A stretch of DNA of 64,000 nucleotides. It comes from an uncultured Opitutus sp. Lineage in GTDB: Bacteria; Verrucomicrobiota; Verrucomicrobiia; Opitutales; Opitutaceae. The stretch spans positions 156,412 through 220,411 of the forward strand of contig CAYZPV010000003.1 of NCBI GenBank assembly GCA_964480585.1, read 5' to 3'. Shown here in pieces: positions 1-64,000 of the stretch; the stretch's first letter is position 1, and every line of letters begins with the position of its first letter. The notes under the pieces were generated by a model that was not told the origin of the DNA, did no database searches, and saw nothing but the letters and a program-made list of their open reading frames with translations. A program made the translations under genes and the position numbers.

Positions 1-1294
1 GTCGCCATTGGTAGGTAAAAGGGCCGGTGCCTGCCGCGGAGACGTGGAGCGAGGCCGAGCGGCCGAGCAGCGTGCGTCCGGACGAAGTCACCGCTGAGAT
101 CGTGGGTGGAGCGACGACGGTGAGCGTAGCGGCGGCACTCGTAAGCGCCGTGGAGCCACTAGTGAGGACGACCGTGTAAACACCCGCCGCTGAAGACTGG
201 ACGGCAGGAATCGCAAGGCGGGCCGCGGTGGCGCCTGGAATCGCGACGCCATCCTTATACCATTGGTAGGAAAGCGTGCCACTGGCGGAAGCGACGACCA
301 CCATTTCAGCCGCAGAGCCCTGATTGACGGTCGCATCCCTAGGCTGCTCGGTGATGGTGATGGGCGAGCCTGTCACCGTCAGCACTGCAGCGTGGCTGAC
401 GACCGTGCCCACGGAATTGGTCACGATGACATCGTAGCTGCCAGCATCCGAGGGCTGCACGTTGGCGATCGTAAGCTTGGCATTATTGGTATCGGGGAGG
501 TCGTTGCGATCCTTACGCCATTTGAACGTAAACGGTGGAGAGCCACTCATCACCACCTCAAAGACGGCCGTCGCGCCGGTGGCGACACTGACAGCAGCCG
601 GCGCACGGCTGACGACGGGAGGAGCGACGGTGACCTCGAGCGCGGTAGTCGCGGTGGAAGAGCCGTAATTATTGGTGACCACCACCTCATATGCACCGGC
701 ATCGGCTGGCTGCACGCCCCGAATAAGAAGGGTCTCGCTCGTCGCGCCGGCGATATTCACTCCGCCTCTCCGCCACTGATATCTGAATGGCGGAGACCCT
801 CCCGTACTCGCGACAAAGGTGGCACTGCTGCCGGCCGTAACCCGCTGAGAAGCTGGAGCGATGGATATTCCGCGCGGCGCGGCTCCTACCACATTGAGAG
901 GCCCGATCACCTTGGACGTGGTGCCGTAGGCGTTGGTCGCAAAGAGAGTGACCGTCTGCTGATGATCGCCCCGCACAAACGGGCCGATGCTACCTATCGT
1001 GCGGTGATAGGTTGAAGTGATAAACATCGAGAACCAAGGACCACCGGAGTACTCCACGGCTACGGACCTGGTGCCGACTTGCAGCCGCCAGGAAACCGCA
1101 GAGCCACCCGACGTATCCGCGTACAGGGTGATCGACTGCCGGATGCCATCGTCCACCGTCAGCGGAGTCTGGATATCGTAGATGACTGGCGGGGTCTGCG
1201 CGCGAGCCGGTACAAAGCCGAGAAGAAACGCAAAAAGAGCGATGAGTCGCGCCGGCAACCGACGGAACGATGGATCTAGGGCAGGTAGGGACAC
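1..1294 (-). CDS. Secreted immunoglobulin-like (I-set) repeat protein, 3' end outside the window
   Basis: Missing from the ORF track because no stop lies in the window. Hand translation of the minus strand from GTG at 1294 gives MSLPALDPSFRRLPARLIALFAFLLGFVPARAQ (signal peptide), then repeated Ig motifs: GSPPFRYQWRRGGVNIAGATSETL...DAGAYEVVVTN; GSPPFTFKWRK...DAGSYDVIVTNSVG; LSYQWYKDGVAIPGATAARL...GVYTVV; and GTGPFTYQWR at the window edge. Start codon is tentative. Confidence 0.85.
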   Translation of the reverse strand, partial: MSLPALDPSFRRLPARLIALFAFLLGFVPARAQTPPVIYDIQTPLTVDDGIRQSITLYADTSGGSAVSWRLQVGTRSVAVEYSGGPWFSMFITSTYHRTIGSIGPFVRGDHQQTVTLFATNAYGTTSKVIGPLNVVGAAPRGISIAPASQRVTAGSSATFVASTGGSPPFRYQWRRGGVNIAGATSETLLIRGVQPADAGAYEVVVTNNYGSSTATTALEVTVAPPVVSRAPAAVSVATGATAVFEVVMSGSPPFTFKWRKDRNDLPDTNNAKLTIANVQPSDAGSYDVIVTNSVGTVVSHAAVLTVTGSPITITEQPRDATVNQGSAAEMVVVASASGTLSYQWYKDGVAIPGATAARLAIPAVQSSAAGVYTVVLTSGSTALTSAAATLTVVAPPTISAVTSSGRTLLGRSASLHVSAAGTGPFTYQWR

Positions 1295-1473
1295 CGAGCC
1301 ACTCCACCGCCGCCGCAAAAAAAGTACACCTAATTTCAAGTAAGAAGGGCGTCGCTCGCGACAGTCAGCCGAGACTAGCGCCCACATCCCCCTTCGACGG
1401 GCATCTCGCAACCCGCCTGCACTACCCTGAGCGCGCATCTATCTTCTGCCAATAACGGGTAGGACTGGTAGAT

Positions 1474-1516
1474 AAAAACAAGAGCCCCTCGGTATCTTTT
1501 AGATCTCCGAGGGGCT
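1474..1516 (-). terminator. Intrinsic terminator downstream of tRNA-Arg
   Basis: 10-bp inverted repeat AGCCCCTCGG (1483-1492) / CCGAGGGGCT (1507-1516), followed on the minus strand by TTGTTTTT. Confidence 0.8.
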
Positions 1517-1520
1517 AAAG

Positions 1521-1597
1521 TGGCGCACTCGTAGGGAGTCGAACCCCAAACCTTCTGATCCGTAGTCAGATGCTCTATCCAATTGAGCTACGAGTGC
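1521..1597 (-). tRNA. tRNA-Arg (anticodon ACG), CCA encoded
   Basis: Reverse complement is GCACTCGTAGCTCAATTGGATAGAGCATCTGACTACGGATCAGAAGGTTTGGGGTTCGACTCCCTACGAGTGCGCCA: 7-bp acceptor stem, D arm, anticodon loop CT-ACG-GA, GTTCGA T-loop. Confidence 0.97.
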
Positions 1598-1663
1598 GTG
1601 ATGGGAGGCGAGAAGAAGCAAGGATTCGGGACAGAGCGCAAGCGATATTTTACGAAGATCGCA

Positions 1664-3382
1664 TTATCCCGATTTGCGCCAATCGATCAGCCCCACTTGC
1701 AGGAGTTTGCGTCCGTTGAAGTGATTCCACTTCAGCTCGAGAGCAAGGTCGATCGGAGTGTTTTGGGGCGGCAGGCGGTTGGCCATCTTCCAAGCCACCC
1801 CATGGAGTCGGCGCCCGCGGCCGTCTTCGAAATGGAAGCGGAAGTGATGCTCCTTGAAGACCTCGACGGGGTGCCGCAGCACCACGCCGCGCACGCCAAA
1901 GACGGGCTCGGGGTTGCCCTGGCCAAACGGGTGCAACGCCTCGAGCTCATCCATAAGACGCTCGTTGATCTGCTCCGGCGTGAGCCAGACGGCGATCTCA
2001 AGGCGGGCCTCGGCGATATCGCCCCCCACATGATTGCGGACGGCCTCGGCAAAGCGACCGCGGAAGACATCGAGATGCGCCTTGGGCAGCGCCACGCCCA
2101 CGGCCATGGGATGGCCGCCCCAACTCGTGAGATGCTCGCAACACGTGCCGAGGACTTCGACGAGATTGATCCCATCGACGCTGCGGCCAGATCCCTTGGC
2201 AAACTCCCCCTCATTGCCGAGCACGACGCAGGGACGATTGTACTTCCGGGTGACACGGCCGGCCACAATGCCGACGACGCCCGGGTGCCAATTCTCGGCA
2301 AAGAGCACCACGCCCGAGTGCGACATGTAATCACGCTCGATCGACTGCTCAGCCTCGAGGGTGATGGCGCGCTCGATCTCCTGCCGCTCCCGATTGAACA
2401 CGTCGAGCTGGCGGGCCGTGTCGCTGGCAAAGGCGCGATCATCGCTGAGCAGCAGCTCCACCGAAAGCGCCGCATCCGCGAGGCGGCCGCTGGCATTGAT
2501 ACGCGGCCCGAGGCGGAAAGAGATGTCGGTCGGCGTGATGCCCAGCGAGGGCTTCACGCCCGCGACATCCATCAGGGCCCGCAGGCCGGGCCGCTGCGTC
2601 TCCTGCAGGATGCGCAAGCCGTGGCGAGCGAGGATGCGATTTTCCCCGGTGAGAGGGACCAGATCGGCGACCGTGCCGAGGGCGACGAGATCGAGGTGAT
2701 CGCGCAGCTTTATACGGAAGGCGACCGGGTGATTCTCGGCTCGCAGCTGCTTAAGCAGGCCGTGGCAGAGCTTGAAGACGAGACCTACCGTGCAAAGATG
2801 CCGCCAAGCATGGTCGCTATCGCGCGGGCACGAGTGCACGTGAGGATTGATGAGCAGCCCCTGATCCAACGCCGGCTCCTTGGAGCGGTGGTGATCGATG
2901 ACGAGCACATCGATACCGAGCCCGCGCAAATACGCCGTCTCGGGATGGGAATTGGTGCCGCAATCGAGCGCGACGAAGAGCTGGGGCCGGCCGCCTTCGA
3001 GCGCGCGGTCGATGGCGCTCCGCGAGAGGCCGTAGCCATCCTCGCTGCGGCGGGGGACCACGAAGCGCGGATTGAGCCCGAAGCGACGGAGCACGGTGAC
3101 AAGCAGCGCGGTGCTGCTGACACCATCGACATCGTAGTCGCCGAGCACGACGATCTGCTCGCGCTGCGCGATGGCCTGGCGCAGGCGCGTGGCGGCCTGC
3201 TCGAGGTTGCGAAGCAAAAAGGGATCCTGCAATCCGGCGAGGGCGGGCGCGAGGAACGCGGCGGCTGCATCGTCCCGCAGGCCGGTGCGCAGCAGCAGCT
3301 CCGCCAGCACGCGGCTGACGCCGGCGCGCTTGCTCAGCGCCTCGACCTCATCGGCCGGGAACGGCGTATGGGTCCAGCGCAT
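1664..3382 (-). CDS. recJ: Single-stranded DNA exonuclease RecJ
   Basis: DHH-family motifs GDYDVDG, LDCGT, IDHH, ALGTVADLVPL, GPRINASGRL and GGHPMAVG. Start moved from TTG 3439 to ATG 3382 (MRWTHTP). Confidence 0.95.
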   Translation of the reverse strand: MRWTHTPFPADEVEALSKRAGVSRVLAELLLRTGLRDDAAAAFLAPALAGLQDPFLLRNLEQAATRLRQAIAQREQIVVLGDYDVDGVSSTALLVTVLRRFGLNPRFVVPRRSEDGYGLSRSAIDRALEGGRPQLFVALDCGTNSHPETAYLRGLGIDVLVIDHHRSKEPALDQGLLINPHVHSCPRDSDHAWRHLCTVGLVFKLCHGLLKQLRAENHPVAFRIKLRDHLDLVALGTVADLVPLTGENRILARHGLRILQETQRPGLRALMDVAGVKPSLGITPTDISFRLGPRINASGRLADAALSVELLLSDDRAFASDTARQLDVFNRERQEIERAITLEAEQSIERDYMSHSGVVLFAENWHPGVVGIVAGRVTRKYNRPCVVLGNEGEFAKGSGRSVDGINLVEVLGTCCEHLTSWGGHPMAVGVALPKAHLDVFRGRFAEAVRNHVGGDIAEARLEIAVWLTPEQINERLMDELEALHPFGQGNPEPVFGVRGVVLRHPVEVFKEHHFRFHFEDGRGRRLHGVAWKMANRLPPQNTPIDLALELKWNHFNGRKLLQVGLIDWRKSG

Positions 3383-3490
3383 GGCTTGGAAAAGGGAGGG
3401 CGAACCACCGCCGGGGCCGCCGCCACGCCCCCGCGCCAACAGGCGAAGGGGCGATACGGCGCGTGCGGGATGACGCGCCCTACCCTCCGA

Positions 3491-6040
3491 TTATTCCGAG
3501 GCCTTGCTGGTGCCCTGCCACTCGTAGGTGGGCGCGACGTCGTGGTGAGCCTCGACGTGCTTACGGTCGCCCTTGTGATACCAGTAGAAGATGGGGCTAG
3601 CGATGAAGAGCGATGAGAAGGTGCCGGTGAGCACACCGATCAGCAGGGTGAACGAAATATCATTCACATCGCCGCTCGTCGTCACGATCAGGGTGATCGC
3701 AGTGAGGAAGGTTGTACCACCGGTGATAATGGTACGGGAGAGCGTGAGATTGAGCGAGCGATTGACGATCTCGCGCAGCGTCCCCGTCGGGTTGATCTTC
3801 AGTTCTTCGCGGATACGGTCGAAGACGACGATCGTATCATTGATCGAATAGCCGATGATGAGCAGGATCGCAGCGACCATCGAGGCATTGAACTGCCGGT
3901 CGAACATCACGAAGAAACCGATCGTGATGAACAAGTCGTGGACCGTGGAGACCACTGCGCCCATGCCGTAGCCGATCTCGAAGCGGAAGGCCACGTAGAG
4001 GAGGATGCCGAGAAGCGCGAGAACCACGGAGACCAGGGCATTCCACTGGATCTCCTTACCCACGGAGGCACCAATCTTCTGCACACCGTCGATCGTGAGC
4101 TGAGCATCCGGCAACGCTTTCTGGAGGGTGAGCGCTGTCGCCTGGCCCTGCTCGAAGGGCGTAGTGACCTTCAACACCTCGCGGCTGGCACCGAGCGGCT
4201 GCTGGTAGGTGAAGTTGGCCTCCTTTAGGCCGGCAGCCGTGGAGGCCTTGCGCAGATCCTCGAGTGATACCTTCTTCGCGAAGCTCATGGTGACCATGTC
4301 GCCACCGATGAAGTCGATACCGTAGATATCCTTGCCCTTGTACACCACCACACCGGCGCCGATGAGGACGACGAGCCACGAGCAAATGAAGGCCGGCTTG
4401 GCATACTTGAGGAAGTCGAAGTTCGTGTTCTGCAGGACCGAGAACATCTTGATGCTCTTGAGGACGCCACCGTGGATGAGGTACTCGAGGAGCAGCTTGG
4501 AGACGACGACCGCAGCAAACATCGTGGTGAAGATACCGATGGCCAGCGTGACGCCGAAGCCCTTGACCGGACCCGAGCCGTAGCCCCACATGATGAGGGC
4601 GACGAGCAGCGTCGTGACGTTGGAGTCGAGAATCGCAGACCACGCCTTGTCGAAGCCCGCCTCGAGAGCGGTGCCCAGCGACTTGCCGAGCTTGAGCTCC
4701 TCTCGCATGCGCTCGAAGATCAGGATGTTCGAGTCGACCGACATGGCGAGAGTAAGCACGATACCAGCGATACCAGGCATCGTGAGCGTAGCTCCGATCG
4801 AGGACATGACCCCGAGCGTGATGATCACGTTGATGCCCATGCCGATCGCGGCGACCACGCCGCCAACCGTGTAAAACACCAGCATGAAGAGGATCGTGAG
4901 CGCGGTGGAGACGATGAAGGCATTGCGCGCACTGACGATCGAATCGGCGGCGAGCGTGGGCCCCACTTCGTACTGCTCCATCACCTTCAACTCGACGTCT
5001 AGCGGGTTATTGAGGACATTCGCCAGGTTTAGCGCCTCGCGGTCCGAGAAATTGCCGTGGATGACGGCATTGCCAATGATCTCGCGCTCGACCGTCGGCG
5101 AGGAATAGAGCTTGCCATCGAGTACGATCGCAAGCCGGCCCGTCTGGCCGGTGCGGCGGCCGGACTCGGAGATCGCCGCAGTCACTTCGCCGAAGCGCTT
5201 CTGGCCCGCGCTGGTAAATTCCAGGCTGACCTCGGGCTTGTTGTATTGATTGAGGGTGACGCGGGCGTTTTCCATCGCCTCACCCGTCATCTCTGGGACG
5301 CGCTTGACAAAGAGCTGCTCGGAGAAGGTCTCACCAGTGCGGCTTTCGCGATCCTCAGTCAAAATTTCGTAGCCGGGGGGCGTCTCCACACCGGGGCCAG
5401 GGCGCAGCGTGGGATGCACCAACCGGAAGTCGAGGCGCGCAGGCGCCTTCACGTTGTCGACGACTTCGGGGTTATCCTTGGTGCTGACGCCAGGGAGCTG
5501 AATCTCGATGCGAGAGTCGCCGACGGGGCGGATCAGAGGCTCGGCGACGCCGAGGCCGTTGATACGATCGCCGATGATCTCGATAGCCTTCTGGAGCTTC
5601 TCGCGACGTTCGAGCTCACTCTCGGACTCGCCGGGCTTGGCGACGGCTTCGAGAGTGAAGGCGACACCGCCCTTGAGATCCAGGCCGAGCTGGAGCTTGC
5701 CCTTGGAGAGCCGCAGGAGCTCGCCGAGGAGAAGATCGTTGCGCTTCTCGATATTGCGCAGGCTGTCCTCGATATTGATGTGCGGGAAGTAGAGGCGCGA
5801 AAGGTCGAGATTACGCTCCTTGCCGATCTGGCGGAGGGCGACGTACTCCGAGGGAGCCTGGAGGTTCTTCTTCCGCTGGGCGGCTTCATCGAGCAGCTTG
5901 GCGAATTCGTCCTTCTTCGCACTCGCGTGCGTGCGGGCGTAGCTCGTGAAGGGCTCGTCCTGCACAGGGATGAGCTGCGCGATCGACCAGCCGAGGACGG
6001 CGAGGCAGAGCACGAGCTTCCAGAGGTTGCGTTTGAACAT
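3491..6040 (-). CDS. secDF: Fused protein translocase subunit SecDF
   Basis: LGLDLKGG, VGPTLA and MSVDSNILIFERMREEL (SecD part); YGIDFIGG and GYSINDTIVVFDRIRE (SecF part), all in one 849-aa ORF. Confidence 0.95.
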   Translation of the reverse strand: MFKRNLWKLVLCLAVLGWSIAQLIPVQDEPFTSYARTHASAKKDEFAKLLDEAAQRKKNLQAPSEYVALRQIGKERNLDLSRLYFPHINIEDSLRNIEKRNDLLLGELLRLSKGKLQLGLDLKGGVAFTLEAVAKPGESESELERREKLQKAIEIIGDRINGLGVAEPLIRPVGDSRIEIQLPGVSTKDNPEVVDNVKAPARLDFRLVHPTLRPGPGVETPPGYEILTEDRESRTGETFSEQLFVKRVPEMTGEAMENARVTLNQYNKPEVSLEFTSAGQKRFGEVTAAISESGRRTGQTGRLAIVLDGKLYSSPTVEREIIGNAVIHGNFSDREALNLANVLNNPLDVELKVMEQYEVGPTLAADSIVSARNAFIVSTALTILFMLVFYTVGGVVAAIGMGINVIITLGVMSSIGATLTMPGIAGIVLTLAMSVDSNILIFERMREELKLGKSLGTALEAGFDKAWSAILDSNVTTLLVALIMWGYGSGPVKGFGVTLAIGIFTTMFAAVVVSKLLLEYLIHGGVLKSIKMFSVLQNTNFDFLKYAKPAFICSWLVVLIGAGVVVYKGKDIYGIDFIGGDMVTMSFAKKVSLEDLRKASTAAGLKEANFTYQQPLGASREVLKVTTPFEQGQATALTLQKALPDAQLTIDGVQKIGASVGKEIQWNALVSVVLALLGILLYVAFRFEIGYGMGAVVSTVHDLFITIGFFVMFDRQFNASMVAAILLIIGYSINDTIVVFDRIREELKINPTGTLREIVNRSLNLTLSRTIITGGTTFLTAITLIVTTSGDVNDISFTLLIGVLTGTFSSLFIASPIFYWYHKGDRKHVEAHHDVAPTYEWQGTSKASE

Positions 6041-6123
6041 GTGTCTGTTGGGTTGAAAGTGGGGTGATCCGGGGCACGCAGAGCCGCGCGACGCTTCGTG
6101 CGCGGCCCGGCAACGAGGCGGCC

Positions 6124-6507
6124 TTACTTCTTGTCGGTCGACGCTGCGGCGGAATCCGCACCCTTGTTGACCACGGTGGCGACGTGGCTCTTGAGGATCT
6201 CGATCTTGGTGCTATCGGAGATGCGGACGATGAAGGTGTGCTCCTTCGTATTGGTGATCGTGCCGTAGATGCCGCTGCTCGTGATGATCTCGGCACCTGC
6301 TTGTAACTCTTTGAGCATTTTCTCGTGCTCCTTTTGCTTCTTACGCTGCGGCGCGATCATGAAGAAGTACATCGCCGCAAACAACAGAATCATCGGCAGG
6401 AACGTCATGAGCGGGCTGCCGCCGGGGGCGGCCGCCGGGGCGCCACCAGCGGGGGCAGGGGCGGTCGTTTGGGCGATGATTTCTGCGAAGCTGAGCAAAG
6501 AGGACAT
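6124..6507 (-). CDS. yajC: Preprotein translocase subunit YajC
   Basis: One TM helix followed by MIAPQRKKQKEHEKMLKELQAGAEIITSSGIYGTI; directly upstream of secDF. Start set at ATG 6507. Confidence 0.93.
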   Translation of the reverse strand: MSSLLSFAEIIAQTTAPAPAGGAPAAAPGGSPLMTFLPMILLFAAMYFFMIAPQRKKQKEHEKMLKELQAGAEIITSSGIYGTITNTKEHTFIVRISDSTKIEILKSHVATVVNKGADSAAASTDKK

Positions 6508-6609
6508 TTTCGTGTTTGCGTGTTGAGTGATTTGTAAAAAGAAAACACGCATCTAACTAATTCGCGTCTCGCAATAGCAAGCCATAAGTCCCCCACTCTC
6601 CGCATCGCG

Positions 6610-8568
6610 TTGAAAAGCAAATCCTCCTCCGCCTGGTCGGCTGCCAAGTCCGAAGAACACTACGGTTTTAAGCGCTGGGGTTCCGGGCATATCTCCGTCG
6701 ATCCCGAGGGCTGCGTAAATGTGCAGCCCTTGGTTGATGGCCGCGGCATCCGCGTGCTCGATGTGGTGCAGGAGGCCTTGGGGATGGGTCTGAAGGCCCC
6801 GATGGTCATACGCTTCCAAGACCTGCTCCGCTACCGCGTGACGCAGCTCAACGAGTGCTTCGCCAAGGCCATCAAGGAAGAGGGCTACAAGGGCGAGTAC
6901 CGGGGCGTCTTCCCGATCAAGGTCAACCAGCTCCGGGAGGTGGTCGACGAGATCGTGGCGGCCGGCAAGGACTACAACTATGGCCTGGAGGCCGGCTCAA
7001 AGCCAGAGCTGATGATCGCCCTGGCCATGCATGAGGGCGCCCAGCGCCTAATCGTCTGCAACGGCTACAAAGACCACGACTACATCCGCCTCGCCCTAAT
7101 GGGGCGCAAGCTGGGCAAGAAGATCATCATCGTGGTCGAGCAGCTGGCCGAGCTCGACGATATTATCGCCATTTCCGAAGAGACCGGCGTGAAGCCTCTC
7201 ATCGGCTTCCGCGCCAAGCTCCAGACCCGCGGCGAGGGCAAATGGGCGATGTCCACGGGCGACAACGCCAAGTTCGGCCTCAACACCGCCGAAATCCTCT
7301 TCGCCTGCGAGAAGCTCAAGCAGGCCAAGCTCACCTCGGCGCTGAAGCTTGTCCATTTCCACATCGGCTCGCAGGTCCCCAATATCCTCACGATCAAGAA
7401 TGCGGTCGTGGAGGCTTCGCGATTCTACTGCCAGCTCTCCAAGATGGGCTTCCCCATGGGCTACCTCGATGTGGGCGGCGGCCTCGGCATCGACTACGAT
7501 GGGTCGCGCACAAACTTCGAGTCGTCGATGAACTACTCGATGGAGGAGTATGCGCGCGACGTCGTCTTTAACATCCGCGAGATCTGCAACGCTTCCGACG
7601 TGCCGGTGCCCGATATCGTCACCGAGTCCGGCCGTGCGATCGTAGCCCCCCACTCCCTCCTCGTCGTCGAGGTCTTTGAGCGCATCAACAAGCGCGAGTC
7701 GCTCGGCCAGGAGCATCAGCCCAAGCAGAAGCACAAGGTCGTCGAAGACCTCGAGACCATGCTCAAGAACAAGGGCGGCAAGCTAGGGCGGCTCGAGCGA
7801 TTCCACGATGCCGTGCAGAAAAAGGAAGAGGCCCTCTCGCTCTTCAACCTCGGCTATCTGGATCTCGAAAACCGCGCGGCCGCTGAATCGCTCTTCTGGC
7901 AGATCTGCGAAGAGATTGCCAAGGAAGGCCGCAAGACCGGCTACCAGCCCGAGGAACTTCACGATCTCAACAAACTCCTGGCCGACCAGTATGTCTGCAA
8001 CTTCTCGGTCTTCCAGTCACTTCTCGATCACTGGGCGCTGAAGCAGCTCTTCCCCGTCGCGCCGCTCCACCGGCTCAACGAGAAGCCCACGGTCAACGCC
8101 ATCCTTGTCGACATCACCTGCGACTCCGACGGCAAGATTGCCTCCTTCATCGATCTGCAGGATGTGAAGGACTACATCACGCTGCACCCGCTGAACAACA
8201 AGCCCTACTATCTCGGTGTCTTCCTCACCGGTGCGTATCAGGACATCATGGGCGACCTGCACAACCTCTTCGGCCGCGTGAATGAGGTGCACGTCTTCCT
8301 CGAAGATGACGAGCCCAACGGCTTCTATATCGAAGAGGCCCTCAGCGGCAGCCGCATCGCCGATGTGATCGAGGGCGTGCAGTACCAGCAGGAGGAGCTG
8401 TGCCGCAAGATGAAGGCCCAGATCGACGCCGCGACGCGCAAGGACCAAGTGAAGCCCCGCGAAGGCGTGCGCATGCTGGAGCTCTACGAGAGCCAGATGC
8501 TCAACAAGACCTATCTCAACATCGAGCCGAAGAACGGAAAGAAAAAGAAATCCGAGAAGAAGGCCTGA
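6610..8568 (+). CDS. speA: Biosynthetic arginine decarboxylase
   Basis: PLP lysine motif FPIKVNQ, plus GLEAGSKPEL, CNGYKD, HFHIGSQ, LDVGGGLG, DITCDSDG and GAYQDIMGDLHNLFG. TTG start. Confidence 0.95.
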   Translation: MKSKSSSAWSAAKSEEHYGFKRWGSGHISVDPEGCVNVQPLVDGRGIRVLDVVQEALGMGLKAPMVIRFQDLLRYRVTQLNECFAKAIKEEGYKGEYRGVFPIKVNQLREVVDEIVAAGKDYNYGLEAGSKPELMIALAMHEGAQRLIVCNGYKDHDYIRLALMGRKLGKKIIIVVEQLAELDDIIAISEETGVKPLIGFRAKLQTRGEGKWAMSTGDNAKFGLNTAEILFACEKLKQAKLTSALKLVHFHIGSQVPNILTIKNAVVEASRFYCQLSKMGFPMGYLDVGGGLGIDYDGSRTNFESSMNYSMEEYARDVVFNIREICNASDVPVPDIVTESGRAIVAPHSLLVVEVFERINKRESLGQEHQPKQKHKVVEDLETMLKNKGGKLGRLERFHDAVQKKEEALSLFNLGYLDLENRAAAESLFWQICEEIAKEGRKTGYQPEELHDLNKLLADQYVCNFSVFQSLLDHWALKQLFPVAPLHRLNEKPTVNAILVDITCDSDGKIASFIDLQDVKDYITLHPLNNKPYYLGVFLTGAYQDIMGDLHNLFGRVNEVHVFLEDDEPNGFYIEEALSGSRIADVIEGVQYQQEELCRKMKAQIDAATRKDQVKPREGVRMLELYESQMLNKTYLNIEPKNGKKKKSEKKA

Positions 8569-8630
8569 GGGCGACGCCCCAGTCTTTGGGTACTCGCCCG
8601 CTTCCGGCCGCAGACACTCCCCCACCCTCC

Positions 8631-8662
8631 AGCGCCAGCCCTCATCGGCTGGCGTTTTTTTT
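8631..8662 (+). terminator. Intrinsic terminator after speA
   Basis: GCGCCAGCC-CTCATC-GGCTGGCGT hairpin followed by a run of T. Confidence 0.85.
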
Positions 8663-8740
8663 CGCACATCGCATCTCTCCCGAGGAGCGATCATGGATCG
8701 CCGTTGGACGGACAGAGCGATGTCGCGTAGGGTCGATGCC

Positions 8741-9124
8741 ATGCCCCGCCTTTTTGATCACGTCGACCTCCGCGTGCGCGACCTCGCCGCAGCCGGCCCA
8801 TTCTACCGTGCGTTGCTGCCTCTGCTCGGTTTCACGGTATATGTCGATATCGACGGATGGATTCAATTTGAAGCCCCCGGAGTCGACGCATCGGAGTTCT
8901 TCGGGATTACAGAAGACAAGGACCACCGGCCCAACCGTTCGCGCATCGCCTTCCGGGCCGACTCCGTGCAACGAGTGGATGCTCTGGCCGAGCAACTCCG
9001 CAAACTCGGCGCACAAGCCATCGAAGGCCCCGACTACGAATCACCGACCTACTACGCGGTGTACTTCGACGACCCTTCCGGCAACCCACTCGAGATCGTC
9101 TACCGCAGTCAGCGCTTCGACTAG
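8741..9124 (+). CDS. VOC (glyoxalase/bleomycin resistance) family protein
   Basis: FDHVDLRVRDL...FY at the N-terminus, RIAFRA, and YYAVYFDDPSGNPLEIV at the C-terminus. Start set at ATG 8741. Confidence 0.88.
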   Translation: MPRLFDHVDLRVRDLAAAGPFYRALLPLLGFTVYVDIDGWIQFEAPGVDASEFFGITEDKDHRPNRSRIAFRADSVQRVDALAEQLRKLGAQAIEGPDYESPTYYAVYFDDPSGNPLEIVYRSQRFD

Positions 9125-9127
9125 AAA

Positions 9128-9203
9128 CGTAGTAAACCCTGCCGTGAGGGCAGCGACTGAGAGGTAGAGGACTTCCGTCCCTGCCCTCACGGGCAGGGCT
9201 ACA
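9128..9203. repeat. REP/REPIN-like inverted doublet between convergent genes; may also terminate transcription
   Basis: CCCTGCCGTGAGGGCAG (9137-9153) is a near-perfect reverse complement of CTGCCCTCACGGGCAGGG (9181-9198). The right unit is an 8-bp hairpin with a TCAC/GTGA loop. The element has GTAG...CTAC termini. Confidence 0.55.
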
Positions 9204-9211
9204 GCAATCCC

Positions 9212-10396
9212 TTACTTCAGATTCTCGATGATGCTCACCATCGGCAGGAAGAGCGCGATAACGATCGTGCCGACCATCACGGCCATGAAGACGATCATGA
9301 TCGGCTCGATCACCGAGGTGAGGCCTTCGACGGCGTTGTCGACTTCCTCATCATAGGTATCGGCGATGCGGGTAAGCATGTCGGGCATCGCGCCCGTCTC
9401 CTCGCCGACCTCGATCATGGAGGTGACCATGCCGGGGAAAATCTTCGTGCTCTCAAGGGGCTTGGCGACGTTGTCGCCCTCCTTCACGCGGTCGTGCACC
9501 ACGTCGATCGCATTGGCGACATGGACGTTGCCGCTGGTGTCGCGCGTGATGTTGAGCGACTGCAGGATCGGCACACCCGAGGCGAGGAGCGTGCCAAAGG
9601 TGCGGCTGAAGCGGGCGATCGCGGCCTTCAGGAACAGATCACCAAAAGGCGGCATGTGGATCATCACCCAGTCGATCGCCTTGCGACCAAGCTTGGACTT
9701 GGAGACGATTTTCCAGAACACCACAGCTCCTACAATCACGCCCAGTACGATGAGGAAGTGATTTTTGATGAAATTGCTGACGCTTAGCAGGCCTTGGGTG
9801 AGTGCAGGCAAGGGCTGCCCCTTGAGCATGCTTTGGAAGATATCCTCGAACTTCGGCACCACGAACACCATGAGCACGCCCACGATGATAAAGGCGATGC
9901 AGATGATGATGATCGGGTACACCATCGCCGCTTTCACGCTGCCCTTCACCTTCTCGGCCTTTTCGATAAAGGTCGCGAGGCGCTCGAACACCGTCGCGAG
10001 CACGCCACCGGCCTCGCCTGCCTTCACCATGTTGACGTAAAGGCGATCGAAGATCTGCGGGTGCGCGGAGAGGCCTTCGGAGACGTTGCCACCAGAGCGA
10101 ATCACGTTGGCGATGTCTTCGAGCACAGACTTGAAGCCCTTGTTCTTCTCCTGGCGCATCAGCACCTCCAGGGTACGAAGGATCGGCATGCCCGCCTTGA
10201 GCAGGATGGCCACCTGCCGGGTAAAAACGGCCAGCTGCTTCGACTTGATCTTCGGTTTGAAAAAGCGCCGGCGCACGACGACGGGCGCCTGATTGGCCGT
10301 GAGCGCCGAGGCCGCGCGCTTTTGCGCCGATTCGGCGCCGCCAGGGATGGGTACTGCGCCGAGCGGAGATTTGGCGCTGAGAGTGGGTTTGGCCAT
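9212..10396 (-). CDS. pilC: Type IV pilus / T2SS inner-membrane platform protein (PilC/GspF family)
   Basis: FTRQVAILLKAGMPI, YVNMVKAGEAGG, AAMVYP, TLLASGVPIL and MIEVGEETG; three TM segments. Confidence 0.93.
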   Translation of the reverse strand: MAKPTLSAKSPLGAVPIPGGAESAQKRAASALTANQAPVVVRRRFFKPKIKSKQLAVFTRQVAILLKAGMPILRTLEVLMRQEKNKGFKSVLEDIANVIRSGGNVSEGLSAHPQIFDRLYVNMVKAGEAGGVLATVFERLATFIEKAEKVKGSVKAAMVYPIIIICIAFIIVGVLMVFVVPKFEDIFQSMLKGQPLPALTQGLLSVSNFIKNHFLIVLGVIVGAVVFWKIVSKSKLGRKAIDWVMIHMPPFGDLFLKAAIARFSRTFGTLLASGVPILQSLNITRDTSGNVHVANAIDVVHDRVKEGDNVAKPLESTKIFPGMVTSMIEVGEETGAMPDMLTRIADTYDEEVDNAVEGLTSVIEPIMIVFMAVMVGTIVIALFLPMVSIIENLK

Positions 10397-10401
10397 GGGG
10401 T

Positions 10402-12105
10402 TCAGGTATACTTGATCACTTCCTCGATCGAGGTGTGGCCGTCGAAGATCGCGCGAAGGCCGTCATCGCGCAGCGTGCGCATGCCCTGCTCGATCGCTTT
10501 GCTGCGGATCTGGAGCGTCGGCGCACGCTGGGTCACAAGGTCCCGAATCGCCTCCGTCATGCGCAGCCATTCGTAGATGCCCATCCGGCCCTTATAGCCG
10601 GACTGGCTGCATACGGGGCAACCCTTGCCGTAGAAGAATTGCCGGTTGCCGACGTTTTCCTTGGAGATACTGAGCTGCGCCAGCAGATCAGCCGGCGGGG
10701 TGTAGGCCGTCTTGCACTGCGAGCAGACTCGGCGCACGAGGCGCTGCGCGAGCACGGCCTCGAGCGAGGCGGCGATGAGGAAGGGCTCGACGCCCATATC
10801 CACGAGACGAGTCACGGCGCCGGGGGCGTCGTTGGTGTGCAGCGTGGAGAGCACCAGGTGGCCGGTGAGCGACGCCTGAATGGCGATCTGCGCGGTCTCG
10901 AGGTCGCGGATTTCGCCGACCATGATGACGTCGGGATCCTGACGGAGGAAGGAGCGCAGCGCCTGAGCAAACGTGAGACCGACGTGCGGATTTACCGGCA
11001 CCTGCATGATGCCCTCGATCTCGTACTCCACCGGGTCTTCCGCGGTAAGTAGCTTGAGATCGACGGTGTTGATGACGCGCAGGCCGGAATAAAGCGTGGT
11101 GGTCTTGCCCGAGCCGGTCGGCCCCGTGACGACGAAGATGCCATTGGGCCGGCGCAGGATCTCTTGCATGCCGTCGAAGACGTCCTGCGGCATGCCGAGC
11201 TGCGACATGTCGAGACGCACCGCCGACTGGTCGAGCACGCGGAGCACCACGCTCTCCCCAAACTGGGTCGGCAGCGTGGAGACGCGCAGGTCGACCGCGC
11301 GGCCGCCGATGGTGATCTTGATGCGGCCATCCTGAGGGATACGACGCTCGGCGATATTGAGGCCGGCGAGTACCTTTACGCGCGAGGTGATCGGCAGCGC
11401 AAGCTGCTTGGGCGGAGGCGCCATCTCGTAGAGCGCGCCGTCGATGCGGTAACGGATCTTAAACTCGTGTTCGAAAGGCTCGAAGTGGATGTCGCTCGCC
11501 TTGTCGCGGATAGCCTGGCCGATGACGAGATTGACGAACTTGATTATCGGCGTCTGCTCCGCCATCGACTCGATATCGCGCTCGGAGAGCTCGCGGCCGG
11601 GCGAGGTGGCGCCGGTGTTGATCTTGCCACTGTCGATCTCCTGGAGGACGTCGTCGATGCTGTCCTGGTTTTCGCCGTAGTGCTGCTTGATCTGCACCTC
11701 TACCTTGTCGGGATCGGCAAAGAAAAGTCGCACATTGCGATCGAGCGCAAAAGTCAGGTCGTCGACCGCATGGGTGTTGAACGGGTCGGTGATGACGATG
11801 TCGATATTCTGCGCGTCGGCCTGCAGCGGCATGATCCCATAGTCGCGCGCAAACTGCCCATTGATCGCAGCGATGGCCTCGCCGGGAAACTGGGTGGGCA
11901 TCTCCTTCAGGTAGTCATAGCCGAGATGGTGAGCGATGCGCTGTAGCAGTTCCTCGCGCTCGATCAGCCCCAAGTCGATCGCCACATCGGCAAGCGGCTT
12001 GCCGGTGGCCTTGTGTTCCTCATTCAGCTCATCGAGCTGCGCCGGCTCGACGATGCGTTGCTCCTTGAGGAAGTCGTAAATCGCGGTGCTGTGGCTGGCA
12101 AACAT
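10402..12105 (-). CDS. pilB: Type IV pilus assembly ATPase (PilB/GspE family), copy 2
   Basis: [18 protein letters not shown], Walker [41 protein letters not shown]; Zn motif CSQC...CPVC. Confidence 0.92.
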   Translation of the reverse strand: MFASHSTAIYDFLKEQRIVEPAQLDELNEEHKATGKPLADVAIDLGLIEREELLQRIAHHLGYDYLKEMPTQFPGEAIAAINGQFARDYGIMPLQADAQNIDIVITDPFNTHAVDDLTFALDRNVRLFFADPDKVEVQIKQHYGENQDSIDDVLQEIDSGKINTGATSPGRELSERDIESMAEQTPIIKFVNLVIGQAIRDKASDIHFEPFEHEFKIRYRIDGALYEMAPPPKQLALPITSRVKVLAGLNIAERRIPQDGRIKITIGGRAVDLRVSTLPTQFGESVVLRVLDQSAVRLDMSQLGMPQDVFDGMQEILRRPNGIFVVTGPTGSGKTTTLYSGLRVINTVDLKLLTAEDPVEYEIEGIMQVPVNPHVGLTFAQALRSFLRQDPDVIMVGEIRDLETAQIAIQASLTGHLVLSTLHTNDAPGAVTRLVDMGVEPFLIAASLEAVLAQRLVRRVCSQCKTAYTPPADLLAQLSISKENVGNRQFFYGKGCPVCSQSGYKGRMGIYEWLRMTEAIRDLVTQRAPTLQIRSKAIEQGMRTLRDDGLRAIFDGHTSIEEVIKYT

Positions 12106-12151
12106 GGGGTGCTGGGGCCCGGGGTGAATTTATGATGGGGATGCCGCCTGC

Positions 12152-13234
12152 TCAGAGGTCTCGCAGCTTGATGCCCATCTGCGTGAGCTTTTCGCGCATG
12201 ACGTTTGGGTCCTGAGCCTTCTCGAGCGCCTCGTCGGGGGAGACGAGGTCGCGGTTCACGAGACTCATCAGATGCGTATCCATGGTGATCATACCGAGAT
12301 GCGCGCCGGTCTGGATGTCGGAGGTAATGCGGAAGGTCTTGTTCTCTCGGATGAGCGAGCCGATCGAGGTCGTATTGACCATGATCTCGTAGCCCGCGAT
12401 GCGACCGCCGCCTATCTTCTTGCAGAGCACTTGGGAAATGACGGCCACGAGCGACGACGCGAGCTGCGTGCGGATCATATCCTTCATATTGGCCGGGAAT
12501 GCGTCGACAATACGGTCGACCGTCTTGGCCGCGCTATTGGTGTGCAAAGTACCGAAAACCAGGTGACCCGTCTCGGCAGCGCTGATCGCCGCCTCGATGG
12601 TCTCGAGGTCGCGCATTTCACCGACGAGGATGACATCGGGATCCTGACGCAGCGCGCGACGGATAGCCTCGGAAAAGCTCGGCACATCCACGTGCACCTC
12701 TCGCTGGGTGACGACGCAGCGCTTGTGAGTGTGGTAGTATTCGATGGGGTCTTCGATCGTGATGATGTGGCCGTCGCGAGCTTCGTTGATGTAATTAACC
12801 ATCGAAGCGAGCGTAGTCGACTTGCCGGAGCCGGTCGGCCCCGTCACCAGGATGAGCCCGCGCGGCCGATAGAGGAGCTCGCGAATCTTGTCCGGCAGGC
12901 CGATATCGCGAAGGCCAAACATCTTGTACGGGATCTGGCGGAGGACCATGCCGTAGTTGGTCTTCGACTTGAGCACCGAAACGCGAAACCGCGCCTTCTC
13001 GCCAAACGCGAAACCGAAGTCGGCGCCCCCGTTGAGCTTCACATTGCTCACATGCCCATCAGGCGTGATGGAGAGCATGAGCTTCTCCGTGTCGGCAGGC
13101 GTGAGCGCAGGGCCGTCGATCGGCGTCATGCTGCCGCTGAGACGGATGGTGGGCGGCTGTCCCACTTGCAGGTGAAGATCGGATGCGCCTTGGTCGACCA
13201 TCAGATCGAGCAGGTCGTTCATTTCGTAACTCAT
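12152..13234 (-). CDS. pilT: Type IV pilus retraction ATPase (PilT/PilU family)
   Basis: [56 protein letters not shown] and IGSLIRE; 360 aa. Confidence 0.92.
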
Positions 13235-13298
13235 GACTCGGAGAGCGAAGTTAGGAGATCGGGGTGAGGCTATCGGTGGGGAGAGGTGGGGAGTGTCC

Positions 13299-15065
13299 TC
13301 AGATCGCGTCGCCGACCGTGATGGAGACCACTTCCTCGATGGTGGTCAGGCCAGCCATCACCTTGCGGGCACCGTCCTCGCGCATGGTGCGCATGCCGAG
13401 CGAGCGGGCCTTCTCGCGGATCTTCATGGTGCCCACATTCTCGTAGATCATCTTCCGCAGCTCATCATTGATCACGAGGATTTCGAAAATGCCCATCCGG
13501 CCGCGGTAGCCGGTCGCATTGCAATTCGAGCACCCATCGCCCTTGGCAAAGGTGGCCGCCGAAGCCTGCGCGGGAGTGATATTGAGGGAGCGCACCTCGT
13601 TGGAGTCGGGGGTGTAGGGGCGTTTGCAGTGTTTGCAGATCTTGCGCGTGAGGCGCTGAGCCATCACCGCCCGTAGTGAGGTCGAGACGAGGAAAGGCTT
13701 TACGCCGATATCGATGAGGCGCGTGACGGCGCCGGGGGCATCGTTGGTGTGGAGCGTGGAAAATACCATGTGCCCCGTCAGCGACGCATTGATCGCGATT
13801 TCGGCGGTCTCCAAGTCGCGGATCTCACCGACCATCACGATATTAGGAGCTTGGCGGAGCATCGCGCGGAGCGCGGACGCAAACGTCATGCCCACATCAT
13901 GTCGCACCGGCACTTGGTTGATGCCGGCGAGTTGGTACTCCACCGGGTCCTCGACCGTGATGATTTTGCGGTCGGGCTTGTTGATGAAGTGCAGGCAGCC
14001 GTAGAGCGTGGTCGTCTTGCCGGAGCCGGTCGGGCCCGTCACCAATAGGATGCCATCGGGCAACGCGATCAGCTTCTCAAACGTCGCGGAGTCATCGCTC
14101 AGGAATCCCAATTCGGGCAGGCCCAGCGAGAGTCCCTCCTTATCGAGGATACGCATCACGATGCTCTCGCCGTGCACCGTGGGCAGCGAGGAGACGCGAA
14201 GATCGAGCTGCTTGCCACCCGAGGCGATCTGGATGCGGCCATCCTGCGGGATGCGCTTTTCCGCGATGCTGATATTCGCCATGATCTTCAGGCGGGAGAT
14301 GATCGACATCTGGAGCCGCTTGGGCGGATTTTCCACTTCGATCAGCACGCCATCGATCCGGTAGCGTACGCGGAAGCGCTTCTCGAGCGGCTCGATATGG
14401 ATGTCAGACGCGCGGCGCTGGATGGCCTCGATGATGATCTGGTGCACCAGCTTGACGACGGGGGCGTCGTCATCCGGGTCAGCTTGCGCTGCAGGGGAGC
14501 CCGGATTCTCCACGGCCGTCGTGGCATCGTCGCCATCGGAGGCGGAGAGATCGTTGAGCAGCTCGTCGATGGAGCTGGCATCTTTGCCGTAGAAGCGGTC
14601 AATGCAGGCCAGGATCTCCTCTGCCGTGCCCATCACCGTCTCGATGGGCATCTTCACCACGTAGCCAAGCGCATCGAGTGCATCCGTATCGAGCGGATCG
14701 CAGATGGCGATGCGCACCCGGTTGCCCTCGCGCGCGATGGGGAGCGCGCGGTGGCGAGCGGCCACGGCGCGCGGTATCAGCTCCAGCACGTCGCTCGCGA
14801 TGCGGGCATTCGTGAGATCGGGCATCATCTGCATCCCAAACTCATTCGCCAGCAGCTCCGCCACGCGCCGGGCGTTGAGGATGCCCTGCTTAATCAGGGC
14901 ATCGAACAAACGCGGTGCCGGCTTGGCGGGATCGGCATGCGCCGCGATGAGCGCGCGCGCCGCATCGACTTGCGCGGGATGAAGCAGCCCGCGATCGATG
15001 GCGAGCTGGATCACGAAGTCGTCTGCGGCAGTGGCGGGGGCGGGAGAATTGGGGCTGGAGGACAT
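13299..15065 (-). CDS. pilB: Type IV pilus assembly ATPase (PilB/GspE family), copy 1
   Basis: [43 protein letters not shown]; Zn motif CKHC...CSNC. Confidence 0.92.
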
Positions 15066-15080
15066 TGGGGCCTGTCTGGC

Positions 15081-17222
15081 TTATTTCGGCGCCAGGCTCA
15101 GGAGAAACTCGGTGTTGGACTTCGTTTTCTTGAGCCGGGTGATGAGCATCTCCATCGACTCGATCGGGCCGAGGCCCTGCATCGCGCGGCGCAGCGAAAA
15201 GATGCGCTGCAACTCGTCAGGATGGTAGAGCAGCTCTTCCTTGCGGGTGCCGGAGCGATCGATGTTGATCGCCGGGAATATCCGGCGCTCGACGAGCCCG
15301 CGGTCCAGATGGAGCTCGCTGTTGCCCGTGCCCTTGAACTCCTCGAAGATGATCTCGTCCATCCGGCTGCCGGTATCGATCAGCGCGGTGCCTATGATCG
15401 TGAGGCTGCCTCCGCCCTCGATATTGCGGGCCGAGCCGAAGAACCGCTTGGGCTTCTGCAGCGCGTTGGATTCGAGACCGCCAGACATCGTCTTGCCGCC
15501 GGTGGTCAGCGCATTGTAAGCGCGGGCCAGGCGCGTGATCGAGTCGAGGAGGATCACGACGTGCTCGCCCTGCTCGATCCGCCGGCGGGCCATCTCGATG
15601 ACCATTTCGGCGCAGTGCACGTGCGATTCCGGAGTCTCGTCGAAGGTGGAGGAGACCACCTCGCCCTTGGTGTGGCGGCGGAAATCGGTCACCTCCTCGG
15701 GGCGCTCGTCGATCAGCAAAAGGATCAACTTCACCTCCGGGCTGTTGGCGGAGATGGAGTTGGCGATGTTTTGCAGGAGCACGGTTTTGCCCGTGCGGGG
15801 CGGCGCCACGATCAGCCCGCGCTGGCCAAACCCGATGGGCGTGAGGATATCCACCGCGCGCATCGATACATCCTTCACCACGTCGGCATCCTCCAGCAGG
15901 ATGCGCTTGAGGGGATAGTAAGGCACGAGTTCCTCGAAGGGCGTCACCTTGGAGATAGCATCCGGGCTGAGACCCATCACACTCTCGATGCGCACGACGG
16001 ACGGGCAGCGCTCACCCTCCTGCGGCGACTGTATCACAGCCTCGACCCTATGACCGCGCTTGAGGCCATAGCGCTTCACCAGACTTTCGGGCAGGTACGC
16101 ATCTTCTGGATACAGCCGGTAGTTCACGTGCTCGTGCACGAGGAAGTACCCGCGGTCATTCTGGTCGATGTAGCCGAGGTCGCGGACCGTGCGCTTCTGC
16201 GCAGCGGCAAACTTGAAGATCTCGGTAAGGAGTTGGCGCTTGTTGGGCACGCCCTCGAAGGGCACGCCAAGCTCGCGCGCAAAGCTCGTCAGCTCCGCCA
16301 GCGTCTTGGCGTAAACCTGATTGAGCCAGATTGCCTCGCCGGTGCCGGCTGCGAGCTCGGTCGCCAGCGCATCGAGCGCGGCGAGATCGGCAAACCGCGC
16401 CTCGCGCGGGATGTCGCCGGTGGGCGTCACCACGCTCGGCGGGGGCTGCTGCGCGGGAGGCCGCTCGCGGCCGCCGCCATGCTGCCCGCCGTGCTGGCCA
16501 TGCCCGCCATGCTGGCCGCCGCCACCCTGCTCCCAATTACCGCCACGGCCGCGCTTTCGCTTGCCATGCTTCCACGAAAACCGGTCATTGCCGCCGCCGC
16601 CATGCTGGCCGCCGCCCTGCTGATGCTGGGAGTGGCCTCCACCGCCGCCGCCCTTCCACTCACCGCGCCCGCCACGGTCGTCGTGCTGATGGCGCTGGTG
16701 TGGGTGCTGCTGGTCCCCCCGAGTTTGCTGAGGCTGCTCGCCACCCGGCGCTCGGTCGCCACCTTGCTCCTGCGGGGTCTGCGCAGGGCGCTCCTCGCCA
16801 CCTCGGTCACCACGCTCTTCGGCCCGGGCATCGGCTGCGGCCGAGGGAGCCTCGGAAGCCTCCTGGCGGGGCTCAGGTCGCTCGTCGCGTGCCTGCGGCT
16901 CGGGCTGGCGCTCCCGCTCCGGCGGGCGAGTCGGCTCAAAAATACGCTCCGGCTCGCGTTCGCGCGCGGGCGGTGCCTCTTCGCGGACTTCGCGCACCTG
17001 CGGCTCGGGGGCCGGCGGAGGTGGCGGGGTCGGCCGAGACTCGCTCACCCCCGGAAACTCGGTCTGCTCGGCCTTCGCGGCCGCGCTCTTGCTCCTTACC
17101 CGCTTGGCGGGCTTGGCAGGCTTGTCCTCGCTCGCTGCCTTCGCCTTGGGGGTGCGGGGGCTTTTTGCGCGCGGTTTCTTGATAGACGGCGTGTCGTCGT
17201 CGGATTTGGGAGGTAGGGCCAT
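15081..17222 (-). CDS. rho: Transcription termination factor Rho with a long low-complexity N-terminal extension
   Basis: [15 protein letters not shown] (P-loop), [52 protein letters not shown] and SGTRKEELL. The first ~265 aa are low complexity. Confidence 0.95.
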
Positions 17223-17291
17223 GTCGAGGTTATCGGAAAAAAGAAGCGGCGGGCACGCTCTGCGTCTGACGCGGAGTCCCGGAGCGAAGTT

Positions 17292-17885
17292 TCAGGCGGC
17301 CGGGAGGGCTTGGGCCAAGCGGTCGACCTGCGCCTCCAGGAACTCGGGGGTGCCCTCGTTCCATAAGACATAGTCGGATAGCTCGATTTTACGCTCCAGC
17401 GGCAGTTGCTTGGAAATTCGCTGCCCGGCGAGCACGCGCGGAAGGCCGCGTTGCTCCAGTCGGGCGAGTTGCTGGGCGGGAGCACACGCGACGCACACCG
17501 TGAAATCAACCCAATTCGCCAAGCCTTTTTCGAACAAGAGCGGAATCTCCACCGCCCACCGAGCGCCCGGCGCAGCCGCGATCTCCGCCTGCCGGATCGC
17601 TCCCACGCGTGGATGCGTCAGCTCTTCCAGCCATAGCCGGGCCGCATCGTCGTTGAAAATCCGTTCTGCCAAGGCATGGCGCACGATCGATGGTCGCCCG
17701 TCTGCGCCCTTGGTCACCATCGCCTCCCCAAATTTGGCCCGTATCGCCGCGATCACCTCGGGAGCGGTCAATACCCGCTCCTTCACGATCTGGTCGGAGT
17801 CCAGTCGGCGAAAACCGCGCCGCTCCAATGCCCGTCCTACCGTGGATTTGCCGCATCCGATGCCGCCCGTAATTCCCGCAATCAT
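17292..17885 (-). CDS. coaE: Dephospho-CoA kinase
   Basis: MIAGITGGIGCGKST, DSDQIV, LEELTHPRV, VEIPLLFE and RISKQLP. Start set at ATG 17885. Confidence 0.93.
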   Translation of the reverse strand: MIAGITGGIGCGKSTVGRALERRGFRRLDSDQIVKERVLTAPEVIAAIRAKFGEAMVTKGADGRPSIVRHALAERIFNDDAARLWLEELTHPRVGAIRQAEIAAAPGARWAVEIPLLFEKGLANWVDFTVCVACAPAQQLARLEQRGLPRVLAGQRISKQLPLERKIELSDYVLWNEGTPEFLEAQVDRLAQALPAA

Positions 17886-18006
17886 TATATCCGTAGTTAT
17901 CGCTGACCTTTGCTCTTGCTGGACCGTTCCGCAAATCCTTAATTGCCACTTGTTCGCGGCCTTCGCTTCGACTGCGAACGCTCTTCCTCGCCCTCCAGCG
18001 CTGGCT

Positions 18007-18879
18007 ATGTTTCCTCCTGTCGACACCAAGAATGCAAAAGCGGTTTCCGCTTTTGTCTCCGCCAAGTTCGCTGCCATGTATCCAGGCGCCGGTATGCAGT
18101 GGATCCAGCGGATCATGTCCGACGTGGAAGATCTGTTCTCGGGCCGTCACCCCGACTACATGGCCAACGATGTGCGGTACCACGACTTCGAACACACTCT
18201 TCAGGCAACTGTTTGCATTACCTTGCTCCTTGAGGGCCGCCACGCTGCGGGAGTAGAGCCGCGTGTCGATGCCCGCATGTTCGAGTTGGGCGTCGCCTCC
18301 GTGCTTCTTCACGATGCCGGCTACCTCAAGCTCCGCTCCGATACCGGAGGCACGGGGGCGAAGTACACGTTCTGCCATGTTCTTCGGAGCTGCGCCTTTG
18401 CTGCGTCTTATCTCCCCAATCTCGGCGCCACCGACTACGAGATCGAAGCCGTGCTCGGTGCCATCAATTGCACTGGGCCCACCAAGAAGATCGGCCTGCT
18501 TCACTTCCGGCACCCTGTCGAGCGGCTGATCGGATGCGCGCTCGGTACTGCGGATTATCTGGGTCAGATGGCAGCGCTCGACTATCCCGATGAGCTGGAG
18601 ATTCTCTTCAATGAGTTTCGCGAATCCGACAATTTCGTAGGGCTGCCCCCGTCTCGTCGCACCTTTCAATCGGCGGCCGAGTTGGTCGAGCGCACCCCGG
18701 ATTTCTGGCGCAAATTCGTGCTGCCCAAGCTCGAGAGCGACTTTCAGGCGATGTATCGTTTTCTTGCGGCCCCCTACCCCCACGGGCCCAATCCCTATCT
18801 CGATGCCGTCGAGAAGAATATCGCCAAGATCAAGCGGCGCGCCACCCGCTCCAAAACGCGGCCCAAGGGTAAAAAATAA
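18007..18879 (+). CDS. HD-domain metal-dependent phosphohydrolase
   Basis: YHDFEHT...LLHDAGY...CHVLRS...GTADYLGQMA metal-ligand pattern. Start set at ATG 18007 inside the longer track ORF. Confidence 0.75.
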   Translation: MFPPVDTKNAKAVSAFVSAKFAAMYPGAGMQWIQRIMSDVEDLFSGRHPDYMANDVRYHDFEHTLQATVCITLLLEGRHAAGVEPRVDARMFELGVASVLLHDAGYLKLRSDTGGTGAKYTFCHVLRSCAFAASYLPNLGATDYEIEAVLGAINCTGPTKKIGLLHFRHPVERLIGCALGTADYLGQMAALDYPDELEILFNEFRESDNFVGLPPSRRTFQSAAELVERTPDFWRKFVLPKLESDFQAMYRFLAAPYPHGPNPYLDAVEKNIAKIKRRATRSKTRPKGKK

Positions 18880-19027
18880 GTAAGGGCAGCACTTTGCTGC
18901 CGCCCCAAGCCCACGTGGGCCGAGACCCCATGCCACCGAGGGGTGGCCCCGAGTACCATAGGCGGGATGGCACCTTCCTCCAGCCCTGCCGGCCGGGCGC
19001 ACCAGTCCTCCGGGCGCTCTTACTTCT

Positions 19028-20935
19028 ATGGATCTCCGGACTAAAAACGACCGGATCTCCTGGTTCCTGCGGCTGGCTACGTTCATCCTGATCGTCGGGG
19101 TACTTCGCGCTGCTGAGGATGTGCTCATCCCCCTCGCGTTTTCGGTGCTTCTGGCGTTTCTCCTGTCGCCGTTGGTCGTGCGGTTGACTCGGGTTGGCCT
19201 CCCTCGCACCGCGGCGATTATTTTTACGGTCACGGTCGCCTTCGCCGCGATCGGTGGCGTGGCCTGGCTCGTCACCAGCCAGGTGATCTCACTCGTGAAG
19301 GCGCTCCCCAACTACGAGCAAAACCTGCACGATAAGATTACCCAACTGAAGACACCGCGCACGCCTGAGGTGATGACGCGTATGTCCGGCATGGTCGAGA
19401 ATCTCCGGCGCGAGATCAAATCCGCCGCGCCCGACAAGCCCGTGACGCCCGAGGCTCCGGGCGAGCAGAAGCCTGTCCCCGTCGAGGTAAAGCCCACCGA
19501 GCCCACTCCGTGGGAGATCGCGCGCGACATCGTCACTCCCTTTCTTCGCCCATTGGGCATCGCCGGCATTGTGATCGTGTTTGTCGTAGCGATCCTCTTT
19601 CAGCGGGAGGACCTGCGCGACCGGTTTCTCCAGATCGTCAGCGCCGGCAAACTCAATGTCGCCACCCAGGCCCTTGATGACGCCGCCGCGCGAGTCTCAC
19701 GCTACCTAGGCATGCAACTAGTGGTGAATGCCACGTACGGCATCCCCATCGGCCTGGGTCTTTGGTGGATCGGCATCCCCAATGCCGTGCTCTGGGGCCT
19801 TCTCGCGACATTGCTGCGCTTCATCCCTTTCATCGGCCCTTGGATCGCTGCCGCATTTCCAGTGGCCCTCGCCATCGCAGTCGATCCGGGCTGGTCCATG
19901 CTGCTCTACACCCTGGCGCTCTTCGTGGTGATGGAGCTCATCAGCAACAATCTCATCGAGGTCGTGCTCTACGGCGCGAGCACCGGCATCTCCAATCTCG
20001 CACTGCTTGTGGCCGCCGTCTTCTGGACCTGGGTGTGGGGCCCTGCTGGTCTCGTTCTCTCCACGCCGCTTACCGTCTGCGTGCTCGTGCTGGGGAACTA
20101 TGTGCCGGGGATGAGCTTTCTCACGATGCTCCTGGGCAGCAAGCCGCCCATCGAGCCCCCTGCCCTGCTTTACCAGCGTATGCTCTCCATGGATACAGAG
20201 GAGATGATGGATGTGGCCAACGCCTACATCGCCGAGCACTCCCTGGAGGATTTCTACGAAAAGATGTTTATCCCCGCGCTCCTGCTTTCCGAGCAGGATA
20301 GGCACAGCGGCGCGCTCTCCGAGGAGCGCCAAAGCTTCATTTTCCAGGCCAGCCTCGAGCTCATCGAGGAGCTTCAGCGGCAGGATGAGGACGCGCGCGC
20401 CAAGGCCATCGGCCCCATGGCTCCTGCGACGGGCACAGCCGGTGCGCCTGAAGTGCTCGGGGTGCCAGCCCGCGACGAAGCCGACGAAGTGGTGGCTCAG
20501 ATGTGCTGTCATCTGCTGCGTCGTCGCGGCATCGCTGCGGAGGTCTCCCCTCTCTCCGCCCGCCTTGAGGCCACGCTCGATACCGCGGCGCGGCCGCACA
20601 TCCGCGCCACCTATATTTCCGCCCTCCCGCCCTCGGCCATCGGCGCCGCACGCCACGTGTGCCGCCGCCTCCGCCAGCGCACGTCCAGCCTGCCCATCGT
20701 CGTCGCCATCTGGCAGCACCATACTCCGCAGGCGGAACTGGAGAATCGGTTCTCCGCCTATCGGGCCTCGTCCGTCGTCGTCACCCTCGCCGACGCCGTG
20801 ACGCAGATCGAGAAGTCGCTCGGCATCCCGGTCGATACTCGCCCGCCCATCGCCCCCGACCCCCACGCCCGTGACCTGCCCGAGGTCGACGATAGCACCC
20901 GTCACCCCTTCAACTCGGAAACTGTGGCCCGATAG
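19028..20935 (+). CDS. AI-2E (UPF0118/TqsA-like) family membrane protein with C-terminal soluble domain
   Basis: LIPLAFSVLLAFLLSP, VSRYLGMQLVVNATYG, LRFIPFIGPWIA and WTWVWGPAGLVLSTPLTVC; ~250-aa soluble tail. Confidence 0.85.
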   Translation: MDLRTKNDRISWFLRLATFILIVGVLRAAEDVLIPLAFSVLLAFLLSPLVVRLTRVGLPRTAAIIFTVTVAFAAIGGVAWLVTSQVISLVKALPNYEQNLHDKITQLKTPRTPEVMTRMSGMVENLRREIKSAAPDKPVTPEAPGEQKPVPVEVKPTEPTPWEIARDIVTPFLRPLGIAGIVIVFVVAILFQREDLRDRFLQIVSAGKLNVATQALDDAAARVSRYLGMQLVVNATYGIPIGLGLWWIGIPNAVLWGLLATLLRFIPFIGPWIAAAFPVALAIAVDPGWSMLLYTLALFVVMELISNNLIEVVLYGASTGISNLALLVAAVFWTWVWGPAGLVLSTPLTVCVLVLGNYVPGMSFLTMLLGSKPPIEPPALLYQRMLSMDTEEMMDVANAYIAEHSLEDFYEKMFIPALLLSEQDRHSGALSEERQSFIFQASLELIEELQRQDEDARAKAIGPMAPATGTAGAPEVLGVPARDEADEVVAQMCCHLLRRRGIAAEVSPLSARLEATLDTAARPHIRATYISALPPSAIGAARHVCRRLRQRTSSLPIVVAIWQHHTPQAELENRFSAYRASSVVVTLADAVTQIEKSLGIPVDTRPPIAPDPHARDLPEVDDSTRHPFNSETVAR

Positions 20936-21055
20936 GCCCCGAAATGGCGTAACTGACCGCCGCCCCTCTTCAGTTTCGCTGCGTAAGCCTCGGAGACCTC
21001 TATCGCGCGGACACTCCCTCCGTCGCCTAAGTCTGTCCGCTCGGCGCAGCCTCCG

Positions 21056-22459
21056 TTATTTGGTCACCGCTTCGCTGGACCGCGAAGGCATCGGCGCGAG
21101 CTCGGCGCGGCTGGGCATCGGCGCAAACTCCGGTCGAGGCAGCCCGCCCGGCAAAAGCTCTCCCACCTTCACCCTCGCCCCTGTCTCCAAGCTGCGATTC
21201 GCCGCTAGTCCCACCAGGATGGAGCACGCGCCTGCGCGCTCATCAGCCGCGCGCAAATACCTGTCCGCCCCGGGCTCAGGCAGGAAAATATCCTCCAGCA
21301 TGATGCGGTCTCCGCCGCCGTGATCGCCTTCCGCGGTCCATGGCTCCACATCGTACGCGCTGCCGCGGATCGGGATCACGCGCGTCTTCACCACATCCTT
21401 CACCACGGGGCCTTTCAGCGTGTCGGTGCCATCCTGGTAGGTTGATTCCACGATGCTGTGCTCAATGCGGCCCTTCGTGCCGTTGAAGGCCACGGTATAG
21501 CCCTCCCACGCGTTGAAAGCGTTGAGCGAGTAGCTCAGGGTCGCCCCCGTATCGTAGGTCACAAGAGCGTTGAGCGTATCCTCGATGTCGATCTCCGGGC
21601 GGAAAACGCACCGGTCGCGGTAGTAGCCGTCGTGGTGCTCATGCTCGAGATATACCGAGCGAAAAAACGGGCTGGCCTCCAAGTCGAGGTAGAACCCACA
21701 ACGCTCCTTCTCCGGGCACGTGCGGCAGCGCTCATGCGGCCCGCTCAGGCCCATCCGGCGCGCCATCTCCGGCGTATAAAACTCTCGCTTGCCCGTCGCC
21801 ATCACCGTGAGCGGCATCGCGCCGAGCCACCAGTTCACCAGGTCGAAATGATGCGTCGATTTGTGCACGAAGAGTCCGCCCGAGTTGCGCTTCTGCGCAT
21901 GCCAGCGGCGGAAGTAGTCCGCGCCGTGGTGGGTATTGAGCAGCCAGTGGAAATCCACCGAGAGCACATCGCCGATCTCGCCGTTCATGAGCAGCTCCTT
22001 CACTTGCGAGCGCGGCGGCGAATAACGATAGTTGAAAGTCACCCGGCACTGGCGGCCGGTGCGGCGTCGCGTATCCAGAATCTGGCGACAAGCCTCCGCT
22101 GTCGTCGTCATCGGCTTTTCCGTGATCGTGTCGCAACCGGCCTCCATCGCACGCACCAGGTAGTGATGGTGGCTCGAATCGGTGGTCGTCACGATCACCA
22201 CGTCTGGACGCGCCTCTCGCAGCATCACGTCGAAATCAGCCGCGAGATAACCCGCAGGCGCAGGCGCTCCATTCCGCGCGGAGCGGCGGCGCGCCAGCTC
22301 GATCCGGCCCGGATTCGAGTCGCACACGGCGACGAGCTCGGCCCAGCGCGCATGCGTGGTCTCGATGCCGTCCTGATAGACGTCATGCCGTGAGCCAAGG
22401 CCGACGATGGCGTAGCGTCGGCGCACGGGGGTTGCGGGTTGCGACGAGGAAGAGGACAC
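21056..22459 (-). CDS. Gfo/Idh/MocA family NAD-dependent oxidoreductase (YteT-like)
   Basis: YAIVGLGSR, TEKPM, FNYRY, HGADYFRRWH, GGLFVHKSTHHFD and HGGGD. Start tentatively GTG 22459. Confidence 0.85.
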   Translation of the reverse strand: MSSSSSQPATPVRRRYAIVGLGSRHDVYQDGIETTHARWAELVAVCDSNPGRIELARRRSARNGAPAPAGYLAADFDVMLREARPDVVIVTTTDSSHHHYLVRAMEAGCDTITEKPMTTTAEACRQILDTRRRTGRQCRVTFNYRYSPPRSQVKELLMNGEIGDVLSVDFHWLLNTHHGADYFRRWHAQKRNSGGLFVHKSTHHFDLVNWWLGAMPLTVMATGKREFYTPEMARRMGLSGPHERCRTCPEKERCGFYLDLEASPFFRSVYLEHEHHDGYYRDRCVFRPEIDIEDTLNALVTYDTGATLSYSLNAFNAWEGYTVAFNGTKGRIEHSIVESTYQDGTDTLKGPVVKDVVKTRVIPIRGSAYDVEPWTAEGDHGGGDRIMLEDIFLPEPGADRYLRAADERAGACSILVGLAANRSLETGARVKVGELLPGGLPRPEFAPMPSRAELAPMPSRSSEAVTK

Positions 22460-22703
22460 CTGTGCGCACGGTGCCGAGCCCGCCCCTGCCGTCGCAACGG
22501 CTGGACGTGCCGGACAGTCGGGAGTATTCGCAATCTTCGGACCCGTTTGGTGCACGCCCTCATCCCATGCCCCGCCCCGCGAATGTCCAGCCGCCAGCAT
22601 GGCGTAAATTCGGCTTCCCGCGCGATTTGACGCCCACGCCGGGAGCGCCATTCTCGCATGCGCGCTTACCGCGTATCCTCATTACCCCTACCGTCTTCTC
22701 CCC

Positions 22704-23645
22704 ATGCGCCTTCTCCGTCCCTTTCTGCTCTGCCTCGTCACTGTCTTCTCCTCCTTAGGCCTCCAGGCCAGCGGAAAAAAAGTACTGCTCATCGCTGGGT
22801 TGCCCAGCCACGGCCCCGGCGCCCACGAGCACAACGCAGGCGTGCTCCTCCTGCAAAAATGCCTTGCTTCTGTCCCCGGACTCGAGGTGCAGGTCGCCCT
22901 AAATGGCTGGCCGCTCCAGCCCGATGCCTTCGCCGGCGTCGCCGCTGTGGTCATCTACTGCGACGGGGGCGCGCGCCATCTCGCCATCCAACCGGGCAAT
23001 CGCGAGGCGCTCCGCGCCGTCCTTGCCAAGGGCACGGGGCTCGGCCTCCTCCACTACGCCGTCGAGCCCACGCTCGAAAACGGTCAGCTCGATTTCCTCG
23101 CCTGGGTCGGTGGCGCTTTCGAGATCAACTGGTCGGTGAATCCTCATTGGGACGCCGACTTCAAGGAATTGCCTACCCACCCCATCACCCGCGGCGTGGC
23201 CCCGTTCAAGCTCCTCGACGAATGGTATTTCAACATGCGCTTCGTCGCAGGGAAAAAAGGCCTCACGCCCATTCTCGTCGCCACCCCCGATCCTACCGAC
23301 CGCCGTATCACCTCCCGGCGCGATGGCCCGCATCAGGGCAATCCCACCATGCGCGAGCAGGTCGCTCGACGCGACCCGCAGACGGTCGCCTGGGCCTACG
23401 AGCGCACCGATGGCAGCGGAGGCCGCGGCTTCGGCTTTACCGGCGGCCATTATCACAAGAACTGGGGCAATGAAAACTTCCGCCGCATCGCGCTGAACGC
23501 GATCCTTTGGTTGGCCAAGATCGACGTCCCGGCTGGCGGCGTCCAATCGACGGTGACCGACCAGGATCTCGCCGCCAATCTCGACGCCGTGAACCCCGAA
23601 ACTGGCCGCAAAATCATGCCGGGCGAGGGTGTGAAAAGTCGGTAG
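22704..23645 (+). CDS. ThuA-like (class I glutamine-amidotransferase fold) secreted protein
   Basis: Signal peptide, then LLIAGLPSHGPGAHEHNAG, GLLHYA, HPITRGV, DEWYFNMRF, VAWAYER...GRGFGFTGGHYH. Confidence 0.78.
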   Translation: MRLLRPFLLCLVTVFSSLGLQASGKKVLLIAGLPSHGPGAHEHNAGVLLLQKCLASVPGLEVQVALNGWPLQPDAFAGVAAVVIYCDGGARHLAIQPGNREALRAVLAKGTGLGLLHYAVEPTLENGQLDFLAWVGGAFEINWSVNPHWDADFKELPTHPITRGVAPFKLLDEWYFNMRFVAGKKGLTPILVATPDPTDRRITSRRDGPHQGNPTMREQVARRDPQTVAWAYERTDGSGGRGFGFTGGHYHKNWGNENFRRIALNAILWLAKIDVPAGGVQSTVTDQDLAANLDAVNPETGRKIMPGEGVKSR

Positions 23646-23685
23646 CTTCCCCCACCGCTCAGGGGGCGCACTATCTCCGACGAGA

Positions 23686-23728
23686 TATATTGCAGCGCCG
23701 CGCAGGGGCCGCGTGGCGCTGCAATATA
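23686..23728. promoter_or_regulatory. Perfect 14-bp inverted repeat: hairpin terminator or operator
   Basis: TATATTGCAGCGCC (23686-23699) / GGCGCTGCAATATA (23715-23728), extendable inward; no clear U-tract. Confidence 0.5.
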
Positions 23729-23739
23729 GTATCGTATAC

Positions 23740-23769
23740 TTGACTTTGTTTAGATTATCCGCGCATGAT
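23740..23769 (+). promoter_or_regulatory. Candidate sigma70 promoter for the sulfatase at 23910
   Basis: TTGACT (23740-23745), 18-nt spacer, CATGAT (23764-23769), within an AT-rich patch. Confidence 0.35.
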
Positions 23770-23909
23770 ACATCAGCAACCGAACAACTTCGATTGCTAT
23801 AAATTCCATTCGCGCACCCCTGCGCGATCATCCATCAGCGCCAACTTCGGAGGTTTCATGGCTTCGGGGAATATTCGGGTGGTGCATAGGCAGCAAACAC
23901 GCACCCGCC

Positions 23910-25895
23910 ATGTCCCAGTCCACCGATGCCGCGCACGCCACGAGGAAGAATATCATCCTCATTATCACCGATCAGCAGCGCACCACGCAGTGGTTTCCGC
24001 CCCACTGGGAGGAGACTCACCTGCGGGCGATGACCTTCCTCAAGAAGCATGGCATCACCTTCAACGAGTCCGTCTGCAATACCTGCGCTTGCACGCCCTC
24101 CCGCACCACGATCTTCACCGGCACATACCCCACGCGCAACTTCTCCAACTTCACCCTCACCGAGTTCTATCAGCCCACGCGCGGGACTACCGCTGCACCC
24201 TATAATATCCCGATGTACGAGGTGCCGCCCGGCCAGTTGCCGCCCGGCCCCTTCCCTCAGCCCCTCTCCTCCAGCGAGAACGAGCTCGATCAGACCCTGC
24301 CCAACCTCGCGACCATCCTGGCCGAGGCTGGCTACGAAACCTTCTACAAAGGCAAGTTTCACCTCAGCAAAGGGGTGCTGGGCTACGACAATAACTACTA
24401 CAGCGCCGACATCACCCGCTACGGCTTTCACCAATGGGATGCGCCCGATGCCGGCCAGGATGCCCAGATCGAGAACTACGGCGGCGGCACCGCCGACAAC
24501 GACAGCCGCTATCTCTCCGATGCCGTCGCCTTCTTGAAGGAACGGCGCGATCACCCGGAAAAGTACCCCAAGCCTTTCTGCCTCGTATTCTCGCTGATTA
24601 ATCCGCACGACGTGCTCGGCTACCCGATGAACTGGGCCGGCCCGCTCGATAATGGTGGGTACGACAAAAACGACCTGCAGGGGAATATCCGCACGCCGGC
24701 CACCGAATCGGAGAATCTCGACGCCAACTTCAAACCCACCTGCCAGAACCAGTGGCTGAACCTGATGAACTCGCAGGGCGCGCTCACGCGTGACCAGCCC
24801 GCTCACTATATAAACTTCTACGGCAATCTCCTGCAGAAGGTGGATGAGCAGATCATGCAGTTGCTCGATATCCTCATCGCGCCAGAGGGCTCTGCCCTTT
24901 GGAAAAACTCGGTGATCATCCGCACCTCCGATCACGGCGAGATGGGCCTCACGCACGGGGGCCAGCGGCAGAAGTGGTTTAACGTCTATGAAGAAAGCAT
25001 CAAGGTGCCCCTCGTCTGGTCCAATCCGGAGCTGTTTCCCCATAAGGTAGAGTCCAACGCGCTCGTCTCGCTCGTCGATCTGCTGCCCACGCTCGCTTCG
25101 TTCTGCGGCGTCCCCGATCCCAGCCGCTTCGGCATGCAGGGCGTCGACTACTCCCCGCTATTTACGCATCCAGACGGGCGAGTGCAGGACTACACCTACT
25201 TTATCAATACCGACATCAAGGCTGGTCAGGGTATCCCCGAGGCCACGCTCCCGCCCAATAACATCGCGATGATCCGCGACACCCGGTACAAATACGCTCA
25301 GTACTACGGCGGCGTAGACCCGGCGCTCCCGGTGCAGAAACAGGAAGAGTTCTACAACCTGGCTGCGGATGTCGATGCCTCCACGGGAAAGCCGCTCGAG
25401 TTGCACAACAAATCGCACTGGGCCGTCGACCAAGGCGCACCCTGGACGATCACCGACGGCGAGAAACAAGTGCGCAGCGAACTGCAGGCGCGGCTCGCCC
25501 GCTCGTTAAACGGCGGCGTCCTCACCGAGCAGACCAGGATCATTCCCCCCGTGCCCATGCGACCTCGCGCCAAGACCGTCCGCAGCGCGTGGGGCCCGAT
25601 CCTCGTCAAAGGCCATACTGCCGAGGTGTATCAGATCATCATCTACTCCCAGCGGGGCTACTCCTACACGCTCGAAAGCTCAGCTCACGGCGCTTGGTCT
25701 CCCGTGCCGGATACCACTCACTCCGCCGCGACGCTCGGCTCGATCCCCACGACGCTGCTCGGCAACGGCGGCCCGCTCTTGTTCCAGCCCCAGCCCACTC
25801 AAGCGAGTCGCCCAGCCTATCGCGTCGCCCGCACCAGCCCACGCGGTGAGCTCAGCCACGAGAACGTGGTGTGGGAAGACTACACGTCCGCATGA
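23910..25895 (+). CDS. Formylglycine-dependent sulfatase with no signal peptide and a C-terminal extra domain
   Basis: NIILIITDQQR, CTPSRTTIFTG, GYETFYKGKFHL, SLINPHD and TSDHGEMG; ~115-aa C-terminal extension. Confidence 0.85.
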   Translation: MSQSTDAAHATRKNIILIITDQQRTTQWFPPHWEETHLRAMTFLKKHGITFNESVCNTCACTPSRTTIFTGTYPTRNFSNFTLTEFYQPTRGTTAAPYNIPMYEVPPGQLPPGPFPQPLSSSENELDQTLPNLATILAEAGYETFYKGKFHLSKGVLGYDNNYYSADITRYGFHQWDAPDAGQDAQIENYGGGTADNDSRYLSDAVAFLKERRDHPEKYPKPFCLVFSLINPHDVLGYPMNWAGPLDNGGYDKNDLQGNIRTPATESENLDANFKPTCQNQWLNLMNSQGALTRDQPAHYINFYGNLLQKVDEQIMQLLDILIAPEGSALWKNSVIIRTSDHGEMGLTHGGQRQKWFNVYEESIKVPLVWSNPELFPHKVESNALVSLVDLLPTLASFCGVPDPSRFGMQGVDYSPLFTHPDGRVQDYTYFINTDIKAGQGIPEATLPPNNIAMIRDTRYKYAQYYGGVDPALPVQKQEEFYNLAADVDASTGKPLELHNKSHWAVDQGAPWTITDGEKQVRSELQARLARSLNGGVLTEQTRIIPPVPMRPRAKTVRSAWGPILVKGHTAEVYQIIIYSQRGYSYTLESSAHGAWSPVPDTTHSAATLGSIPTTLLGNGGPLLFQPQPTQASRPAYRVARTSPRGELSHENVVWEDYTSA

Positions 25896-25916
25896 ACGAG
25901 GCGTGCCTACCTCGCC

Positions 25917-27380
25917 CTAGGGCACGGGCAGGCGGGCGCTCACCGACGTCAGGTACGCGTCCAACTGCGCGGCAAGTTCCTGGCGCTTTTTCGGCTCAGT
26001 TTTGGCGAGATCGGTCTGCTCGCTCGGGTCACGCTCCAGGTGATAGAGTTCCTCCCGGCCGTCTTCGTGAAAGCGGATCAGCTTGTGGCTGCCGGCACGG
26101 ATCGCCGTTTGCGGTAGCGTCTTGCTCACCGCAAAGTCGTCTACGCCGATGCCGTCGCGCGCCTTGGCGTAGCCGGTTTCGGGATGGTAGTAAGGGAAGT
26201 GCCACACCAGCGGCTGCGTGCGCGTCACCCCGGTGGCCTTCCCTAGCCACAGCGGGGAGACATCCACGCCGTCGCGCGGGATCTTCGTGTCCATCGGCGC
26301 ACCCGCGATGGCAGCCAGCGTCGGAAAGAGATCAGCCCCGACGACCGGCGTCAGGCAGGAAGAGTTCGCCGGCACTCTGCCCGGCCAGCGTACGAGCAAA
26401 GGCACCCGGATGCCGCCTTCATAAACGTTCCACTTGCTCCCGCGCGCGGGTCCATTGGCGGAGTACTCGGGATGGCCGCCGTTGTCGGAGGTGAAGATCA
26501 CGATCGTGTTGTCGGCCAAGCCTTGATCATCGAGAGCCTGCAGGACTCGGCCGACCAGATGATCGAGCGTCTCCACCATGGCGCCGAAAGCTGCACGGCC
26601 CTCGCCTGCATCCCGCGGCAGACGCTGGCGATACTTCTCGACCAGCCATTGGGCGCGCGAGCGCACCGGGGTGTGCACGTAGTAGTGCGAGAGCACCATG
26701 AAGAAGGGTTCGCTTTTGCGGCGCTGGATAAAGTCGATGGCATTGTCCGTCAGCGCATCCGCGCCGTACTCGCCCCGCGGATACGGCGGGCGCTCGGTCT
26801 TTTCGCCTTTTCCTTTTTTGGCCCCTTCGGGAGAGCGCTCGCTGTAGGGGTGGCTGCCAAACTCGCTGTCGCCTTCCGCAAAGCCCTGCTGGAAGGGCCC
26901 GTGCGTATTCGACCAACCGAGGTAGCCTCCGGTGTGCTGGCTCACATGCCACTTGCCATAATAGCCAGTGCGGTAGCCGGCCTGGCCGAGCATCTCGCCC
27001 AGCGTCACTTCCTCGAGAGGAAGGTTGAGCGGGTACTCTGGCACTGCCATCGGGCGGGCTTCGACCTTGGCCCCCGGCTCCTTGGTCACAAACTCAAAGT
27101 GCAGCCGTGCTGGCGACCGACCCGTCAACAACGCCACGCGCGAGGCCGAGCAGATCGGCGCGGAGGCGTAGGCCTGGGTGAACCGCATCCCCTGTGCTGC
27201 CAGGCGGTCGAGATTGGGCGTGTCGTGCCACGCATTACCGTACGTCCGCAGGTCGTGCCAGCTGAGGTCGTCGGCGAGGATAAAGACGATGTTTGGTCGC
27301 TTGGCTGACCCCGCCGCCAATGCGCGGGCACCGACAAACGCGAGGAAGACAAGACAGATACGAAGTAGCGAGGAGGCCAT
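25917..27380 (-). CDS. Secreted arylsulfatase-type sulfatase with a CxAxR motif
   Basis: Signal peptide MASSLLRICLVFLAFVGARALAA, then RPNIVFILADD, CSASRVALLTG, GYYGKWHV and FTSDNGG. Start set at ATG 27380. Confidence 0.9.
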   Translation of the reverse strand: MASSLLRICLVFLAFVGARALAAGSAKRPNIVFILADDLSWHDLRTYGNAWHDTPNLDRLAAQGMRFTQAYASAPICSASRVALLTGRSPARLHFEFVTKEPGAKVEARPMAVPEYPLNLPLEEVTLGEMLGQAGYRTGYYGKWHVSQHTGGYLGWSNTHGPFQQGFAEGDSEFGSHPYSERSPEGAKKGKGEKTERPPYPRGEYGADALTDNAIDFIQRRKSEPFFMVLSHYYVHTPVRSRAQWLVEKYRQRLPRDAGEGRAAFGAMVETLDHLVGRVLQALDDQGLADNTIVIFTSDNGGHPEYSANGPARGSKWNVYEGGIRVPLLVRWPGRVPANSSCLTPVVGADLFPTLAAIAGAPMDTKIPRDGVDVSPLWLGKATGVTRTQPLVWHFPYYHPETGYAKARDGIGVDDFAVSKTLPQTAIRAGSHKLIRFHEDGREELYHLERDPSEQTDLAKTEPKKRQELAAQLDAYLTSVSARLPVP

Positions 27381-27397
27381 GCGCGCAGCGAGATTGC

Positions 27398-28879
27398 TTA
27401 TCGATTGAGGGAAGTCACGGCCGACCAGCGGCCGCTGGCCGCGGCCAGTTCGTGAGCCCGTTGCGCGAGTGGCGCCATCCGCTCGGCGTAAGCCGGATCT
27501 TGGACGCGATTGCGCGACTCGGAGGCATCGAGCCGGTGGTCGTAAAGTTCGCGCGCAGCGACGGCACCGGTCTTGAGATCGCGCCACTCGACGTAGCGCA
27601 GTTCGGCGCTCCGCACCGAGTAGCCCATGTGCGTGGCGTTGCCATAGGAGGGATGAGGATGCTGCGAGATCGCATAGGTCTTGCCCGGCTGCGCAGGGTC
27701 GCGCAGCAGCGGCACGAAGCTCCGGCCCTCCACGCCTGCCGCAGCGGGCAGGCCACAAAGCTCTGCCAGACTTGGATAGACGTCGAGCAGTTCCACGAGC
27801 CCCAAGGCGCGTCTGCCGCCTGCGATACCCGGCGCGGCGACGAGGAGCGGCACACGCGTATCCAGTTCGTAGTTGGTCGTCTTGCCCCATAGATTGTGCT
27901 CCCCGAGGTGAAAGCCGTGGTCGCTCCAGAAAATGATCACGGTGTCCTTGGAGAGGTCTAGCCGGTCCAACTCCGCCAGCACTCGGCCCACCTGCGCGTC
28001 GAGGAAGCTGATGCTCGCGAGATAGCCGTGACGCAGCTCGGCGATCAACGCCTGAGAGAGTGGGCCGTTTTTCGGGATGCCTCGGTAGCCGCGAAGCTCG
28101 TTCCAAAGGTGCCCCGCGATCGCTGGCGCACCCTCCGGCATCGCGGCGGGCGATGGCGACTCAAGCGCAGCACGGTCGTAAAGATCCCAGTATTTTTTGG
28201 GCGCATTAAACGGCAGGTGCGGCTTCCAAAAGCCGACCGCCAGAAAGAAGGGTTCTTTCCCGCCCGCCAGCGCGCGGAGTTTCTCACATGCGGCGGTGGC
28301 GATCTTGCCGTCGAAGTACGCATCGTCGGGCACGTCGAGACATTGCACGGCCTCGCCTTTCACGGTGGGGCCCGAGGGGGAACCGGGCACCACCCAATCC
28401 TGCCAGTGCGCGCCATCGGAAAACACCGGCGCCTCCGACCACGAGCGCGGATCGCTAAACGGCACCGGCGGGCGCGCGCCAGACTCGTTGTGAAAAATCT
28501 TGCCGATGCCGATCGCAGTATAGCCCTGCTGCTTGAAGTGCTGGGGGAGCGTCACCACCTCGGGCAAGTGCTGGCGGAAATGGGTGCGCAGGTCCCAAAC
28601 TTTGAGCGTATCGGGACGTCGGCCGGTCATGATCGAGGCGCGGGATGGATTGCACACAGCCTGCTGGCAGTAGGCGCGCTCGAAGAGCACGCCACGACGC
28701 GCCAGCGCATCGAGAGCGGGCGTCTTTGCCACGGCCGAGCCGTAGCTGCCTAGATCCGTGCGAAGATCGTCGGCGGCGATAAAAAGAACGTTGGGCCGCT
28801 TGGCCGGAGCGGCGGTAGACACGGCCGCTCCGGTCAGGACACTCAGGCAGCACGCGAGCGTACGAAGGATCGCCTTCAT
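27398..28879 (-). CDS. Secreted iduronate-2-sulfatase-like sulfatase
   Basis: Signal peptide, RPNVLFIAADDLR, CNPSRASIMTG, GKIFH, LAVGFWKPHLPF, WSDHGFHLGEH and ELYDH..D..E..N. Confidence 0.9.
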   Translation of the reverse strand: MKAILRTLACCLSVLTGAAVSTAAPAKRPNVLFIAADDLRTDLGSYGSAVAKTPALDALARRGVLFERAYCQQAVCNPSRASIMTGRRPDTLKVWDLRTHFRQHLPEVVTLPQHFKQQGYTAIGIGKIFHNESGARPPVPFSDPRSWSEAPVFSDGAHWQDWVVPGSPSGPTVKGEAVQCLDVPDDAYFDGKIATAACEKLRALAGGKEPFFLAVGFWKPHLPFNAPKKYWDLYDRAALESPSPAAMPEGAPAIAGHLWNELRGYRGIPKNGPLSQALIAELRHGYLASISFLDAQVGRVLAELDRLDLSKDTVIIFWSDHGFHLGEHNLWGKTTNYELDTRVPLLVAAPGIAGGRRALGLVELLDVYPSLAELCGLPAAAGVEGRSFVPLLRDPAQPGKTYAISQHPHPSYGNATHMGYSVRSAELRYVEWRDLKTGAVAARELYDHRLDASESRNRVQDPAYAERMAPLAQRAHELAAASGRWSAVTSLNR

Positions 28880-30402
28880 GGTTTAGACTTCAACTGGGCG
28901 AGGACTGGATCGCCGAGTTCCTCCATTTTGGCGCGAATCTTCGTATCGAGAGTCGCGATGGCCTTGCGCACCGCAGGATCGCTCGTCTCGCCAATCCGAT
29001 TTCTGGATTCCGCGGGGTCATTGCGGAGGTCGTACAATTCGTCTCTGTCAGGATTTAGGAAATCGCGCACCAGCTTCCAGTCCGCGGTGCGATAGGCACG
29101 CATATCCGTCTGGCAATAGATGCGCATGCTATACTCGGCATAGAAGTCGTTGTCCCAGCCCACCTTTTCGCCGCGAAGCAAGGGCAGCGCATTGCGCCCG
29201 CGGAGCGTGACTCCATCTGGCACGGCGACGCGGGCCATGGCCAGCAGCGTGGGATACCAATCGAGGCTGGAGACGGTCTGCGCGACCACCGTGCCGGGTT
29301 TGATCGTACCGGGCCAGCGCACGAGCGCGGGAACCCTGAGGGAGTGATCGAAGAGATTAGGCCGGTAGCGCGCGGCGATATTGGGCTTGGCGGCGGGCAT
29401 CGTCTTTGTGGCCCAGACACCGTTGCCTTTGTGCCAGATGCCATTGTGGCCCATATTGTACCCATGGTCGGAGCTGAAGATGACCACCGTGTTGGCAGCG
29501 AGTTCGAGCCGCTCGAGCGTGGCGAGCAGTCGGCCGACGTTGCGGTCGATGGCCGTGACGCTCGAGAGATAGTCGCGCATCCTCTTCTTCACGTCGTCTA
29601 CATTGAGATCGGGGTATTCGGGATTGGGTATCGCCATGTCCAAGTCGCGATAGGGCGCAGCATCCTCTGGTGCGACCGGGAGGTAGGCGGTGTGAGGCGC
29701 GCGCAGGCTGAGGAACAGGAAAAAAGGTCGCGATGCGTCCCGCTTTTCCAGGTAGGCCATGGCCTCGCTTGTAAGGATGTCTTCGGTGAGGCCGCTCTCT
29801 CGCCGCTCCACGCCATTGCGTTCGATCATCGGGTCCTTGGTCGAGGTGCCCCCACCCGTCAGCCCTACGAAGTATTCGAAGCCGCGCTTGGTCGGATGGA
29901 AGCGTCGAGCCGGATCCTTTGTCCAGTCGCCCAGATGCCACTTGCCGACGAGGGCAGTGGCATAGCCGGCCTTGGCGAGCAGCTCAGGGAAGAGCACGAA
30001 TCTCGGCTCCAACCCGATGCCGCCGACGGCGGGCGTGTATTCCTTATGACCGGGAGCCGCGATGAAATCCAGGATGCCGACCTCGCTGCCATAGCGACCA
30101 GAGAACAGGGCGGCGCGCGCCGGGCTGCACACGGGGGTCGTCACGAGCGCGTTCTCCAGCCGCGCACCGCCGGCCGCGAGCTTGTCGAGGTGCGGTGTGT
30201 GGGCCTGTGCATTGCCGTAGGAGCCGAGCGTCCACGAAGCTTGGTCGTCGGTGTAGATGAAAAGGATATTCGGCCGCGCGGCCCCTGCCGCAAAACTGGC
30301 GGAGCAGGCGAACACCGCGAGCGCGGCAAACGCTGCCTGCCTGATCAAGCGGAAGGACAGGCCAAGGCCCGGCGGGGTATGGGAGATGACAATCGAGTGC
30401 AT
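28876..30402 (-). CDS. Secreted sulfatase
   Basis: Signal peptide, RPNILFIYTDDQ, CSPARAALFSG, LVGKWHLG and FSSDHGYNMG. ATGA overlap with the next sulfatase. Confidence 0.9.
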   Translation of the reverse strand: MHSIVISHTPPGLGLSFRLIRQAAFAALAVFACSASFAAGAARPNILFIYTDDQASWTLGSYGNAQAHTPHLDKLAAGGARLENALVTTPVCSPARAALFSGRYGSEVGILDFIAAPGHKEYTPAVGGIGLEPRFVLFPELLAKAGYATALVGKWHLGDWTKDPARRFHPTKRGFEYFVGLTGGGTSTKDPMIERNGVERRESGLTEDILTSEAMAYLEKRDASRPFFLFLSLRAPHTAYLPVAPEDAAPYRDLDMAIPNPEYPDLNVDDVKKRMRDYLSSVTAIDRNVGRLLATLERLELAANTVVIFSSDHGYNMGHNGIWHKGNGVWATKTMPAAKPNIAARYRPNLFDHSLRVPALVRWPGTIKPGTVVAQTVSSLDWYPTLLAMARVAVPDGVTLRGRNALPLLRGEKVGWDNDFYAEYSMRIYCQTDMRAYRTADWKLVRDFLNPDRDELYDLRNDPAESRNRIGETSDPAVRKAIATLDTKIRAKMEELGDPVLAQLKSKP

Positions 30403-30413
30403 GGGGCGGAGAC

Positions 30414-33400
30414 TCAGAAGCGACCGCTGACGCTGAAAGTAAGCGTGGTGCCATTCCAGCTATACCGCGAGATCCGGTCGGGGACGGCGCGGTAAAAAAC
30501 GTGCGGCTCGTTGAACGCGTTCATCAGATCCGCGGAAAACTCCAGCCACGGCCGCCATTGGTAGGAGGCGCTGATATTCACCGTCGTGCGCGCCTTCTTG
30601 AACTGAAGCCGAGAGGGATCGGCGGCGTAGGTATCAAGAAACTCGCCGATACGGCTCACGAAGATGCGCGCTCCCAGCCCGCGGTGCTTCCAAAGGAGAC
30701 CGGTATTGAGCGTCTCGGGCACGAAGTCGGCGATCGCATCGGTCGAGCGCGGAGCCGCGTCGCCATAATCTCCAGCAGTCCACAGGCGGGTGTAGTTGGC
30801 GAACATGCCGAGACCCTTCAACGGGCCGGGGAGAAAGCTGAACTGCTGCTGGTAGTTGAATTCGAGGCCATCGATCTTCGCCGAACCGCCATTGAGATTC
30901 GTCGTGATCGCGTAGCCTTCGTAGAGGCCATTGAAGCCGTTACTGTTGCCCGCGCCCACCGTCGCGCCGCGCGCCGAGTAGATGTAGTCACTGATATCCT
31001 TGCGGAAGTAGCCCAGCGCCAACTGACCCACGGGCTCGAAGTAAAACTCCAACGCAGCGTCCCAGTTATTGGAGTATTGCGGGCGCAGCGACGGGTTGTT
31101 GATCGTCACCGTCTGCGCCGTGTCATTGACCGTCTCGAGCGGCAGATAATTCGACATCTGAGGGCGGCCGATGCTCTGCGACCAGCTCAGCCGGGCCTGG
31201 ATGCGGGGATGCAGTCGGTAAACGAGGTGAGCGCTTGGAAACCAATCGGTAAATCCGCCCTCGATACGGCGCGGATTGGCGTAGTCGCGCCGCGCAGAGC
31301 CGACGGGGTCGACGTTGCGCTGCGCCGTAGTCGAAAGCGTACGCGACGCGATATAGCCGAAGCTCTCCACGTCGGTGCGCTCGGCGCGCACACCCCCCAG
31401 CAGGCGCAGTTTGCCGGCACGCGCCTGCGCCTGAAGGTAGCCAGCGCCGATGTTCTCCTCGACGTGGCGGCCGCCCGCGTAGGTGCGCATCTCGGCAAAA
31501 TAGAGGTCTTCGGACCAGCGGGTCGGATTGGCGAGCACATCAGCGTAGACCTTCGTCGCCTCGGCAAACGGCAACTCGCGGCCGCTGCGGCGTTCGTAAG
31601 AACTCAGGCCGCCCGGTTCAGCGAAGATCGAGAGCGGCGCCGTGCCGATGTAGTTGAAGCGACGCTCATCCGTCACCTCCTCCACTCGGAAACTGCGCAT
31701 GTTAAAGCCAGTCTTCAGCACCGTCTCGATGGACGTAGGGAGGTTGTAGCTCGCGTTGCCCTTCACCGTGAGGTTGCGGGAGTTTCGCTCACTGCTCTCG
31801 CGGAAGAACAACTGGCCGGAGCGATAGTTGGCTCCGTCGTAGATGCTCGGCCCTGAGGTCTGGGTGAAGACGGGGTTCACATCGGAGCTACGGCGATCGA
31901 TCGTCCAGCCCACGCCGGTGATCGTCGTCGTGAACTCGCCGCCTGGCGCCTCGGAGTCGCGGCCATTGCCGCGATCCACGTTGCTGTGATTGTAGTTGGC
32001 CTCGTAGTCGATTTTCCAGCGCCCGAGCGTATGCTCGGCCCCCGCATTGAACTGCAAGCCATCGTCGAGAAAGCCGGAAGGGAGGTTTTGGGACAGGAGT
32101 GTGACGGTGGAGGCGGCGACGTTGCGCACGGTCGTCAGGTCGTCCGTATAGTTGGGGAGGATTGCGCCTGTGCCGGTGGGCTGCCCATTGGCATCGAGCG
32201 CGGCGAGGGTGCGCCCAGTGAACGCGCGAAAGACATTCTGCCGGTTGTAGCGGGTGCCGCCGCCGATATAGAGCGCATTGACGTGCACCTTGGTGCGCTC
32301 CGAGGCCTGCCATTCCACCTTGGCGCCGACGCTGCGCTGGTTGCGGTTTACCAGGACATCTGACTCGCGAAAATCCCATACGTAGGTCGGCGAAGCCGTG
32401 GAGAAAGCGAAGTCGCGGATACCAAGGGAGTAGCCCGCCACGTTGTCGCTCGCAAAGGCGGTGAGAGAGACGCCGAGATTGCGCTTACCGCCGAAGGCAT
32501 CGAAGACCTCTTGGTAGCCCACGTTCACCAACGGATGAGCCGGCTTTTCCCGGCGCAGCGGGATATGGTCGTAGAAGGCAGGCGCCCAGCGCGCGGCGGC
32601 ACGGTAGGTAAACTGGCGCTTGCCCTTCAGGTTGAGCGGCGACCGGGTCTTCAGATTAATCGCACCACCCAGGCCATCAGCGCCCATTTCCGGGGTGAGG
32701 GCTTTGACGACCTCGATCTCGCCGAAGAGAGCGCTCGAAAGATTGTTGGTGCGAAACTCGCGCGAGAAACCGTTGTTGGACGCCATCGGGCTGCCGTCGA
32801 CCATGCCGGAATTGAGCGCCGAAGGGATGCCCCGGATCATGACGTTCTGCACGTTCTCCTGGTCGTCGATGCTGCCGGCCACGCCCGGAAGACGCATCGC
32901 GAGCTCGCCGACGCTGTCATTGGGCAGGCTGCCGTAAGCGTCCATCGAGACCACGTTCTTCACATTTACCGCATTGCGTTGCGCAGTGAGCGAGGCGGCG
33001 TTGCCCTCGCGCTCGCTCGCGACGACGAATTTGGTGAGTTGATACACCTCCGAATCCATCTCGAAGGCCTGCCGCACGGAGGCGCCGCCCTCGATCACAA
33101 CCTGCCGGGTAAGCGTATTGAGGCCCAGGTAGGAAGCCTCGACATCGTAGGCGCCTGGAGGCAGGTCGGAAAAGGTGAACTGGCCCCGCTGATCGGTGAG
33201 CGCCTGGCGATCGAGCGCAGCGATGCGGATGAGGACGCCCTCGAGAAACTTCTCGGTGCGCAGGCTACTCACGGTGCCCGAGAGCGAGCCGCGCCGCGCA
33301 TCGGTGAGCGGCACCGGGGCGCTACGGCGCACGCTGAGCGCGCCGGTGGCATCGTCGCGCGCCGCGATGAGGGAGGTGCCTGCAAACATCTGCTGGAGCG

Positions 33401-33650
33401 CCGCCAGCGCGACGAAACGGCCGCGCGCCGCCCGCGTCTGGACGCCACCGACCTCTTCGGCAGAATAGATGAGCTGGGCTCCGGACTGAGCGACGAACTG
33501 CTTGAGGGTGACGAGCGCCTCGCCGGCGGGAATATCATAATCGCGCGCCGCAGAGTCAGCGGCGCAGAGAAGCGACGAGCCGGGCGCGAGCAACACGAGC
33601 GCGACCAGCGCAGCGAGACAACGAAGCGGGGAATAGCGAAAGGTCATCAT
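30414..33650 (-). CDS. TonB-dependent transducer: STN signalling domain, carboxypeptidase-regulatory-like domain, plug and barrel
   Basis: Signal peptide from ATG 33650, YDIPAGEALVTLKQFVAQSGAQLIY (STN-like), GSLSGTV...TDQRGQFTFSDLPPGAY, plug LPNDSVGELAMRLPGV, IEVVKALTPEMGADGLGGAINLKTR, and a C-terminal F (FSVSGRF). Confidence 0.92.
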   Translation of the reverse strand: MMTFRYSPLRCLAALVALVLLAPGSSLLCAADSAARDYDIPAGEALVTLKQFVAQSGAQLIYSAEEVGGVQTRAARGRFVALAALQQMFAGTSLIAARDDATGALSVRRSAPVPLTDARRGSLSGTVSSLRTEKFLEGVLIRIAALDRQALTDQRGQFTFSDLPPGAYDVEASYLGLNTLTRQVVIEGGASVRQAFEMDSEVYQLTKFVVASEREGNAASLTAQRNAVNVKNVVSMDAYGSLPNDSVGELAMRLPGVAGSIDDQENVQNVMIRGIPSALNSGMVDGSPMASNNGFSREFRTNNLSSALFGEIEVVKALTPEMGADGLGGAINLKTRSPLNLKGKRQFTYRAAARWAPAFYDHIPLRREKPAHPLVNVGYQEVFDAFGGKRNLGVSLTAFASDNVAGYSLGIRDFAFSTASPTYVWDFRESDVLVNRNQRSVGAKVEWQASERTKVHVNALYIGGGTRYNRQNVFRAFTGRTLAALDANGQPTGTGAILPNYTDDLTTVRNVAASTVTLLSQNLPSGFLDDGLQFNAGAEHTLGRWKIDYEANYNHSNVDRGNGRDSEAPGGEFTTTITGVGWTIDRRSSDVNPVFTQTSGPSIYDGANYRSGQLFFRESSERNSRNLTVKGNASYNLPTSIETVLKTGFNMRSFRVEEVTDERRFNYIGTAPLSIFAEPGGLSSYERRSGRELPFAEATKVYADVLANPTRWSEDLYFAEMRTYAGGRHVEENIGAGYLQAQARAGKLRLLGGVRAERTDVESFGYIASRTLSTTAQRNVDPVGSARRDYANPRRIEGGFTDWFPSAHLVYRLHPRIQARLSWSQSIGRPQMSNYLPLETVNDTAQTVTINNPSLRPQYSNNWDAALEFYFEPVGQLALGYFRKDISDYIYSARGATVGAGNSNGFNGLYEGYAITTNLNGGSAKIDGLEFNYQQQFSFLPGPLKGLGMFANYTRLWTAGDYGDAAPRSTDAIADFVPETLNTGLLWKHRGLGARIFVSRIGEFLDTYAADPSRLQFKKARTTVNISASYQWRPWLEFSADLMNAFNEPHVFYRAVPDRISRYSWNGTTLTFSVSGRF

Positions 33651-33703
33651 GGAGGGGTTTGCCGGTGAGTTGGCCCCGGCGCTTCCAACCACGAACAGCC
33701 CGC

Positions 33704-33723
33704 GAAAAGTAACTAGGAAAAGT
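33704..33723. promoter_or_regulatory. Direct repeat GAAAAGT-N6-GAAAAGT between fecR and the receptor
   Basis: AT-rich 7-mer at 33704-33710 and 33717-33723, just after the fecR stop and about 55 bp upstream of the receptor start. Confidence 0.3.
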
Positions 33724-34761
33724 TTACGGCGATTTTTCCGTCGCACGCCGCTCGTGCAGGATGGTGGTCTCCCCCGCCCGCTCGACGCTGAGGCCGAAGC
33801 GGAGTTGCAGCAGGCGGATGAAAGTCTCGGGCTCATCCGCGCGGAAACTTCCGCCGAAGCGCCGCGCCGCGAGCGCGGGATCGACGATGCGGATGGGATG
33901 GCGGTTGTACCGATTGAACTCCGCGACGAAGTCGGACAAGGGTGCGGACACCATCTCGATCCGCTTGTCTTGCCAAGCGAGCGCCCGCTCCATTTCGGGA
34001 GGCGGGACGCTGCGCACCGCAGCGCGGCGCACCGCCGCACCCGCCGGCAGCGGAAGCACAGCGCCCTCACCGGCGACGAGCAGCGGAGTCTGCTCCGGGG
34101 CACGCACGTCGAGGAGCGATTCACCTTTCGCAGGATCAGCGATGCTGACCTTGCCCTCGGTAACGAGCACCTCGAGATCGGCCGCGCGCAGCCGCACGTT
34201 AAACGCCGTCCCGACGGCGCGGACGGAGACGCCTCCCGCCTCGACGAAAAACGGCCGCTCCATGCTTTTCGCCACGGTGAAATGCGCCTCGCCGCGGAGC
34301 AGCCGCACGCGGCGCTCGCGCGGCGTGTACGCGACGTGGATAGCGCTGTCGGTATTGACGCGCACAATCGACCCATCGGGCAGCGCGATACGGCGAAAGC
34401 CGCCCACCGAGGTGGTGACTGCCTCGGAAAGGCGCGAATCCCCAGGAGCCCAGTACCCGCGGGTGCCATACAATGCGACCAACGCCACGGCTGCCGCTGC
34501 GGCCAGGGGGACCAAGCGCCACCAGCGGCGGGCGCGCGCGGGCCTGGGCGCGAGCGCATCGGGGTCGATCGGGCCGCGCTCAGCCAGCGGCAGCGCGAGG
34601 CGATCCAGGGCCGACCAGGTAGCCTCGAGCTCCGAGAAAGCTGCGGCATGCCGGGGATCTGCGGCGAGCCAGCGCGCGAGCGCCTGCTCCTCAACCGCAG
34701 AGAGACCGGCGTACCGACGCGCAATCCAATCGGCAGCGACTTGATCGATATCCGCGCTCAT
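33724..34761 (-). CDS. FecR-family anti-sigma / sensor
   Basis: AADWIAR...WLAADPRHAAAF, one TM helix, LPDGSIVRVNTDS, LLRGEAHF, VRAVGTAFNVR, LAWQ and FVAEFNRYN. Confidence 0.93.
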   Translation of the reverse strand: MSADIDQVAADWIARRYAGLSAVEEQALARWLAADPRHAAAFSELEATWSALDRLALPLAERGPIDPDALAPRPARARRWWRLVPLAAAAAVALVALYGTRGYWAPGDSRLSEAVTTSVGGFRRIALPDGSIVRVNTDSAIHVAYTPRERRVRLLRGEAHFTVAKSMERPFFVEAGGVSVRAVGTAFNVRLRAADLEVLVTEGKVSIADPAKGESLLDVRAPEQTPLLVAGEGAVLPLPAGAAVRRAAVRSVPPPEMERALAWQDKRIEMVSAPLSDFVAEFNRYNRHPIRIVDPALAARRFGGSFRADEPETFIRLLQLRFGLSVERAGETTILHERRATEKSP

Positions 34762-35300
34762 GGGGCACGCTCCTTCAGCAAGCCGCGAGCACGGAGATAG
34801 CTACGGCATCGGAGGAGGCCAAGCGCGACCTGCGCATTGACAGTATGCTCGGAGATACCCAGCCGCGATGCGACCTCGCGGTGCGGGAGGCCGTACAGCT
34901 TGCAGAGGGTGATGACCTGGCGGCAACGCTCGGGCAGCGCGCCGATGGCCTCACGAAGAAACTCGATATCCTGGGCATGAGCGAGGGCCTCCCCAGTGGC
35001 AGGCCCCTCCTCTACCACGGGTAAGCGCTCGATTTCAGCTATGCCGGTGATGGAGATAATTTTGCTGCGCCGGAAAAGATCACAGGCGGCATTGCGCGCG
35101 GTGCTGAAGAGATAGGGGCGCGCATGCGTGACCTTGCCGGCATGGCGAGCCCGGACCAAACGGGCATACGTCTCCTGGACGAGGTCGTCGACATCGTGGA
35201 GCGAGGGAAACGCCCTGCGCAGATAGGCGCGCAGATCGGGCTCGTGAGGCAGCACTTCGGCGGCAAACCAGCGGGTATGTTCGGAATGGTCGGGGATCAC
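34758..35300 (-). CDS. ECF sigma-70 factor (FecI-like)
   Basis: DVDDLVQETY (region 2), YLFSTARNAACD, ALPERCRQVITLCKLYGLPHREVASRLGISEHTV (region 4). ATGA overlap with fecR. Confidence 0.93.
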   Translation of the reverse strand: MIPDHSEHTRWFAAEVLPHEPDLRAYLRRAFPSLHDVDDLVQETYARLVRARHAGKVTHARPYLFSTARNAACDLFRRSKIISITGIAEIERLPVVEEGPATGEALAHAQDIEFLREAIGALPERCRQVITLCKLYGLPHREVASRLGISEHTVNAQVALGLLRCRSYLRARGLLKERAP

Positions 35301-35722
35301 GGAAGGGGGTTTGGGATTCCGATTCCGGAAGTGGGTAGCTAAATCGTTTTAGGTTTCAAGTCGGAATTGCGGGCGCCAAGTGCGAGGCTCCGGAAGCGGG
35401 AGCCTTCAGACGACCCTACGGGGTGGGTGAGAAAAATTCTCCCGGCTGAGCGCGGGGGATGGCGAAATAACGCGGAAATAGAGGAGAATATTGCGGCGAG
35501 TGACGCATGGGAGCCGGGGAAGTGAGCATGAAGATACGAGGGTTTTTGGGCGACGCGGACGACCAACAAGGTGACTCTAGCGATTTTCGGGCGGGCTGTC
35601 AGGATGGTAGCGGGAGTTTGTTTTCGGCTGGGCTTGCTGGGCGGAAGGGGAATCCTGGCACGCCAATGGAATGGTAGAGCTTGCCAAGCATTTGCGCTTC
35701 GCGCCACGCTGAGGGCGCTGCC

Positions 35723-36373
35723 GTGTCTGCCTCCATCCGCGTTTTCCTCATCGACGATCATCCCATTGTCCGCGCGGGCGCCCGCCTGGCGGTATCGGGC
35801 ATGCCCGGCTTTTCCATTTGTGGAGAGATCGGCACCTCCGTGGGGGCGGCTGAGGCCGCGGCCGCCGCGCAGGCCGACATCGTCGTGCTCGACCTGCTGC
35901 TCGGCACACCGGGGGATGGCCTAGAATTGATCCATGCGGTACGCGCCGCACTGCCCACGGCACGGCTGCTGGTCTTCTCGATGAACTCGGAGGACCTCTT
36001 CGCCCATCGAGCCATTAAGGCTGGCGCCAACGGCTATCTCACCAAGGGCGGAGACCTCTCGGAGCTGCAGGATGCGCTGCGCTGCGTGCAACGCGGAGAA
36101 GTTTATCTTAGCGCGCGACTCAAGGCGCGCACGCCGCTGCGCCAGCCTGAATCCGATACCCGGCTCGCCTCGCTCACGGACCGGGAAATGCAGATCTTTC
36201 TCCTGCTCGGGGCCGGCAAGTCGACGCAGCAGATCGCGGACGAGCTGGGCATCAGCCGCAAGACAGCGTCCGCGCACAGGGAAAATCTGAAGGTGAAGCT
36301 GCGCCTCGCCAGCGCCCCGGAACTCGTGCGCCATGCCGTGGCGTACGTCGTAGGCCAGGGGCGGCCAGCCTGA
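35723..36373 (+). CDS. NarL/LuxR-family response regulator
   Basis: LIDDHPIVRAG, VVLDL (phosphoacceptor Asp), GANGYLTK and LTDREMQIF...IADELGISRKT. Start set at GTG 35723. Confidence 0.9.
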   Translation: MSASIRVFLIDDHPIVRAGARLAVSGMPGFSICGEIGTSVGAAEAAAAAQADIVVLDLLLGTPGDGLELIHAVRAALPTARLLVFSMNSEDLFAHRAIKAGANGYLTKGGDLSELQDALRCVQRGEVYLSARLKARTPLRQPESDTRLASLTDREMQIFLLLGAGKSTQQIADELGISRKTASAHRENLKVKLRLASAPELVRHAVAYVVGQGRPA

Positions 36374-36387
36374 AGCCGCCCTCGCCC

Positions 36388-39300
36388 ATGATGCGCCGGG
36401 TCGTCCTCACGGCACTGCTGGGGGTAGTGTGCGTCGCGGTGCTCCGCTGCGCCGAAATCAACCCCCGCCTCTCCGGCACACCGCTCCTGCGCGTGTGGCA
36501 GGCGGAGGACTACGGCGCATCGCCACTGAACACCCGCCTCCTGATCCATCCCGAGGGACTCATCTACGTCGCGAACGACGATGGGGTGCTGGAGTACGAC
36601 GGCGACCGCTGGCGGCTGCTCGAACTACCGGGAAAGGGCGCAGGCCGGGCGCTCGCGCTCGATAGCACAGGGCGGCTCTGGGTGTTTGGCCACGATGATG
36701 CGGCCTATTTCGAACGCACCGCGATCGGCGAACTGAAAGCGATCTCCGTGATCGAAAAGCTGCCGCCCGAAGCCCGTGCGACCGGGACGATCAACCGAGT
36801 CGCCGTGACTTCCGACGGCATCTACGCGCGCGGCCAGCGACGGCTGATGCTGTTCAAACCCGATGGCACGGTGCAGACCTGGCCAGGGGCATCCCTCTCG
36901 GGGCTGGTGTGGACCGTGGGAGATACTCTTTACGCCGACCTCGACCGCCTCGTGCGCGTGAGTCCCGCAGGGGTGGAGCCCGTGGCATTCGGACCGGAAA
37001 AGAACACCCTCGCGGACGGCATGCGCGTCTTTGCCACGCAACGCGGCGGAGAGCGGGGCGCGCTGCTGCTCACCCAACGCGGGCCGATGCTATGGGAAGG
37101 CCCGGGCACACCCATGCGACCCCTCTCCCCGGAAGCAGCCGCGGCATTTGGCGAAGATCAAGCCAGCGCGGGCGCCTTTTTGGCGGATGGAAGGCTGGCG
37201 CTGGGGACGGAGCGCTCAGGCCTGATGATTTTCACGCGCGAAGGCCACCTCTCCCAGCGACTGGACCGCACGCATGGCCTGCCGGGCAATCGAATCAATG
37301 ACCTCGCACTGGACGGCAGCGGCGGCCTCTGGGCGGCGATGCAGGAGGGCCTGGCGCGCATCGAGATCGATGGCCCCTTCGCGCTCCACGGAGGCCCCCA
37401 AGGCCTGGGCAGCCACGCCCGGCGATTCGCGAGCTGGCGAGGACAGCTCTATCTCTCCACGGCCGAAGGCGTCTCACGACGCGACGCAGCCTCCGGGCGG
37501 TTTCACGCCATCGCGGGCTTCCAAGTCGGGACGAATCGCCCCCTCGTCGTCGGCGAGCGGCTCGTGGCGGCCACACGGGGGCTGCGCGAGATCCTGGCCG
37601 ACGATTCCAGCCGCCCCTGGACGAGCGAGCTGATAGGGCCGATCACGGCGGCTGCGCGCGAGCCAGGTTGGATTTTCGCCGGCTCCTCCTCCGGCCTGTG
37701 GCTGATCAAACCCGCAAAGGGCGGCTGGGAAACGGCAGGCCGGGTGACAGCCGCCAGCGCGGGCATGGACGAACTTCTAGATCGCGGCGACGGCTGGCTG
37801 TGGGGAATCACCCGAGGCGGGGAGATTACACGGACGGACTTTCGCAACGGAGCGCGGCTGGACGCGCCGGTGATGGTTTTCGGACCTGCCGACGGGGTGC
37901 CCGAGGCCGGGCGCAACGACCACGTGCAGCTCGTGACCGTGGGCGAAGACGTGCTAGCCGTAGCCGCCAAGTGGATACGTCGCTTCGAGCCGGGCAGCGG
38001 CCGCTTCGTGCCCGAGCCGAGACTCTCCCTCGACGGCGCACCCGTGCGGGGCGCCCGGCTGGCCGGCCGCAGCGCGAAAGGAGGGGCCTGGCTGCGCCCG
38101 ATCGACCATCCCGCGCGACTGTTGCTCGTGGAGCAGGGAGACGATGGCGGATGGCGGATCACAAGCCGCTCGATCGCGCCTTTCCGGGCCGTGGCGTTCG
38201 ACAGTCTGTACGAGGAGACGGCGACAAACACCCTCTGGCTGGCGGGGCAAGGAGTGCTCGCCTCGCTCGACCTAGGCTGGCAGCCGGCCCGCCCACCCGC
38301 CCAGCCGCGCCTGACAATCCGCCGGGTCGAGAGCGAGACGGGCACTTTGCTCGCAGCCGGGCTGGCCGAAAACAACCGCCTCAATCTGCCGGCCGAGCAA
38401 AACGCCCTGCGGATATCCTTCGCTGCGGCTCATTTTTCCGGGGACTACCGAGGGCGACCCCAGACGCTGTATCGCACCCGGCTCGAAGGCCTCGATCGCG
38501 AGTGGAGCGCGTGGAGCAGCGAAACCCACCGCGACTTCACCAACCTACCCTATCGCCCCCTGCGCTTCCAAGCCCAGGCGCGCGTGCCCGGGCGCGCGGA
38601 CAGCACGGAAGCCAGCCTCGAGCTCACCGTGGACAAACCCTGGTGGCTCACCTCCTGGGCGGTGCTCGGCTACGCCGGCATCCTAGCCAGCGCCACCTAC
38701 GGCGTACTGCGACTGCGAACCCACCAACTTCAGGAGCGCAACGCCCGCCTCGAAGCCATCGTCGCCGCCCGCACCCGCCAACTGGAGCATCTCAATCAGG
38801 AACTGACGGACGCTGTGCGCATCGTCGCCCACGACCTGCGCGGCCCCGTGGCTGGAATCCGCTCGCTGGCCCGCCAACTCCGCGCCACGCCCCACCTGTG
38901 GACCTCGGCAGAAGGCCCCGAATTCATGGGCGAGATAGAGCGCACGAGCGAATCCACGGTGGAGATGATGGCCCGACTCCTGGATCTGCAACGGGCCAGC
39001 GACCGGGTGGCCGGGCTGGCCTTTGTGCCGGTGGAGATAAGCCCCTTGATCGCCGAAGTCTGCCGCCAACTCGAGCCGGCCGCCGCGGCCAAGCGCATCG
39101 CGCTCCAGGTCGACGCCAGGCCCGTGACCCACCTTTCCGACGCGGAGGCGCTGTCGAGCATCGTCAGCAATCTCGTCTCCAACGCGATCAAGTTTACTCC
39201 GGCCGATGGCCGCGGGCTCATCCGCATCACGCTGAAGCGCCAGGGCGATGAACTCATCCTGAGTATCGCCGACAATGGGCCCGGCGTGCGAGAGGAAGAC

Positions 39301-39504
39301 CGCGCGCGCATCTTCGAAAAATTCACACGGGGCACCGCAAAGCCGACTGCGGGAGAAGCAGCGACCGGGCTCGGCCTGCACATCGCCAACAAGCTCGTGG
39401 CCGCACTCCAAGGACGTATCGATATCGTCGATACGCCAGGTGGCGGAGCCACTTTTGTGGTGACGCTCCCACTCCTTTTCGACCCCGCCCCCGGGCGGGC
39501 GTAA
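36388..39504 (+). CDS. Sensor histidine kinase with periplasmic beta-propeller repeats and a Y_Y_Y domain
   Basis: Signal/TM, repeats such as GLPGNRINDLALDGSGGLW, YRTRLEGLDREWS...FTNLPY..LRFQAQAR (Y_Y_Y), TM PWWLT, H-box AHDLRGP, NLVSNAIKFT, DNGPG and GLGLHI. Confidence 0.9.
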   Translation: MMRRVVLTALLGVVCVAVLRCAEINPRLSGTPLLRVWQAEDYGASPLNTRLLIHPEGLIYVANDDGVLEYDGDRWRLLELPGKGAGRALALDSTGRLWVFGHDDAAYFERTAIGELKAISVIEKLPPEARATGTINRVAVTSDGIYARGQRRLMLFKPDGTVQTWPGASLSGLVWTVGDTLYADLDRLVRVSPAGVEPVAFGPEKNTLADGMRVFATQRGGERGALLLTQRGPMLWEGPGTPMRPLSPEAAAAFGEDQASAGAFLADGRLALGTERSGLMIFTREGHLSQRLDRTHGLPGNRINDLALDGSGGLWAAMQEGLARIEIDGPFALHGGPQGLGSHARRFASWRGQLYLSTAEGVSRRDAASGRFHAIAGFQVGTNRPLVVGERLVAATRGLREILADDSSRPWTSELIGPITAAAREPGWIFAGSSSGLWLIKPAKGGWETAGRVTAASAGMDELLDRGDGWLWGITRGGEITRTDFRNGARLDAPVMVFGPADGVPEAGRNDHVQLVTVGEDVLAVAAKWIRRFEPGSGRFVPEPRLSLDGAPVRGARLAGRSAKGGAWLRPIDHPARLLLVEQGDDGGWRITSRSIAPFRAVAFDSLYEETATNTLWLAGQGVLASLDLGWQPARPPAQPRLTIRRVESETGTLLAAGLAENNRLNLPAEQNALRISFAAAHFSGDYRGRPQTLYRTRLEGLDREWSAWSSETHRDFTNLPYRPLRFQAQARVPGRADSTEASLELTVDKPWWLTSWAVLGYAGILASATYGVLRLRTHQLQERNARLEAIVAARTRQLEHLNQELTDAVRIVAHDLRGPVAGIRSLARQLRATPHLWTSAEGPEFMGEIERTSESTVEMMARLLDLQRASDRVAGLAFVPVEISPLIAEVCRQLEPAAAAKRIALQVDARPVTHLSDAEALSSIVSNLVSNAIKFTPADGRGLIRITLKRQGDELILSIADNGPGVREEDRARIFEKFTRGTAKPTAGEAATGLGLHIANKLVAALQGRIDIVDTPGGGATFVVTLPLLFDPAPGRA

Positions 39505-39603
39505 GTGAGGCAAGCGGCGAGAGACCGGGCCGGCAGCGATCCCAGGTGCGAACCGGCCCCCTTCAGGGAGCCAGACCGAAAGGGCTGGGTACCATGACGT
39601 GCA

Positions 39604-39627
39604 GCCCGCCCCTCACGGGGCAGGTAC
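39604..39627. repeat. Second copy of the TCAC-loop REP-like hairpin, between convergent genes
   Basis: GCCCGCCCC-TCAC-GGGGCAGGTAC resembles CCCTGCCC-TCAC-GGGCAGGGCTAC at 9179-9202. Confidence 0.45.
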
Positions 39628-39649
39628 GCGGCAGTCGCGGGCGCCTGGC

Positions 39650-40939
39650 TCAGACAACGGTGCCCGGCGGCAAAACGGCATTTTTCGCGACGACGAGAAC
39701 GCCATCGCGGACAATCACAAGCCCGTTGGCGTAGGTACCATCGGCCTTGCCGGCGGCGATGAGCACGCAGCCATCGCCGATACGGGTATTTTTATCGATG
39801 ATCGCGCCCTTGATAAGGCAATTTTTCCCCACGCCGAGGTGGGGACGACCCTGCGCGACATTGGCCGCAAGCTGCTCCTCGGTCTCGTAGTAGTCGGAGC
39901 CCATCACGATGGTATCCTCAAGATCGCTGCCCTCGCCAATATAGGAGCGGATGCCGAGCACACAGTGATGGAGCTTGGAATCCGTGATGATGGAGCCGTC
40001 GCCGATGACGACGTGATCTATGGCGCACTTATTGAGCTTGGAAGCAGGGAGGTAGCGATCCTGGGTGTAGATGGGCGCTTGGGGCTCGAAGAAGTTGAAG
40101 GGAGGAAGGGGCTGCGCGAGCGCGAGATTGGCGTCGAAGAAGGCCTTCACCGTGCCGATATCCTCCCAGTACCCCTCGAAAATGTGGGCGTAGAGCTTCT
40201 TCTTGCCGAGGAGGCCGGGGATGACCTCCTTGCCGAAGTCGGTCATCGTATTATCGAGCGCGTCGGCCAGCACCTGGCGGTTGAAGACGTAGATGCCCAT
40301 CGAGGCCAAGCAGTGCTTCTCCTTGGACTCGGTCTGGAGGGTGGCCTGGAGCTGGGGACTGAGAGCGACGCTCTCGATGACGGCAGGATCCTTGGGCTTT
40401 TCGACGAAGCGCGCGATGGAGAGATCGTCGTTGACCGCGGCGAGGCCGAGGCCCTCGACACGGGAAACCGGAAACGGGATCGTGGCGATGGTGACATCCG
40501 CGCCCTTTTCGACGTGCTCGTCGATGATCTTGCGGAAATCCATGCGGTAGAGCTGGTCACCCGAGAGGATCAGTACGAGATCGTGCGGAAACGAACGGAA
40601 GTGTAGCAAGTTGCGGCGTACGGCATCGGCGGTGCCCTGATACCAATCGGAGCCGCGCTCGGTCTGCTCTGCAGCCAAGATATCGACAAAGCCACCACCG
40701 AAGGGGTCGAAGTGATACGTGCTCTGCACGTGGCGGTGCAGGGAGGCAGTCTGGAACTGCGTGAGCAGGAACATCCGGTTGATGTCGCTATTGAGGCAGT
40801 TGCTGATCGGGATATCCACGAGGCGGTATTTGCCCGCGAGGGGTACGGCGGGCTTGCAGCGCTCCAAGGTGAGCGGGTGGAGCCGGGTGCCGCGGCCACC
40901 GCCCATGATCACTGCCAATACGCGTTTCTGAGTCGTCAT
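39650..40939 (-). CDS. glgC: Glucose-1-phosphate adenylyltransferase (ADP-glucose pyrophosphorylase)
   Basis: IMGGGRGTRLHPLT, KPAVPLAGKYRLVDIPISNC, WYQGTADAV, LSGDQLY, FVEKP, ASMGIYVF and YWEDIGT. Confidence 0.95.
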   Translation of the reverse strand: MTTQKRVLAVIMGGGRGTRLHPLTLERCKPAVPLAGKYRLVDIPISNCLNSDINRMFLLTQFQTASLHRHVQSTYHFDPFGGGFVDILAAEQTERGSDWYQGTADAVRRNLLHFRSFPHDLVLILSGDQLYRMDFRKIIDEHVEKGADVTIATIPFPVSRVEGLGLAAVNDDLSIARFVEKPKDPAVIESVALSPQLQATLQTESKEKHCLASMGIYVFNRQVLADALDNTMTDFGKEVIPGLLGKKKLYAHIFEGYWEDIGTVKAFFDANLALAQPLPPFNFFEPQAPIYTQDRYLPASKLNKCAIDHVVIGDGSIITDSKLHHCVLGIRSYIGEGSDLEDTIVMGSDYYETEEQLAANVAQGRPHLGVGKNCLIKGAIIDKNTRIGDGCVLIAAGKADGTYANGLVIVRDGVLVVAKNAVLPPGTVV

Positions 40940-40959
40940 AAAAAGTGGGTTGGGGGTAA

Positions 40960-40981
40960 CTGGTAGGTCGTTTGCTATAAG
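40960..40981 (+). promoter_or_regulatory. Candidate pel operon promoter: sigma54 -24/-12 box overlapping an extended -10
   Basis: CTGGTAGGTCGTTTGCTA has GG (40962-63)-N10-GC (40974-75). The same bases read TG-c-TATAAG (40973-40981). Confidence 0.45.
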
Positions 40982-41035
40982 ACTTGAACGAATTTTGCCT
41001 CGTTAGCAGATTTCGCCAGCAAAATTCCGCACCCC

Positions 41036-41971
41036 ATGGCGAACATTCTTGTGACCGGGGCCGCCGGCTTCATCGGCAGCCACACCACCGACCAACTCCT
41101 TGCCGCAGGCCACCGGGTGGTGGGGGTGGATAATTTTCGGACGGGACGACGCGCCAATCTGGAGGGTGCGCAGCGCTCGAGCGCCTTCAGCTTCCGCGAA
41201 ATGGACGTGGCCGTGCCCGGCGCTCTCGAGGGGGTCGTAGCCGAGGTGGGGCCAGACGCGATCATCCATCTGGCGGCGCTGGTGAGTGTGCAGGACAGCA
41301 TGGAGAATCCGGACCTCAACTATGCGCTCAACATCCAGGCGACGCATCTGGTCGCGGAGGCAGCGCGTAAGGGAAAAGTGCCGCGCATCGTCTTCGCCTC
41401 TTCCGCAGCAATCTTCGGAGATACCACGGACCTGCCTATCCGAGAGAACACCGAGAAGCGCCCGATCAGCCCGTACGGGGCGGCCAAGCTGGCGAGCGAG
41501 GCTATCCTGCTGGGACATGCGGCGGCCTTTGGCTTTGTGGCGCGCTGCCAACGGTACTTCAATGTCTTTGGCCCGCGGCAAGATCCGGCATCGCCGTACT
41601 CGGGCGTGATCTCGATCTTCGATCGCCGCTATCGCGACGGCAAAGGCGTAACCATCTATGGAGATGGCCAACAGACGCGGGACTTCATCTCGGTCCACGA
41701 CGTCGCCCGCGCCAATGTGCTCGCGGCCACGCGCGCCGGGGTGACATCGGGCGCGGCCAACATCTGCACCGGCCGCGCAACCTCGCTGCTGGATATCGTG
41801 GAAATCTTCCGACGCCACTATCCGGCGGCGCCGGCTACGGTACACGCCGCGCCCCGGACGGGCGACATCATCCACTCCCGGGGCGAGCCAACGCTGGCAG
41901 CCGAGGCGCTGGGCTTTCGCGCGGAGGTGACAATCGCGGACGGCCTAGGTGAATTGATCCGTGCGGGATGA
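41036..41971 (+). CDS. pelX: UDP-HexNAc C4-epimerase (SDR), PelX-like
   Basis: VTGAAGFIGS, HLAA, ASSAAIFG, SPYGAAK (YxxxK) and YFNVFGPRQDPASPYSGVISIF. ATGA overlap with pelA. Symbol assigned from context. Confidence 0.75.
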   Translation: MANILVTGAAGFIGSHTTDQLLAAGHRVVGVDNFRTGRRANLEGAQRSSAFSFREMDVAVPGALEGVVAEVGPDAIIHLAALVSVQDSMENPDLNYALNIQATHLVAEAARKGKVPRIVFASSAAIFGDTTDLPIRENTEKRPISPYGAAKLASEAILLGHAAAFGFVARCQRYFNVFGPRQDPASPYSGVISIFDRRYRDGKGVTIYGDGQQTRDFISVHDVARANVLAATRAGVTSGAANICTGRATSLLDIVEIFRRHYPAAPATVHAAPRTGDIIHSRGEPTLAAEALGFRAEVTIADGLGELIRAG

Positions 41972-44829
41972 ATCGACGACTCATCCCGCTCTTAGCAGCC
42001 CTGTTATTCTGTCCCCTGGCGCTTGTCGCGCAGCTGGTCTCGCCGGCACCGGCACCGAGAGCCGAGCCACTGGCGTTTTACGTCAACTACTCCGCCAAAG
42101 TCCCCACGCCGCCACTGTTGGCGCATCCCCTTTCAATCGTCCACCCCGACGCAGAGCTGGATCTCGCCGCCGCGCAGCAGAGCGGGAACAAAGTGCTCGC
42201 CTACCTCAGCGTGGGCGAGGTCGCGCACGACGCGCCGTACCGCGCAGCCATAGTGAGCCGCGGGCTCTCGTTTGCCGGGCGCAATGAAATCTGGAAGTCG
42301 GACATCATCGATCTCAGCGATGCGCGATGGCCCGAATTTCTCGTCGACCAGCTGGCGGCGGGCGCGGCCAAGCGGGGCTTCGATGGATTTTTCCTCGATA
42401 CGCTGGACTCGGTGGAAACCATCGCCCCCGAGCGCAGAGCGGCAGCGGTGGCGGGGCTGGTAACCACGATCCAGCGGCTGCGCCGCACCTTTCCCGCCAA
42501 GCGCATCGTGATCAACCGCGGCTTCTTCGCGTTTGAAGCAGTGAAAGACGCGGTGGATGGCGTGATGGTCGAGTCGCTCTACGAGACACACGACTTTGCG
42601 ACGAAAAGTTACCGCTCCGTGCCGAAAGCTGAGACGGACGCCCTGCTCGCGGCGCTCGCGCCTATCTCTGCCAGTGGACGCTCCGTCTACATCCTAGACT
42701 ATGCCGACCCCAAGCAGCCGGAAGCCGCTGCGACGGCGGCAATGAAGATCCGGGCGCGGGGTTTCCATGCCTTCATCTCGACGCCGGCGCTGGATGGAGA
42801 CATCCTAGGCCCGCTGCGGCCAACGGCACGGCGCATCGCAGCCTTCTACGGAAACCTGACCTCAATCCAGGAGGAGCAGGTCCGCTGGCCAGCGGAGTCT
42901 TTTGTGGGCCAGCGGTTTCAATTGCCGCTGGAGTGGCTCGGCTACGAGGTGGACTACTTCCGCATACAGTCCGCGGCCGACCTGCCCCATCTCGACAGCG
43001 ATCACCGCGCAATCATGCTGCCGCGTTTCCTCGAAATCCCGGTGCATGTGGAGGGAGCATTTATCGACTGGCTGCTCGCGCAGCGAGAGGCGGGCAGGAA
43101 GATCGTGTTTTTCGGGCTGCCGTTTCGCGATCTCGAGCAACAAGCGAGGCTGCTCGCCGCGCTCGGAATCCGAGGCACGGCCAATACGGTGCAGCCGCCG
43201 ATGATCCTGGAGGTGAAAGCGAAGGCGGCGGGCTTTTTCGACTTCGAAGTGCAATCGCCACCGGTGCCGATCGGCCACCGGGACATCCAAGCGCCGCCCG
43301 ATGCGCGGCTGCTCATGGCGGTGGACGCGCGCAGGCCCAACGCACCCGTGGTACGCTTCGACTCGGTATTTACGTGTTCCTGGGGCGGCATGGCTTTCGA
43401 GCCGTACGTGACGTTTCGGCGCCCCGATTTCCGCGAATTCTGGAATCTCGACCCCTTCGCCTTCATCCAGGCGGCGATCGGCGATTTCGACAGCCCGGTG
43501 CCCGATGCGACCACGCGCACAGGCCGACGGATGCTGCTGACGCACATCGACGGGGACGGATTCTCGAATTTCTCCCGCGTGCAGGCGGGCCAGCGTTCGG
43601 CGGAGATCATTCGCGACCGGATACTCAAAAAGTATCCCTATCCCGTCACCGTCTCAATCATCGAAGCGGAGATAAGGGGGCTTATCCGCACCCAGCAGAT
43701 GTCGGAATCGCCAGCGCTGGAAGCGATCGCGCGGGATATCTTCAAGCTCCCCCACGTGGAGCTGGCGTCGCACTCATTTTCGCATCCCTTCTTCTGGATC
43801 GCAGGCGATCGCACCGAGTCGTTTTACGACGAGCAAAACCTGGATTTGAAGGTGCCTTACGACAAACTGGATCTGGCGCGAGAGATCGAGGGGTCGGTGC
43901 GCTATATTAACGAGAAGCTCGCGCCAGCAGACCGACGGGTGAAAGTCTTTCTGTGGACAGGCAACTGCCGCCCGCCGCCCGAGGCGCTCGCGATCGTCCG
44001 CAAGCTCGGCCTCGAGAACCTCAACGGCGGTGACACCATCATCAGCTCGCGCAACCGCACGATCACAGCAGTAGCGCCTCGCACCATGCCATGGGACGAC
44101 GAACTGCAGATCTACGCGCCCAACCAGAACGAGAACGTGTACACCAATAATTGGCGCGGCCCGCTTTTCGGCACGTTCGGGCACGTGATCGAGACCTTCC
44201 AGCTGACAGAGGCACCCCGGCGGCTGAAGCCCATCAACATCTACTATCATTTTTACAGCGGAGACTACCCCTCCTCCCTCAGCGCGCTGGAAAAAATCTA
44301 CGATTGGGTGGGCACCCAGCAGACCCACCCGGTGGAGGTCTCGCACTACGCGCGCATCGCCCGAGACACGCGGGGGACGGAGATCTTCGGGGCCGGGCAC
44401 GAGCGCTGGCTGGTCGTCAATCGCGGCGACTCCCGCACGGTGCGATTGCCAGCCCTTCGCGGAGCGCGAATCGACCTGGCGCGTTCGCGTGGCATCACCG
44501 GCTGGCGCATCGAACACGGCAAAGCCTACGTACATACCGACGGGTCGCCTATCGCCATCGTGGCGCTTGGCAGCGAGCCAAAGGAGCATCTGCGGCTGGA
44601 AAGCGCTTCGGGCGATCTGCAATTCGCGACGCACGGGCCGGCCTCGGCGCGATTCACGGTGGCGACGCCACGCGCCGTGCAGGCGGTCTTCGCGGGCCTG
44701 CCATCCGGAGCCACGGTACGCATCGGAATAGCAGGAAGTACGCGTAGTGAAACAGCGGATACTACGGGCCGCCTCACCCTCGACTTACCCGCGGGGGCGG
44801 ATGTGGATATACAACTCGTCGCGCCATGA
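41968..44829 (+). CDS. pelA: PelA-like bifunctional glycoside hydrolase / carbohydrate deacetylase
   Basis: Signal peptide; hydrolase half AYLSVGE, DGFFLDTLDS, INRGF and VMVESL; deacetylase half THIDGDGF, ASHSFSHPF, LWTGNC, NLNGG, NENVYTNNW and IYYHFYSG; 953 aa. Confidence 0.9.
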   Translation: MNRRLIPLLAALLFCPLALVAQLVSPAPAPRAEPLAFYVNYSAKVPTPPLLAHPLSIVHPDAELDLAAAQQSGNKVLAYLSVGEVAHDAPYRAAIVSRGLSFAGRNEIWKSDIIDLSDARWPEFLVDQLAAGAAKRGFDGFFLDTLDSVETIAPERRAAAVAGLVTTIQRLRRTFPAKRIVINRGFFAFEAVKDAVDGVMVESLYETHDFATKSYRSVPKAETDALLAALAPISASGRSVYILDYADPKQPEAAATAAMKIRARGFHAFISTPALDGDILGPLRPTARRIAAFYGNLTSIQEEQVRWPAESFVGQRFQLPLEWLGYEVDYFRIQSAADLPHLDSDHRAIMLPRFLEIPVHVEGAFIDWLLAQREAGRKIVFFGLPFRDLEQQARLLAALGIRGTANTVQPPMILEVKAKAAGFFDFEVQSPPVPIGHRDIQAPPDARLLMAVDARRPNAPVVRFDSVFTCSWGGMAFEPYVTFRRPDFREFWNLDPFAFIQAAIGDFDSPVPDATTRTGRRMLLTHIDGDGFSNFSRVQAGQRSAEIIRDRILKKYPYPVTVSIIEAEIRGLIRTQQMSESPALEAIARDIFKLPHVELASHSFSHPFFWIAGDRTESFYDEQNLDLKVPYDKLDLAREIEGSVRYINEKLAPADRRVKVFLWTGNCRPPPEALAIVRKLGLENLNGGDTIISSRNRTITAVAPRTMPWDDELQIYAPNQNENVYTNNWRGPLFGTFGHVIETFQLTEAPRRLKPINIYYHFYSGDYPSSLSALEKIYDWVGTQQTHPVEVSHYARIARDTRGTEIFGAGHERWLVVNRGDSRTVRLPALRGARIDLARSRGITGWRIEHGKAYVHTDGSPIAIVALGSEPKEHLRLESASGDLQFATHGPASARFTVATPRAVQAVFAGLPSGATVRIGIAGSTRSETADTTGRLTLDLPAGADVDIQLVAP

Positions 44830-47093
44830 GTTCGCTGCCCAAAATGAAACCGATCCTGCCCTGGTGGCAGCTAGGTCTCCTTTTGGCGCTTTGCGGCCTC
44901 GCGATCTACCAGCTCGTGCCGGACGATCCGCGGCTGATCGATAATCTCATCCGGGATCGCAACCCCCGCGATGCGCGCCGGCAGTTGGAAAAGGTCTCAC
45001 CCGCCAAGCGGGCCAACGACCCCGTGCGGTATTTGCGGCTGGAAGTGGAAATCGCGCGTCTCGAGCTGCGGCCGGATGACCGCGCAGCACTCGACGCGTT
45101 TGCGCGGCGCGGCGTCGCGGCGTGGCGAGAGTCTCGCTACGCGCCATCTATCCTGGCGCTGATCGCGCCTGCGCTCGCGCAGCTCCGCGACCCAGCCGCC
45201 CTCTGGCCCGAGTTCGAGGCCGCGGTGCTAGCCGCACCGGAGAAAGCTCGCGCCATCGCCGGAGAGCGCCTGGCGACGGCGGCCCTCGCCGGCTCCCAAC
45301 CCGCCACGGCCGCGCAGATCTACGCCTCCACGCACCCCGAGGCCACGCGCACGGCGGCCCAGCGCCTTGAAATCGCGCGTTTGCGGCAGCTCGCGGGGCA
45401 GCCCGCTGAAGCGCTGGCGGCGCTCGGCGAAGAGCAGAGCGAAGAGGCACGCGCCCTCCGCTTGTTGCTCCTCCGCGAGCTCAATCGCAATCGCGAGGCG
45501 CTCACACTACTCCTGAGCCGCGCCGCCGCCTCGGCGACGGCTGACGTAAAGCTTGTCGCCGACATCGCCACCGTCGCGCTGCAGGCGGGCGCGCCGGCCG
45601 AAGCTATCCCCGCTGTGCGCAGCCTGCTCGCCGCACAGCCGGACGATGTGGCGACCTGGCGGCAACTGCGCACCCTCCATGTCTCCGCCGGCGATCCTGC
45701 GGGAGCGGTGGAAGCCGCCCAGCGCGCGGCGGCCTTGAGCGAACGCGGGACGGACGACCTCCGTGAGCTGGCGCGAATCCACGAATACGCAGGCCAACCC
45801 GGCCCGGCGTTTGACACCTGGCTGGAGATCGCGCTGCGGAGCGGCGATGTGCCCGCGGTGGAGCGCCTCATCGCGCTCAATCCGGGCCTCTTTCGCGACG
45901 TCGAACTCGCGCGCGCACTCAATCGCGTGGTGCCCCTGCCAGGCCGCGACGACCTCACGCTGCGGCTGGCACGCCTCGAGGTGATGCTCGGCAGCTACGA
46001 CAACGCACGCACGCACTTTGAACAGTACCTGGCCCTGCGGCCGGAGGCGGATGTGATGATCGAATATGCTCACCTGCATCGTGAGCTCTATCGCTTTGGC
46101 GATGCCGAGACCTGGCTCCGACGAGCGGCCGAGCTACGTCCGGATAATCTCGGGCTGCGACGCGAGATCGCCGAATGCCTCGTATATCAGGGCCGCAACA
46201 AGGAGGCGCTGGCGATCTATGCCGAGCTGGCACAGCGCGACCGATCCCCGGAAGTGCTGGATCCCTTCACGCGTCTGGCCGAGACACTGGGCGACTACGA
46301 AGCATTTGCCCGCGCGCTCCGCCAGACGGTGGAGACAGCCACGACTCCGGATGTACGCGACTACAAGATGCTCGCGTATGCGTACGAACTCAACAGCCGC
46401 AGCGATCTCCGCCGAGCGACGCTCGAGGCGGGGCTGAAGGTCTTCCCCAAGGACGACGACCTGCGAATGTCCCTCGCCAGCGCACTCGCCGATGCCCGGC
46501 TGTACCGCGAAGCGCAGAGCACACTCGCGCTCCACACCAAGCTGCGGGAGGATCCTCTCGCGGCGGAGCTCTTCCTCGAACTCATGCGGCTCAACAACGA
46601 CACCGCCGCGGAACGCCGATTTCTGCGGGAGACCTTCTCGCCCGCGGTGCTCGAGGACGAGGATTTCCTGATGCACTCGGCCTATGCATGGGAGGCACTG
46701 CGCGAGTATCCGCGCGCCGAGGCAGTTCACCGCCAGCTCCAGGCGCGCCATCCGGCGAACTTCCAGCACGCCGGAGACCTCGCTCGCATCGCGCTCCTCA
46801 GGGGGCATCCCAAGGAGGCCAAGCAGGTGCTCGCTCCTTTCCTCGCCGCGCCCACTCCTGCCGTGCTCAAACTGGCTGCCGAGATCGCATCGTCCGCGGG
46901 AGATCATCGCAACGCCGAGAAATACCAGGCCGCTTATCTTTCCGCGATGCGCAACGCCTCCGCGACCGACTGGGGCGCACTGGGCGACATACGGCTCTCC
47001 CGGGGCGACCGCATCGGCGCCAAGCGCGCTTACGCGGAGGCGCTCCGCCGGATGCACGCGGAACTCGGCACAAACAAAGGAGGTGGGCGATGA
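44826..47093 (+). CDS. pelB: PelB-like TPR scaffold (N-terminal part only, no barrel)
   Basis: N-terminal hydrophobic anchor (PWWQLGLLLALCGLAIYQL), then ~700 aa of Ala/Leu/Arg/Glu-rich helical repeats. Occupies the pelB position; ATGA overlap with pelA. Confidence 0.7.
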   Translation: MSSLPKMKPILPWWQLGLLLALCGLAIYQLVPDDPRLIDNLIRDRNPRDARRQLEKVSPAKRANDPVRYLRLEVEIARLELRPDDRAALDAFARRGVAAWRESRYAPSILALIAPALAQLRDPAALWPEFEAAVLAAPEKARAIAGERLATAALAGSQPATAAQIYASTHPEATRTAAQRLEIARLRQLAGQPAEALAALGEEQSEEARALRLLLLRELNRNREALTLLLSRAAASATADVKLVADIATVALQAGAPAEAIPAVRSLLAAQPDDVATWRQLRTLHVSAGDPAGAVEAAQRAAALSERGTDDLRELARIHEYAGQPGPAFDTWLEIALRSGDVPAVERLIALNPGLFRDVELARALNRVVPLPGRDDLTLRLARLEVMLGSYDNARTHFEQYLALRPEADVMIEYAHLHRELYRFGDAETWLRRAAELRPDNLGLRREIAECLVYQGRNKEALAIYAELAQRDRSPEVLDPFTRLAETLGDYEAFARALRQTVETATTPDVRDYKMLAYAYELNSRSDLRRATLEAGLKVFPKDDDLRMSLASALADARLYREAQSTLALHTKLREDPLAAELFLELMRLNNDTAAERRFLRETFSPAVLEDEDFLMHSAYAWEALREYPRAEAVHRQLQARHPANFQHAGDLARIALLRGHPKEAKQVLAPFLAAPTPAVLKLAAEIASSAGDHRNAEKYQAAYLSAMRNASATDWGALGDIRLSRGDRIGAKRAYAEALRRMHAELGTNKGGGR

Positions 47094-48607
47094 AGCGCTT
47101 GCTTCTGGGCGCCCTGCTGCTCTCGGCCGCCTACGTGCCGATCCCTGCTGCCGAGCCAGCCGGATTCCTGCCCGACGCGGAGATCCTCTCGCGCGCGCCC
47201 ACGCTCGGAATCGAGGAGCAGCGGTATCTGGTGTATCTGTATGCCCGGCTCAACAAGCCGAAGGTGGCCGAGGCGATCGCCGAGCAGATCCTGAAGACCA
47301 ATCCCAGCGATCGACAGACGCTGCTCGTATTGGCCTCGATGTACGTGGAGCAAAAGGATCCGAAGGCCGTGCTGCGCACCGCGCGCGCGTTTCTCAAATT
47401 TTATCCCTCCGACCACCAAGGACTCTACTTTCTAGGCGCAGGCCACTATCTCGCCAAGGAATACGCCATCGCCAACGAGGTGCTGCGGAGCCTCAAGCAA
47501 ACGCAATTCGCAGGGAATCTGTATCCCTACGAAACCGACCTCGCCGCCTCCGCCTACGCGGCGGGCGACTGGCACCGCGCGATGCTCTCCTACCAGGAAC
47601 TGCTACGCCATCATAAGCTCGGCGATCAACTCCGCGACGAGGTACGCCGCACGTTGGACGAGCTCTATCGCGCGCATCTCCCGCGGCTGGACCTGACGGC
47701 ATCGAGGGTGCGGCTGGAACGCGCCGAGGCATGGCGCTATGGAGCCTCCCACGGCATGCACATCAGCGGTCGCCACTGGCTCGACGTACGCTATGGACGC
47801 GACGACGTGGACCTCGAGGCCGCGCCAGGACTGCAAGCCACGCGTGCCGATCGGCAGGAAGTCTCCGCCAGCCTTTCCACCGTGTACGATCGCCGCCTGC
47901 GCACCGAATTGTGGGCTGGAGCGTTTGGCGAAGGAGCTTTTGGCGGGGGGCGTGCGACGGTGACGTTTGCCCGCCAACGCGAGGCATTTGTGGAGGTCGT
48001 CCTCAACGCACGCTCGACCGATAGCCTCACCCTTGAGGCTCTCGACGGCCGCCAGCACTCCGTGGGCTTGGGACTCAACTGGCTGGTCGAGGCCGACCTG
48101 AATCTAGCCATGCGTGCCCAGACCAGGGAAGTCCGCGTCGAGGGCATACGCCTCGGCCGTGGATCTAGCCTCGACATCAACTTCGACTACACCGTCTGGC
48201 GACAAGGGCCGCGCATCACGGCGGGCTACCGGGGATCGATGGGGCAGTTTACACCAGACACTGGTTTCGACGCGCGCCTTACAGGCCCGCTGGTCGACCC
48301 GGCGGCCGGCTTGCTTGGCCAGCAGACCATCGTGTCCAATCTCGTCAGCCAGGCAATCAACCGGCACGGAGTAGGACTCACCCTCACCGACAATCTCGCC
48401 GATGCGTGGATCTACCGCGTGACCGCGGGCACTGACTACGACTTCGAGCTTTCTTCCGTGGGCTGGAATGGCTCGCTAGCGCTCACCTTTCTCCCGCGCA
48501 AGAGCATCGAGATCACGGCCGAGGCCGGCTACACCTCCAGCGCTTCGGCTAGCAATGCCGGCTCCTCCGCGACGCTTTTCAACTTCTACATTCGCGCCTA
48601 TCACTAA
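47090..48607 (+). CDS. Secreted TPR + outer-membrane beta-barrel protein (PelB C-terminal-like porin)
   Basis: ATG 47090 with SD AAGGAGGTG and its own signal peptide MKRLLLGALLLSAAYVPIPAA. ~4 TPR-like repeats, then ~310 aa of amphipathic beta strands ending LFNFYIRAYH. Confidence 0.7.
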   Translation: MKRLLLGALLLSAAYVPIPAAEPAGFLPDAEILSRAPTLGIEEQRYLVYLYARLNKPKVAEAIAEQILKTNPSDRQTLLVLASMYVEQKDPKAVLRTARAFLKFYPSDHQGLYFLGAGHYLAKEYAIANEVLRSLKQTQFAGNLYPYETDLAASAYAAGDWHRAMLSYQELLRHHKLGDQLRDEVRRTLDELYRAHLPRLDLTASRVRLERAEAWRYGASHGMHISGRHWLDVRYGRDDVDLEAAPGLQATRADRQEVSASLSTVYDRRLRTELWAGAFGEGAFGGGRATVTFARQREAFVEVVLNARSTDSLTLEALDGRQHSVGLGLNWLVEADLNLAMRAQTREVRVEGIRLGRGSSLDINFDYTVWRQGPRITAGYRGSMGQFTPDTGFDARLTGPLVDPAAGLLGQQTIVSNLVSQAINRHGVGLTLTDNLADAWIYRVTAGTDYDFELSSVGWNGSLALTFLPRKSIEITAEAGYTSSASASNAGSSATLFNFYIRAYH

Positions 48608-48620
48608 ATCCACCCTCACC

Positions 48621-49169
48621 ATGAGCCGACTCCTCGTACTCCTTGCCACGCTGCTTTTCAGCACTGGCTGCGCCACCGTGGTCCATCAGGGCAACCAGAG
48701 CCCTCACGCACACGCCGTCACGCGTGTGCTGCTGCCACCCTTCTTCAACGCGACGGACGACGAGCACGCGAGCCGCGCGCTCACCGAGATGACTGGCAGC
48801 GCCCTCGTGGAAGCGGGCATACCGCTCTTCCAGACGGAGGAGACTCTTCTGAAATCCGCCGCAGACAAGGCCCAAGGGCCGGATGGCCGCTACGCCGAAC
48901 TGGCGCGCCAGATGGGCGTCTCGCATCTGGTAATCGGCACCGTGCACGAGTACCGCTACAAGACCGATCTCGATGGCGACCCCGCAGTCGGCATCACGCT
49001 CCGGCTCGTCGATGCGGCCACCGGCCAGACACTCTGGCAGGGTTCGAGCGGCAACGTAGGCTATGCCTTTGCGTCGCTCACCTCGGCAAGCCAGAAGGCC
49101 GTGAACGCGCTCGTGACCGACCTACCGGTCGCCGGCAATAAATTTTGGCGCACGCGCACGAGGAAGTAA
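48621..49169 (+). CDS. pelC: PelC-like outer-membrane lipoprotein
   Basis: Lipobox LFSTGC, LLPPFFN, and GTVHEYRYKTDLDGDPAVGITLRLVD..TGQTLW. Start set at ATG 48621. Confidence 0.85.
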   Translation: MSRLLVLLATLLFSTGCATVVHQGNQSPHAHAVTRVLLPPFFNATDDEHASRALTEMTGSALVEAGIPLFQTEETLLKSAADKAQGPDGRYAELARQMGVSHLVIGTVHEYRYKTDLDGDPAVGITLRLVDAATGQTLWQGSSGNVGYAFASLTSASQKAVNALVTDLPVAGNKFWRTRTRK

Positions 49170-49208
49170 GCAATCCAGACCCGCGTTATCCGCCTTAGGC
49201 CTGCCGCG

Positions 49209-50561
49209 ATGAACGTCCAAGACGCCCTCAAGCCCAAATCCATCCTGCTCGACGCCGCCCTGATCGGCGGCCTGCTGGTCGGGCTCAACGCGCTCTTCGA
49301 CCGCAGCCAACTCGGCTGGACGAATTTCAATCCTTCGCCGTACCTCCTACTCCCGCTGTTGATCGGAGGCCGCTACGGCTTCACTGCGGGGCTCTTATCA
49401 GGCGTTGGCACGAGCCTCGTGGTGCTGGCGCTGCAGAGCTTCGGAGGGGCGGGCTCGCCCAGCGCAGCCCTCGCACAAGCCCCCTATCTGCACGCGAGCT
49501 TTCTCTTTCTCGGCGGGATCGCGGGAGAGCTCTACGGGTGGTTTCGCCGCGAACGGGCGCAAGCTGCCGCGCAGCTCGAAAAGCTTCAGACCTCGGTGCG
49601 CCGTTTGGATGCCGATGTCAGTTACCTGCGCGGGGTGAAGGATGAGCTCGACCGCGCGGTTGCCGCCCGCGACGGCGAGGTGAGCACGCTCGACGCGGAG
49701 TTGCGGCGCTTGTACGCCGCATCCCGCGAAGACCTGCCTTCGGCTACGCTCGCCTTTCTCCGCCGCCAAGTCCGCCTCACCGACGCGGCGCTTTACGCCA
49801 TCCCCTCCGGCGAGGGTGCATTGACGCGGCTCGCGCTCATCGGTCGCGACAATCATCTGCCTGAGTCCCTCGGCCGCAAGGCCAGCGCGGTGGTGCGGCT
49901 GGCAATCGAGCGATCTTCGCTGGTAACGCTGCCCGAGCTGCTCCAGCAGCGAGAACCCTCCTGCGAAGATCCCATCCTGCTCGCGGCGCCGCTGCGCGAC
50001 GCCGCGGGCAAAACTCTGGCCGTGCTCGTCGTCTCGGGGATGCCCTTTATTTCCTTCACCGCGCAGACCGGAAATCTGATCTCGCTAATCTGCGGTTGGG
50101 CGGGAGAAGTGCTCGACCTCGCTTCCGGAGCGGGCCCAGGCCGCTATCGCATCGTCGCTGGCCGCGACCTTCAGCGCATCTTCACGCGCGAGCATTTCCG
50201 CCATCTGCTCCAGCTGGCATTTGAGGCAAACAAGGGGCACCGCCTGCCGTCGTCGATCGTCGTCTTTTCCCTGCCCGGCGTCAGCCCGCGCGAACAGGCG
50301 CGCTTCGAAGGTGTGATCGCGAGCGCCATTCGCGCCGGCGACTATGCCGCCGAGCTTGGCCACAGTCACCCGCACCTCGCGGTGCTGCTGCCCCTCGTGG
50401 GCGAACGCGGAGCGAGCATCTTCATCGAACGCTGCCGGCAGTTTGTGCGCCAGAGCGGACCATGGCCAAGCGAACTCGACGTGCGCCGGGTGGAGATAGG
50501 CCGTGTCACCGATGTCGAGGCGATCCTTGCCGAGCTCGACGGCGCAAGCTCCAAGGCATGA
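49209..50561 (+). CDS. pelD: PelD-like c-di-GMP receptor: TM + GAF + degenerate GGDEF
   Basis: PYLLLPLLIGGRYG in the TM region, a coiled coil, a GAF-like segment, RxxD I-site (IRAGD), LAVLLPL...FIER, and no GGDEF motif. Confidence 0.8.
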   Translation: MNVQDALKPKSILLDAALIGGLLVGLNALFDRSQLGWTNFNPSPYLLLPLLIGGRYGFTAGLLSGVGTSLVVLALQSFGGAGSPSAALAQAPYLHASFLFLGGIAGELYGWFRRERAQAAAQLEKLQTSVRRLDADVSYLRGVKDELDRAVAARDGEVSTLDAELRRLYAASREDLPSATLAFLRRQVRLTDAALYAIPSGEGALTRLALIGRDNHLPESLGRKASAVVRLAIERSSLVTLPELLQQREPSCEDPILLAAPLRDAAGKTLAVLVVSGMPFISFTAQTGNLISLICGWAGEVLDLASGAGPGRYRIVAGRDLQRIFTREHFRHLLQLAFEANKGHRLPSSIVVFSLPGVSPREQARFEGVIASAIRAGDYAAELGHSHPHLAVLLPLVGERGASIFIERCRQFVRQSGPWPSELDVRRVEIGRVTDVEAILAELDGASSKA

Positions 50562-51556
50562 GCGATAGCACACGCATTTCACGCCTCCAGCCGGTGCTGC
50601 TCGTGGTGGCATTCATGCTACAGGCGATCTCGCTGCCGCTGCTGTTTCGCGAGGGTCTGCTGCCTTGGGCATTTCTCGCGCACGCGGCGGGCGCGGTCGC
50701 CTGGGGCTTAGGAGCAGCCCGACTCTTCCCTCGGGGACAGCGTCCGGCGTGGTGGCAGTCGGGCGCATGGGCGCTGACGTTTCCAGTGGTGGGGCCGCTC
50801 GCCTCGCTGTGCTTCGCGTCGATCCTTCGCCGTCCGCCAGTCGACAACAGTGGGCAGCGCTACGTCGTATGGAACGAGCAACCCGCAGGCGCGTGGGATA
50901 ACGCGCTGCCTGCGGGAGCCTCAGGGCAATCAATCGTGGAGATACTCCAGAGCCCGCGCACTCAACTACGGCGCAATGCCGTGCTGGCGCTGCGTGAACT
51001 CGATCCGCAGCTCGCGATCCCGCTCCTCCGGAAAGGCCTCCAGGATAGCGACGAACAGGTGCGCATCTACGCGCAGAATATCCTGAGCACGATGCTGGAG
51101 CGGTTTGAAGAAGGCATCAAGCAACTCGAAAACCGCATCGCCTCGGGACAGGGCGACGCAGCAACAGCCACCCGGCTCGCCGAGCAGTATTTCGAACTTG
51201 TCTACCTCGACGTCGCAGGGGACGACGAGACCGCCGCCCACTATCTCGCCAAGGCGCTTGCGCTGCTCGAAAAGGCCTTTGGCGCCGCGCCCGACGACCC
51301 TGCGATCGTGTTTCTCGGTTTCAAATATGCGCTGCGCGCCCGCGATGCGGGCGCCGCACGCCTCTGGCTGGAGCGGCTCGAACAACGCAAGTCAGACGCG
51401 CAACAAGTCCTCCCCTGGCGGATGGAGCTGGCCTTCCTCGAGGGCGACTGGAAGCGGCTCCGGGCGCTCTTTGAGGAGTTTGCCCGAGCCCGCTACATCA
51501 ACCCACGCATCGAGGAGCTGTCCCGCTTCTGGCTCGGCGCACCCGCTTCGGCATGA
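50558..51556 (+). CDS. pelE: PelE-like membrane protein with HEAT/TPR region
   Basis: N-terminal TMs (LTFPVVGPL), LLRKGLQDSDEQVRIYA, and a helical C-terminus. ATGA overlaps on both sides. Confidence 0.8.
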   Translation: MSDSTRISRLQPVLLVVAFMLQAISLPLLFREGLLPWAFLAHAAGAVAWGLGAARLFPRGQRPAWWQSGAWALTFPVVGPLASLCFASILRRPPVDNSGQRYVVWNEQPAGAWDNALPAGASGQSIVEILQSPRTQLRRNAVLALRELDPQLAIPLLRKGLQDSDEQVRIYAQNILSTMLERFEEGIKQLENRIASGQGDAATATRLAEQYFELVYLDVAGDDETAAHYLAKALALLEKAFGAAPDDPAIVFLGFKYALRARDAGAARLWLERLEQRKSDAQQVLPWRMELAFLEGDWKRLRALFEEFARARYINPRIEELSRFWLGAPASA

Positions 51557-53133
51557 GCACGCCCGACGCCAAGATCGCCGATGTCTGCCTGATCCTGGAG
51601 GGCACCTATCCCTACGTGCAAGGCGGCGTCTCCTCCTGGGTCCACCAGATCGTCACTGAACTGCCCGAGGTCACGTTTGCGCTTTTCTTCCTGGGCAGCA
51701 CTCGCGAGCAGGCGAAGCAGAAGCGTTATACACCGCCGGCCAACGTCATTTCGCTCACGGAGGTTTTTCTTTTCGAGAAGCTGCCCCCGGATCAGCTCAT
51801 ACCTGCGCCCCTGCGGCGCGAGCACAAGGATGCGCTCTACACCGTGCTGCGCGATTTCTACCTCGCGCAGGACGACGCGGAGCGGCAGGCGGTATTTCTC
51901 AAGGTGATCGATACCCTCGACATCATCGAGGCCACGGGCAGCCCGGTGACTTTCGGCAATTTCCTCCGCGATGAAGAGGCGTGGATGCTGCTGACGGAGG
52001 CGGCGGAAAAATTCGCCGCCGAGGAATCTTTCATCGATTTTTTCTGGGCCGCGCGCTTCGTGCACCTGCCGGTGTGGATCGCTCTGTCGCATCGTAAGGA
52101 GATCCCCCCTGCTCGCGCGTACCACAGCGTTTCCACCGGGTACGCAGGCATGCTCGGTGCGATCGCCTCACGCTATCACCGTGCGCCCTATCTCATCACT
52201 GAACACGGCATCTACACGAAGGAACGCATCGCCGAGATCAGCCAGGCGAGCTGGATCTACGATCCGCCAAGCAAGTACTTCGACGTGCGAGAGGGCATGG
52301 GCGTCTTCAAACAGCTTTGGATCGATCTCTTCATGTTCCTCGGGCAGGTCTCGTATGCGAGCGCGCAGCGCATCGTCTCGCTCTTCGAGGGCAACACATA
52401 CCTCCAGATTGAGTTTGGCGCCGAGGCACGCCGGTTGGAAGTCATCCCCAACGGCATCGACCCGAGCAAATTCGACCCGGCGCTGCAAACGCGCACCGCG
52501 CGCCTCTCTGCGGGGCTCGGTGAGGAGATTGTGATCGGCTTTGTCGGTCGCGTCGTGCCGATCAAGGATGTAAAGACGCTCATTCGAGCGGCGCGCACCG
52601 TCGTGGCGCGCGAACCGCGCGCTGTTTTTCACCTCATCGGGCCGACGGAGGAAGACCCGGACTACTTCGAAGAGTGCAAGCAGATGGTGACTCTAATGGG
52701 TCTCGAGAAGAAGGTGCTATTCCTCGGACCGAGGAATATTCGCGAGATCCTCTCCAGCGTCGACGTATGCCTGCTCACCAGTATCAGCGAAGGGCTGCCG
52801 TTGATCATCCTCGAAGCGTTCGCCGCAGGCATCCCATGCGTGGCCACCGATGTAGGTGCGTGCCGAGAACTCATCTTCGGCCGTACTCCTGAGGACAAGG
52901 CAATCGGGCGGGCCGGGCTCCTTACCAAGATCTGCTCTCCGCTCGACACTGCCGACGCCGTGCTGCGCGTGATTTCCAGTGCCGATCACCTCCTCCGAAT
53001 GGGCCAGGCCGGTCGCACCCGCGCCGAACGCCACTACCGCCAATCGGAGATCATGGGGAAGTACCGCTCATTTTACACCGATCATGGCTGGGCACAACTC
53101 CCCTCGCCCGCCGATCAACCCACCGCACCCTAA
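51553..53133 (+). CDS. pelF: PelF-like GT4 glycosyltransferase
   Basis: DVCLILEGTYPYVQGGVSSW, HSVSTGYAG, TEHGIYTKER, VIPNGID, GRVVPIKDVKT, and SISEGLPLIILE (EX7E). Confidence 0.92.
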   Translation: MSTPDAKIADVCLILEGTYPYVQGGVSSWVHQIVTELPEVTFALFFLGSTREQAKQKRYTPPANVISLTEVFLFEKLPPDQLIPAPLRREHKDALYTVLRDFYLAQDDAERQAVFLKVIDTLDIIEATGSPVTFGNFLRDEEAWMLLTEAAEKFAAEESFIDFFWAARFVHLPVWIALSHRKEIPPARAYHSVSTGYAGMLGAIASRYHRAPYLITEHGIYTKERIAEISQASWIYDPPSKYFDVREGMGVFKQLWIDLFMFLGQVSYASAQRIVSLFEGNTYLQIEFGAEARRLEVIPNGIDPSKFDPALQTRTARLSAGLGEEIVIGFVGRVVPIKDVKTLIRAARTVVAREPRAVFHLIGPTEEDPDYFEECKQMVTLMGLEKKVLFLGPRNIREILSSVDVCLLTSISEGLPLIILEAFAAGIPCVATDVGACRELIFGRTPEDKAIGRAGLLTKICSPLDTADAVLRVISSADHLLRMGQAGRTRAERHYRQSEIMGKYRSFYTDHGWAQLPSPADQPTAP

Positions 53134-54512
53134 TGGCCGGCATCGGATTTCAACTCACGAAACTCATGGCCAAGCGCACCTTCGCCGGTGGCTTGCAGGC
53201 CTACGGTTTCGCGGCGCTCATCGGAAGCGGCCCGTGGGTGCTCTCGATGGTCACGCTCGCGCTGCTGGGCCTCGTGGTCAATCGCACTGGGGCAGCCAGG
53301 GAACTCGATCTGTTCTTTGTGGCGGTGACGCACATCTTCGGCTTCTCGCTCATACTCACCGGTCCGCTCCAACTGCTGCTCTCCCGCTTTGCGGCCGATG
53401 CCGTCTACGAGCGCAAACCGGAGCAGGTATTCCCCTCCTTCCTTGGCGGGCTCGCGCTCTCGCTCGCGGCCAACGCGATCTTCGGCGTCGTGTTCTTCTT
53501 CGGCTTCGTCCCGGCCGCGCCGCTCTTCCAATTCTCCGCCACCGGCGTGTTGATGATCGTATCCGCGATCTGGATAGGCGCCATCTACCTTACGGCGGTG
53601 CGGGACTACACCGCAGTCATAAAGTGCTTCCTGCTCGGCTACGCCGTGAGCTTCGGGGCTGGCTGGGGGCTCACCCTGCCACTCGGAGTCGCAGGCACGA
53701 TGGCGGGCTTTCTCCTCGGCCAAGTCGTGCTGCTGCTCGCCATGATCCGCGTCGTGTACCGTGAGTACGGCACGCATGGCGCGCCGAGTTTCGCGTTTCT
53801 CCGCTATTTCAAGCGGCACTCATCTCTCGCTGCCTGCGGCCTGGTTTACAATCTAGGTATCTGGATCGACAAGCCGCTCCACTGGTGGCTCTCCCCGCAC
53901 GGCCACCAAGTGGCGGGCGCACTCTGGGCCTCGCCGCTCTACGATCAGGCGGTGTTTCTGAGCTTCCTCTCAGTCGCTCCGGGCATGGCCGTTTTCCTCC
54001 TCACGCTGGAGACGACATTTGCCGATCGCTACTCGGAGTTTTTCCGGCTCGTTGTGGCCAAGGGGAAGCTGCGCGAGATACTCGCGACCAAGGCGGAGAT
54101 GGTGGAGGCCCTGCGCGATGGCCTGTCGAGGCTGCTGAAATTTCAAGGCGGCGTCACCCTCGCGCTCATCCTGAGCGCCGATCACTTGCTAGCTGCACTG
54201 GGGCTCGGCGCCGTGCAGACGATCGTGTTTCAAGTCACGCTCGTCGGCGTCTGCCTCCTAGTGCTTTTCCTGGCCCTTCTCACCGTACTCTTCTATCTGG
54301 ACCGCCTGCGCGAGGCATTGTGGTGCTGCGGACTCTTTGCCGTACTCAATCTGATGGTGACTGTAGCCGGCTTGATGGCTGACGAACGTTGGTACGGCCT
54401 GGGCTTCACCGTGGCCGCCGGCGCCGGTGCGCTGCTGGCAGGCGCACTCTCCAACCGCGCGCTGCGGCGGTTGGAATACGAAACTTTTACCGCGCAACCG
54501 CTCTACTCTTGA
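53133..54512 (+). CDS. pelG: PelG-like polysaccharide transporter / polymerase-associated membrane protein
   Basis: Characteristic MAGIGFQL start, GPWVLS, YNLGIWIDK, YDQAVFLSFLSVAPG, LETTFADRY and LFYLD; ~12 TMs; TAATG overlap. Confidence 0.92.
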   Translation: MAGIGFQLTKLMAKRTFAGGLQAYGFAALIGSGPWVLSMVTLALLGLVVNRTGAARELDLFFVAVTHIFGFSLILTGPLQLLLSRFAADAVYERKPEQVFPSFLGGLALSLAANAIFGVVFFFGFVPAAPLFQFSATGVLMIVSAIWIGAIYLTAVRDYTAVIKCFLLGYAVSFGAGWGLTLPLGVAGTMAGFLLGQVVLLLAMIRVVYREYGTHGAPSFAFLRYFKRHSSLAACGLVYNLGIWIDKPLHWWLSPHGHQVAGALWASPLYDQAVFLSFLSVAPGMAVFLLTLETTFADRYSEFFRLVVAKGKLREILATKAEMVEALRDGLSRLLKFQGGVTLALILSADHLLAALGLGAVQTIVFQVTLVGVCLLVLFLALLTVLFYLDRLREALWCCGLFAVLNLMVTVAGLMADERWYGLGFTVAAGAGALLAGALSNRALRRLEYETFTAQPLYS

Positions 54513-54579
54513 GAAACCGCCAATCGTTTTCGTAGACTAAATATTCGCGTCCTTCATCCTTTAATCCCCTTCCCCCACC

Positions 54580-56433
54580 ATGTGCGGCATCGTCGGCTAC
54601 GTCGGTAAACAGAAAGCAGCTCCCCTGATCCTCGAGGGCCTCAAGCGCCTAGAGTACCGCGGCTACGACTCCGCCGGGGTGACCATCCTGCAGGAGGGTC
54701 GCTTCGATCTCGTGAAAAAGATCGGCCGCGTCGCCAACCTCGAAAAAGAGCCTGCAACGCACAAGCTAAACGGAAGCTATGGCATGGGCCACACTCGCTG
54801 GGCGACTCATGGCGGTGTGACGGATGCCAACGCCCATCCCCATATCAGCAGCGACGGCCAGATCGCACTGATCCATAACGGCGTGATCGAGAACTACTCG
54901 AAGATCAAAAAATTCCTGCTCGAAAAGGGCTATACCTTCAAGTCGGAGACCGACACTGAGGTGCTCTGCAATCTCATCGCCTACCACTACTCCAAGGAGC
55001 CCGCAGCGCAGAATGGGGACAGCCGTTTCGTATCCAGCGTGCGGAAGGCCCTCCTCCATGCGGAGGGCACCTATGGCATCGTCGTGATGGCGCTCGATGC
55101 GCCGGGCGAGCTCGTCACTGCCCGGAAAGGCTCGCCGCTCATCCTTGGACTTGGCGATGGAGAAAGCCTCGTCGCCTCCGATGTGGCGGCGATCGTGAGT
55201 CGCACGCAGAACGTCGTCTACCTGAAAGATGGCGAGATCGCGCACCTCACGCCAAAGAACTTTTCGATCACGACACTCAACTCCGAAGCCGTGAGCGCGG
55301 TGGTGGACAAGGTCACCTGGTCCATCGCCGACGCAGAACTTGGCGGCTACGCGCACTTCATGGAGAAAGAGATCTTTGAGCAGCCCGTAGCGCTGGAAAA
55401 TGCGATGCGTGGGCGCTTCTCCGAAGACGGGAGCACCGCGCAATTTGGCGGCCTCAATATCGCGCCCGGCGAATTTCGCGGCATCGAGCGCTTCATGTTC
55501 TGCGCCTGCGGCACCGCGCTGCACGCATGCATGGTGACGGAGCACATGATCGAACGCTTCGCGCGCATACCGGTGGAGTGCGACTACGCCTCCGAGTTCC
55601 GCTATCGCAACTCCCCGCTGCACCGCAACACGCTCTTCTTCGTAATGAGCCAGTCGGGCGAGACAATCGATACCCTGGCCGCCCTCCGCGAGGCCAAGCG
55701 CAAGGGCTACAAGGTGCTTGCGGTGAACAATGTCGTGGGATCCACGATCGCCCGCGAAGCCGATGGCGGCATCTACCAGCATGTCGGCCCGGAGGTCGGT
55801 GTCGCCTCCACCAAGGCCTTCACCTCGCAGGTGCTGATCGGGGCGATGCTGGCGCTCTACATCGGCCGTATGCGCGATCTCAGTTTCGGCGCCGGAGTGC
55901 GCTACGTCGCCGCGCTCAAGGGCGCACCGGATCTCGTGCGCAAGGCGCTGGAGCAGGCACCGCATATCAAGGCCATCGCGAAGCGCTATGCGCACTACAC
56001 CGATATGCTTTTCCTCGGCCGCCTCTCGCTCTTCCCCATCGCGCTAGAGGGCGCGCTCAAGCTAAAGGAGATCTCCTACATCCACGCCGAGGGGTACCCT
56101 GCTGCGGAAATGAAGCACGGGCCCATAGCGCTCGTGAGCGAAAAGTGCCCGGCCGTCTTTCTCGCCCCCAGCGGCGAGATCCTCAACAAAATCGTCTCTT
56201 CGATGCAGGAGATCAAAGCTCGGAAGGGCCCCGTAATCGCAATCGTCACCGAGAATGTGGAACTGCCCGCTGGTCTGGCAGACGAGACCATCGTGGTGCC
56301 CGAATGTCACGAGGCTGTGCTGCCCATCGTGATGTCGATCCCGGTGCAGCTCCTCAGTTACTACATCGCCGTCGAACGCGGCTGCGACGTCGACAAGCCC
56401 CGAAATCTCGCGAAGTCCGTCACGGTGGAATGA
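54580..56433 (+). CDS. glmS: Glutamine--fructose-6-phosphate aminotransferase
   Basis: MCGIVGY, LEYRGYDSAG, GHTRWATHG, SQSGETIDT, GVASTKAFT, EGALKLKEISYIHAEGY and PRNLAKSVTVE. Confidence 0.97.
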   Translation: MCGIVGYVGKQKAAPLILEGLKRLEYRGYDSAGVTILQEGRFDLVKKIGRVANLEKEPATHKLNGSYGMGHTRWATHGGVTDANAHPHISSDGQIALIHNGVIENYSKIKKFLLEKGYTFKSETDTEVLCNLIAYHYSKEPAAQNGDSRFVSSVRKALLHAEGTYGIVVMALDAPGELVTARKGSPLILGLGDGESLVASDVAAIVSRTQNVVYLKDGEIAHLTPKNFSITTLNSEAVSAVVDKVTWSIADAELGGYAHFMEKEIFEQPVALENAMRGRFSEDGSTAQFGGLNIAPGEFRGIERFMFCACGTALHACMVTEHMIERFARIPVECDYASEFRYRNSPLHRNTLFFVMSQSGETIDTLAALREAKRKGYKVLAVNNVVGSTIAREADGGIYQHVGPEVGVASTKAFTSQVLIGAMLALYIGRMRDLSFGAGVRYVAALKGAPDLVRKALEQAPHIKAIAKRYAHYTDMLFLGRLSLFPIALEGALKLKEISYIHAEGYPAAEMKHGPIALVSEKCPAVFLAPSGEILNKIVSSMQEIKARKGPVIAIVTENVELPAGLADETIVVPECHEAVLPIVMSIPVQLLSYYIAVERGCDVDKPRNLAKSVTVE

Positions 56434-56463
56434 GTCGCTCCCACAGCGGAGACATCCGGAGCG

Positions 56464-56523
56464 TGTAGGCGCGAGCGGGGCACGCGGCGCGTTGCGCGCC
56501 GCACCCGCCCGACGATTACTACG
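56464..56523. repeat. GC-rich hairpin with GTAG/CTAC-type flanks downstream of glmS
   Basis: GCGGCGCG-TTG-CGCGCCGC (56484-56502). On the minus strand the segment starts CGTAGTAA and ends CTACA, like the 9128-9203 element. Confidence 0.3.
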
Positions 56524-56528
56524 CTTAC

Positions 56529-56569
56529 AAAAAAACAAAAGGCACGCGCCACCAGGTGACGCGTGCCTT
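56529..56569 (-). terminator. Intrinsic terminator, minus strand (possibly bidirectional)
   Basis: AAGGCACGCG (56539-56548) / CGCGTGCCTT (56560-56569) with an A-rich tract on the plus strand, giving a U-tract on the minus strand. Confidence 0.8.
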
Positions 56570-56657
56570 GCTATGTTGCGATGCCTTTTGCGCGGGATTT
56601 GAGGCGATCTCCTCTCGCGCCGCTGGAATCGATCTTACCCGAAGAGGGGTTTGGGGA

Positions 56658-56852
56658 CTATTTGGCTTTCCCCAGAATCTTCAGGAGCGAGATCGCCTCC
56701 AGCACGGCTCGCAGCCGTTTTGCGTTCTCCCATTCGGAGAGCTTTTGTTGCCGGATGCCAAGTTTCCGGGCGAATTGATGCTGCGTCATTTTCGAGCGAA
56801 GTCGGGTTCGTCGAATTTGAGCGGCCATTGATGAAGCGGTGGTGGTCGCCAT
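56658..56852 (-). CDS. Small XRE/Cro-family helix-turn-helix protein (~64 aa)
   Basis: QIRRTRLRSKMTQHQFARKLGIRQQKLSEWEN fits HTH_3. Start set at ATG 56852. Confidence 0.7.
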   Translation of the reverse strand: MATTTASSMAAQIRRTRLRSKMTQHQFARKLGIRQQKLSEWENAKRLRAVLEAISLLKILGKAK

Positions 56853-56989
56853 AACGACAGTATGACGGAACCTTCGGGAAAAAAGAAACCAAGATTTAAC
56901 GGACTGACCGAAATTCTCCGTAGCAAAATCGCTCACGAAAATTTCACTTTCGCTCATCGAGGGGTGCCAAGCCCACTCTCACCGGCGGG

Positions 56990-59900
56990 TTAGGCACCTT
57001 CGGACGGGTGTGCTTGGGCTCTATCGCGGGGCAGTTCTAGTGCCGCCACCGTCTCCTTGTTCGGTCGGCCCGCGGGAGCACGTCGGTCGCTAAATCCCCT
57101 CACGACGACGTAAAAAACCGGGGTTAGCAGCAGGCCAAAGAAGGTAACGCCCAGCATACCCCAGAAGACCGCCGTGCCGAGGGCGCGGCGCATCTCCGCG
57201 CCCGCTCCCGTGGCCAGCGCAAGCGGCACTACGCCGAGAATGAATGCGAGCGAGGTCATGAGAATCGGTCGCAACCGCAGGCGCGAGGCTTCCACGGCGG
57301 CCTCGATCCGCGACTTGCCCGCATCTTGGAGTTGTTTGGCAAACTCCACGATGAGGATGGCGTTCTTGCTCGCGAGGCCCACCAGCACGACGAGCCCGAT
57401 CTGCGTAAAGATATTATTGTCCTGCCCGGCGAGGAGCACCCCGCCCAGCGCACTAAGGATACACAGGGGCACGATCAAAATCACGGCCAGCGGCAGCCCC
57501 CAGCTCTCGTATTGCGCGGCAAGCACGAGGAAGACAAAGAGCACGCACAGCGGGAAAACGTATACAATGGTATTCCCGGCGAGGATCTGCTGGAGGGTAA
57601 GGTCAGTCCATTCGAAGTCGAAACCTGGCGGGAGCTCGCGCGCGGCGATCCGCTCCACCGTCTGGATCATCTCTCCGGAGGATATGCCGGGCTGGATGTT
57701 GCCGGTGAGATCGGCGCTCGTGAACATATTGTACCGCTGCACCCGATCGGTGCCGCCGATACGGCGGACATTTACCAAGGAGCCGAGAGGCACCATCTTT
57801 CCGTCGCGATTTCGCATCTGGAGCCGGGCCACGTCCTCCGGCGCATCGCGAAATTCGGGCTCCGCCATGGCAAAGACCTGATAGGTGCGACCGAAGAGAT
57901 TGAAGTCGTTTACGTAGACCGAGCCCAGCGCGACTTGCAGGGTCTCGTTGAGCTCCGCCAGGGAGACGCCTAGGTTCTTTGCGGCGGCGCGATCGATATC
58001 GACGAAGTACTGCGGCGTGTTGGAGCGAAAGCCCGTGATCAGCGAGGTGAAGCCCGGCTCCTTCGCGATCGCATCGATCAATTTACGGGTCGCCGCATCG
58101 AGCGCGGCGAGCCCGGCGCCATCGAGATCCTGCACCTGGATCTTAAAACCGCCGGAGTTGCCTAGGCCGCGCAAGGGCGGCGGCGGAAGCACGAGCACGC
58201 GCGCTTCCTTGATGGCCGCAAACTTTTGCCGCAATGAATTCATCAGCGCGGCCGCGGTCAGCGACTTGTCTTTGCGTTCGGAAAAATCCTCCGGGATGAT
58301 GAACGCCGCACCTACATTAGACTGGTTGGCCTGCAACACGGAGGAATACCCGCTGATGGCAAAGGTGTGCGCGATGCCGGGCTCGGCGCGCGCGATCTCA
58401 TCGACCCGCCGCACCACCTCGTCTGTTCGGCTGAACGAAGCGCCATCCGGCAGCTGCACCACCACGAGGAAGTACCCCATGTCCTGCACCGGGATGAAGC
58501 CGGTCGGCACACGGACAAATGTGAGAACGGTAAGCCCCAGCAGCGCCAGATAGCCGAGCAGCGAAAGCTTGGCGTGACGCACGAGCCCACGAACCAGCAG
58601 CGAATACTTCTCGGCCATGCGGTCGAACGCAGCGTTGAACCAGGCGAAGAAGCGATGGACGATCCGCATCGGCCCGGACCCATGATCGCCGTGAGCCTGA
58701 TGCTCGCGGAGCAGCAGCGCCGAGAGCGCAGGCGACAGCGTGAGAGCATTGAAGGCCGAGATCACTGTCGCCGTCGCGATGGTCAGCGCAAACTGGCGGT
58801 AGAACTGGCCCGTGATGCCGCCCAGGAACGCCACGGGCACGAATACGGCGCACAGCACGAGCGCGATAGCGATAAGTGCGCCTGAGACCTCGCCCATCGC
58901 CTTGAGCGTAGCCTCACGGCGCGAGTACCCCATGCGCAGATAGCGCTCCACGTTCTCCACGACCACGATGGCATCGTCGACCACGATGCCGATCGCGAGC
59001 ACGAGGCCAAAGAGCGAGAGGTTGTTGAGCGAAGAGCCGAGCAACTTCATCACGGCAAACGTGCCGATCAGCGACACCGGCACCGCGATGAGCGGAATGA
59101 TCGAGGCACGCCAAGTCTGAAGAAAGAGGATCACCACCAGCACCACGAGCGCGATGGCTTCAAGCAGCGTCTGCAGCACTGAGACGAAGCTCTGGCGCAC
59201 GAACTTCGTCGGATCGTAGTTTATGCGGTAGTCGACGCCAGGGGGGAAGCGCGTCTTGAGCTTCTGCATCTCATCGTACACCGCCATCGCCGTATCGAGG
59301 GCATTGGAGCCAGGGAGCTGGAAGACGCGGAGAGACACGGCGTTCTTGCCATCCATGTAGCTCTTCACCGCGTAGTCGCGAGCGCCCAGCTCCACGCGCG
59401 CCACATCGCGCACGCGGATCACATCACCAGCCACCCCGGTGCGGACCACGATCAAGCCAAAGTCATCCGGTTTGGTGAGACGGCCCTGTGCCGTAAGCGT
59501 ATACTGGAAATCAGTGCCCCGCGGCGACGGCTCCTGGCCCAAAGTGCCGGCGGCCACCTGCACGTTTTGCTCGCGGATCGCCCGCACCACGTCGCCCGGG
59601 GAAAGTTCACGCGCCGCGAGCTTGTTTGGATCGAGCCAGATGCGCATGGTAAATTCCTGGCCGCCGAGCGTGTTGGCATCGGCTACGCCAGGGATGCGTG
59701 CGATACGATTCTGCACCTGGAGGGCAACGTAGTTGGCGAGGTAGAAGGTATCGCGCGAGCCATCGGGCGAGTAGAACTGGACCGCGAGCGTGAGATCGGG
59801 AGATTGCTTCTTTGCCGTCACGCCGAGGCGACGCACATCCTCAGGGAGCCGGGCGAGCGCAGCGTTGACTCGATTCTGCACTTGCACCTGGGCGTCATCG

Positions 59901-60205
59901 AGATTGGTGCCGAGCTTGAAGGTCACCACGAGGTTCAGACGCCCGTCGCTCGTGCCCGACGAGGACATGTAGAGCATGTTCTCGACGCCATTTATCTCCT
60001 GCTCGAGCGGCGCGGCGAGCGTATCGGCGACCGTCTGGGCATTGGCGCCCGGATACGAGGCGGAGACGACCACCGTGGGCGGCACGACCTCCGGATACTG
60101 CGAGACCGGTAGCTGGAAAAAGGCCAGCGCACCCATCAGCGTGATGACGATCGACAGCACCGATGCAAAGACGGGGCGGTCGGCGAAGAAGCGCGGGATA
60201 TTCAT
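56990..60205 (-). CDS. RND efflux permease (HAE1 / AcrB-MexF-like)
   Basis: FFADRPVFASV, YPEVVPPTV, GIVVDDAIVVVEN, ASKNAILIVEF and RLRPILMTS; the proton-relay residues are intact. Confidence 0.95.
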   Translation of the reverse strand: MNIPRFFADRPVFASVLSIVITLMGALAFFQLPVSQYPEVVPPTVVVSASYPGANAQTVADTLAAPLEQEINGVENMLYMSSSGTSDGRLNLVVTFKLGTNLDDAQVQVQNRVNAALARLPEDVRRLGVTAKKQSPDLTLAVQFYSPDGSRDTFYLANYVALQVQNRIARIPGVADANTLGGQEFTMRIWLDPNKLAARELSPGDVVRAIREQNVQVAAGTLGQEPSPRGTDFQYTLTAQGRLTKPDDFGLIVVRTGVAGDVIRVRDVARVELGARDYAVKSYMDGKNAVSLRVFQLPGSNALDTAMAVYDEMQKLKTRFPPGVDYRINYDPTKFVRQSFVSVLQTLLEAIALVVLVVILFLQTWRASIIPLIAVPVSLIGTFAVMKLLGSSLNNLSLFGLVLAIGIVVDDAIVVVENVERYLRMGYSRREATLKAMGEVSGALIAIALVLCAVFVPVAFLGGITGQFYRQFALTIATATVISAFNALTLSPALSALLLREHQAHGDHGSGPMRIVHRFFAWFNAAFDRMAEKYSLLVRGLVRHAKLSLLGYLALLGLTVLTFVRVPTGFIPVQDMGYFLVVVQLPDGASFSRTDEVVRRVDEIARAEPGIAHTFAISGYSSVLQANQSNVGAAFIIPEDFSERKDKSLTAAALMNSLRQKFAAIKEARVLVLPPPPLRGLGNSGGFKIQVQDLDGAGLAALDAATRKLIDAIAKEPGFTSLITGFRSNTPQYFVDIDRAAAKNLGVSLAELNETLQVALGSVYVNDFNLFGRTYQVFAMAEPEFRDAPEDVARLQMRNRDGKMVPLGSLVNVRRIGGTDRVQRYNMFTSADLTGNIQPGISSGEMIQTVERIAARELPPGFDFEWTDLTLQQILAGNTIVYVFPLCVLFVFLVLAAQYESWGLPLAVILIVPLCILSALGGVLLAGQDNNIFTQIGLVVLVGLASKNAILIVEFAKQLQDAGKSRIEAAVEASRLRLRPILMTSLAFILGVVPLALATGAGAEMRRALGTAVFWGMLGVTFFGLLLTPVFYVVVRGFSDRRAPAGRPNKETVAALELPRDRAQAHPSEGA

Positions 60206-60209
60206 GCGC

Positions 60210-61379
60210 TCAGCGAGTCTGCGCGGTGATCGATGCGGGGAGCTTCATCTCCGTCTCCTCCGCCTCGGCCGCGGCGCCAGCGCGCACGGCCATGAGGCCA
60301 TTGATCACCACGCGATCTTCGGCGGCAAGGCCCTCGCGCACCACCCGCAACCCTCCCTCAAGCTGGCCGATGACGACGGTACGCTGGCTCACTTTGCCAT
60401 CACGCCCGACGACGTAGACAAACGGGCGACCCTGGTCGCTCCCGATCGCAGCATCGCGCACGAGCATCGCATCGTACTCACCGGTGCCAGGGATGCGCAG
60501 CCGCGCGAAAAAGCCCGGCGACATCAGCCGATCGGGATTGGGAAATACCGCGCGCGCCTTGATCGAGCCTGTCGTGGAGCTGATCTCATTGTCGACGAAA
60601 TCGACCTTCCCCTTCTGGGGAAAGCCCTCCTGATTCGCCAGCCCCATCTCAGCCGGGATGGTGCTGAAGAGCGCGCTCTCGCGCTTGCCAGTGCGGGCGA
60701 GTTCACGGTACTTGAGCGCGGAGCGTTCATCGACATCGAAATACACGTAGATGGGATCGAGCTGCACGATGGTGGTGAGCACGTGCGCATCCTTGGTGCC
60801 GCCTACGATGAGATTGCCCTCCGTGATCATCTTGCGGCCTACCCGGCCCGAGATCGGCGCAGTCACGCGCGTAAAATCGAGCTCGAGCTGCGCTTGATCG
60901 AGCTGAGCCTGGGCTGCGGCGAGCGAGGCCACGGCGCCGGCGTAGGCCTTGGTCTTCACATCAGCCTCCTCGGCGGAGATCGCATTGGTCTTGATGAGCC
61001 GCGCCGCACGCTCGCTCTCCGACTTGGCCAACTCGAGCGTGGCTTGCGCCCGCTCCAGCTCGGCCTTGGCGCGAGCGTGCTCGGCGGCGTAGCGTCGCGG
61101 ATCGATGACGTAGAGCAAGTCGCCGGCCTTTACGATGCGGCCCTCGGCAAAATGCGTGCTCTCCAGATACCCGCTCACCCTAGCCCGCACTTCCACCGAG
61201 GCTACCGCACCAAGGCGGCCGGGAAACTCGTCCCACTCGGTGAGCCGCTGGGGGATTGGCTTGGCCACCGTCACTTTCGCCGGCGCGGGCGAGGTAGCCG
61301 GCGCCGGAGCTTTGGTACAGGAGCTCACACCCAGAGCCAGGATGCAGCCGACGAGTGTGGTGAGGGAGAGACGAATCAT
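60210..61379 (-). CDS. RND periplasmic adaptor (MFP) lipoprotein
   Basis: Lipobox GVSSC, VEVRARVSGY, LLYVIDPR, TRVTAPISGRVG and PGFFARL. Start set at ATG 61379. Confidence 0.92.
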   Translation of the reverse strand: MIRLSLTTLVGCILALGVSSCTKAPAPATSPAPAKVTVAKPIPQRLTEWDEFPGRLGAVASVEVRARVSGYLESTHFAEGRIVKAGDLLYVIDPRRYAAEHARAKAELERAQATLELAKSESERAARLIKTNAISAEEADVKTKAYAGAVASLAAAQAQLDQAQLELDFTRVTAPISGRVGRKMITEGNLIVGGTKDAHVLTTIVQLDPIYVYFDVDERSALKYRELARTGKRESALFSTIPAEMGLANQEGFPQKGKVDFVDNEISSTTGSIKARAVFPNPDRLMSPGFFARLRIPGTGEYDAMLVRDAAIGSDQGRPFVYVVGRDGKVSQRTVVIGQLEGGLRVVREGLAAEDRVVINGLMAVRAGAAAEAEETEMKLPASITAQTR

Positions 61380-61571
61380 GATCGGGAAAAAGACGAAGCG
61401 GAGCACGGAGCGTTCCGCCAAAACGAAGTTGGCTACCGATTTCCGCTTTTTACCGGAAGGCAACTGCGCACAACCCAAAAAAGCGACTTCCCTCCTTGCT
61501 CGGCGACAAACGAGATTGGGATCGCCCCTAGCCAACGGAGAAACATCGTGTAGGGGCTCCCGCAGCCCTCC

Positions 61572-63179
61572 GTGAATCGCTCGCCCCTCTGCCTTGCCCT
61601 CTCGCTTTTAATCTTCGTCGGCTGTGCCAGACGAGAGAACGTAGCCGACCGTGGCACACGGGAGGGCATTTTGCACCTAGCCGTCGGCAATGAGCCTACG
61701 GACCTCGATCCGCACACCGTAACTGGCACAGGAGACGCCAAGATCGTGCACTCGCTGTTTGAGCCGCTGGTGAGCTACGATCCCACCACGCTCGCTCCTG
61801 TGCCTGCCCTCGCCGAGCGCTGGGAAATCTCCCCCGACGGGCTGACCTATACCTTTTACCTCCGCGCAGCCAAGTGGTCCAATGGCGAGCCGATCACCGC
61901 GCAGGATTGCGTCGACTCCTGGCAACGGATGCTCACGCCCTCCCTCGGCGCGGAGTATGCCTATTTTCTCTATCTACTCCGCGGCGCCGAGGCCTACTAC
62001 ACCGGAAAATCCAAGGATTTCTCCACCGTCGGCGCAACTGCGCGCGATGCTCGCACCCTTGTCGCCACACTCGAGTACCCCGCGCCGTACTTCCTGCAAA
62101 TGCTGCTCAATTCGCCCTGGCGGCCTGTAAATGTCCGCGCCATCGCCGCAGTCGGCGATCCCTCTCGCCGCGGCACGCCCTGGACTCGACCCGGCAAACA
62201 CGTCAGCAGCGGCCCATTTGTGCTCAAGGAATGGACGATCAACCAACACATCATCGTCGCCCGATCGCCCACCTACTGGGCTCGCGATCAAGTGCAGCTC
62301 AACGCTGTCCATTTCTATCCCATCGACAATATCGACGCGCAGGAGCGGGCCTATCGGGCCGGCCAGCTGCACGCCACGTGGGATCTTCCGCTGTCGAAGA
62401 TTCTGCCGCTGCAGCGGGAAAAATCGCCTGCCCTCCGCATCGACCCGCTGCTCGAAACGCATTTCTTCCGGCTAAATGTCCGCCGAGAGCCTTTCGACGA
62501 TGTCCGCGTCCGGCGCGCGTTCGCGCTCGCCGTCGATCGCGTGGCGATCGCGAACAAGGTCCTCCCCGGCGGCCGGCGAGCGGCAGAGACGTTTGTGCCC
62601 TCCTTCCTCGCCGGCTACACACCGCCTGCGCCAGGCCAGCGCTTCGACCCCTCGGCCGCGCGCAAACTGCTCGCCGAGGCCGGGCATGCGGGCGGCGCAG
62701 GCCTGCCGCCCATTGAAGTCTTGTACCACAATTCTGAGATCCTCCGCCTCGTCGCCGAAGCTATCCAGCAAATGTGGCAGCAGGAGTTGGGCGTGACGGT
62801 CACGCTCCTCAACCAAGAGAAGAAGACCGTCGCCGCTGCACGCCGCACCGGCGACTACCACGCAAACCTCGGCACATGGACGGCCGACTACCTCGATGCC
62901 ACGACCTTCCTCGATATGTGGTACGCCGACTCGGGAAACAACCAAACTGGCTGGGCCTCCTCCGCCTTCGATGCGCTCCTCAAAAAGGCCAACACCCAAG
63001 CCGACCCCGCCGCCCGTGCCACCACGCTCGCCAGGGCCGAGGGGCTCCTCCTCGAGGAGGCTCCCATTATTCCCGTCTATTTCAATTCTCACATCTATCT
63101 GCTTCACCCCGCGGTGCGCGGCTGGCAGCCGACGCCGATGGATCATACAGAGTATCGATACGTGAGACTAAGCCCCTGA
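61572..63179 (+). CDS. Peptide ABC transporter substrate-binding lipoprotein (OppA family)
   Basis: Lipobox IFVGC, EPTDLDP, LAERWEISPDGLTYTFYLR, WSNGEPITAQD, SGPFVL, NPTYW-like RSPTYW and RVRRAFALAVDR. Confidence 0.9.
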   Translation: MNRSPLCLALSLLIFVGCARRENVADRGTREGILHLAVGNEPTDLDPHTVTGTGDAKIVHSLFEPLVSYDPTTLAPVPALAERWEISPDGLTYTFYLRAAKWSNGEPITAQDCVDSWQRMLTPSLGAEYAYFLYLLRGAEAYYTGKSKDFSTVGATARDARTLVATLEYPAPYFLQMLLNSPWRPVNVRAIAAVGDPSRRGTPWTRPGKHVSSGPFVLKEWTINQHIIVARSPTYWARDQVQLNAVHFYPIDNIDAQERAYRAGQLHATWDLPLSKILPLQREKSPALRIDPLLETHFFRLNVRREPFDDVRVRRAFALAVDRVAIANKVLPGGRRAAETFVPSFLAGYTPPAPGQRFDPSAARKLLAEAGHAGGAGLPPIEVLYHNSEILRLVAEAIQQMWQQELGVTVTLLNQEKKTVAAARRTGDYHANLGTWTADYLDATTFLDMWYADSGNNQTGWASSAFDALLKKANTQADPAARATTLARAEGLLLEEAPIIPVYFNSHIYLLHPAVRGWQPTPMDHTEYRYVRLSP

Positions 63180-63239
63180 GGCTGCCTCGCCCCTTCTGTC
63201 ACCGCCCGGCCGTAACTGCCAGCAACACCCGGCGGCACC

Positions 63240-64000
63240 CTAGGCCCGTGGGTGCGCTTTGGCGTAGATATCCTTGAGCCGGGCCACGCTCACATGCGTG
63301 TAGATCTGTGTCGTCGCGAGTTGGGAGTGGCCGAGCAGCTCCTGCACCAGCCGCAGGTCCGCACCCGCATTGAGCAAGTGCGTCGCATAGGAGTGCCGCA
63401 GCTTGTGCGGCGTGAGGTCGAGCGGTAGCCCAGCGGCGGCGAGGTAGCGCTTGAGCATCGTTTGCACCTGGCCTACCTTCATGCGCCCGCCGGCAGAGTT
63501 TTGCAGCACAGGCGCGTCATGCCCTTTGTCCAGCGCGTGCTCATCACGAAATTTCTTTAGCACGGCATGCGCGATGCCCCCAAGGGGGCAGAGTCGCTCC
63601 TTCTTTCCCTTGCCAAGCACGCGCGCGACGCCGGACTGCGGATCGACGTCGCCATAGTTCAGCGCCACGAGTTCACTCACGCGCAGCCCGCCGCCGTACA
63701 GTATCTCCATCGCGAGTCGGTCGCGCCAGGCGGTGTGGATATCGAGCGCTTCCGCCTCCAGCAGGCACTGTGGGCCGGTGAGCAGTCTCTTCATCTGCTC
63801 CTCGGTCAGGAATTTCGGGAGGCGTTTTTCCAGTTTAGGAAGGGGCACGCCGAGTAGCGGGTCTCGCTTCAGCTTCCCGTGGTGCATCCAGTACTTGAAA
63901 AACGTCCGCAGCCCAGAGGCGTGATTGTGAAGCGTGCGACGGTCGAAACGCCGCTGGGCTTCGATCACGAAGTCACGCATATCGCGCGCCGTCAGCGCAT
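63240..64000 (-). CDS. xerC: XerC/XerD-type tyrosine recombinase, 5' end outside the window
   Basis: RLPKFL, LYGGGLRVSEL, GKGKKER, HKLRHSYATHLL, VQELLGH and TTQIY. The frame stays open to the window edge (...ALTARDMRDF). Confidence 0.88.
   Translation of the reverse strand, partial: ALTARDMRDFVIEAQRRFDRRTLHNHASGLRTFFKYWMHHGKLKRDPLLGVPLPKLEKRLPKFLTEEQMKRLLTGPQCLLEAEALDIHTAWRDRLAMEILYGGGLRVSELVALNYGDVDPQSGVARVLGKGKKERLCPLGGIAHAVLKKFRDEHALDKGHDAPVLQNSAGGRMKVGQVQTMLKRYLAAAGLPLDLTPHKLRHSYATHLLNAGADLRLVQELLGHSQLATTQIYTHVSVARLKDIYAKAHPRA

Follow-up and report, generated by a model that had tools for sequence, protein, structure and literature searches.

We analysed a stretch of 64,000 nucleotides (the window) from the genome of an Opitutaceae bacterium of the Verrucomicrobiota (98.7% complete, 7.04 Mb), which is described as a freshwater/soil-type organism. 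Six genes on the minus strand were verified at the coordinates in Table 1; they encode an ECF sigma factor, a FecR-type anti-sigma, a TonB-dependent transducer and three sulfatases (Sulf1, Sulf2 and Sulf3). An earlier note on this DNA had described a single minus-strand run with ATGA overlaps and gaps of 11-73 bp, and the re-measured junctions bear this out. The sigma and FecR genes are joined by an ATGA overlap (34758-34761), and the Sulf1 and Sulf2 genes share a second one (28876-28879). The FecR stop is followed after 73 bp by the receptor start, the receptor stop after 11 bp by the Sulf1 start, and the Sulf2 stop after 17 bp by the Sulf3 start. Because the gaps from the receptor to Sulf3 are 11, -4 and 17 bp, there is no room for separate promoters. 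No excess of intrinsic terminators was found inside the six-gene run.

Table 1. Genes and predicted features of the proposed sulfatase operon and its surroundings, in window coordinates.
Feature	Coordinates	Strand	Basis
Convergent fourth sulfatase	23910-25895	+	Pfam Sulfatase match
Sulf3, S1_16-like sulfatase, 487 aa, Sec signal, CSASR motif	25917..27380	-	Nearest solved structure
Sulf2, S1_7-like sulfatase, 493 aa, Sec signal, CNPSR motif	27398..28879	-	Nearest solved structures
Sulf1, S1 formylglycine sulfatase, 508 aa, Sec signal, CSPAR motif	28876..30402	-	Pfam Sulfatase E 1.6e-54
TonB-dependent transducer, 1078 aa	30414..33650	-	Pfam CarbopepD_reg_2, Plug, TonB_dep_Rec_b-barrel
N-terminal signalling (STN) domain of transducer, residues 31-115	33306..33560	-	Profile search
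Candidate ECF-dependent promoter CTAGTTA-N16-CGTGGT	33688..33716	-	~38 nt upstream of receptor start codon
FecR-type anti-sigma, 345 aa	33724..34761	-	Pfam DUF4880 + FecR
ECF sigma factor, 180 aa, GTG start	34758..35300	-	Pfam Sigma70_r2 E 1.3e-13, Sigma70_r4_2 E 1.1e-14
Sigma-70-like promoter candidate for sigma-fecR pair, CTGACA-17-TAGAGT	35574..35602	-	Consensus scan only, 9/12 positions

The sigma factor carries regions 2 and 4 only, as ECF membership requires, and scored above the cutoff of TIGR02937 (79.7 bits). Its orthologs, with 71-78% identity, were found in the related loci L001, L002, L117 and L118. The FecR protein aligned full-length to the FecR model NF007296 (residues 9-322) and consists of an N-terminal anti-sigma domain, a transmembrane segment (residues 82-100) and a periplasmic FecR domain. 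It contains a Gly-Thr site, AVG/TAFNV, at residues 184-185, which, by comparison with FoxR and FecR, we take to be typical of self-cleaving signalling anti-sigmas. The sigma-70-like candidate promoter of the sigma-fecR pair is weak evidence and is not shared by orthologs. A CTAAA-N4-TTTAG repeat upstream of sigma was considered as a conserved operator and rejected; it is common to the window and L001 only. The best match to a Fur box upstream of sigma reached 11/19 positions, compared with a shuffle mean of 10.3; i.e., it lies at the level of shuffled sequence, and the absence of a Fur box, as noted earlier, stands. A cascade of two tiers that would include the divergently encoded LuxR regulator and histidine kinase (35681-39504) was also considered and discarded, since this pair adjoins sigma in no orthologous locus.

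The transducer comprises, in order, a signal peptide, the signalling domain, a CarboxypepD_reg-like domain, a TonB-box-like motif (QLTKFVV, residues 204-210), the plug and the barrel. It matched TIGR01782 (TonB-Xanth-Caul), the family of Xanthomonas and Caulobacter glycan transporters, with 366 bits (cutoff 310) across model positions 5-868 of 868, and the SusC/RagA model was absent from its NCBIfam matches. The FecA model matched in the signalling domain only (E 1.4e-5), whereas TIGR01782 alone scored above its cutoff. Judged by these models, the receptor is of the carbohydrate-type TonB-Xanth-Caul family and not of the siderophore type. Its CarboxypepD_reg domain is SusC-like.

The Pfam STN model scored 23 bits on the transducer (E 6.8e-5), under its gathering score of 28.4. 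A profile built from five FecR-linked N-terminal extensions and searched against the PDB matched the N-terminal domains of PupA (E 1.3e-8), HasR, FemA, PupB, FpvA, FoxA and FecA, with E values from 1e-8 to 0.07 over these seven solved transducer signalling domains. We therefore assign an STN domain to the receptor despite the sub-threshold Pfam score. Among the paralogs, the five that are FecR-linked and have a clean start call are longer at the N-terminus by ~85 residues than ~45 unlinked ones. According to the profile, the receptor's N-terminal extension is a genuine signalling domain. In three paralogous transducers of this genome, an apparent vestigial second signal peptide persists behind the STN domain.

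All four sulfatases of the region match Pfam Sulfatase (E 1e-33 to 1e-61). Their pairwise identity is only 23-30%, indicating that they belong to different subfamilies, in agreement with the earlier note, which had seen three sulfatases from visibly different subfamilies. Sulf1-Sulf3 are all of the Cys type, with the S1 formylglycine motif (C/S-x-P/A-x-R) and Sec signals. Three genes for the formylglycine-generating enzyme (FGE) were located away from the operon, on contigs C1 and C14. The three enzymes had been called secreted; they are probably periplasmic. Sulf2 was closest to 6HHM (P18_S1_7, a ulvan xylose-2-sulfatase; 327 bits), followed by human iduronate-2-sulfatase (251 bits), and Sulf3 to 9FO1 ("k-carrageenan sulfatase S1_16"; 300 bits). 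By closest solved structure, which is the sole basis of these labels, Sulf2 may thus be described as S1_7-like and Sulf3 as S1_16-like. The best solved structure for Sulf1, 7STT (PyuS), scored only 189 bits and gave no clear subfamily; PyuS is known only as an arylsulfatase on artificial substrates, and its native substrate is not known. The fourth sulfatase, which had been attached to the locus, is a real convergent gene, but it lacks a signal peptide, none of the related loci has a counterpart of it, and it probably lies outside the unit.

The element CTAGTTA-N16-CGTGGT was the sole conserved block in the fecR-receptor gap across five loci. In the 7.04-Mb genome, the strict pattern has a single occurrence; since 0.75 occurrences are expected by chance, its weight rests on conservation in ~6 loci, all from related genomes. 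Every locus with a sigma ortholog of at least 71% identity has it, whereas L004 and L005, whose orthologous receptors have no signalling domain, lack it upstream of the receptor. The promoter-like motif tracks the sigma factor rather than the barrel: it is retained with a barrel only 41% identical and missing from 74%-identical barrels without a signalling domain and sigma. Analogous elements of the -35/N15-16/CGTC type occur at sister signalling loci of this genome.

The sigma-FecR-receptor-Sulf1-Sulf2 order is conserved in other Opitutaceae genomes, and this synteny indicates that the gene arrangement is more than chance. Sulf1 orthologs (67-79% identity) follow the receptor in L001, L002, L003, L005 and L118. 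The related loci all belong to Opitutaceae/Opitutales, so the earlier guess of an Opitutae-style locus was correct. A second genus, g28, also has the sigma factor, FecR, the signalling domain and the sulfatase set, there joined to a different plug and barrel; the g28 barrel is only 41% identical, while its STN domain is 54-58% identical, equal to the STN in true orthologs. In these type-B loci, the same sigma and sulfatases are accompanied by a BNR-like beta-propeller, a DUF3748/PD40 propeller and an esterase. The description "sulfatases only" is accordingly true of this genome and not of the whole family of loci, in which relatives carry glycan-type accessory genes. Sulf3 is missing from L001, L002, L003 and L005, and its orthologs (58-61% identity) end the type-B operons in L117 and L118. 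We rejected Sulf3 as a lineage-specific add-on, since L118 has Sulf1-Sulf2-Sulf3 in this order downstream of the same sigma, and L117 has Sulf2-Sulf3.

The locus was absent from 29 of 30 sampled species of the same genus and present in genus g28. Recent horizontal transfer between the genera was considered and is not supported. Locus proteins are 69-76% identical to those of genome G174, compared with 77-80% for GlgC and 83-84% for the T2SS ATPase; because the locus proteins are no more similar than these housekeeping proteins, vertical descent with loss suffices.

The larger ORFs scanned from ~13 kb left to 6 kb right of the operon included no glycoside hydrolase, and SusD (PF07980) had zero matches anywhere in the genome; both absences had been noted earlier and hold on these scales. 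Neither a lyase nor an inner-membrane transporter was found near the operon within the window, and no iron importer genes, periplasmic binding protein or ABC importer lie around it. As glycoside hydrolase, lyase and inner-membrane transporter are lacking near the operon, a carbon-catabolic role is not self-evident. The genome as a whole holds ~100 sulfatase and ~52 TonB-Xanth-Caul receptor genes, which matches the profile of a sulfated-glycan degrader. Only 2 of the 52 receptors have a sulfatase directly next downstream; therefore, the arrangement studied here is no general rule in this genome. A general enrichment of sulfatases near receptors was also discarded, as a sulfatase lies within 5 kb of 11 of the 53 receptors, which we estimate to be about chance for ~100 sulfatases in 7 Mb.

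We consider it probable that the six genes form a Fec-type cell-surface-signalling operon that has been co-opted for a sulfated organic compound, with a sulfated oligosaccharide as the most likely candidate. The earlier note had read the locus as one for sensing and desulfating a sulfated compound, and this reading is supported by the complete Fec-type trio, the signalling domain, the conserved motif, the receptor family and the recurrence in a second genus. The outer-membrane TonB-dependent transducer would bind the substrate, and its periplasmic signalling domain would then touch the C-terminal periplasmic part of the FecR-like anti-sigma. Processing of the anti-sigma would release the ECF sigma, and the sigma-RNA polymerase would presumably fire the motif in the 73-bp gap. 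A single transcript would thereby supply the transducer and the three periplasmic formylglycine sulfatases. The transducer would import further substrate, the S1_7-like, S1_16-like and third sulfatase would take off sulfate esters at different positions, and the carbon skeleton would then pass to generic enzymes and transporters encoded outside the locus. In the best reading, a sulfated glycan would induce its own uptake and be desulfated in the periplasm; the inducer and the substrate class are inferred. The sulfatases of the operon are nearest to carbohydrate sulfatases, and we counted this for the glycan reading.

The substrate might instead be a non-glycan sulfate ester, such as a sulfated phenolic, steroid, sulfolipid or sulfated peptide, and the operon a small-molecule desulfation system. 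The lack of a glycosidase in the window would suit this, as would the kinship of Sulf1 with an enzyme known only as an arylsulfatase on artificial substrates; however, Sulf2 and Sulf3 have xylose/iduronate-2- and galactose-4-sulfatases as their closest matches, both the receptor family and the CarboxypepD_reg domain are typical of glycan transporters, and related loci contain glycan-type accessories, so we regard it as unlikely. Sulfur scavenging, in which the receptor would import sulfate esters of any origin and the sulfatases would free sulfate under sulfate limitation, seems quite unlikely. The Pseudomonas ats/sft genes, which include a TonB-dependent receptor needed for growth on sulfate esters, offer a likeness, and the operon in the window indeed holds sulfatases without a glycosidase or sugar transporter. 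Nevertheless, sulfur supply would not need three divergent carbohydrate-type sulfatases, the genome has ~100 sulfatase genes, the regulator is a substrate-sensing transducer and not of the CysB/SftR type, and propeller and esterase genes accompany the same sigma in sister loci.

That the sigma factor drives the receptor alone, with the sulfatases expressed independently and their adjacency no sign of regulatory wiring, is very unlikely given the intergenic distances of 11, -4 and 17 bp, the lack of a terminator-like site between the genes and an order kept in several genomes, even after barrel exchange. We regard as highly improbable a classical iron/siderophore Fec-type system that merely lies beside unrelated sulfatase genes. 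The trio is homologous to FecI/FecR/FecA, and the anti-sigma matches the FecR model over its full length, but the resemblance of the receptor to FecA is confined to the signalling domain and only TIGR01782 is matched above cutoff. Furthermore, there is no Fur box above chance and no periplasmic binding protein or ABC importer, the sulfatases begin within 11 bp and are syntenic across genera, and the cargo scanned in five of this genome's sister signalling loci is also not iron-related.

Fec-type trans-envelope signalling is classically for iron. The locus shares with FecI/FecR/FecA-type systems (Fec of E. coli; FpvA/FpvR, FoxA/FoxR and PupB/PupR of Pseudomonas) a coupled sigma and FecR followed by a transducer with an N-terminal signalling domain, a candidate sigma-dependent promoter between fecR and the receptor, and the Gly-Thr site in the anti-sigma. 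It differs in that the receptor is a TonB-Xanth-Caul protein with an extra CarboxypepD_reg domain instead of a siderophore receptor, no Fur box was found upstream of sigma, and, as cargo, three sulfatases take the place of an iron ABC importer. Bacteroidota ECF sigma/anti-sigma PULs with STN-bearing SusC-like transporters (host-glycan loci of B. thetaiotaomicron, some with sulfatases) follow the same sigma, anti-sigma and STN-CarboxypepD_reg-plug-barrel logic and likewise hold glycan-processing enzymes, including sulfatases, within the operon. Here, in contrast, SusD is lacking genome-wide, the receptor has no SusC/RagA match, there is no glycoside hydrolase around the operon, and the phylum is another. 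The locus may plausibly be seen as a SusD-less, glycosidase-less variant of the Bacteroidota sigma/anti-sigma glycan loci.

SusD-less loci of Xanthomonas/Caulobacter (CUT loci) and of marine Gammaproteobacteria (carrageenan, ulvan; with S1 sulfatases) share TIGR01782, the combination of receptor and enzymes without SusD, and subfamilies such as S1_7. Those loci are mostly under LacI, GntR or AraC-type control and have glycosidases or lyases, and their receptors are usually without a signalling domain. Verrucomicrobiota rank among the main consumers of sulfated polysaccharides, a large carbon pool that is degraded slowly. Within this phylum, "PUL-like" clusters of Lentimonas and bloom-associated MAGs are enriched in S1 sulfatases, including S1_7 and S1_16 (PMC8857213). 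The accounts of these clusters centre on glycosidase and sulfatase content, and we found no description of the trans-envelope signalling trio in them, nor anything specific on a Verrucomicrobiota ECF/anti-sigma/TonB/sulfatase locus; a 2026 review of bacterial glycoside transporters does not mention Verrucomicrobiota. How Verrucomicrobiota sense sulfated substrates is thus essentially undescribed in the literature searched. The design is an expected extension of the known Fec-type and Bacteroidota systems, of specialist interest and not astonishing. The compact, conserved module couples one sensor-transporter to a fixed sulfatase set and a recognisable promoter, which offers an experimental route to the inducing sulfated compound, and identifying the inducer could lead to the substrates of sulfatase subfamilies that have no function assigned.

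Finally, we tentatively raise the possibility that Opitutaceae handle the sigma factor, anti-sigma, promoter and STN plus CarboxypepD_reg N-terminus as a portable cassette, which would be recombined onto different barrels while the sulfatase cargo is kept. In favour of this are the g28 loci, where the signalling head sits on a barrel of only 41% identity, the orthologous barrels that carry no head at all, and the apparent vestigial signal peptides of three paralogous transducers. If so, Verrucomicrobiota would use cell-surface signalling as a plug-in regulator of glycan uptake without SusD, and the compact sigma-to-sulfatase module would serve as a handle for the natural substrates of uncharacterised sulfatase subfamilies.

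The sigma factor, anti-sigma factor, receptor and three sulfatases (Sulf1–Sulf3) lie on the minus strand from 35300 down to 25917. The sigma–FecR and Sulf1–Sulf2 junctions are ATGA overlaps, and the remaining gaps are 73 bp (FecR–receptor), 11 bp (receptor–Sulf1) and 17 bp (Sulf2–Sulf3). Pfam and NCBIfam agreed on all six genes and a simple scan found no excess of terminator-like sites inside the run; therefore, the single run with ATGA overlaps and 11–73 bp gaps described in the earlier note is exact in coordinates, junctions and every other particular. Each operon sulfatase carries a Sec-type signal peptide and a Cys-type motif (CSPAR, CNPSR and CSASR, respectively), and their pairwise identity of only 27–30% bears out their description as visibly different subfamilies. 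The convergent fourth sulfatase, Sulf4, does exist, but it is probably not part of the unit, as it has no signal peptide and no counterpart in any related locus. It carries a C-terminal extension of ~170 aa and matched no solved structure at more than 59 bits. Sulf4 may be cytoplasmic and represent an uncharacterised subfamily of sulfatases.

Features of the window and linker-bearing paralogs of its receptor
Feature	Coordinates	Strand	Remarks
T2SS/T4P-type, Rho and GH114 genes	9212-17222 and 41968-48607		
Gfo/Idh/MocA oxidoreductase; ThuA-like protein	21056-23645	-; +	beside the sulfatases
Sulf4 convergent sulfatase	23910-25895	+	CTPSR motif
Sulf3 sulfatase	25917-27380	-	Pfam + NCBIfam; nearest solved 9FO1, 'k-carrageenan sulfatase S1_16', 300 bits
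Sulf2 sulfatase	27398-28879	-	Pfam + NCBIfam; nearest solved 6HHM, ulvan xylose-2-sulfatase P18_S1_7, 327 bits; human iduronate-2-sulfatase, 251 bits
Sulf1 sulfatase	28876-30402	-	Pfam + NCBIfam; nearest solved 7STT PyuS, 189 bits; no subfamily given
TonB-dependent receptor, 1078 aa	30414-33650	-	Pfam + NCBIfam; signal peptide, STN-like (~31-115), CarboxypepD_reg-like (122-210), TonB-box-like QLTKFVV, plug, barrel
Candidate sigma-dependent promoter	33688-33716	-	about 38 nt before receptor start codon
FecR-type anti-sigma, 345 aa	33724-34761	-	Pfam + NCBIfam
ECF sigma, 180 aa	34758-35300	-	Pfam + NCBIfam
Inverted repeat CTAAA-ACGA-TTTAG	35339-35352	-	~40-50 nt 5' of sigma start codon
LuxR-type response regulator; 1038-aa histidine kinase	35681-39504	+	divergent from sigma
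Linker-bearing paralog (L114)	C72:17097-20711	+	
Linker-bearing paralog (L110)	C6:126030-129614	-	
Linker-bearing paralog (L112)	C21:58146-61805	-	

The source genome (7.04 Mb, 125 contigs, 98.7% complete; window at C3:156412-220411) contains 21 FecR-domain genes, about 52 full-length TonB-Xanth-Caul-type receptors, about 100 sulfatase genes and three formylglycine-generating enzyme genes. No SusD was found anywhere in the genome.

We examined the receptor for a signalling domain. It scored 366 bits against TIGR01782 (cutoff 310), and the FecA model covered residues 21–108 only. Pfam STN alone was sub-threshold (23 bits); therefore, we built a profile from the aligned N-terminal extensions of five FecR-linked paralogs of the same genome. 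Among solved signalling domains, this profile matched PupA (E 1.3e-8), HasR, FemA, PupB, FpvA and FoxA, and weakly FecA. Genome-wide, all five FecR-linked receptors whose start call is clean have the extra ~85 N-terminal residues; in two further FecR-linked ones, the start heuristic chose an internal start. In ~45 unlinked paralogs, the signal peptide is followed directly by the CarboxypepD_reg domain, with no extension. These profile matches identify the extension as a signalling domain and the receptor as a genuine transducer; its TIGR01782 score makes it one of carbohydrate type. The anti-sigma factor has one transmembrane segment (residues 82–100) and an AVG|TAFNV site, the equivalent of which is the point of self-cleavage in FoxR and FecR.

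Three paralogous FecR-linked transducers of the genome carry a ~60-aa linker between STN and CarboxypepD_reg, at the end of which is a second hydrophobic stretch resembling a signal peptide (e.g., '...MKKNPLGVLGAWLALALGAAPAASAA'). It has the appearance of a signal peptide left over from a full receptor gene that had a signalling cassette fused to it; no such linker is present in the window receptor.

Alignment of the receptor upstream regions of the window and four related loci (L001, L002, L003 and L021) revealed a sole conserved block, CTAGTTA, 16 nt, CGTGGT. The strict motif occurs once in the genome, against 0.75 occurrences expected by chance. Among 116 loci compared, it accompanied every sigma ortholog of at least 71% identity and matched one other place only. 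It was absent upstream of the orthologous L004 and L005 receptors, which are 74% identical in the barrel and have neither signalling domain nor sigma/FecR. That is, the motif tracks the sigma factor and not the barrel, as expected of a cognate promoter, and we regard it as a candidate. Sister signalling loci of the genome show analogous elements, namely an A/T-rich stretch, a TAxxGG-like -35, 14–16 nt and CGTC, an arrangement that is the usual ECF promoter shape. The inverted repeat upstream of sigma, common to the window and L001 only, could be an operator.

Type A loci L001 and L002 contain sigma, FecR, receptor, Sulf1 and Sulf2 in order (receptor 75–83% and sulfatases 69–79% identical to the window's), L002 with an additional sulfatase inserted between FecR and receptor. 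L003, from a metagenome-assembled genome, retains the promoter motif, STN-receptor, Sulf1 and Sulf2 intact; its sigma ortholog ends after region 2 (about 88 aa; L003:9560-10010) and FecR is gone, reflecting decay of the switch or else a fault of the assembly. L005 keeps receptor, Sulf1 and Sulf2, with the signalling head missing. No two genomes have the same type A flanks, and none of the flanking genes that were scanned encodes a glycosidase; therefore, the core is a self-contained module.

Type B loci were found in two genomes of a second genus, g28 (L117 and L118), with sigma 71–75% and FecR 49–54% identical and the motif present. Their receptor is a mosaic: STN (54–58%) and CarboxypepD_reg (41–45%) match the window's as closely as the true orthologs L002 and L003 do, whereas the plug (59%) and barrel (41%) belong to another paralog; in true orthologs these two are 93–98% and 74–85% identical. 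Behind this receptor is an additional sulfatase. In L118, it is followed by Sulf1 (78%) and a BNR-like propeller, then by Sulf2 (68%) and a Sulf3 ortholog split into two fragments (51% and 61%), and then by a DUF3748/PD40 propeller and an esterase; in L117, only Sulf2 (68%) and Sulf3 (58%) come next, its contig stopping ~1 kb beyond. The mosaic receptor is thus accompanied by the same sigma and sulfatases, making head and sulfatase set a conserved pairing. From these identities, the same sigma appears wired to the same sulfatases in a second genus, and the transport barrel appears to have been exchanged between types A and B, evidence that head and barrel may be separable modules. The earlier note had contained neither this pairing and separability nor the promoter motif and the N-terminal signalling domain.

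All related loci in public genomes belong to Opitutaceae or Opitutales. A receptor ortholog occurred in 1 of 30 other same-genus species, and sigma orthologs of at least 72% identity in g28 only, among 200 family genomes. The locus proteins are no more similar between genomes than housekeeping proteins, and patchy retention suffices to account for the distribution. Same-genus species have a greatly enlarged receptor family: genomes contain up to 25 or more copies at >40% identity to the window receptor, frequently arranged as tandem runs of three or four (e.g., L030, L040 and L045).

The earlier reading as a sulfated-compound sensing and desulfation locus is upheld as a real, conserved feature. 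Most economically, the operon responds to a sulfated glycan: this substrate would be sensed and induce the operon, enter via the receptor and lose its sulfate to the operon sulfatases in the periplasm. A true iron system is less likely: about ten FecR genes of the genome are followed by a receptor, and the cargo of five such sister systems scanned was DUF7133/HEAT/cytochrome c proteins, a xylose-isomerase-like TIM barrel, PSCyt/PSD1 proteins, an FAD oxidoreductase and a DegP-like protease, with nothing iron-related. Sulfatases stood directly in line in the window's system and in none of these five, and behind only 2 of the 52 TonB-Xanth-Caul receptors. Mere adjacency of the operon sulfatases without co-regulation is likewise less likely, given the short gaps, the lack of a terminator excess and the gene order conserved in several genomes. 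We also consider it less likely that the operon scavenges sulfur or that its substrate is a non-glycan sulfate ester; by closest solved structure and not SulfAtlas classification, Sulf2 appears S1_7-like and Sulf3 S1_16-like.

Sulfated-glycan sensing of this kind would follow the same principle as in Bacteroidota glycan loci under sigma/anti-sigma control; unlike these, the window locus has no SusD and, in this genome, no glycosidases of its own. A 2026 glycoside-transporter review names ECF sigma/anti-sigma control for Bacteroidota loci only and TonB-dependent glycan uptake for Bacteroidota and Gammaproteobacteria only. In bloom Verrucomicrobiota, S1_7 and S1_16 sulfatases were found in glycosidase-rich clusters, regulators not being reported (PMC8857213). 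Full-text literature searches turned up no account of a locus like this in Verrucomicrobiota. We read it as a variation on an established regulatory design.

Large DUF7133/HEAT/cytochrome c proteins also lie behind the L001 sulfatases (L001:16461-19883), and directly behind another FecR-linked transducer of the source genome (C30:27873-30941; L109:5873-8941); they are a recurring, uncharacterised cargo of such signalling systems. A regulatory link between the LuxR/histidine kinase pair and sigma is unsupported because the pair adjoins sigma in no orthologous locus. In L062, an ortholog of the ThuA-like protein (67% identity) is encoded close to another receptor. The two outer regions of the window contain three T2SS/T4P-type ATPase genes, one T2SS-F gene, Rho, extended by ~340 aa at its N terminus, and a GH114 (PelA-like) gene that, with TPR proteins, adjoins glgC.

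Follow-up and report, generated by a model that had tools for sequence, protein, structure and literature searches.

A predicted Pel exopolysaccharide operon in an uncultured Opitutus species, with PelB encoded as two proteins

The window, that is, the whole 64,000-nucleotide stretch of DNA from an uncultured Opitutus sp. that was analysed, contains nine ORFs on the + strand between positions 41036 and 54512. Their identities and order, pelX-A-B1-B2-C-D-E-F-G, are those put forward in the initial annotation, and the ORFs sit at the coordinates it gave. The genes of the locus, together with glmS downstream, are as follows.

pelX, 41036-41971, + strand: 311 aa, predicted SDR-family UDP-GlcNAc/UDP-GalNAc C4-epimerase (Pfam Epimerase and PDB matches)
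pelA, 41968-44829, + strand: 953 aa with signal peptide, predicted periplasmic bifunctional alpha-1,4-GalNAc hydrolase and CE21 de-N-acetylase (PDB 9CGY)
pelB1, 44826-47093, + strand: 755 aa, N-terminal part of PelB (TPR Pfam matches, hydrophobic segment, collinearity with fused pelB)
pelB2, 47090-48607, + strand: 505 aa, C-terminal part of PelB (PF24604, AF2 model, Foldseek)
pelC, 48621-49169, + strand: 182 aa, outer-membrane lipoprotein, predicted to form a ring on PelB (PDB PelC matches)
pelD, 49209-50561, + strand: 450 aa, putative inner-membrane c-di-GMP receptor (PDB PelD matches)
pelE, 50558-51556, + strand: 332 aa, inner-membrane protein with a helical-repeat cytoplasmic domain (BLASTP to Paraburkholderia graminis)
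pelF, 51553-53133, + strand: 526 aa, predicted cytoplasmic GT4 glycosyltransferase (polymerase) (NF038011)
pelG, 53133-54512, + strand: 459 aa, predicted polytopic inner-membrane Pel exporter component (PF16933)
glmS, 54580-56433, + strand: glutamine-fructose-6-phosphate transaminase (NF001484, TIGR01135)

Six of the eight junctions between the nine pel genes overlap, as had been proposed: five by ATGA (X/A, A/B1, B1/B2, D/E and E/F) and one by TAATG (F/G). The other two have gaps of 13 nt (B2/C) and 39 nt (C/D). Gene calls in six independent metagenome assemblies are identical, with the same lengths. HMM, PDB and structure comparisons placed all nine genes in Pel and none in another EPS system, and the motifs singled out in the initial annotation are present and align with experimentally defined residues. 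Moreover, the P. aeruginosa operon pelABCDEFG (PA3064-PA3058) encodes the same seven functions in the same order.

PelA aligned over residues 59-905 (847 residues) with full-length PelA of P. thermotolerans (PDB 9CGY; E 1.2e-116), and residues 66-276 match the GH114 Pfam domain. The hydrolase and deacetylase motifs of PelA have been defined (PMC12022489), and every residue named there is kept in the window PelA: D144 and E202 for the hydrolase, and H526, D528, D530, H602, H606, E722 and H761 for the complete CE21 deacetylase catalytic set. These residues lie in the motifs D139-GFFL-D144, E202, H526-I-D528-G-D530, H602-SFS-H606, E722 and H761. The P. aeruginosa protein likewise has four domains, and its D160/E218-type hydrolase and H526/D528/D530/H600/H604/E723/H761-type deacetylase residues are conserved in the window PelA.

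PelX scored 205.8 bits against Pfam Epimerase, and its best PDB matches were 6WJB and 6WJ9 (E 7e-60), both of which are P. protegens PelX, ahead of entries for GalE, WbpP and WbgU. The SDR S/Y-xxx-K catalytic set is present (SS 122-123, Y147-xxx-K151), as is the sequence GAAGFIG at residues 8-14, and the gene adjoins pelA through an ATGA overlap. PelX is thus predicted to be a UDP-GlcNAc/UDP-GalNAc C4-epimerase, and it may prefer N-acetylated UDP-hexoses. GlmS catalyses the first step towards UDP-GlcNAc. The glmS gene (NF001484, 782 bits; TIGR01135, 759 bits) starts 67 nt past pelG on the same strand, a terminator scan detected no terminator-like site in the pelG-glmS interval, and a strong hairpin lies 3' of glmS at 56539-56569. 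In most Opitutaceae pel loci glmS is likewise the next gene after pelG (79-90% identity). It is therefore probably linked to the pel operon, with which it would be co-transcribed, and may also have a promoter of its own. (Note that a promoter scan, which is uninformative for this phylum, gave a single weak match where chance alone would yield 2.4.) The same pel-glmS linkage occurs in Paraburkholderia graminis, on plasmid pPHS1_P (L056), where an epimerase gene (galE) and glmS come after pelA to pelG; precursor-supply genes are thus linked to pel there as in the window. Unlike the window, pPHS1_P has its epimerase gene downstream rather than upstream, an extra stand-alone GH114 gene and a fused PelB of 1324 aa, and its cluster is plasmid-borne. 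In Pseudomonas protegens Pf-5, pelX lies directly upstream of pelA, as in the window, but PelB is fused and glmS is not linked; regulation in P. protegens is by FleQ and Gac/Rsm, of which no equivalent is evident in the window. P. aeruginosa differs in having neither pelX in front nor glmS behind.

The remaining genes encode further components of the known Pel machinery. PelC is an outer-membrane lipoprotein with the lipobox FSTG-C that matched P. aeruginosa PelC 9h80_C at E 2.2e-19 and PelC structures 5T0Z and 5T11 at 1e-12 to 9e-15; a GNA1162-like Pfam match fell just under its cutoff, and the position of Trp-149 in PaPelC is occupied by Tyr. PelD comprises TM helices, a GAF domain (GAF_3 match) and a degenerate GGDEF domain, for which the PelD_GGDEF Pfam match (14 bits) was under the cutoff. 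Residues 226-424 matched PDB PelD 4ETZ and 4DMZ (E 1.5e-10), with R375-AG-D378 aligned to the RGLD I-site and R408 to R402 of PaPelD, and these conserved residues suggest that PelD may gate the pathway through c-di-GMP. PelE, whose gene lies between pelD and pelF, has hydrophobic segments at 10-32 and 71-90 and HEAT/TPR Pfam matches. We know of no curated PelE model; phmmer searches of PDB, in which no PelE structure is available, returned artificial alpha-Rep/HEAT proteins only. PelE is, however, detectably homologous to its positional counterpart in Paraburkholderia graminis, where the gene likewise lies between pelD and pelF (BLASTP E 6e-10; 25% identity between residues 138-325 and residues 158-346 of the counterpart). 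PelF combines a DUF3492 N-domain (PF11997, 270 bits) with a GT4-type Glycos_transf_1 domain, carries the EX7E motif (E413-x7-E421) and scored 514 bits against NCBIfam NF038011 (cutoff 100). PelG is a polytopic inner-membrane protein with many hydrophobic segments, and matched PF16933 over the full length of the model (1-452 of 452; 429 bits). PelA, PelC, PelD, PelE and PelG had no match to any NCBIfam model. The PelD I-site with its second arginine, the PelF EX7E motif and the lipoprotein nature of PelC are all shared with P. aeruginosa.

In P. aeruginosa, PelB is one polypeptide that runs from an inner-membrane anchor to an outer-membrane barrel, whereas in the window two overlapping ORFs, each in its own frame, take its place, one encoding an inner-membrane-anchored protein of 755 aa and the other a protein of 505 aa with a signal peptide of its own. 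In PelB1, a single hydrophobic anchor at the N-terminus (residues ~9-31) precedes a long scaffold of TPRs, which gave TPR Pfam matches, and the protein aligns collinearly with residues 1 to ~755 of the 1239-aa product of fused pelB in two relatives (L018 and L020). In PelB2 the signal peptide is followed by ~4 TPR-like repeats, which also gave TPR matches, by a stalk helix and by an outer-membrane barrel of 16 strands, the arrangement seen at the end of P. aeruginosa PelB; the protein scored 39.8 bits against PF24604 (B-barrel_PelB_C; cutoff 31). Its AF2 model (pLDDT 91.2) places helices at 29-196 and then 16 strands, and the best Foldseek match of the model was P. aeruginosa PelB in the PelBC complex (9h80_M; E 2e-19, TM 0.75), followed by BcsC and PgaA. 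Structure comparison was needed because no sequence-level homology to proteobacterial PelB could be demonstrated. In particular, PelB1 and PelB2 had no detectable sequence similarity, profiles included, to Pseudomonas or Paraburkholderia PelB: phmmer searches of PDB sequences with either protein, and a search with an 18-sequence PelB2 profile, returned generic or designed TPR proteins and never PelB 9H80 or 5WFT, and the PelB2 profile gave no significant match to Paraburkholderia PelB by hhalign or hmmsearch. (Relative to P. aeruginosa, sequence identity is very low or undetectable for PelB and PelE alike.) The assignment of PelB1 and PelB2 as the parts of PelB thus draws on one Pfam match, the modelled fold, gene position and fused relatives, which together point to a divided PelB.

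Those fused relatives were found by examining reading frames in related loci. In L018 and L020, pelB is a single gene encoding 1238-1239 aa without an internal signal peptide, and in L014 it is fused too, but 5'-truncated; these three loci show that B1 and B2 together correspond to one PelB, with the break near residue 755. When a concatenated PelB1+PelB2 query was run against a set of 5.8 billion proteins, it retrieved stand-alone PelB1-type proteins only and no fused homologue. Because PelB in its canonical form is one chain of ~1200 aa and these relatives retain a fused gene, we considered whether the split might be a frameshift or assembly error, or the mark of a decaying, non-functional operon. 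We regard this as very improbable and rejected it, since the split is conserved and both the overlap and the PelB2 signal peptide are kept. The split is identical in the six independent assemblies, and the reading frame changes between B1 and B2 in at least 11 loci from Opitutaceae and 4 from other orders, the split form being found in more than 10 Opitutaceae species as well as in other verrucomicrobial orders. The ORFs remain intact in species that are just 50-66% identical in these proteins. Of the 15 split loci, 12 have a 4-nt overlap between the stop of B1 and a B2 start codon, and nearly all have a B2 with a signal-peptide-like N-terminus. Stand-alone homologues form 110 protein clusters (37 for PelB1, of 741-776 aa, and 73 for PelB2), and the PelB2 model was predicted with a pLDDT of 91. 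The split of pelB is thus real and maintained, and the signal peptide of PelB2 is a gain relative to the fused forms, which lack it. A stand-alone PelB2 is plausible given that residues 762-1193 of P. aeruginosa PelB, fitted with a foreign signal peptide, assemble with PelC (PMC12141448).

Two further readings concern the origin of the cluster and its product. Pel was first described in Proteobacteria and a few related MAG records bear proteobacterial labels, so we asked whether the cluster could have been acquired recently from Proteobacteria, or whether the contig could itself be proteobacterial. The closest relatives of PelF (65-82% identity) are all from Opitutaceae (Verrucomicrobiota), the cultured Oleiharenicola lentus among them, and identity falls to 48-54% for other Verrucomicrobiota, to 37-41% for matches labelled Nitrospirota, Desulfovibrionaceae and Planctomycetota, and to 38-42% for copies on proteobacterial plasmids. 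A few MAGs excepted, the best matches labelled as lying outside the phylum are those at 37-41%; the Klebsiella- and Proteobacteria-labelled records group with Limisphaerales and are apparently mislabelled. The nearest relatives of PelF, PelG and glmS are from Opitutaceae (65-90%), which share the gene order X-A-B1-B2-C-D-E-F-G-glmS, and the verrucomicrobial PelF sequences form a single clade in a neighbour-joining tree. GC content shows no discontinuity (0.61-0.68 for the cluster against 0.59-0.68 in the surrounding DNA), and this uniformity across the window argues against recent transfer and against a proteobacterial contig. We therefore rejected recent transfer, whose probability we consider very low; the verrucomicrobial host suspected in the initial annotation is borne out by the nearest genomes, which are those of Opitutaceae and not Proteobacteria. 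(The host of the operon is a soil or freshwater-type Verrucomicrobium.) Less improbable in itself, but still unlikely, is that Pel-like machinery makes a product that departs from the alpha-1,4-GalNAc/GalN of Pseudomonas through another hexosamine, another linkage or a further modification. PelF is just ~38-42% identical to proteobacterial PelF, the donor specificity of a GT4 enzyme is not readable from sequence, and both PelE and the PelB barrel have diverged strongly. Against this, the first gene of the operon encodes an epimerase with PelX, a UDP-GlcNAc C4-epimerase, as its nearest relative of known structure, PelA keeps both its GH114-type hydrolase residues and its whole CE21 set, and glmS is linked to the cluster, which together argue for an amino-sugar polymer that is deacetylated. 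The same three features suggest that the product is partially de-N-acetylated alpha-1,4-GalNAc.

The analysis establishes what the genes are, that residues for catalysis and ligand binding are retained, which fold PelB2 has and that the split is conserved, and on this basis we think it likely that the locus is a functional Pel exopolysaccharide operon of the Gram-negative type, inherited vertically within Opitutaceae. GlmS would commit fructose-6-P to the UDP-GlcNAc route, and PelX would epimerise UDP-GlcNAc at C4 to give UDP-GalNAc. PelF would then polymerise the sugar at an inner-membrane PelD-E-F-G complex, which c-di-GMP would switch on by binding to the PelD I-site (RxxD). PelA would act in the periplasm, trimming the alpha-1,4-GalNAc chain and removing part of its N-acetyl groups to render it cationic, and the chain would leave the cell through the 16-strand PelB barrel, with a ring of PelC lipoproteins as its cap. 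PelB1 would serve as a TPR scaffold, with its uncleaved N-terminal helix as the inner-membrane anchor, while PelB2, exported by its own signal peptide, would bear the porin together with the stalk helix and the final TPRs. Synthesis of the two would be translationally coupled by the 4-nt overlap of their genes, and PelB1 would presumably associate physically with both PelB2 and PelA.

In synthase-dependent EPS export, fused and separate solutions to scaffold and barrel both exist. The AlgK/AlgE, BcsC and PgaA systems, like that of the window, pair a TPR scaffold in the periplasm with a barrel in the outer membrane. AlgE, however, is an 18-strand barrel that lacks TPRs, and AlgK is a lipoprotein, whereas in the window both halves of PelB contain TPRs and PelB1 appears to have an inner-membrane anchor. 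Closer parallels are the pel loci of aquatic thermophiles (PMC7112194) and of Maridesulfovibrio (L046), in which PelB is likewise an anchored TPR protein plus a TPR-porin protein with a signal peptide, although the lineages are different, as are the sizes in Maridesulfovibrio (946 + 625 aa). Since such fission is reported elsewhere (PMC7112194), a single-polypeptide PelB is typical of the family but not essential to it. That split and fused forms occur within one family, the split form with its coupled 4-nt overlap and PelB2 signal peptide, amounts to a natural experiment on the covalent bridge that PelB is proposed to form between the membranes. Moreover, pelC is absent from some close relatives, which suggests that the export module is evolutionarily labile. 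Pel export may thus proceed through a non-covalent scaffold-plus-porin pair, in some relatives perhaps without PelC, and the covalent link between inner and outer membrane may be dispensable, a proposal that we regard as evenly poised.

Pel is a sticky sugar polymer of biofilms, and loci for it are widespread. A literature search found no experimental work on Pel in Verrucomicrobiota or the PVC group, in agreement with what the initial annotation had supposed of the PVC superphylum. The novelty it attached to the locus was nonetheless overrated: full-length PelA homologues in Verrucomicrobiota were tabulated in 2025 (PMC12022489), the placement of pelX ahead of pelA is a published arrangement, and pelB fission has been described in other lineages, the aquatic thermophiles (PMC7112194, Fig. 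5iii). We found no Verrucomicrobia in the supplement of the PelX preprint, and four appear in a paper on operon classification, only in its list of analysed genomes. Apart from its two-protein PelB the locus is intact and ordinary, and what it adds is the split of pelB. Conserved fission alongside fused sister forms bears on the question raised by the PelBC structure paper of whether one PelB chain must bridge both membranes.

Opitutaceae are abundant in soil and freshwater and are little studied. To their gene inventory the window adds a complete and apparently functional pel locus. The same operon is present in the cultured relatives Oleiharenicola lentus 23ND54W-5 and Synoicihabitans lomoniglobus, in which Pel-dependent aggregation could be tested outside Proteobacteria and Firmicutes. 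In public annotation of these genomes, PelB1, PelB2, PelC and PelE are labelled only as TPR or hypothetical proteins, which suggests that automated surveys undercount complete pel operons in Verrucomicrobiota.

At positions 41036-54512 of the window, where the initial annotation had placed a complete pel operon in the order pelX-A-B1-B2-C-D-E-F-G, we found nine consecutive plus-strand open reading frames (ORFs), each of which could be identified. PelB1 and PelB2 are the N-terminal and C-terminal parts of PelB, encoded here by two separate genes.

Genes of the pel cluster in the window
41036-41971, plus strand, pelX (311 aa)
41968-44829, plus strand, pelA (953 aa)
44826-47093, plus strand, pelB1 (755 aa)
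47090-48607, plus strand, pelB2 (505 aa)
48621-49169, plus strand, pelC (182 aa)
49209-50561, plus strand, pelD (450 aa)
50558-51556, plus strand, pelE (332 aa)
51553-53133, plus strand, pelF (526 aa)
53133-54512, plus strand, pelG (459 aa)

Note that pelB2, pelC and pelE extended further upstream in the mechanical ORF list than the starts adopted, each of which is the ATG after the preceding stop that opens a signal peptide, lipobox or membrane segment; the same starts were picked by an independent gene caller in six other assemblies. Six of the eight junctions overlap, exactly as had been claimed, with ATGA at X/A, A/B1, B1/B2, D/E and E/F and TAATG at F/G. The remaining two are gaps of 13 nt (B2/C) and 39 nt (C/D).

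PelF scores 514 bits against the NCBIfam PelF equivalog (cutoff 100) and carries its EX7E motif at 413-421, and PelG matches PF16933 end to end with 429 bits. Residues 59-905 of PelA align with full-length P. thermotolerans PelA (PDB 9CGY, E 1e-116); D144 and E202 are the counterparts of the PaPelA hydrolase residues D160 and E218, and the CE21 deacetylase set established through mutagenesis (PMC12022489) is intact (H526, D528, D530, H602, H606, E722 and H761). The closest solved relative of PelX is P. protegens PelX (6WJB and 6WJ9, E 7e-60), so named in the preprint that deposited both entries. PelC carries a lipobox, and its match in the PelBC cryo-EM structure is the PelC subunit (E 2e-19). 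PelD matches PelD crystal structures (E 1.5e-10), with R375-A-G-D378 falling on the RGLD I-site and R408, a position counted from the alignment, on PaPelD R402. For PelE no curated model exists; its C-terminal 190 residues match, by BLASTP, the product of the gene that separates pelD from pelF in a Paraburkholderia pel cluster (E 6e-10). Thus all of the motifs proposed beforehand were found, correctly placed wherever a reference alignment exists. Of the PelC residues, Trp-149 of P. aeruginosa, singled out as lipid-embedded in PMC12141448, is Tyr in the window protein (near residue 157, numbering counted from the alignment).

PelB1 consists of one N-terminal hydrophobic segment followed by TPRs. 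PelB2 begins with MKRLLLGALLLSAAYVPIPAA and shows TPR matches together with the Pfam PelB barrel domain (39.8 bits, threshold 31). Sequence methods alone linked neither protein to Pseudomonas or Paraburkholderia PelB. A confident AlphaFold2 model of PelB2 built with 35 homologues (pLDDT 91.2) contains helices at 29-196 and then exactly 16 strands. When the PDB is ranked by structural similarity to this model, the PelB chain of P. aeruginosa PelBC comes first (9h80_M, E 2e-19, TM 0.75), followed by BcsC and PgaA.

The split of pelB is genuine. Six independent metagenome assemblies show it with the same gene lengths, and the reading frames of B1 and B2 differ in no fewer than 11 loci of Opitutaceae and in four of other verrucomicrobial orders. 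The B1 stop and a start codon share a 4-nt overlap in 12 of these 15 split loci, nearly all of which have a signal-peptide-like B2 N-terminus. Database searches returned stand-alone B1 in 37 clusters (741-776 aa) and stand-alone B2 in 73 (nearly all 478-568 aa). A single continuous pelB is present in three relatives, namely the Cephaloticoccus locus L018 and loci L020 and L014; the ORF is complete at 1238-1239 aa in L018 and L020 and ends at the contig edge in L014. Each fused form continues from the C-terminal end of B1 across a short linker to the 'L.RA..L.IEE.RYLVYLYAR' conserved at the start of mature B2, and an internal signal peptide is absent. B1 and B2 together are thus shown to be collinear with a single PelB, broken near residue 755. 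In a neighbour-joining PelF tree without support values, split forms occur in the Opitutaceae part as well as in the part with the other orders, and fused forms in two separate places, so that a single fission or fusion event would not suffice.

The apolar N-terminus of PaPelB lacks a cleavage site, and the protein "may physically bridge two membranes"; its PelA-binding region is residues 332-436, and a PelB 762-1193 construct given the signal peptide of another protein assembles with PelC (PMC12141448). Verrucomicrobial PelB2 resembles a natural counterpart of that construct, and PelB1 would keep the anchor and the PelA-binding region. By this analogy we infer that the covalent PelB bridge may be dispensable. 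Fission of pelB as such is not new, having been noted in aquatic thermophiles (PMC7112194). What is most useful about the locus is the split PelB, seen against the fused forms of sister lineages, in that it offers an inexpensive way to test whether PelB has to cross the envelope as one chain.

In three Opitutaceae-type loci pelC is absent between pelB(2) and pelD (L007, 7309-7385; L014, 1592-1650; L020, 7532-7741). The PelB2 parts of these loci are the most diverged from that of the window (54%, 47% and 38% identity, respectively, vs 57-66% in other close Opitutaceae loci), which hints that barrel and PelC may co-evolve.

The proposed verrucomicrobial host held up. PelF identity to the window, with groups named by record label, is 65-82% for Opitutaceae MAGs and Oleiharenicola lentus, 48-54% for Limisphaerales, Verrucomicrobiales and Pedosphaera-type genomes, 38-42% for proteobacterial plasmid copies and 37-41% for Nitrospirota, Desulfovibrionaceae and Planctomycetota. 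The glmS gene directly after pelG shares up to 90% identity with Opitutaceae copies, and no step in GC content marks the cluster. The contig belongs to the Verrucomicrobiota, a phylum in which the operon is old. Literature searches found no experimental work on Pel in Verrucomicrobia or Opitutaceae, in agreement with the initial annotation. Six full-length Verrucomicrobiota PelA homologues are already listed, operon status not given (PMC12022489); in the searchable files of PMC7112194, four Verrucomicrobia are present only in the genome list. An arrangement with pelX ahead of pelA is already published. The locus is a further case of the well-known Pel system, in a phylum whose Pel was previously bioinformatic only; the original observation is confirmed and its interpretation supported.

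glmS begins 67 nt after pelG, an interval in which a terminator-like site is absent, and most Opitutaceae pel loci have glmS in the same place. On the Paraburkholderia graminis plasmid pPHS1_P (L056, 972-17875), pelA to pelG are followed by a GH114 gene (a stand-alone endo-alpha-1,4-polygalactosaminidase), galE and glmS; the record annotates pelA as 'sugar ABC transporter' and pelC as 'LpoB'. Linkage of precursor supply to pel thus recurs. We infer co-transcription with glmS, as we do the polymer chemistry and control by c-di-GMP. The neighbour genes scanned included no diguanylate cyclase. A strong, perfect 14-bp G+C-rich hairpin flanked by A/T runs (56539-56569), between glmS (plus strand) and an RND efflux gene (minus strand), is probably a bidirectional terminator ending both transcription units; the RND efflux pair lies downstream of the cluster on the opposite strand. 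At 35681-39504 and 39650-40939 are plus-strand genes for a response regulator of LuxR type and a large histidine kinase with Reg_prop/Y_Y_Y sensor domains (some 1.5 kb ahead of pelX) and, between this pair and pelX, glgC, transcribed divergently from pelX. The sole Rfam match in the window is a tRNA gene (1524-1597, minus strand).

Other loci in the comparison set are arranged differently. In a Maridesulfovibrio MAG (L046, 1-13900) pelB comes in two parts, of 946 aa (TM anchor) and 625 aa (signal peptide); pelA too is divided between two ORFs, pelG is followed by a pelX-like gene, and no pelC match was found. In Nitrospirota/Leptospirillia loci (L044, L047, L048, L050 and L051) pelA is two separate genes, the GH114 hydrolase part between pelC and pelD and the deacetylase part after pelG; where pelB was read (L044, L047 and L050) it is fused (1101-1156 aa). 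A Limisphaerales-type clade (L025-L028, L031, L033, L034, L036, L039 and L040) has pelC-D-E-F alone. In L025 pelF is followed by genes for a CarboxypepD_reg protein, a beta-lactamase and DUF1552/DUF1592 proteins; pelG, pelA and pelB are absent within 10 kb. Several MAG records in this clade are filed under Klebsiella, Akkermansia muciniphila or Proteobacteria, apparently through mislabelling.

Follow-up and report, generated by a model that had tools for sequence, protein, structure and literature searches.

Organization of the pel locus

The stretch of DNA analysed here, a window of 64,000 nucleotides from an uncultured Opitutus sp., carries a pel operon on the plus strand (window positions 41036-56433) with the gene order epimerase, pelA, B1, B2, pelC, pelD, pelE, pelF, pelG and glmS, where B1 and B2 denote the two genes found in place of a single pelB (Table 1). 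The neighbours of B1 and B2 are real Pel components and the Pel gene set is complete; Pel operons in this clade are known here from their genes. The pelA product matched P. aeruginosa PelA (9cgy_A, E 1.2e-116, residues 59-905), and the pelC product, whose start was moved to the ATG at 48621, matched P. aeruginosa PelC over its whole length (9h80_C, E 2.2e-19). The size and position of the pelD-like gene agree with those in all related operons, while the pelE-like gene probably starts later than annotated, its relatives spanning 298-368 aa. For the epimerase gene, the top NCBIfam model was GalE, with a score under the cut-off of that model. An equivalent gene precedes pelA in the related loci L002, L003 and L006, and a PelX-like role may be proposed for it.

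Table 1 Features of the pel operon in the window, with the evidence for each assignment
Feature	Position	Strand	Evidence or remark
SDR sugar-nucleotide 4-epimerase/dehydratase-family gene, first of the cluster	41036..41971	+	PF01370 Epimerase, E 8.5e-61
pelA, 953 aa	41968..44829	+	GH114 hydrolase region (PF03537) plus remainder of PelA
B1, pelB N-terminal half, 755 aa	44826..47093	+	ORF, translation, TPR matches, AF2
B1 residues 13-30, predicted transmembrane (signal-anchor) helix	44862..44915	+	Hydropathy, conservation, AF2
B1 residues 721-740 (DIRLSRGDRIGAKRAYAEAL), last helix pair	46986..47045	+	Top-conserved B1 block
Shine-Dalgarno-like AAAGGAGGTG	47076..47085	+	Direct sequence reading; GGAGG 6 nt 5' of B2 ATG
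ATGA, B2 start over B1 stop	47090..47093	+	Translational coupling
B2, pelB C-terminal half, 505 aa	47090..48607	+	ORF, Pfam, homologues, AF2, Foldseek
B2 residues 1-21, putative Sec-type signal peptide	47090..47152	+	n-, h- and c-regions; MKRLLLGALLLSAAYVPIPAA/E
B2 residues 29-196, ten helices (~five TPR-like pairs) plus stalk helix 179-196	47174..47677	+	AF2
B2 residues 199-504, 16-strand outer-membrane beta-barrel	47684..48601	+	AF2, PF24604
pelC, 182 aa lipoprotein	48621..49169	+	Lipobox in MSRLLVLLATLLFSTGC
pelD-like gene, 450 aa	49209..50561	+	GAF_3 match under Pfam cut-off
pelE-like gene	50462..51556	+	HEAT_2/TPR-like matches; orthologous position
pelF glycosyltransferase	51553..53133	+	NF038011 PelF, E 4e-154
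pelG	53133..54512	+	PF16933 PelG, E 2.9e-128
glmS, immediately 3' of pelG	54580..56433	+	TIGR01135, E 2.8e-228; precursor supply

Sequence and translation bear out the two reading frames of 755 and 505 aa given in a preliminary description of the locus, together with their ATGA overlap, in which the B1 stop codon TGA (47091-47093) is entered by the B2 start codon ATG (47090-47092). The ribosome-binding site claimed for B2 is likewise found in the window, where it falls within non-conserved tail codons of B1, but it is not conserved in relatives: a similar sequence was seen in L006 and L007 and was not evident in L001-L004. A longer B2 frame starting at 46175 was rejected, its added part being Arg/Pro/Gly-rich off-frame sequence supported by no homologue. 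The junction, for which scrutiny of positions 47080-47100 had been recommended, is crossed without any indel by contigs of seven runs (X1, X2, X3, X4, X10, X19 and X26) from six coded studies (P1, P2, P3, P4, P10 and P13), a check that rests on assembler contigs, which lose rare variants, and not on raw reads.

Domain architecture of the two PelB halves

Pfam searches with B1 returned TPR families only, and the fold matches of its AF2 model (pLDDT 91.0) were generic TPR solenoids. The model comprises a helix at residues 13-30 that leads into a low-confidence hinge, followed by 43 helices within residues 35-749 that form an all-alpha solenoid of ~21 TPR-like pairs. About 40 homologues of 741-776 aa were found, and B1 is tied to PelB because of a fused orthologue (see below) and gene order only. 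At the N-terminus, an uncharged run of 24 residues is flanked by K6/K8 ahead and D33/D34 behind, and the segment is kept in sequence across the family (KPILPWWQLxLLL..C..G.Y.LLPDDP). No obvious A-x-A site was seen, and by hydropathy and conservation heuristics this helix is predicted to span the inner membrane uncleaved. Among all 20-residue blocks of B1, residues 721-740 showed the highest mean majority fraction (0.81), and residues 341-360 form one of the more conserved blocks. The former adjoins the joint of the fused orthologue and is a candidate docking end.

The B2 N-terminus displays the regions of a Sec-type signal, namely K2 and R3 in the n-region, a hydrophobic core of 13 residues and a PIPAA c-region, and a heuristic search recovered K/R followed by a hydrophobic core in 61/67 full-length family members. 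The -3/-1 rule would place cleavage near A20/A21. This block has low pLDDT and the lowest conservation in B2 (0.36), as expected of a cleaved peptide. Each half has a predicted targeting signal of its own, in line with the initial proposal.

The remainder of B2, also in agreement with that proposal, was modelled by AF2 (pLDDT 90.2) as TPR-like helices (residues 29-174), a stalk helix immediately ahead of strand 1 and a PelB-type barrel of 16 strands. In Foldseek, the PelB chain of the P. aeruginosa PelBC complex (9h80_M, E 6e-20, TMt 0.75) was the best PDB match, with BcsC second (9b8a, E 5.5e-18), while phmmer and hmmsearch with the sequence did not find PelB in the PDB, the sequence being too diverged. 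Pfam assigned TPR_14 to residues 42-83 and PF24604, 'PelB C-terminal beta barrel', to residues 219-460 (39.8 bits, cut-off 31). The 73 homologues range in identity from 99% to 36%, full-length members measuring ~480-570 aa, and in all but one (72/73) the last residue is Y, H or F, in keeping with the C-terminal signal of outer-membrane proteins. Conservation is high throughout helices 41-200 and peaks at residues 41-60 (0.82, first TPR helix) and 161-180 (0.81); residues 29-196 may be where the PelC ring and B1 bind. The top-conserved blocks of the two proteins are the last helix pair of B1 and the first TPR helix of B2, which hints at an interface, although PelC binding instead of B1 docking could account for the strong conservation of the B2 N-terminus.

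Conservation of the split and a fused relative

The order pelA-B1-B2-pelC recurs in six related loci (L001, L002, L003, L004, L006 and L007). B1 and B2 overlap by 4 nt in L001, L004, L006 and L007 and are separated by 26 nt in L002 and 68 nt in L003. The ~110 homologues of both halves are all half-length, and when 1.84 billion representatives were searched, short forms made up nearly all of the ~60 best matches. Among the related operons inspected, the split was kept in every one except L005, a syntenic locus with glgC upstream and glmS downstream, likewise 3' of pelG. This locus encodes a fused PelB of 1239 aa (P0117), residues 1-751 of which align to B1 (39% identity) and residues 764-1239 to residues 32-505 of B2 (53% identity). 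It retains the B1-type N-terminus, has neither the B1 tail nor the B2 signal peptide, and joins the B1 C-terminus to roughly the mature B2 N-terminus through ~12 linker residues.

A fused gene in relatives, combined with an indel in the reads here, had been named as grounds for abandoning the split. The former exists, but no indel was seen at the junction and the fused L005 gene nests within the split clade in 60/60 bootstraps. A further candidate for a fused PelB, P0155 in L008 (1278 aa), was rejected, as an additional G in a G7 tract explains the fusion. All taxon-named members of the split clade belong to the Verrucomicrobiota; other lineages have PelB-like porins of just ~650-935 aa, and one of these, in L010, lies in a pelDEFG cluster without a TPR protein encoded next to it. 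We conclude that a split pelB is inherited and normal in a large clade of pel operons.

Comparison with known export systems

P. aeruginosa PelB (PA3063, 1193 aa; cryo-EM structure 9h80) is likewise encoded between pelA and pelC and is built in the same order: an apolar helix at the N-terminus, then a long solenoid of TPRs, the stalk helix and finally a barrel of 16 strands. PelB is usually quoted with 19 TPRs, compared with ~26 helix pairs in B1 and B2, whose combined length is 1260 aa. In the window, the position in a pelABCDEFG cluster and the C-terminal PelB-type barrel of B2 are retained, and the solenoid and stalk helix ahead of the barrel are shared between B1 and B2. Unlike in P. aeruginosa, apolar helix, TPRs and barrel are distributed over two polypeptides, and the C-terminal half has acquired a putative cleavable signal peptide. 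The halves map collinearly on a full-length PelB, the fused orthologue, with ~12 residues between them, and therefore represent the same architecture minus one peptide bond; to speak of a different export architecture, as was done at first, is too strong, and its suggested fit to a wide periplasm is conjecture. The N-terminal anchor proposed for B1 agrees with its predicted hydrophobic helix but is no novelty of the split form, since P. aeruginosa PelB is described with an uncleaved apolar N-terminus of 22 residues, possibly in the inner membrane (PMC12141448).

Studies on P. aeruginosa further located PelA binding to PelB residues 332-436 in the TPR region, and a construct of residues 762-1193 (three TPRs and the barrel) with a foreign signal peptide reached the outer membrane and co-purified with PelC, whereas the barrel alone did not, the stalk helix and TPRs being needed (PMC12141448). 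This construct, which binds the PelC dodecamer in the outer membrane (PMC12141448), is near-identical in design to B2, with a signal peptide, few TPRs, a stalk helix and the barrel. In contrast to B2, it was engineered and has no TPR partner, while B2 has ~five helix pairs instead of three and always occurs with B1. Genuine as the split is in the window, an event of this type was flagged earlier in other taxa: in a survey of pel operons, Bundalovic-Torma et al. (2020) indicated 'pelB fission', i.e. pelB as more than one gene, in aquatic thermophilic species, only in the legend of Fig. 5iii and alongside locus gain and rearrangement (PMC7112194). That paper describes neither where pelB is broken nor how the pieces are targeted, nor whether the fission is conserved across a clade, and the word Verrucomicrobia is absent from it (PMC7112194).

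BcsC (cellulose) and PgaA (PNAG) share the TPR solenoid and 16-strand barrel with the PelB halves, but are single polypeptides in another operon context and without a PelC-type ring. In alginate export, another synthase-dependent exopolysaccharide system, TPR scaffold and outer-membrane porin are also separate gene products, with AlgK as a lipoprotein of the outer membrane and AlgE as a TPR-less barrel of 18 strands. B1, in contrast, appears to be anchored in the inner membrane, and B2 keeps ~170 residues of TPR-like helices ahead of its 16 strands. AlgE entries ranked 36th or lower in the B2 fold search, far under PelB and BcsC.

Proposed export model and alternative explanations

Taken as a whole, the data are probably best explained by two coupled genes that rebuild the PelB conduit. 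B1 would be inserted into the inner membrane by its uncleaved N-terminal helix, with the N-terminus in the cytoplasm, and its solenoid would reach into the periplasm and bind PelA. B2 would be exported via Sec and lose its signal peptide, after which the barrel would insert in the outer membrane, while the five TPR-like pairs and stalk helix would hang in the periplasm and nucleate the ring of PelC lipoproteins. Non-covalent stacking of the C-terminal TPR of B1 on the N-terminal TPR of mature B2 would then yield an unbroken PelB conduit, along which Pel processed by PelA could move, handed from B1 to B2, to the pore.

An alternative that we consider unlikely is that B1 and B2 do not dock, B1 serving only as an inner-membrane scaffold for PelA (and perhaps PelD/E/G) while the polymer gets to the B2-PelC module in the outer membrane by diffusion or by following the TPRs of B2 alone. 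This would fit the resemblance of B2 to the P. aeruginosa construct, which suffices for assembly with PelC in the outer membrane, and also the short PelB-like porins of other lineages, including the one in L010. However, the short linker of the fused orthologue implies that the two ends can be adjacent, conservation in both proteins peaks at the ends that would abut, and the genes are strictly adjacent and frequently overlap by 4 nt. Considerably less probable is a pair of the AlgK/AlgE type, in which B1 would be either lipidated or cleaved to a soluble TPR protein of the periplasm. Such a role is suggested by the separate lipoprotein AlgK and by a Cys in the hydrophobic run of many B1 homologues, ~23 residues from the start and in lipobox-like context (LAAC, LGAC, LIAC), which may be lipidated in some species. 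This Cys is missing in at least six homologues (P0093, P0101, P0102, P0104, P0105 and P0109). In the window it is preceded by Leu at -1, and the hydrophobic run extends ~8 residues beyond it; moreover, the entire segment is conserved like a functional helix, and the N-terminus is the same in the fused P0117, as in canonical PelB.

We give hardly any credence to the idea that a single pelB carries a frameshift introduced in sequencing or assembly, or was pseudogenised recently by mutation. The family does show frameshifts, as in P0155, and one relative has a truly fused gene, but B2 has its own start codon, Shine-Dalgarno sequence and predicted signal peptide, and since the six other split loci differ in intergenic structure, no single frameshift explains them. 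Because the junction contigs are indel-free, the homologues are half-length and six related loci have the same order, the two-gene pelB is a true, inherited arrangement and not a frameshift artefact. The original interpretation of the locus is therefore supported in part, and the two-gene pelB amounts to an incremental variation on a system already known: PelB, which exports the biofilm sugar Pel from the cell, is encoded by two adjacent genes here and in relatives.

Organization of the pel cluster

Open reading frames and family models together revealed a complete pel cluster on the forward strand of the window (41036-56433).

Genes of the pel cluster and its upstream neighbour, in window coordinates
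Feature	Position	Strand	Remarks
glgC	39650-40939	-	upstream of the pel cluster
SDR epimerase-family gene	41036-41971	+	first gene of the cluster
pelA	41968-44829	+	matches PelA 9cgy_A (E 1e-116)
B1 (N-terminal half of pelB)	44826-47093	+	755 aa; Pfam: TPRs only
B2 (C-terminal half of pelB)	47090-48607	+	505 aa; Pfam: TPR_14 and PF24604 (PelB C-terminal barrel), above cut-off
pelC	48621-49169	+	start revised to 48621; lipobox LFSTGC; PelC 9h80_C (E 2e-19)
pelD-like gene, then pelE-like gene		+	between pelC and pelF
pelF		+	3' of pelE-like gene; NF038011 (E 4e-154)
pelG		+	3' of pelF; PF16933 (E 3e-128)
glmS	54580-56433	+	last gene, 3' of pelG

As the longest pelE-like reading frame shares 100 nt with the 3' part of pelD (50462-50561) and the PelE proteins of relatives are shorter (298-368 aa), the true start of pelE probably lies downstream of 50462. 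The cluster is flanked by the SDR 4-epimerase-family gene and by glmS, the latter also found 3' of pelG in the related locus L005, which suggests a dedicated supply of amino-sugar precursors. Diguanylate cyclase genes of the response-regulator/PAS/GGDEF type occur within or beside the pel clusters of relatives (L003:2247-4454, L002:17509-18408 and L004:1-1050), consistent with control by c-di-GMP, while the cluster of the window has no adjacent gene of this kind and is instead preceded by a gene for a 1038-aa histidine kinase (36388-39504). Immediately downstream of glmS, the reverse strand encodes an AcrB-family RND transporter (1071 aa) and an HlyD-family membrane-fusion protein (56990-61535). 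A further reverse-strand region (25917-34724), with three sulfatase genes in a row beside a 1436-aa TonB-dependent receptor carrying a CarboxypepD_reg domain, looks like a cluster for the utilization of sulfated polysaccharides.

PelB is encoded by two genes

Translation recovered the two open reading frames of the preliminary description, 755 and 505 aa in length, and confirmed the ATGA stop/start overlap at 47090-47093, the SD-like sequence AAAGGAGGTG ahead of B2 at 47076-47085, the hydrophobic N-terminus of B1 and the signal-peptide-like N-terminus of B2. A B2 frame extended back to 46175 was rejected, as it consists of Arg/Pro/Gly-rich off-frame sequence. Co-transcription across the junction was sought in one probable RNA run, which yielded a single 280-nt contig inside B2 (47130-47407), short of the junction.

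An assembly or sequencing error that breaks one pelB gene in two should be visible as an insertion or deletion at the junction. Seven public runs (X1, X2, X3, X4, X10, X19 and X26), which comprise bioreactor, activated-sludge and watershed metagenomes, one run under the name of a single organism and one without a label, supplied contigs that span this position and differ by substitutions only, with no inserted or deleted letter; as these are assembler contigs, rare variants would escape. The comparative evidence against an artefact is stronger than that of the contigs. Six related loci, located by exact-protein look-up, share the order pelA, TPR protein (628-766 aa), barrel protein (485-536 aa) and pelC. 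At the junction the genes overlap by 4 nt in four of these loci (L001, L004, L006 and L007) and are separated in the other two, by 26 nt in L002 and by 68 nt in L003, and a single frameshift therefore cannot account for the split. Beyond these loci, 73 homologues of B2 were collected at identities from 99% down to 36%, the full-length ones all measuring about 480-570 aa, while every one of about 40 B1 homologues measures 741-776 aa. The preliminary description is confirmed, and the core of its interpretation, a genuine split into two independently targeted halves, is supported.

All taxon names given by the sources for these homologues fall within Verrucomicrobiota, and those at species level, Oleiharenicola lentus and Synoicihabitans (Actomonas) lomoniglobus, belong to the Opitutaceae. 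A B2-profile search of 1.84 billion representatives returned 638 matches, of which the best 60 or so are nearly all short forms. The C-terminal part of one B1 homologue (P0111, 515 aa) becomes Ser/Arg/Thr-rich, and this protein is probably another frameshifted gene call from a metagenome assembly. Three B2-type proteins (P0137, 921 aa; P0140, 963 aa; P0142, 809 aa) carry a Pro/Ala-rich N-terminal extension of 320-480 residues, in which repeats of a DAGDAGYII(I/L/V)G motif are present in P0140 and P0142 and absent from P0137; one cluster member of this group bears the name Verrucomicrobiota. Among distant homologues of the PelB barrel, L011:642-5616 encodes a 726-aa TPR protein directly 5' of a 911-aa TPR-barrel protein, and L010:8001-15666 encodes a 784-aa TPR-barrel protein in a pelD/E/F/G-like cluster without adjacent pelA or pelC.

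A fused relative

The locus L005 matches the pel cluster of the window in its flanks, glgC upstream and glmS downstream, and in its pel genes, but has a single gene between pelA and pelC (L005:10001-13720) that encodes the 1239-aa protein P0117. B1 aligns with residues 1-751 of P0117 at 39% identity and residues 32-505 of B2 align with residues 764-1239 at 53% identity, so that the two proteins of the window are collinear halves of a full-length PelB. Exactly two pieces are missing from P0117, namely the non-conserved tail of B1 and the putative signal peptide of B2, and a spacing of about 12 residues between the C-terminus of B1 and the N-terminus of mature B2 is possible. The neighbour-joining tree built from the B2-equivalent region placed P0117 inside the clade that the split Opitutaceae sequences bound, in each of 60 bootstraps. 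This suggests that the fusion in L005 is secondary, a re-fusion in which the signal peptide was lost.

Within this clade, P0117 was the sole genuine fusion encountered. A second candidate, the 1278-aa P0155 of L008 (a Verrucomicrobiae MAG), was rejected because it retains an SD, an ATG and a signal peptide in its interior: once the G7 run at L008:10226-10232 is shortened by one G, the upstream reading frame regains a B1-type C-terminus (...ARDAYGRALKQVLKELPAP*) and ends on an ATGA overlap with a signal-peptide-bearing B2 gene. A 1307-aa cluster member of P0155 from another assembly suggests that this additional G could either be genuine or reflect a systematic error.

Predicted structures of B1 and B2

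The B1 model (18 homologues; mean pLDDT 91.0) comprises a helix at residues 13-30, a hinge and then 43 helices as far as residue 749. Its N-terminal hydrophobic stretch of 24 residues, preceded by K/R and followed by DD, keeps its sequence throughout the family, in contrast to the putative signal peptide of B2, and probably serves as an anchor that is not cleaved and leaves the N-terminus of B1 in the cytoplasm. The best-conserved 20-residue block of B1 is the last helix pair (721-740; mean majority fraction 0.81). A lipoprotein assignment for B1 was rejected, since the candidate Cys is not shared by all members of the family. Comparison of the B1 model with known folds returned only generic TPR solenoids of eukaryotes, Ctr9, Ski3, IFT-A and OGT among them, and was uninformative on PelB ancestry.

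For B2 (22 homologues; mean pLDDT 90.2), residues 1-24 are modelled as disordered, ten helices over residues 29-174 form about five TPR-like pairs, and a helix at 179-196 runs straight into 16 strands (199-504). Since PDB sequence searches with B2 alone and with the 22-sequence B2 profile returned generic TPR proteins only and no PelB, fold comparison was needed: the top PDB match was PelB (9h80_M of the PelBC cryo-EM structure; E 6e-20, TMt 0.75), followed by BcsC, with AlgE far lower. K/R followed by a hydrophobic core marks the N-terminus in 61 of 67 full-length family members, and conservation within the protein is lowest here (0.36), which would be expected of a cleaved signal peptide. 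The first TPR helix forms the best-conserved block (41-60; 0.82), and the C-terminal residue is Y, H or F in 72 of the 73 homologues.

Comparison with known systems and proposed mechanism

PelB of P. aeruginosa is described with an apolar N-terminus that stays uncleaved and may reside in the inner membrane, a TPR scaffold long enough to span the periplasm, to which PelA binds at residues 332-436, and a C-terminal barrel of 16 strands with a dodecameric PelC ring as its cap (PMC12141448). A fragment of three TPRs and the barrel (residues 762-1193), provided with a foreign signal peptide, reached the outer membrane and co-purified PelC, while the barrel alone fails (PMC12141448). Natural B2 has nearly the same design as this fragment. 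B1 and B2 together share with PelB the 16-strand barrel, the long TPR solenoid with its stalk helix and the place between pelA and pelC, with the apolar N-terminal segment of B1 as a predicted counterpart of that of PelB, and differ in being two polypeptides; the pair probably works like PelB. It is not a pair of the AlgK/AlgE type: no lipobox Cys is conserved in the B1 family, and B2 retains TPRs and has 16 strands. The "different export architecture" of the preliminary description was thus overstated for what are collinear halves of a full-length PelB, as was the implied novelty of the B1 anchor, given the uncleaved apolar N-terminus of the canonical protein (PMC12141448), and the proposed link to a wide periplasm is unsupported. 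The two-gene PelB is a conserved variant of a known system. Fission of the pelB gene as such is not new, having been noted for aquatic thermophiles in a 2020 survey (PMC7112194), and our literature search found no description of this clade, its break point or its separate targeting signals. Estimated from domain lengths only, the break corresponds to about residue 700-730 of P. aeruginosa PelB.

By analogy with that protein, B1 would be tethered in the inner membrane, bearing most of the TPR rail and probably the binding site for PelA, while B2 would follow the ordinary route of outer-membrane proteins and nucleate PelC. The conduit would then be rebuilt by stacking of the C-terminal helix pair of B1 onto the first such pair of B2. 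Such docking draws indirect support from the fused orthologue that joins both halves, from the strict adjacency of the genes, which overlap in five of the seven loci, and from the position of the most conserved blocks in the last helix pair of B1 and the first TPR helix of B2. Tentatively, and with somewhat less than even confidence, we propose that the two-piece PelB is ancestral and near-universal in Verrucomicrobiota, and that the B1 rail and the B2 porin assemble reversibly in the periplasm. If so, Pel export would need no covalent continuity across the envelope, assembly of the conduit could be a point of control, and a natural system would be available for a direct test of whether PelB bridges both membranes.

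Implications

In the source names covered here, B1 and B2 appear only as "tetratricopeptide repeat protein" or "hypothetical protein", so that a survey may record pelB as missing from the pel operons of Verrucomicrobiota in sludge, soil and water. The break lies near the point at which experimenters truncated PelB to obtain an outer-membrane module that assembles, and so marks a natural boundary between domains that structural studies can use. An open point of Pel biology, raised explicitly by the 2025 PelBC paper, is how PelB can be tethered in the inner membrane and yet embedded in the outer one. A lineage that makes both ends of PelB as separate proteins suggests that an unbroken chain is not required, and provides specialists with a natural experiment on the need for continuity of PelB across the envelope.
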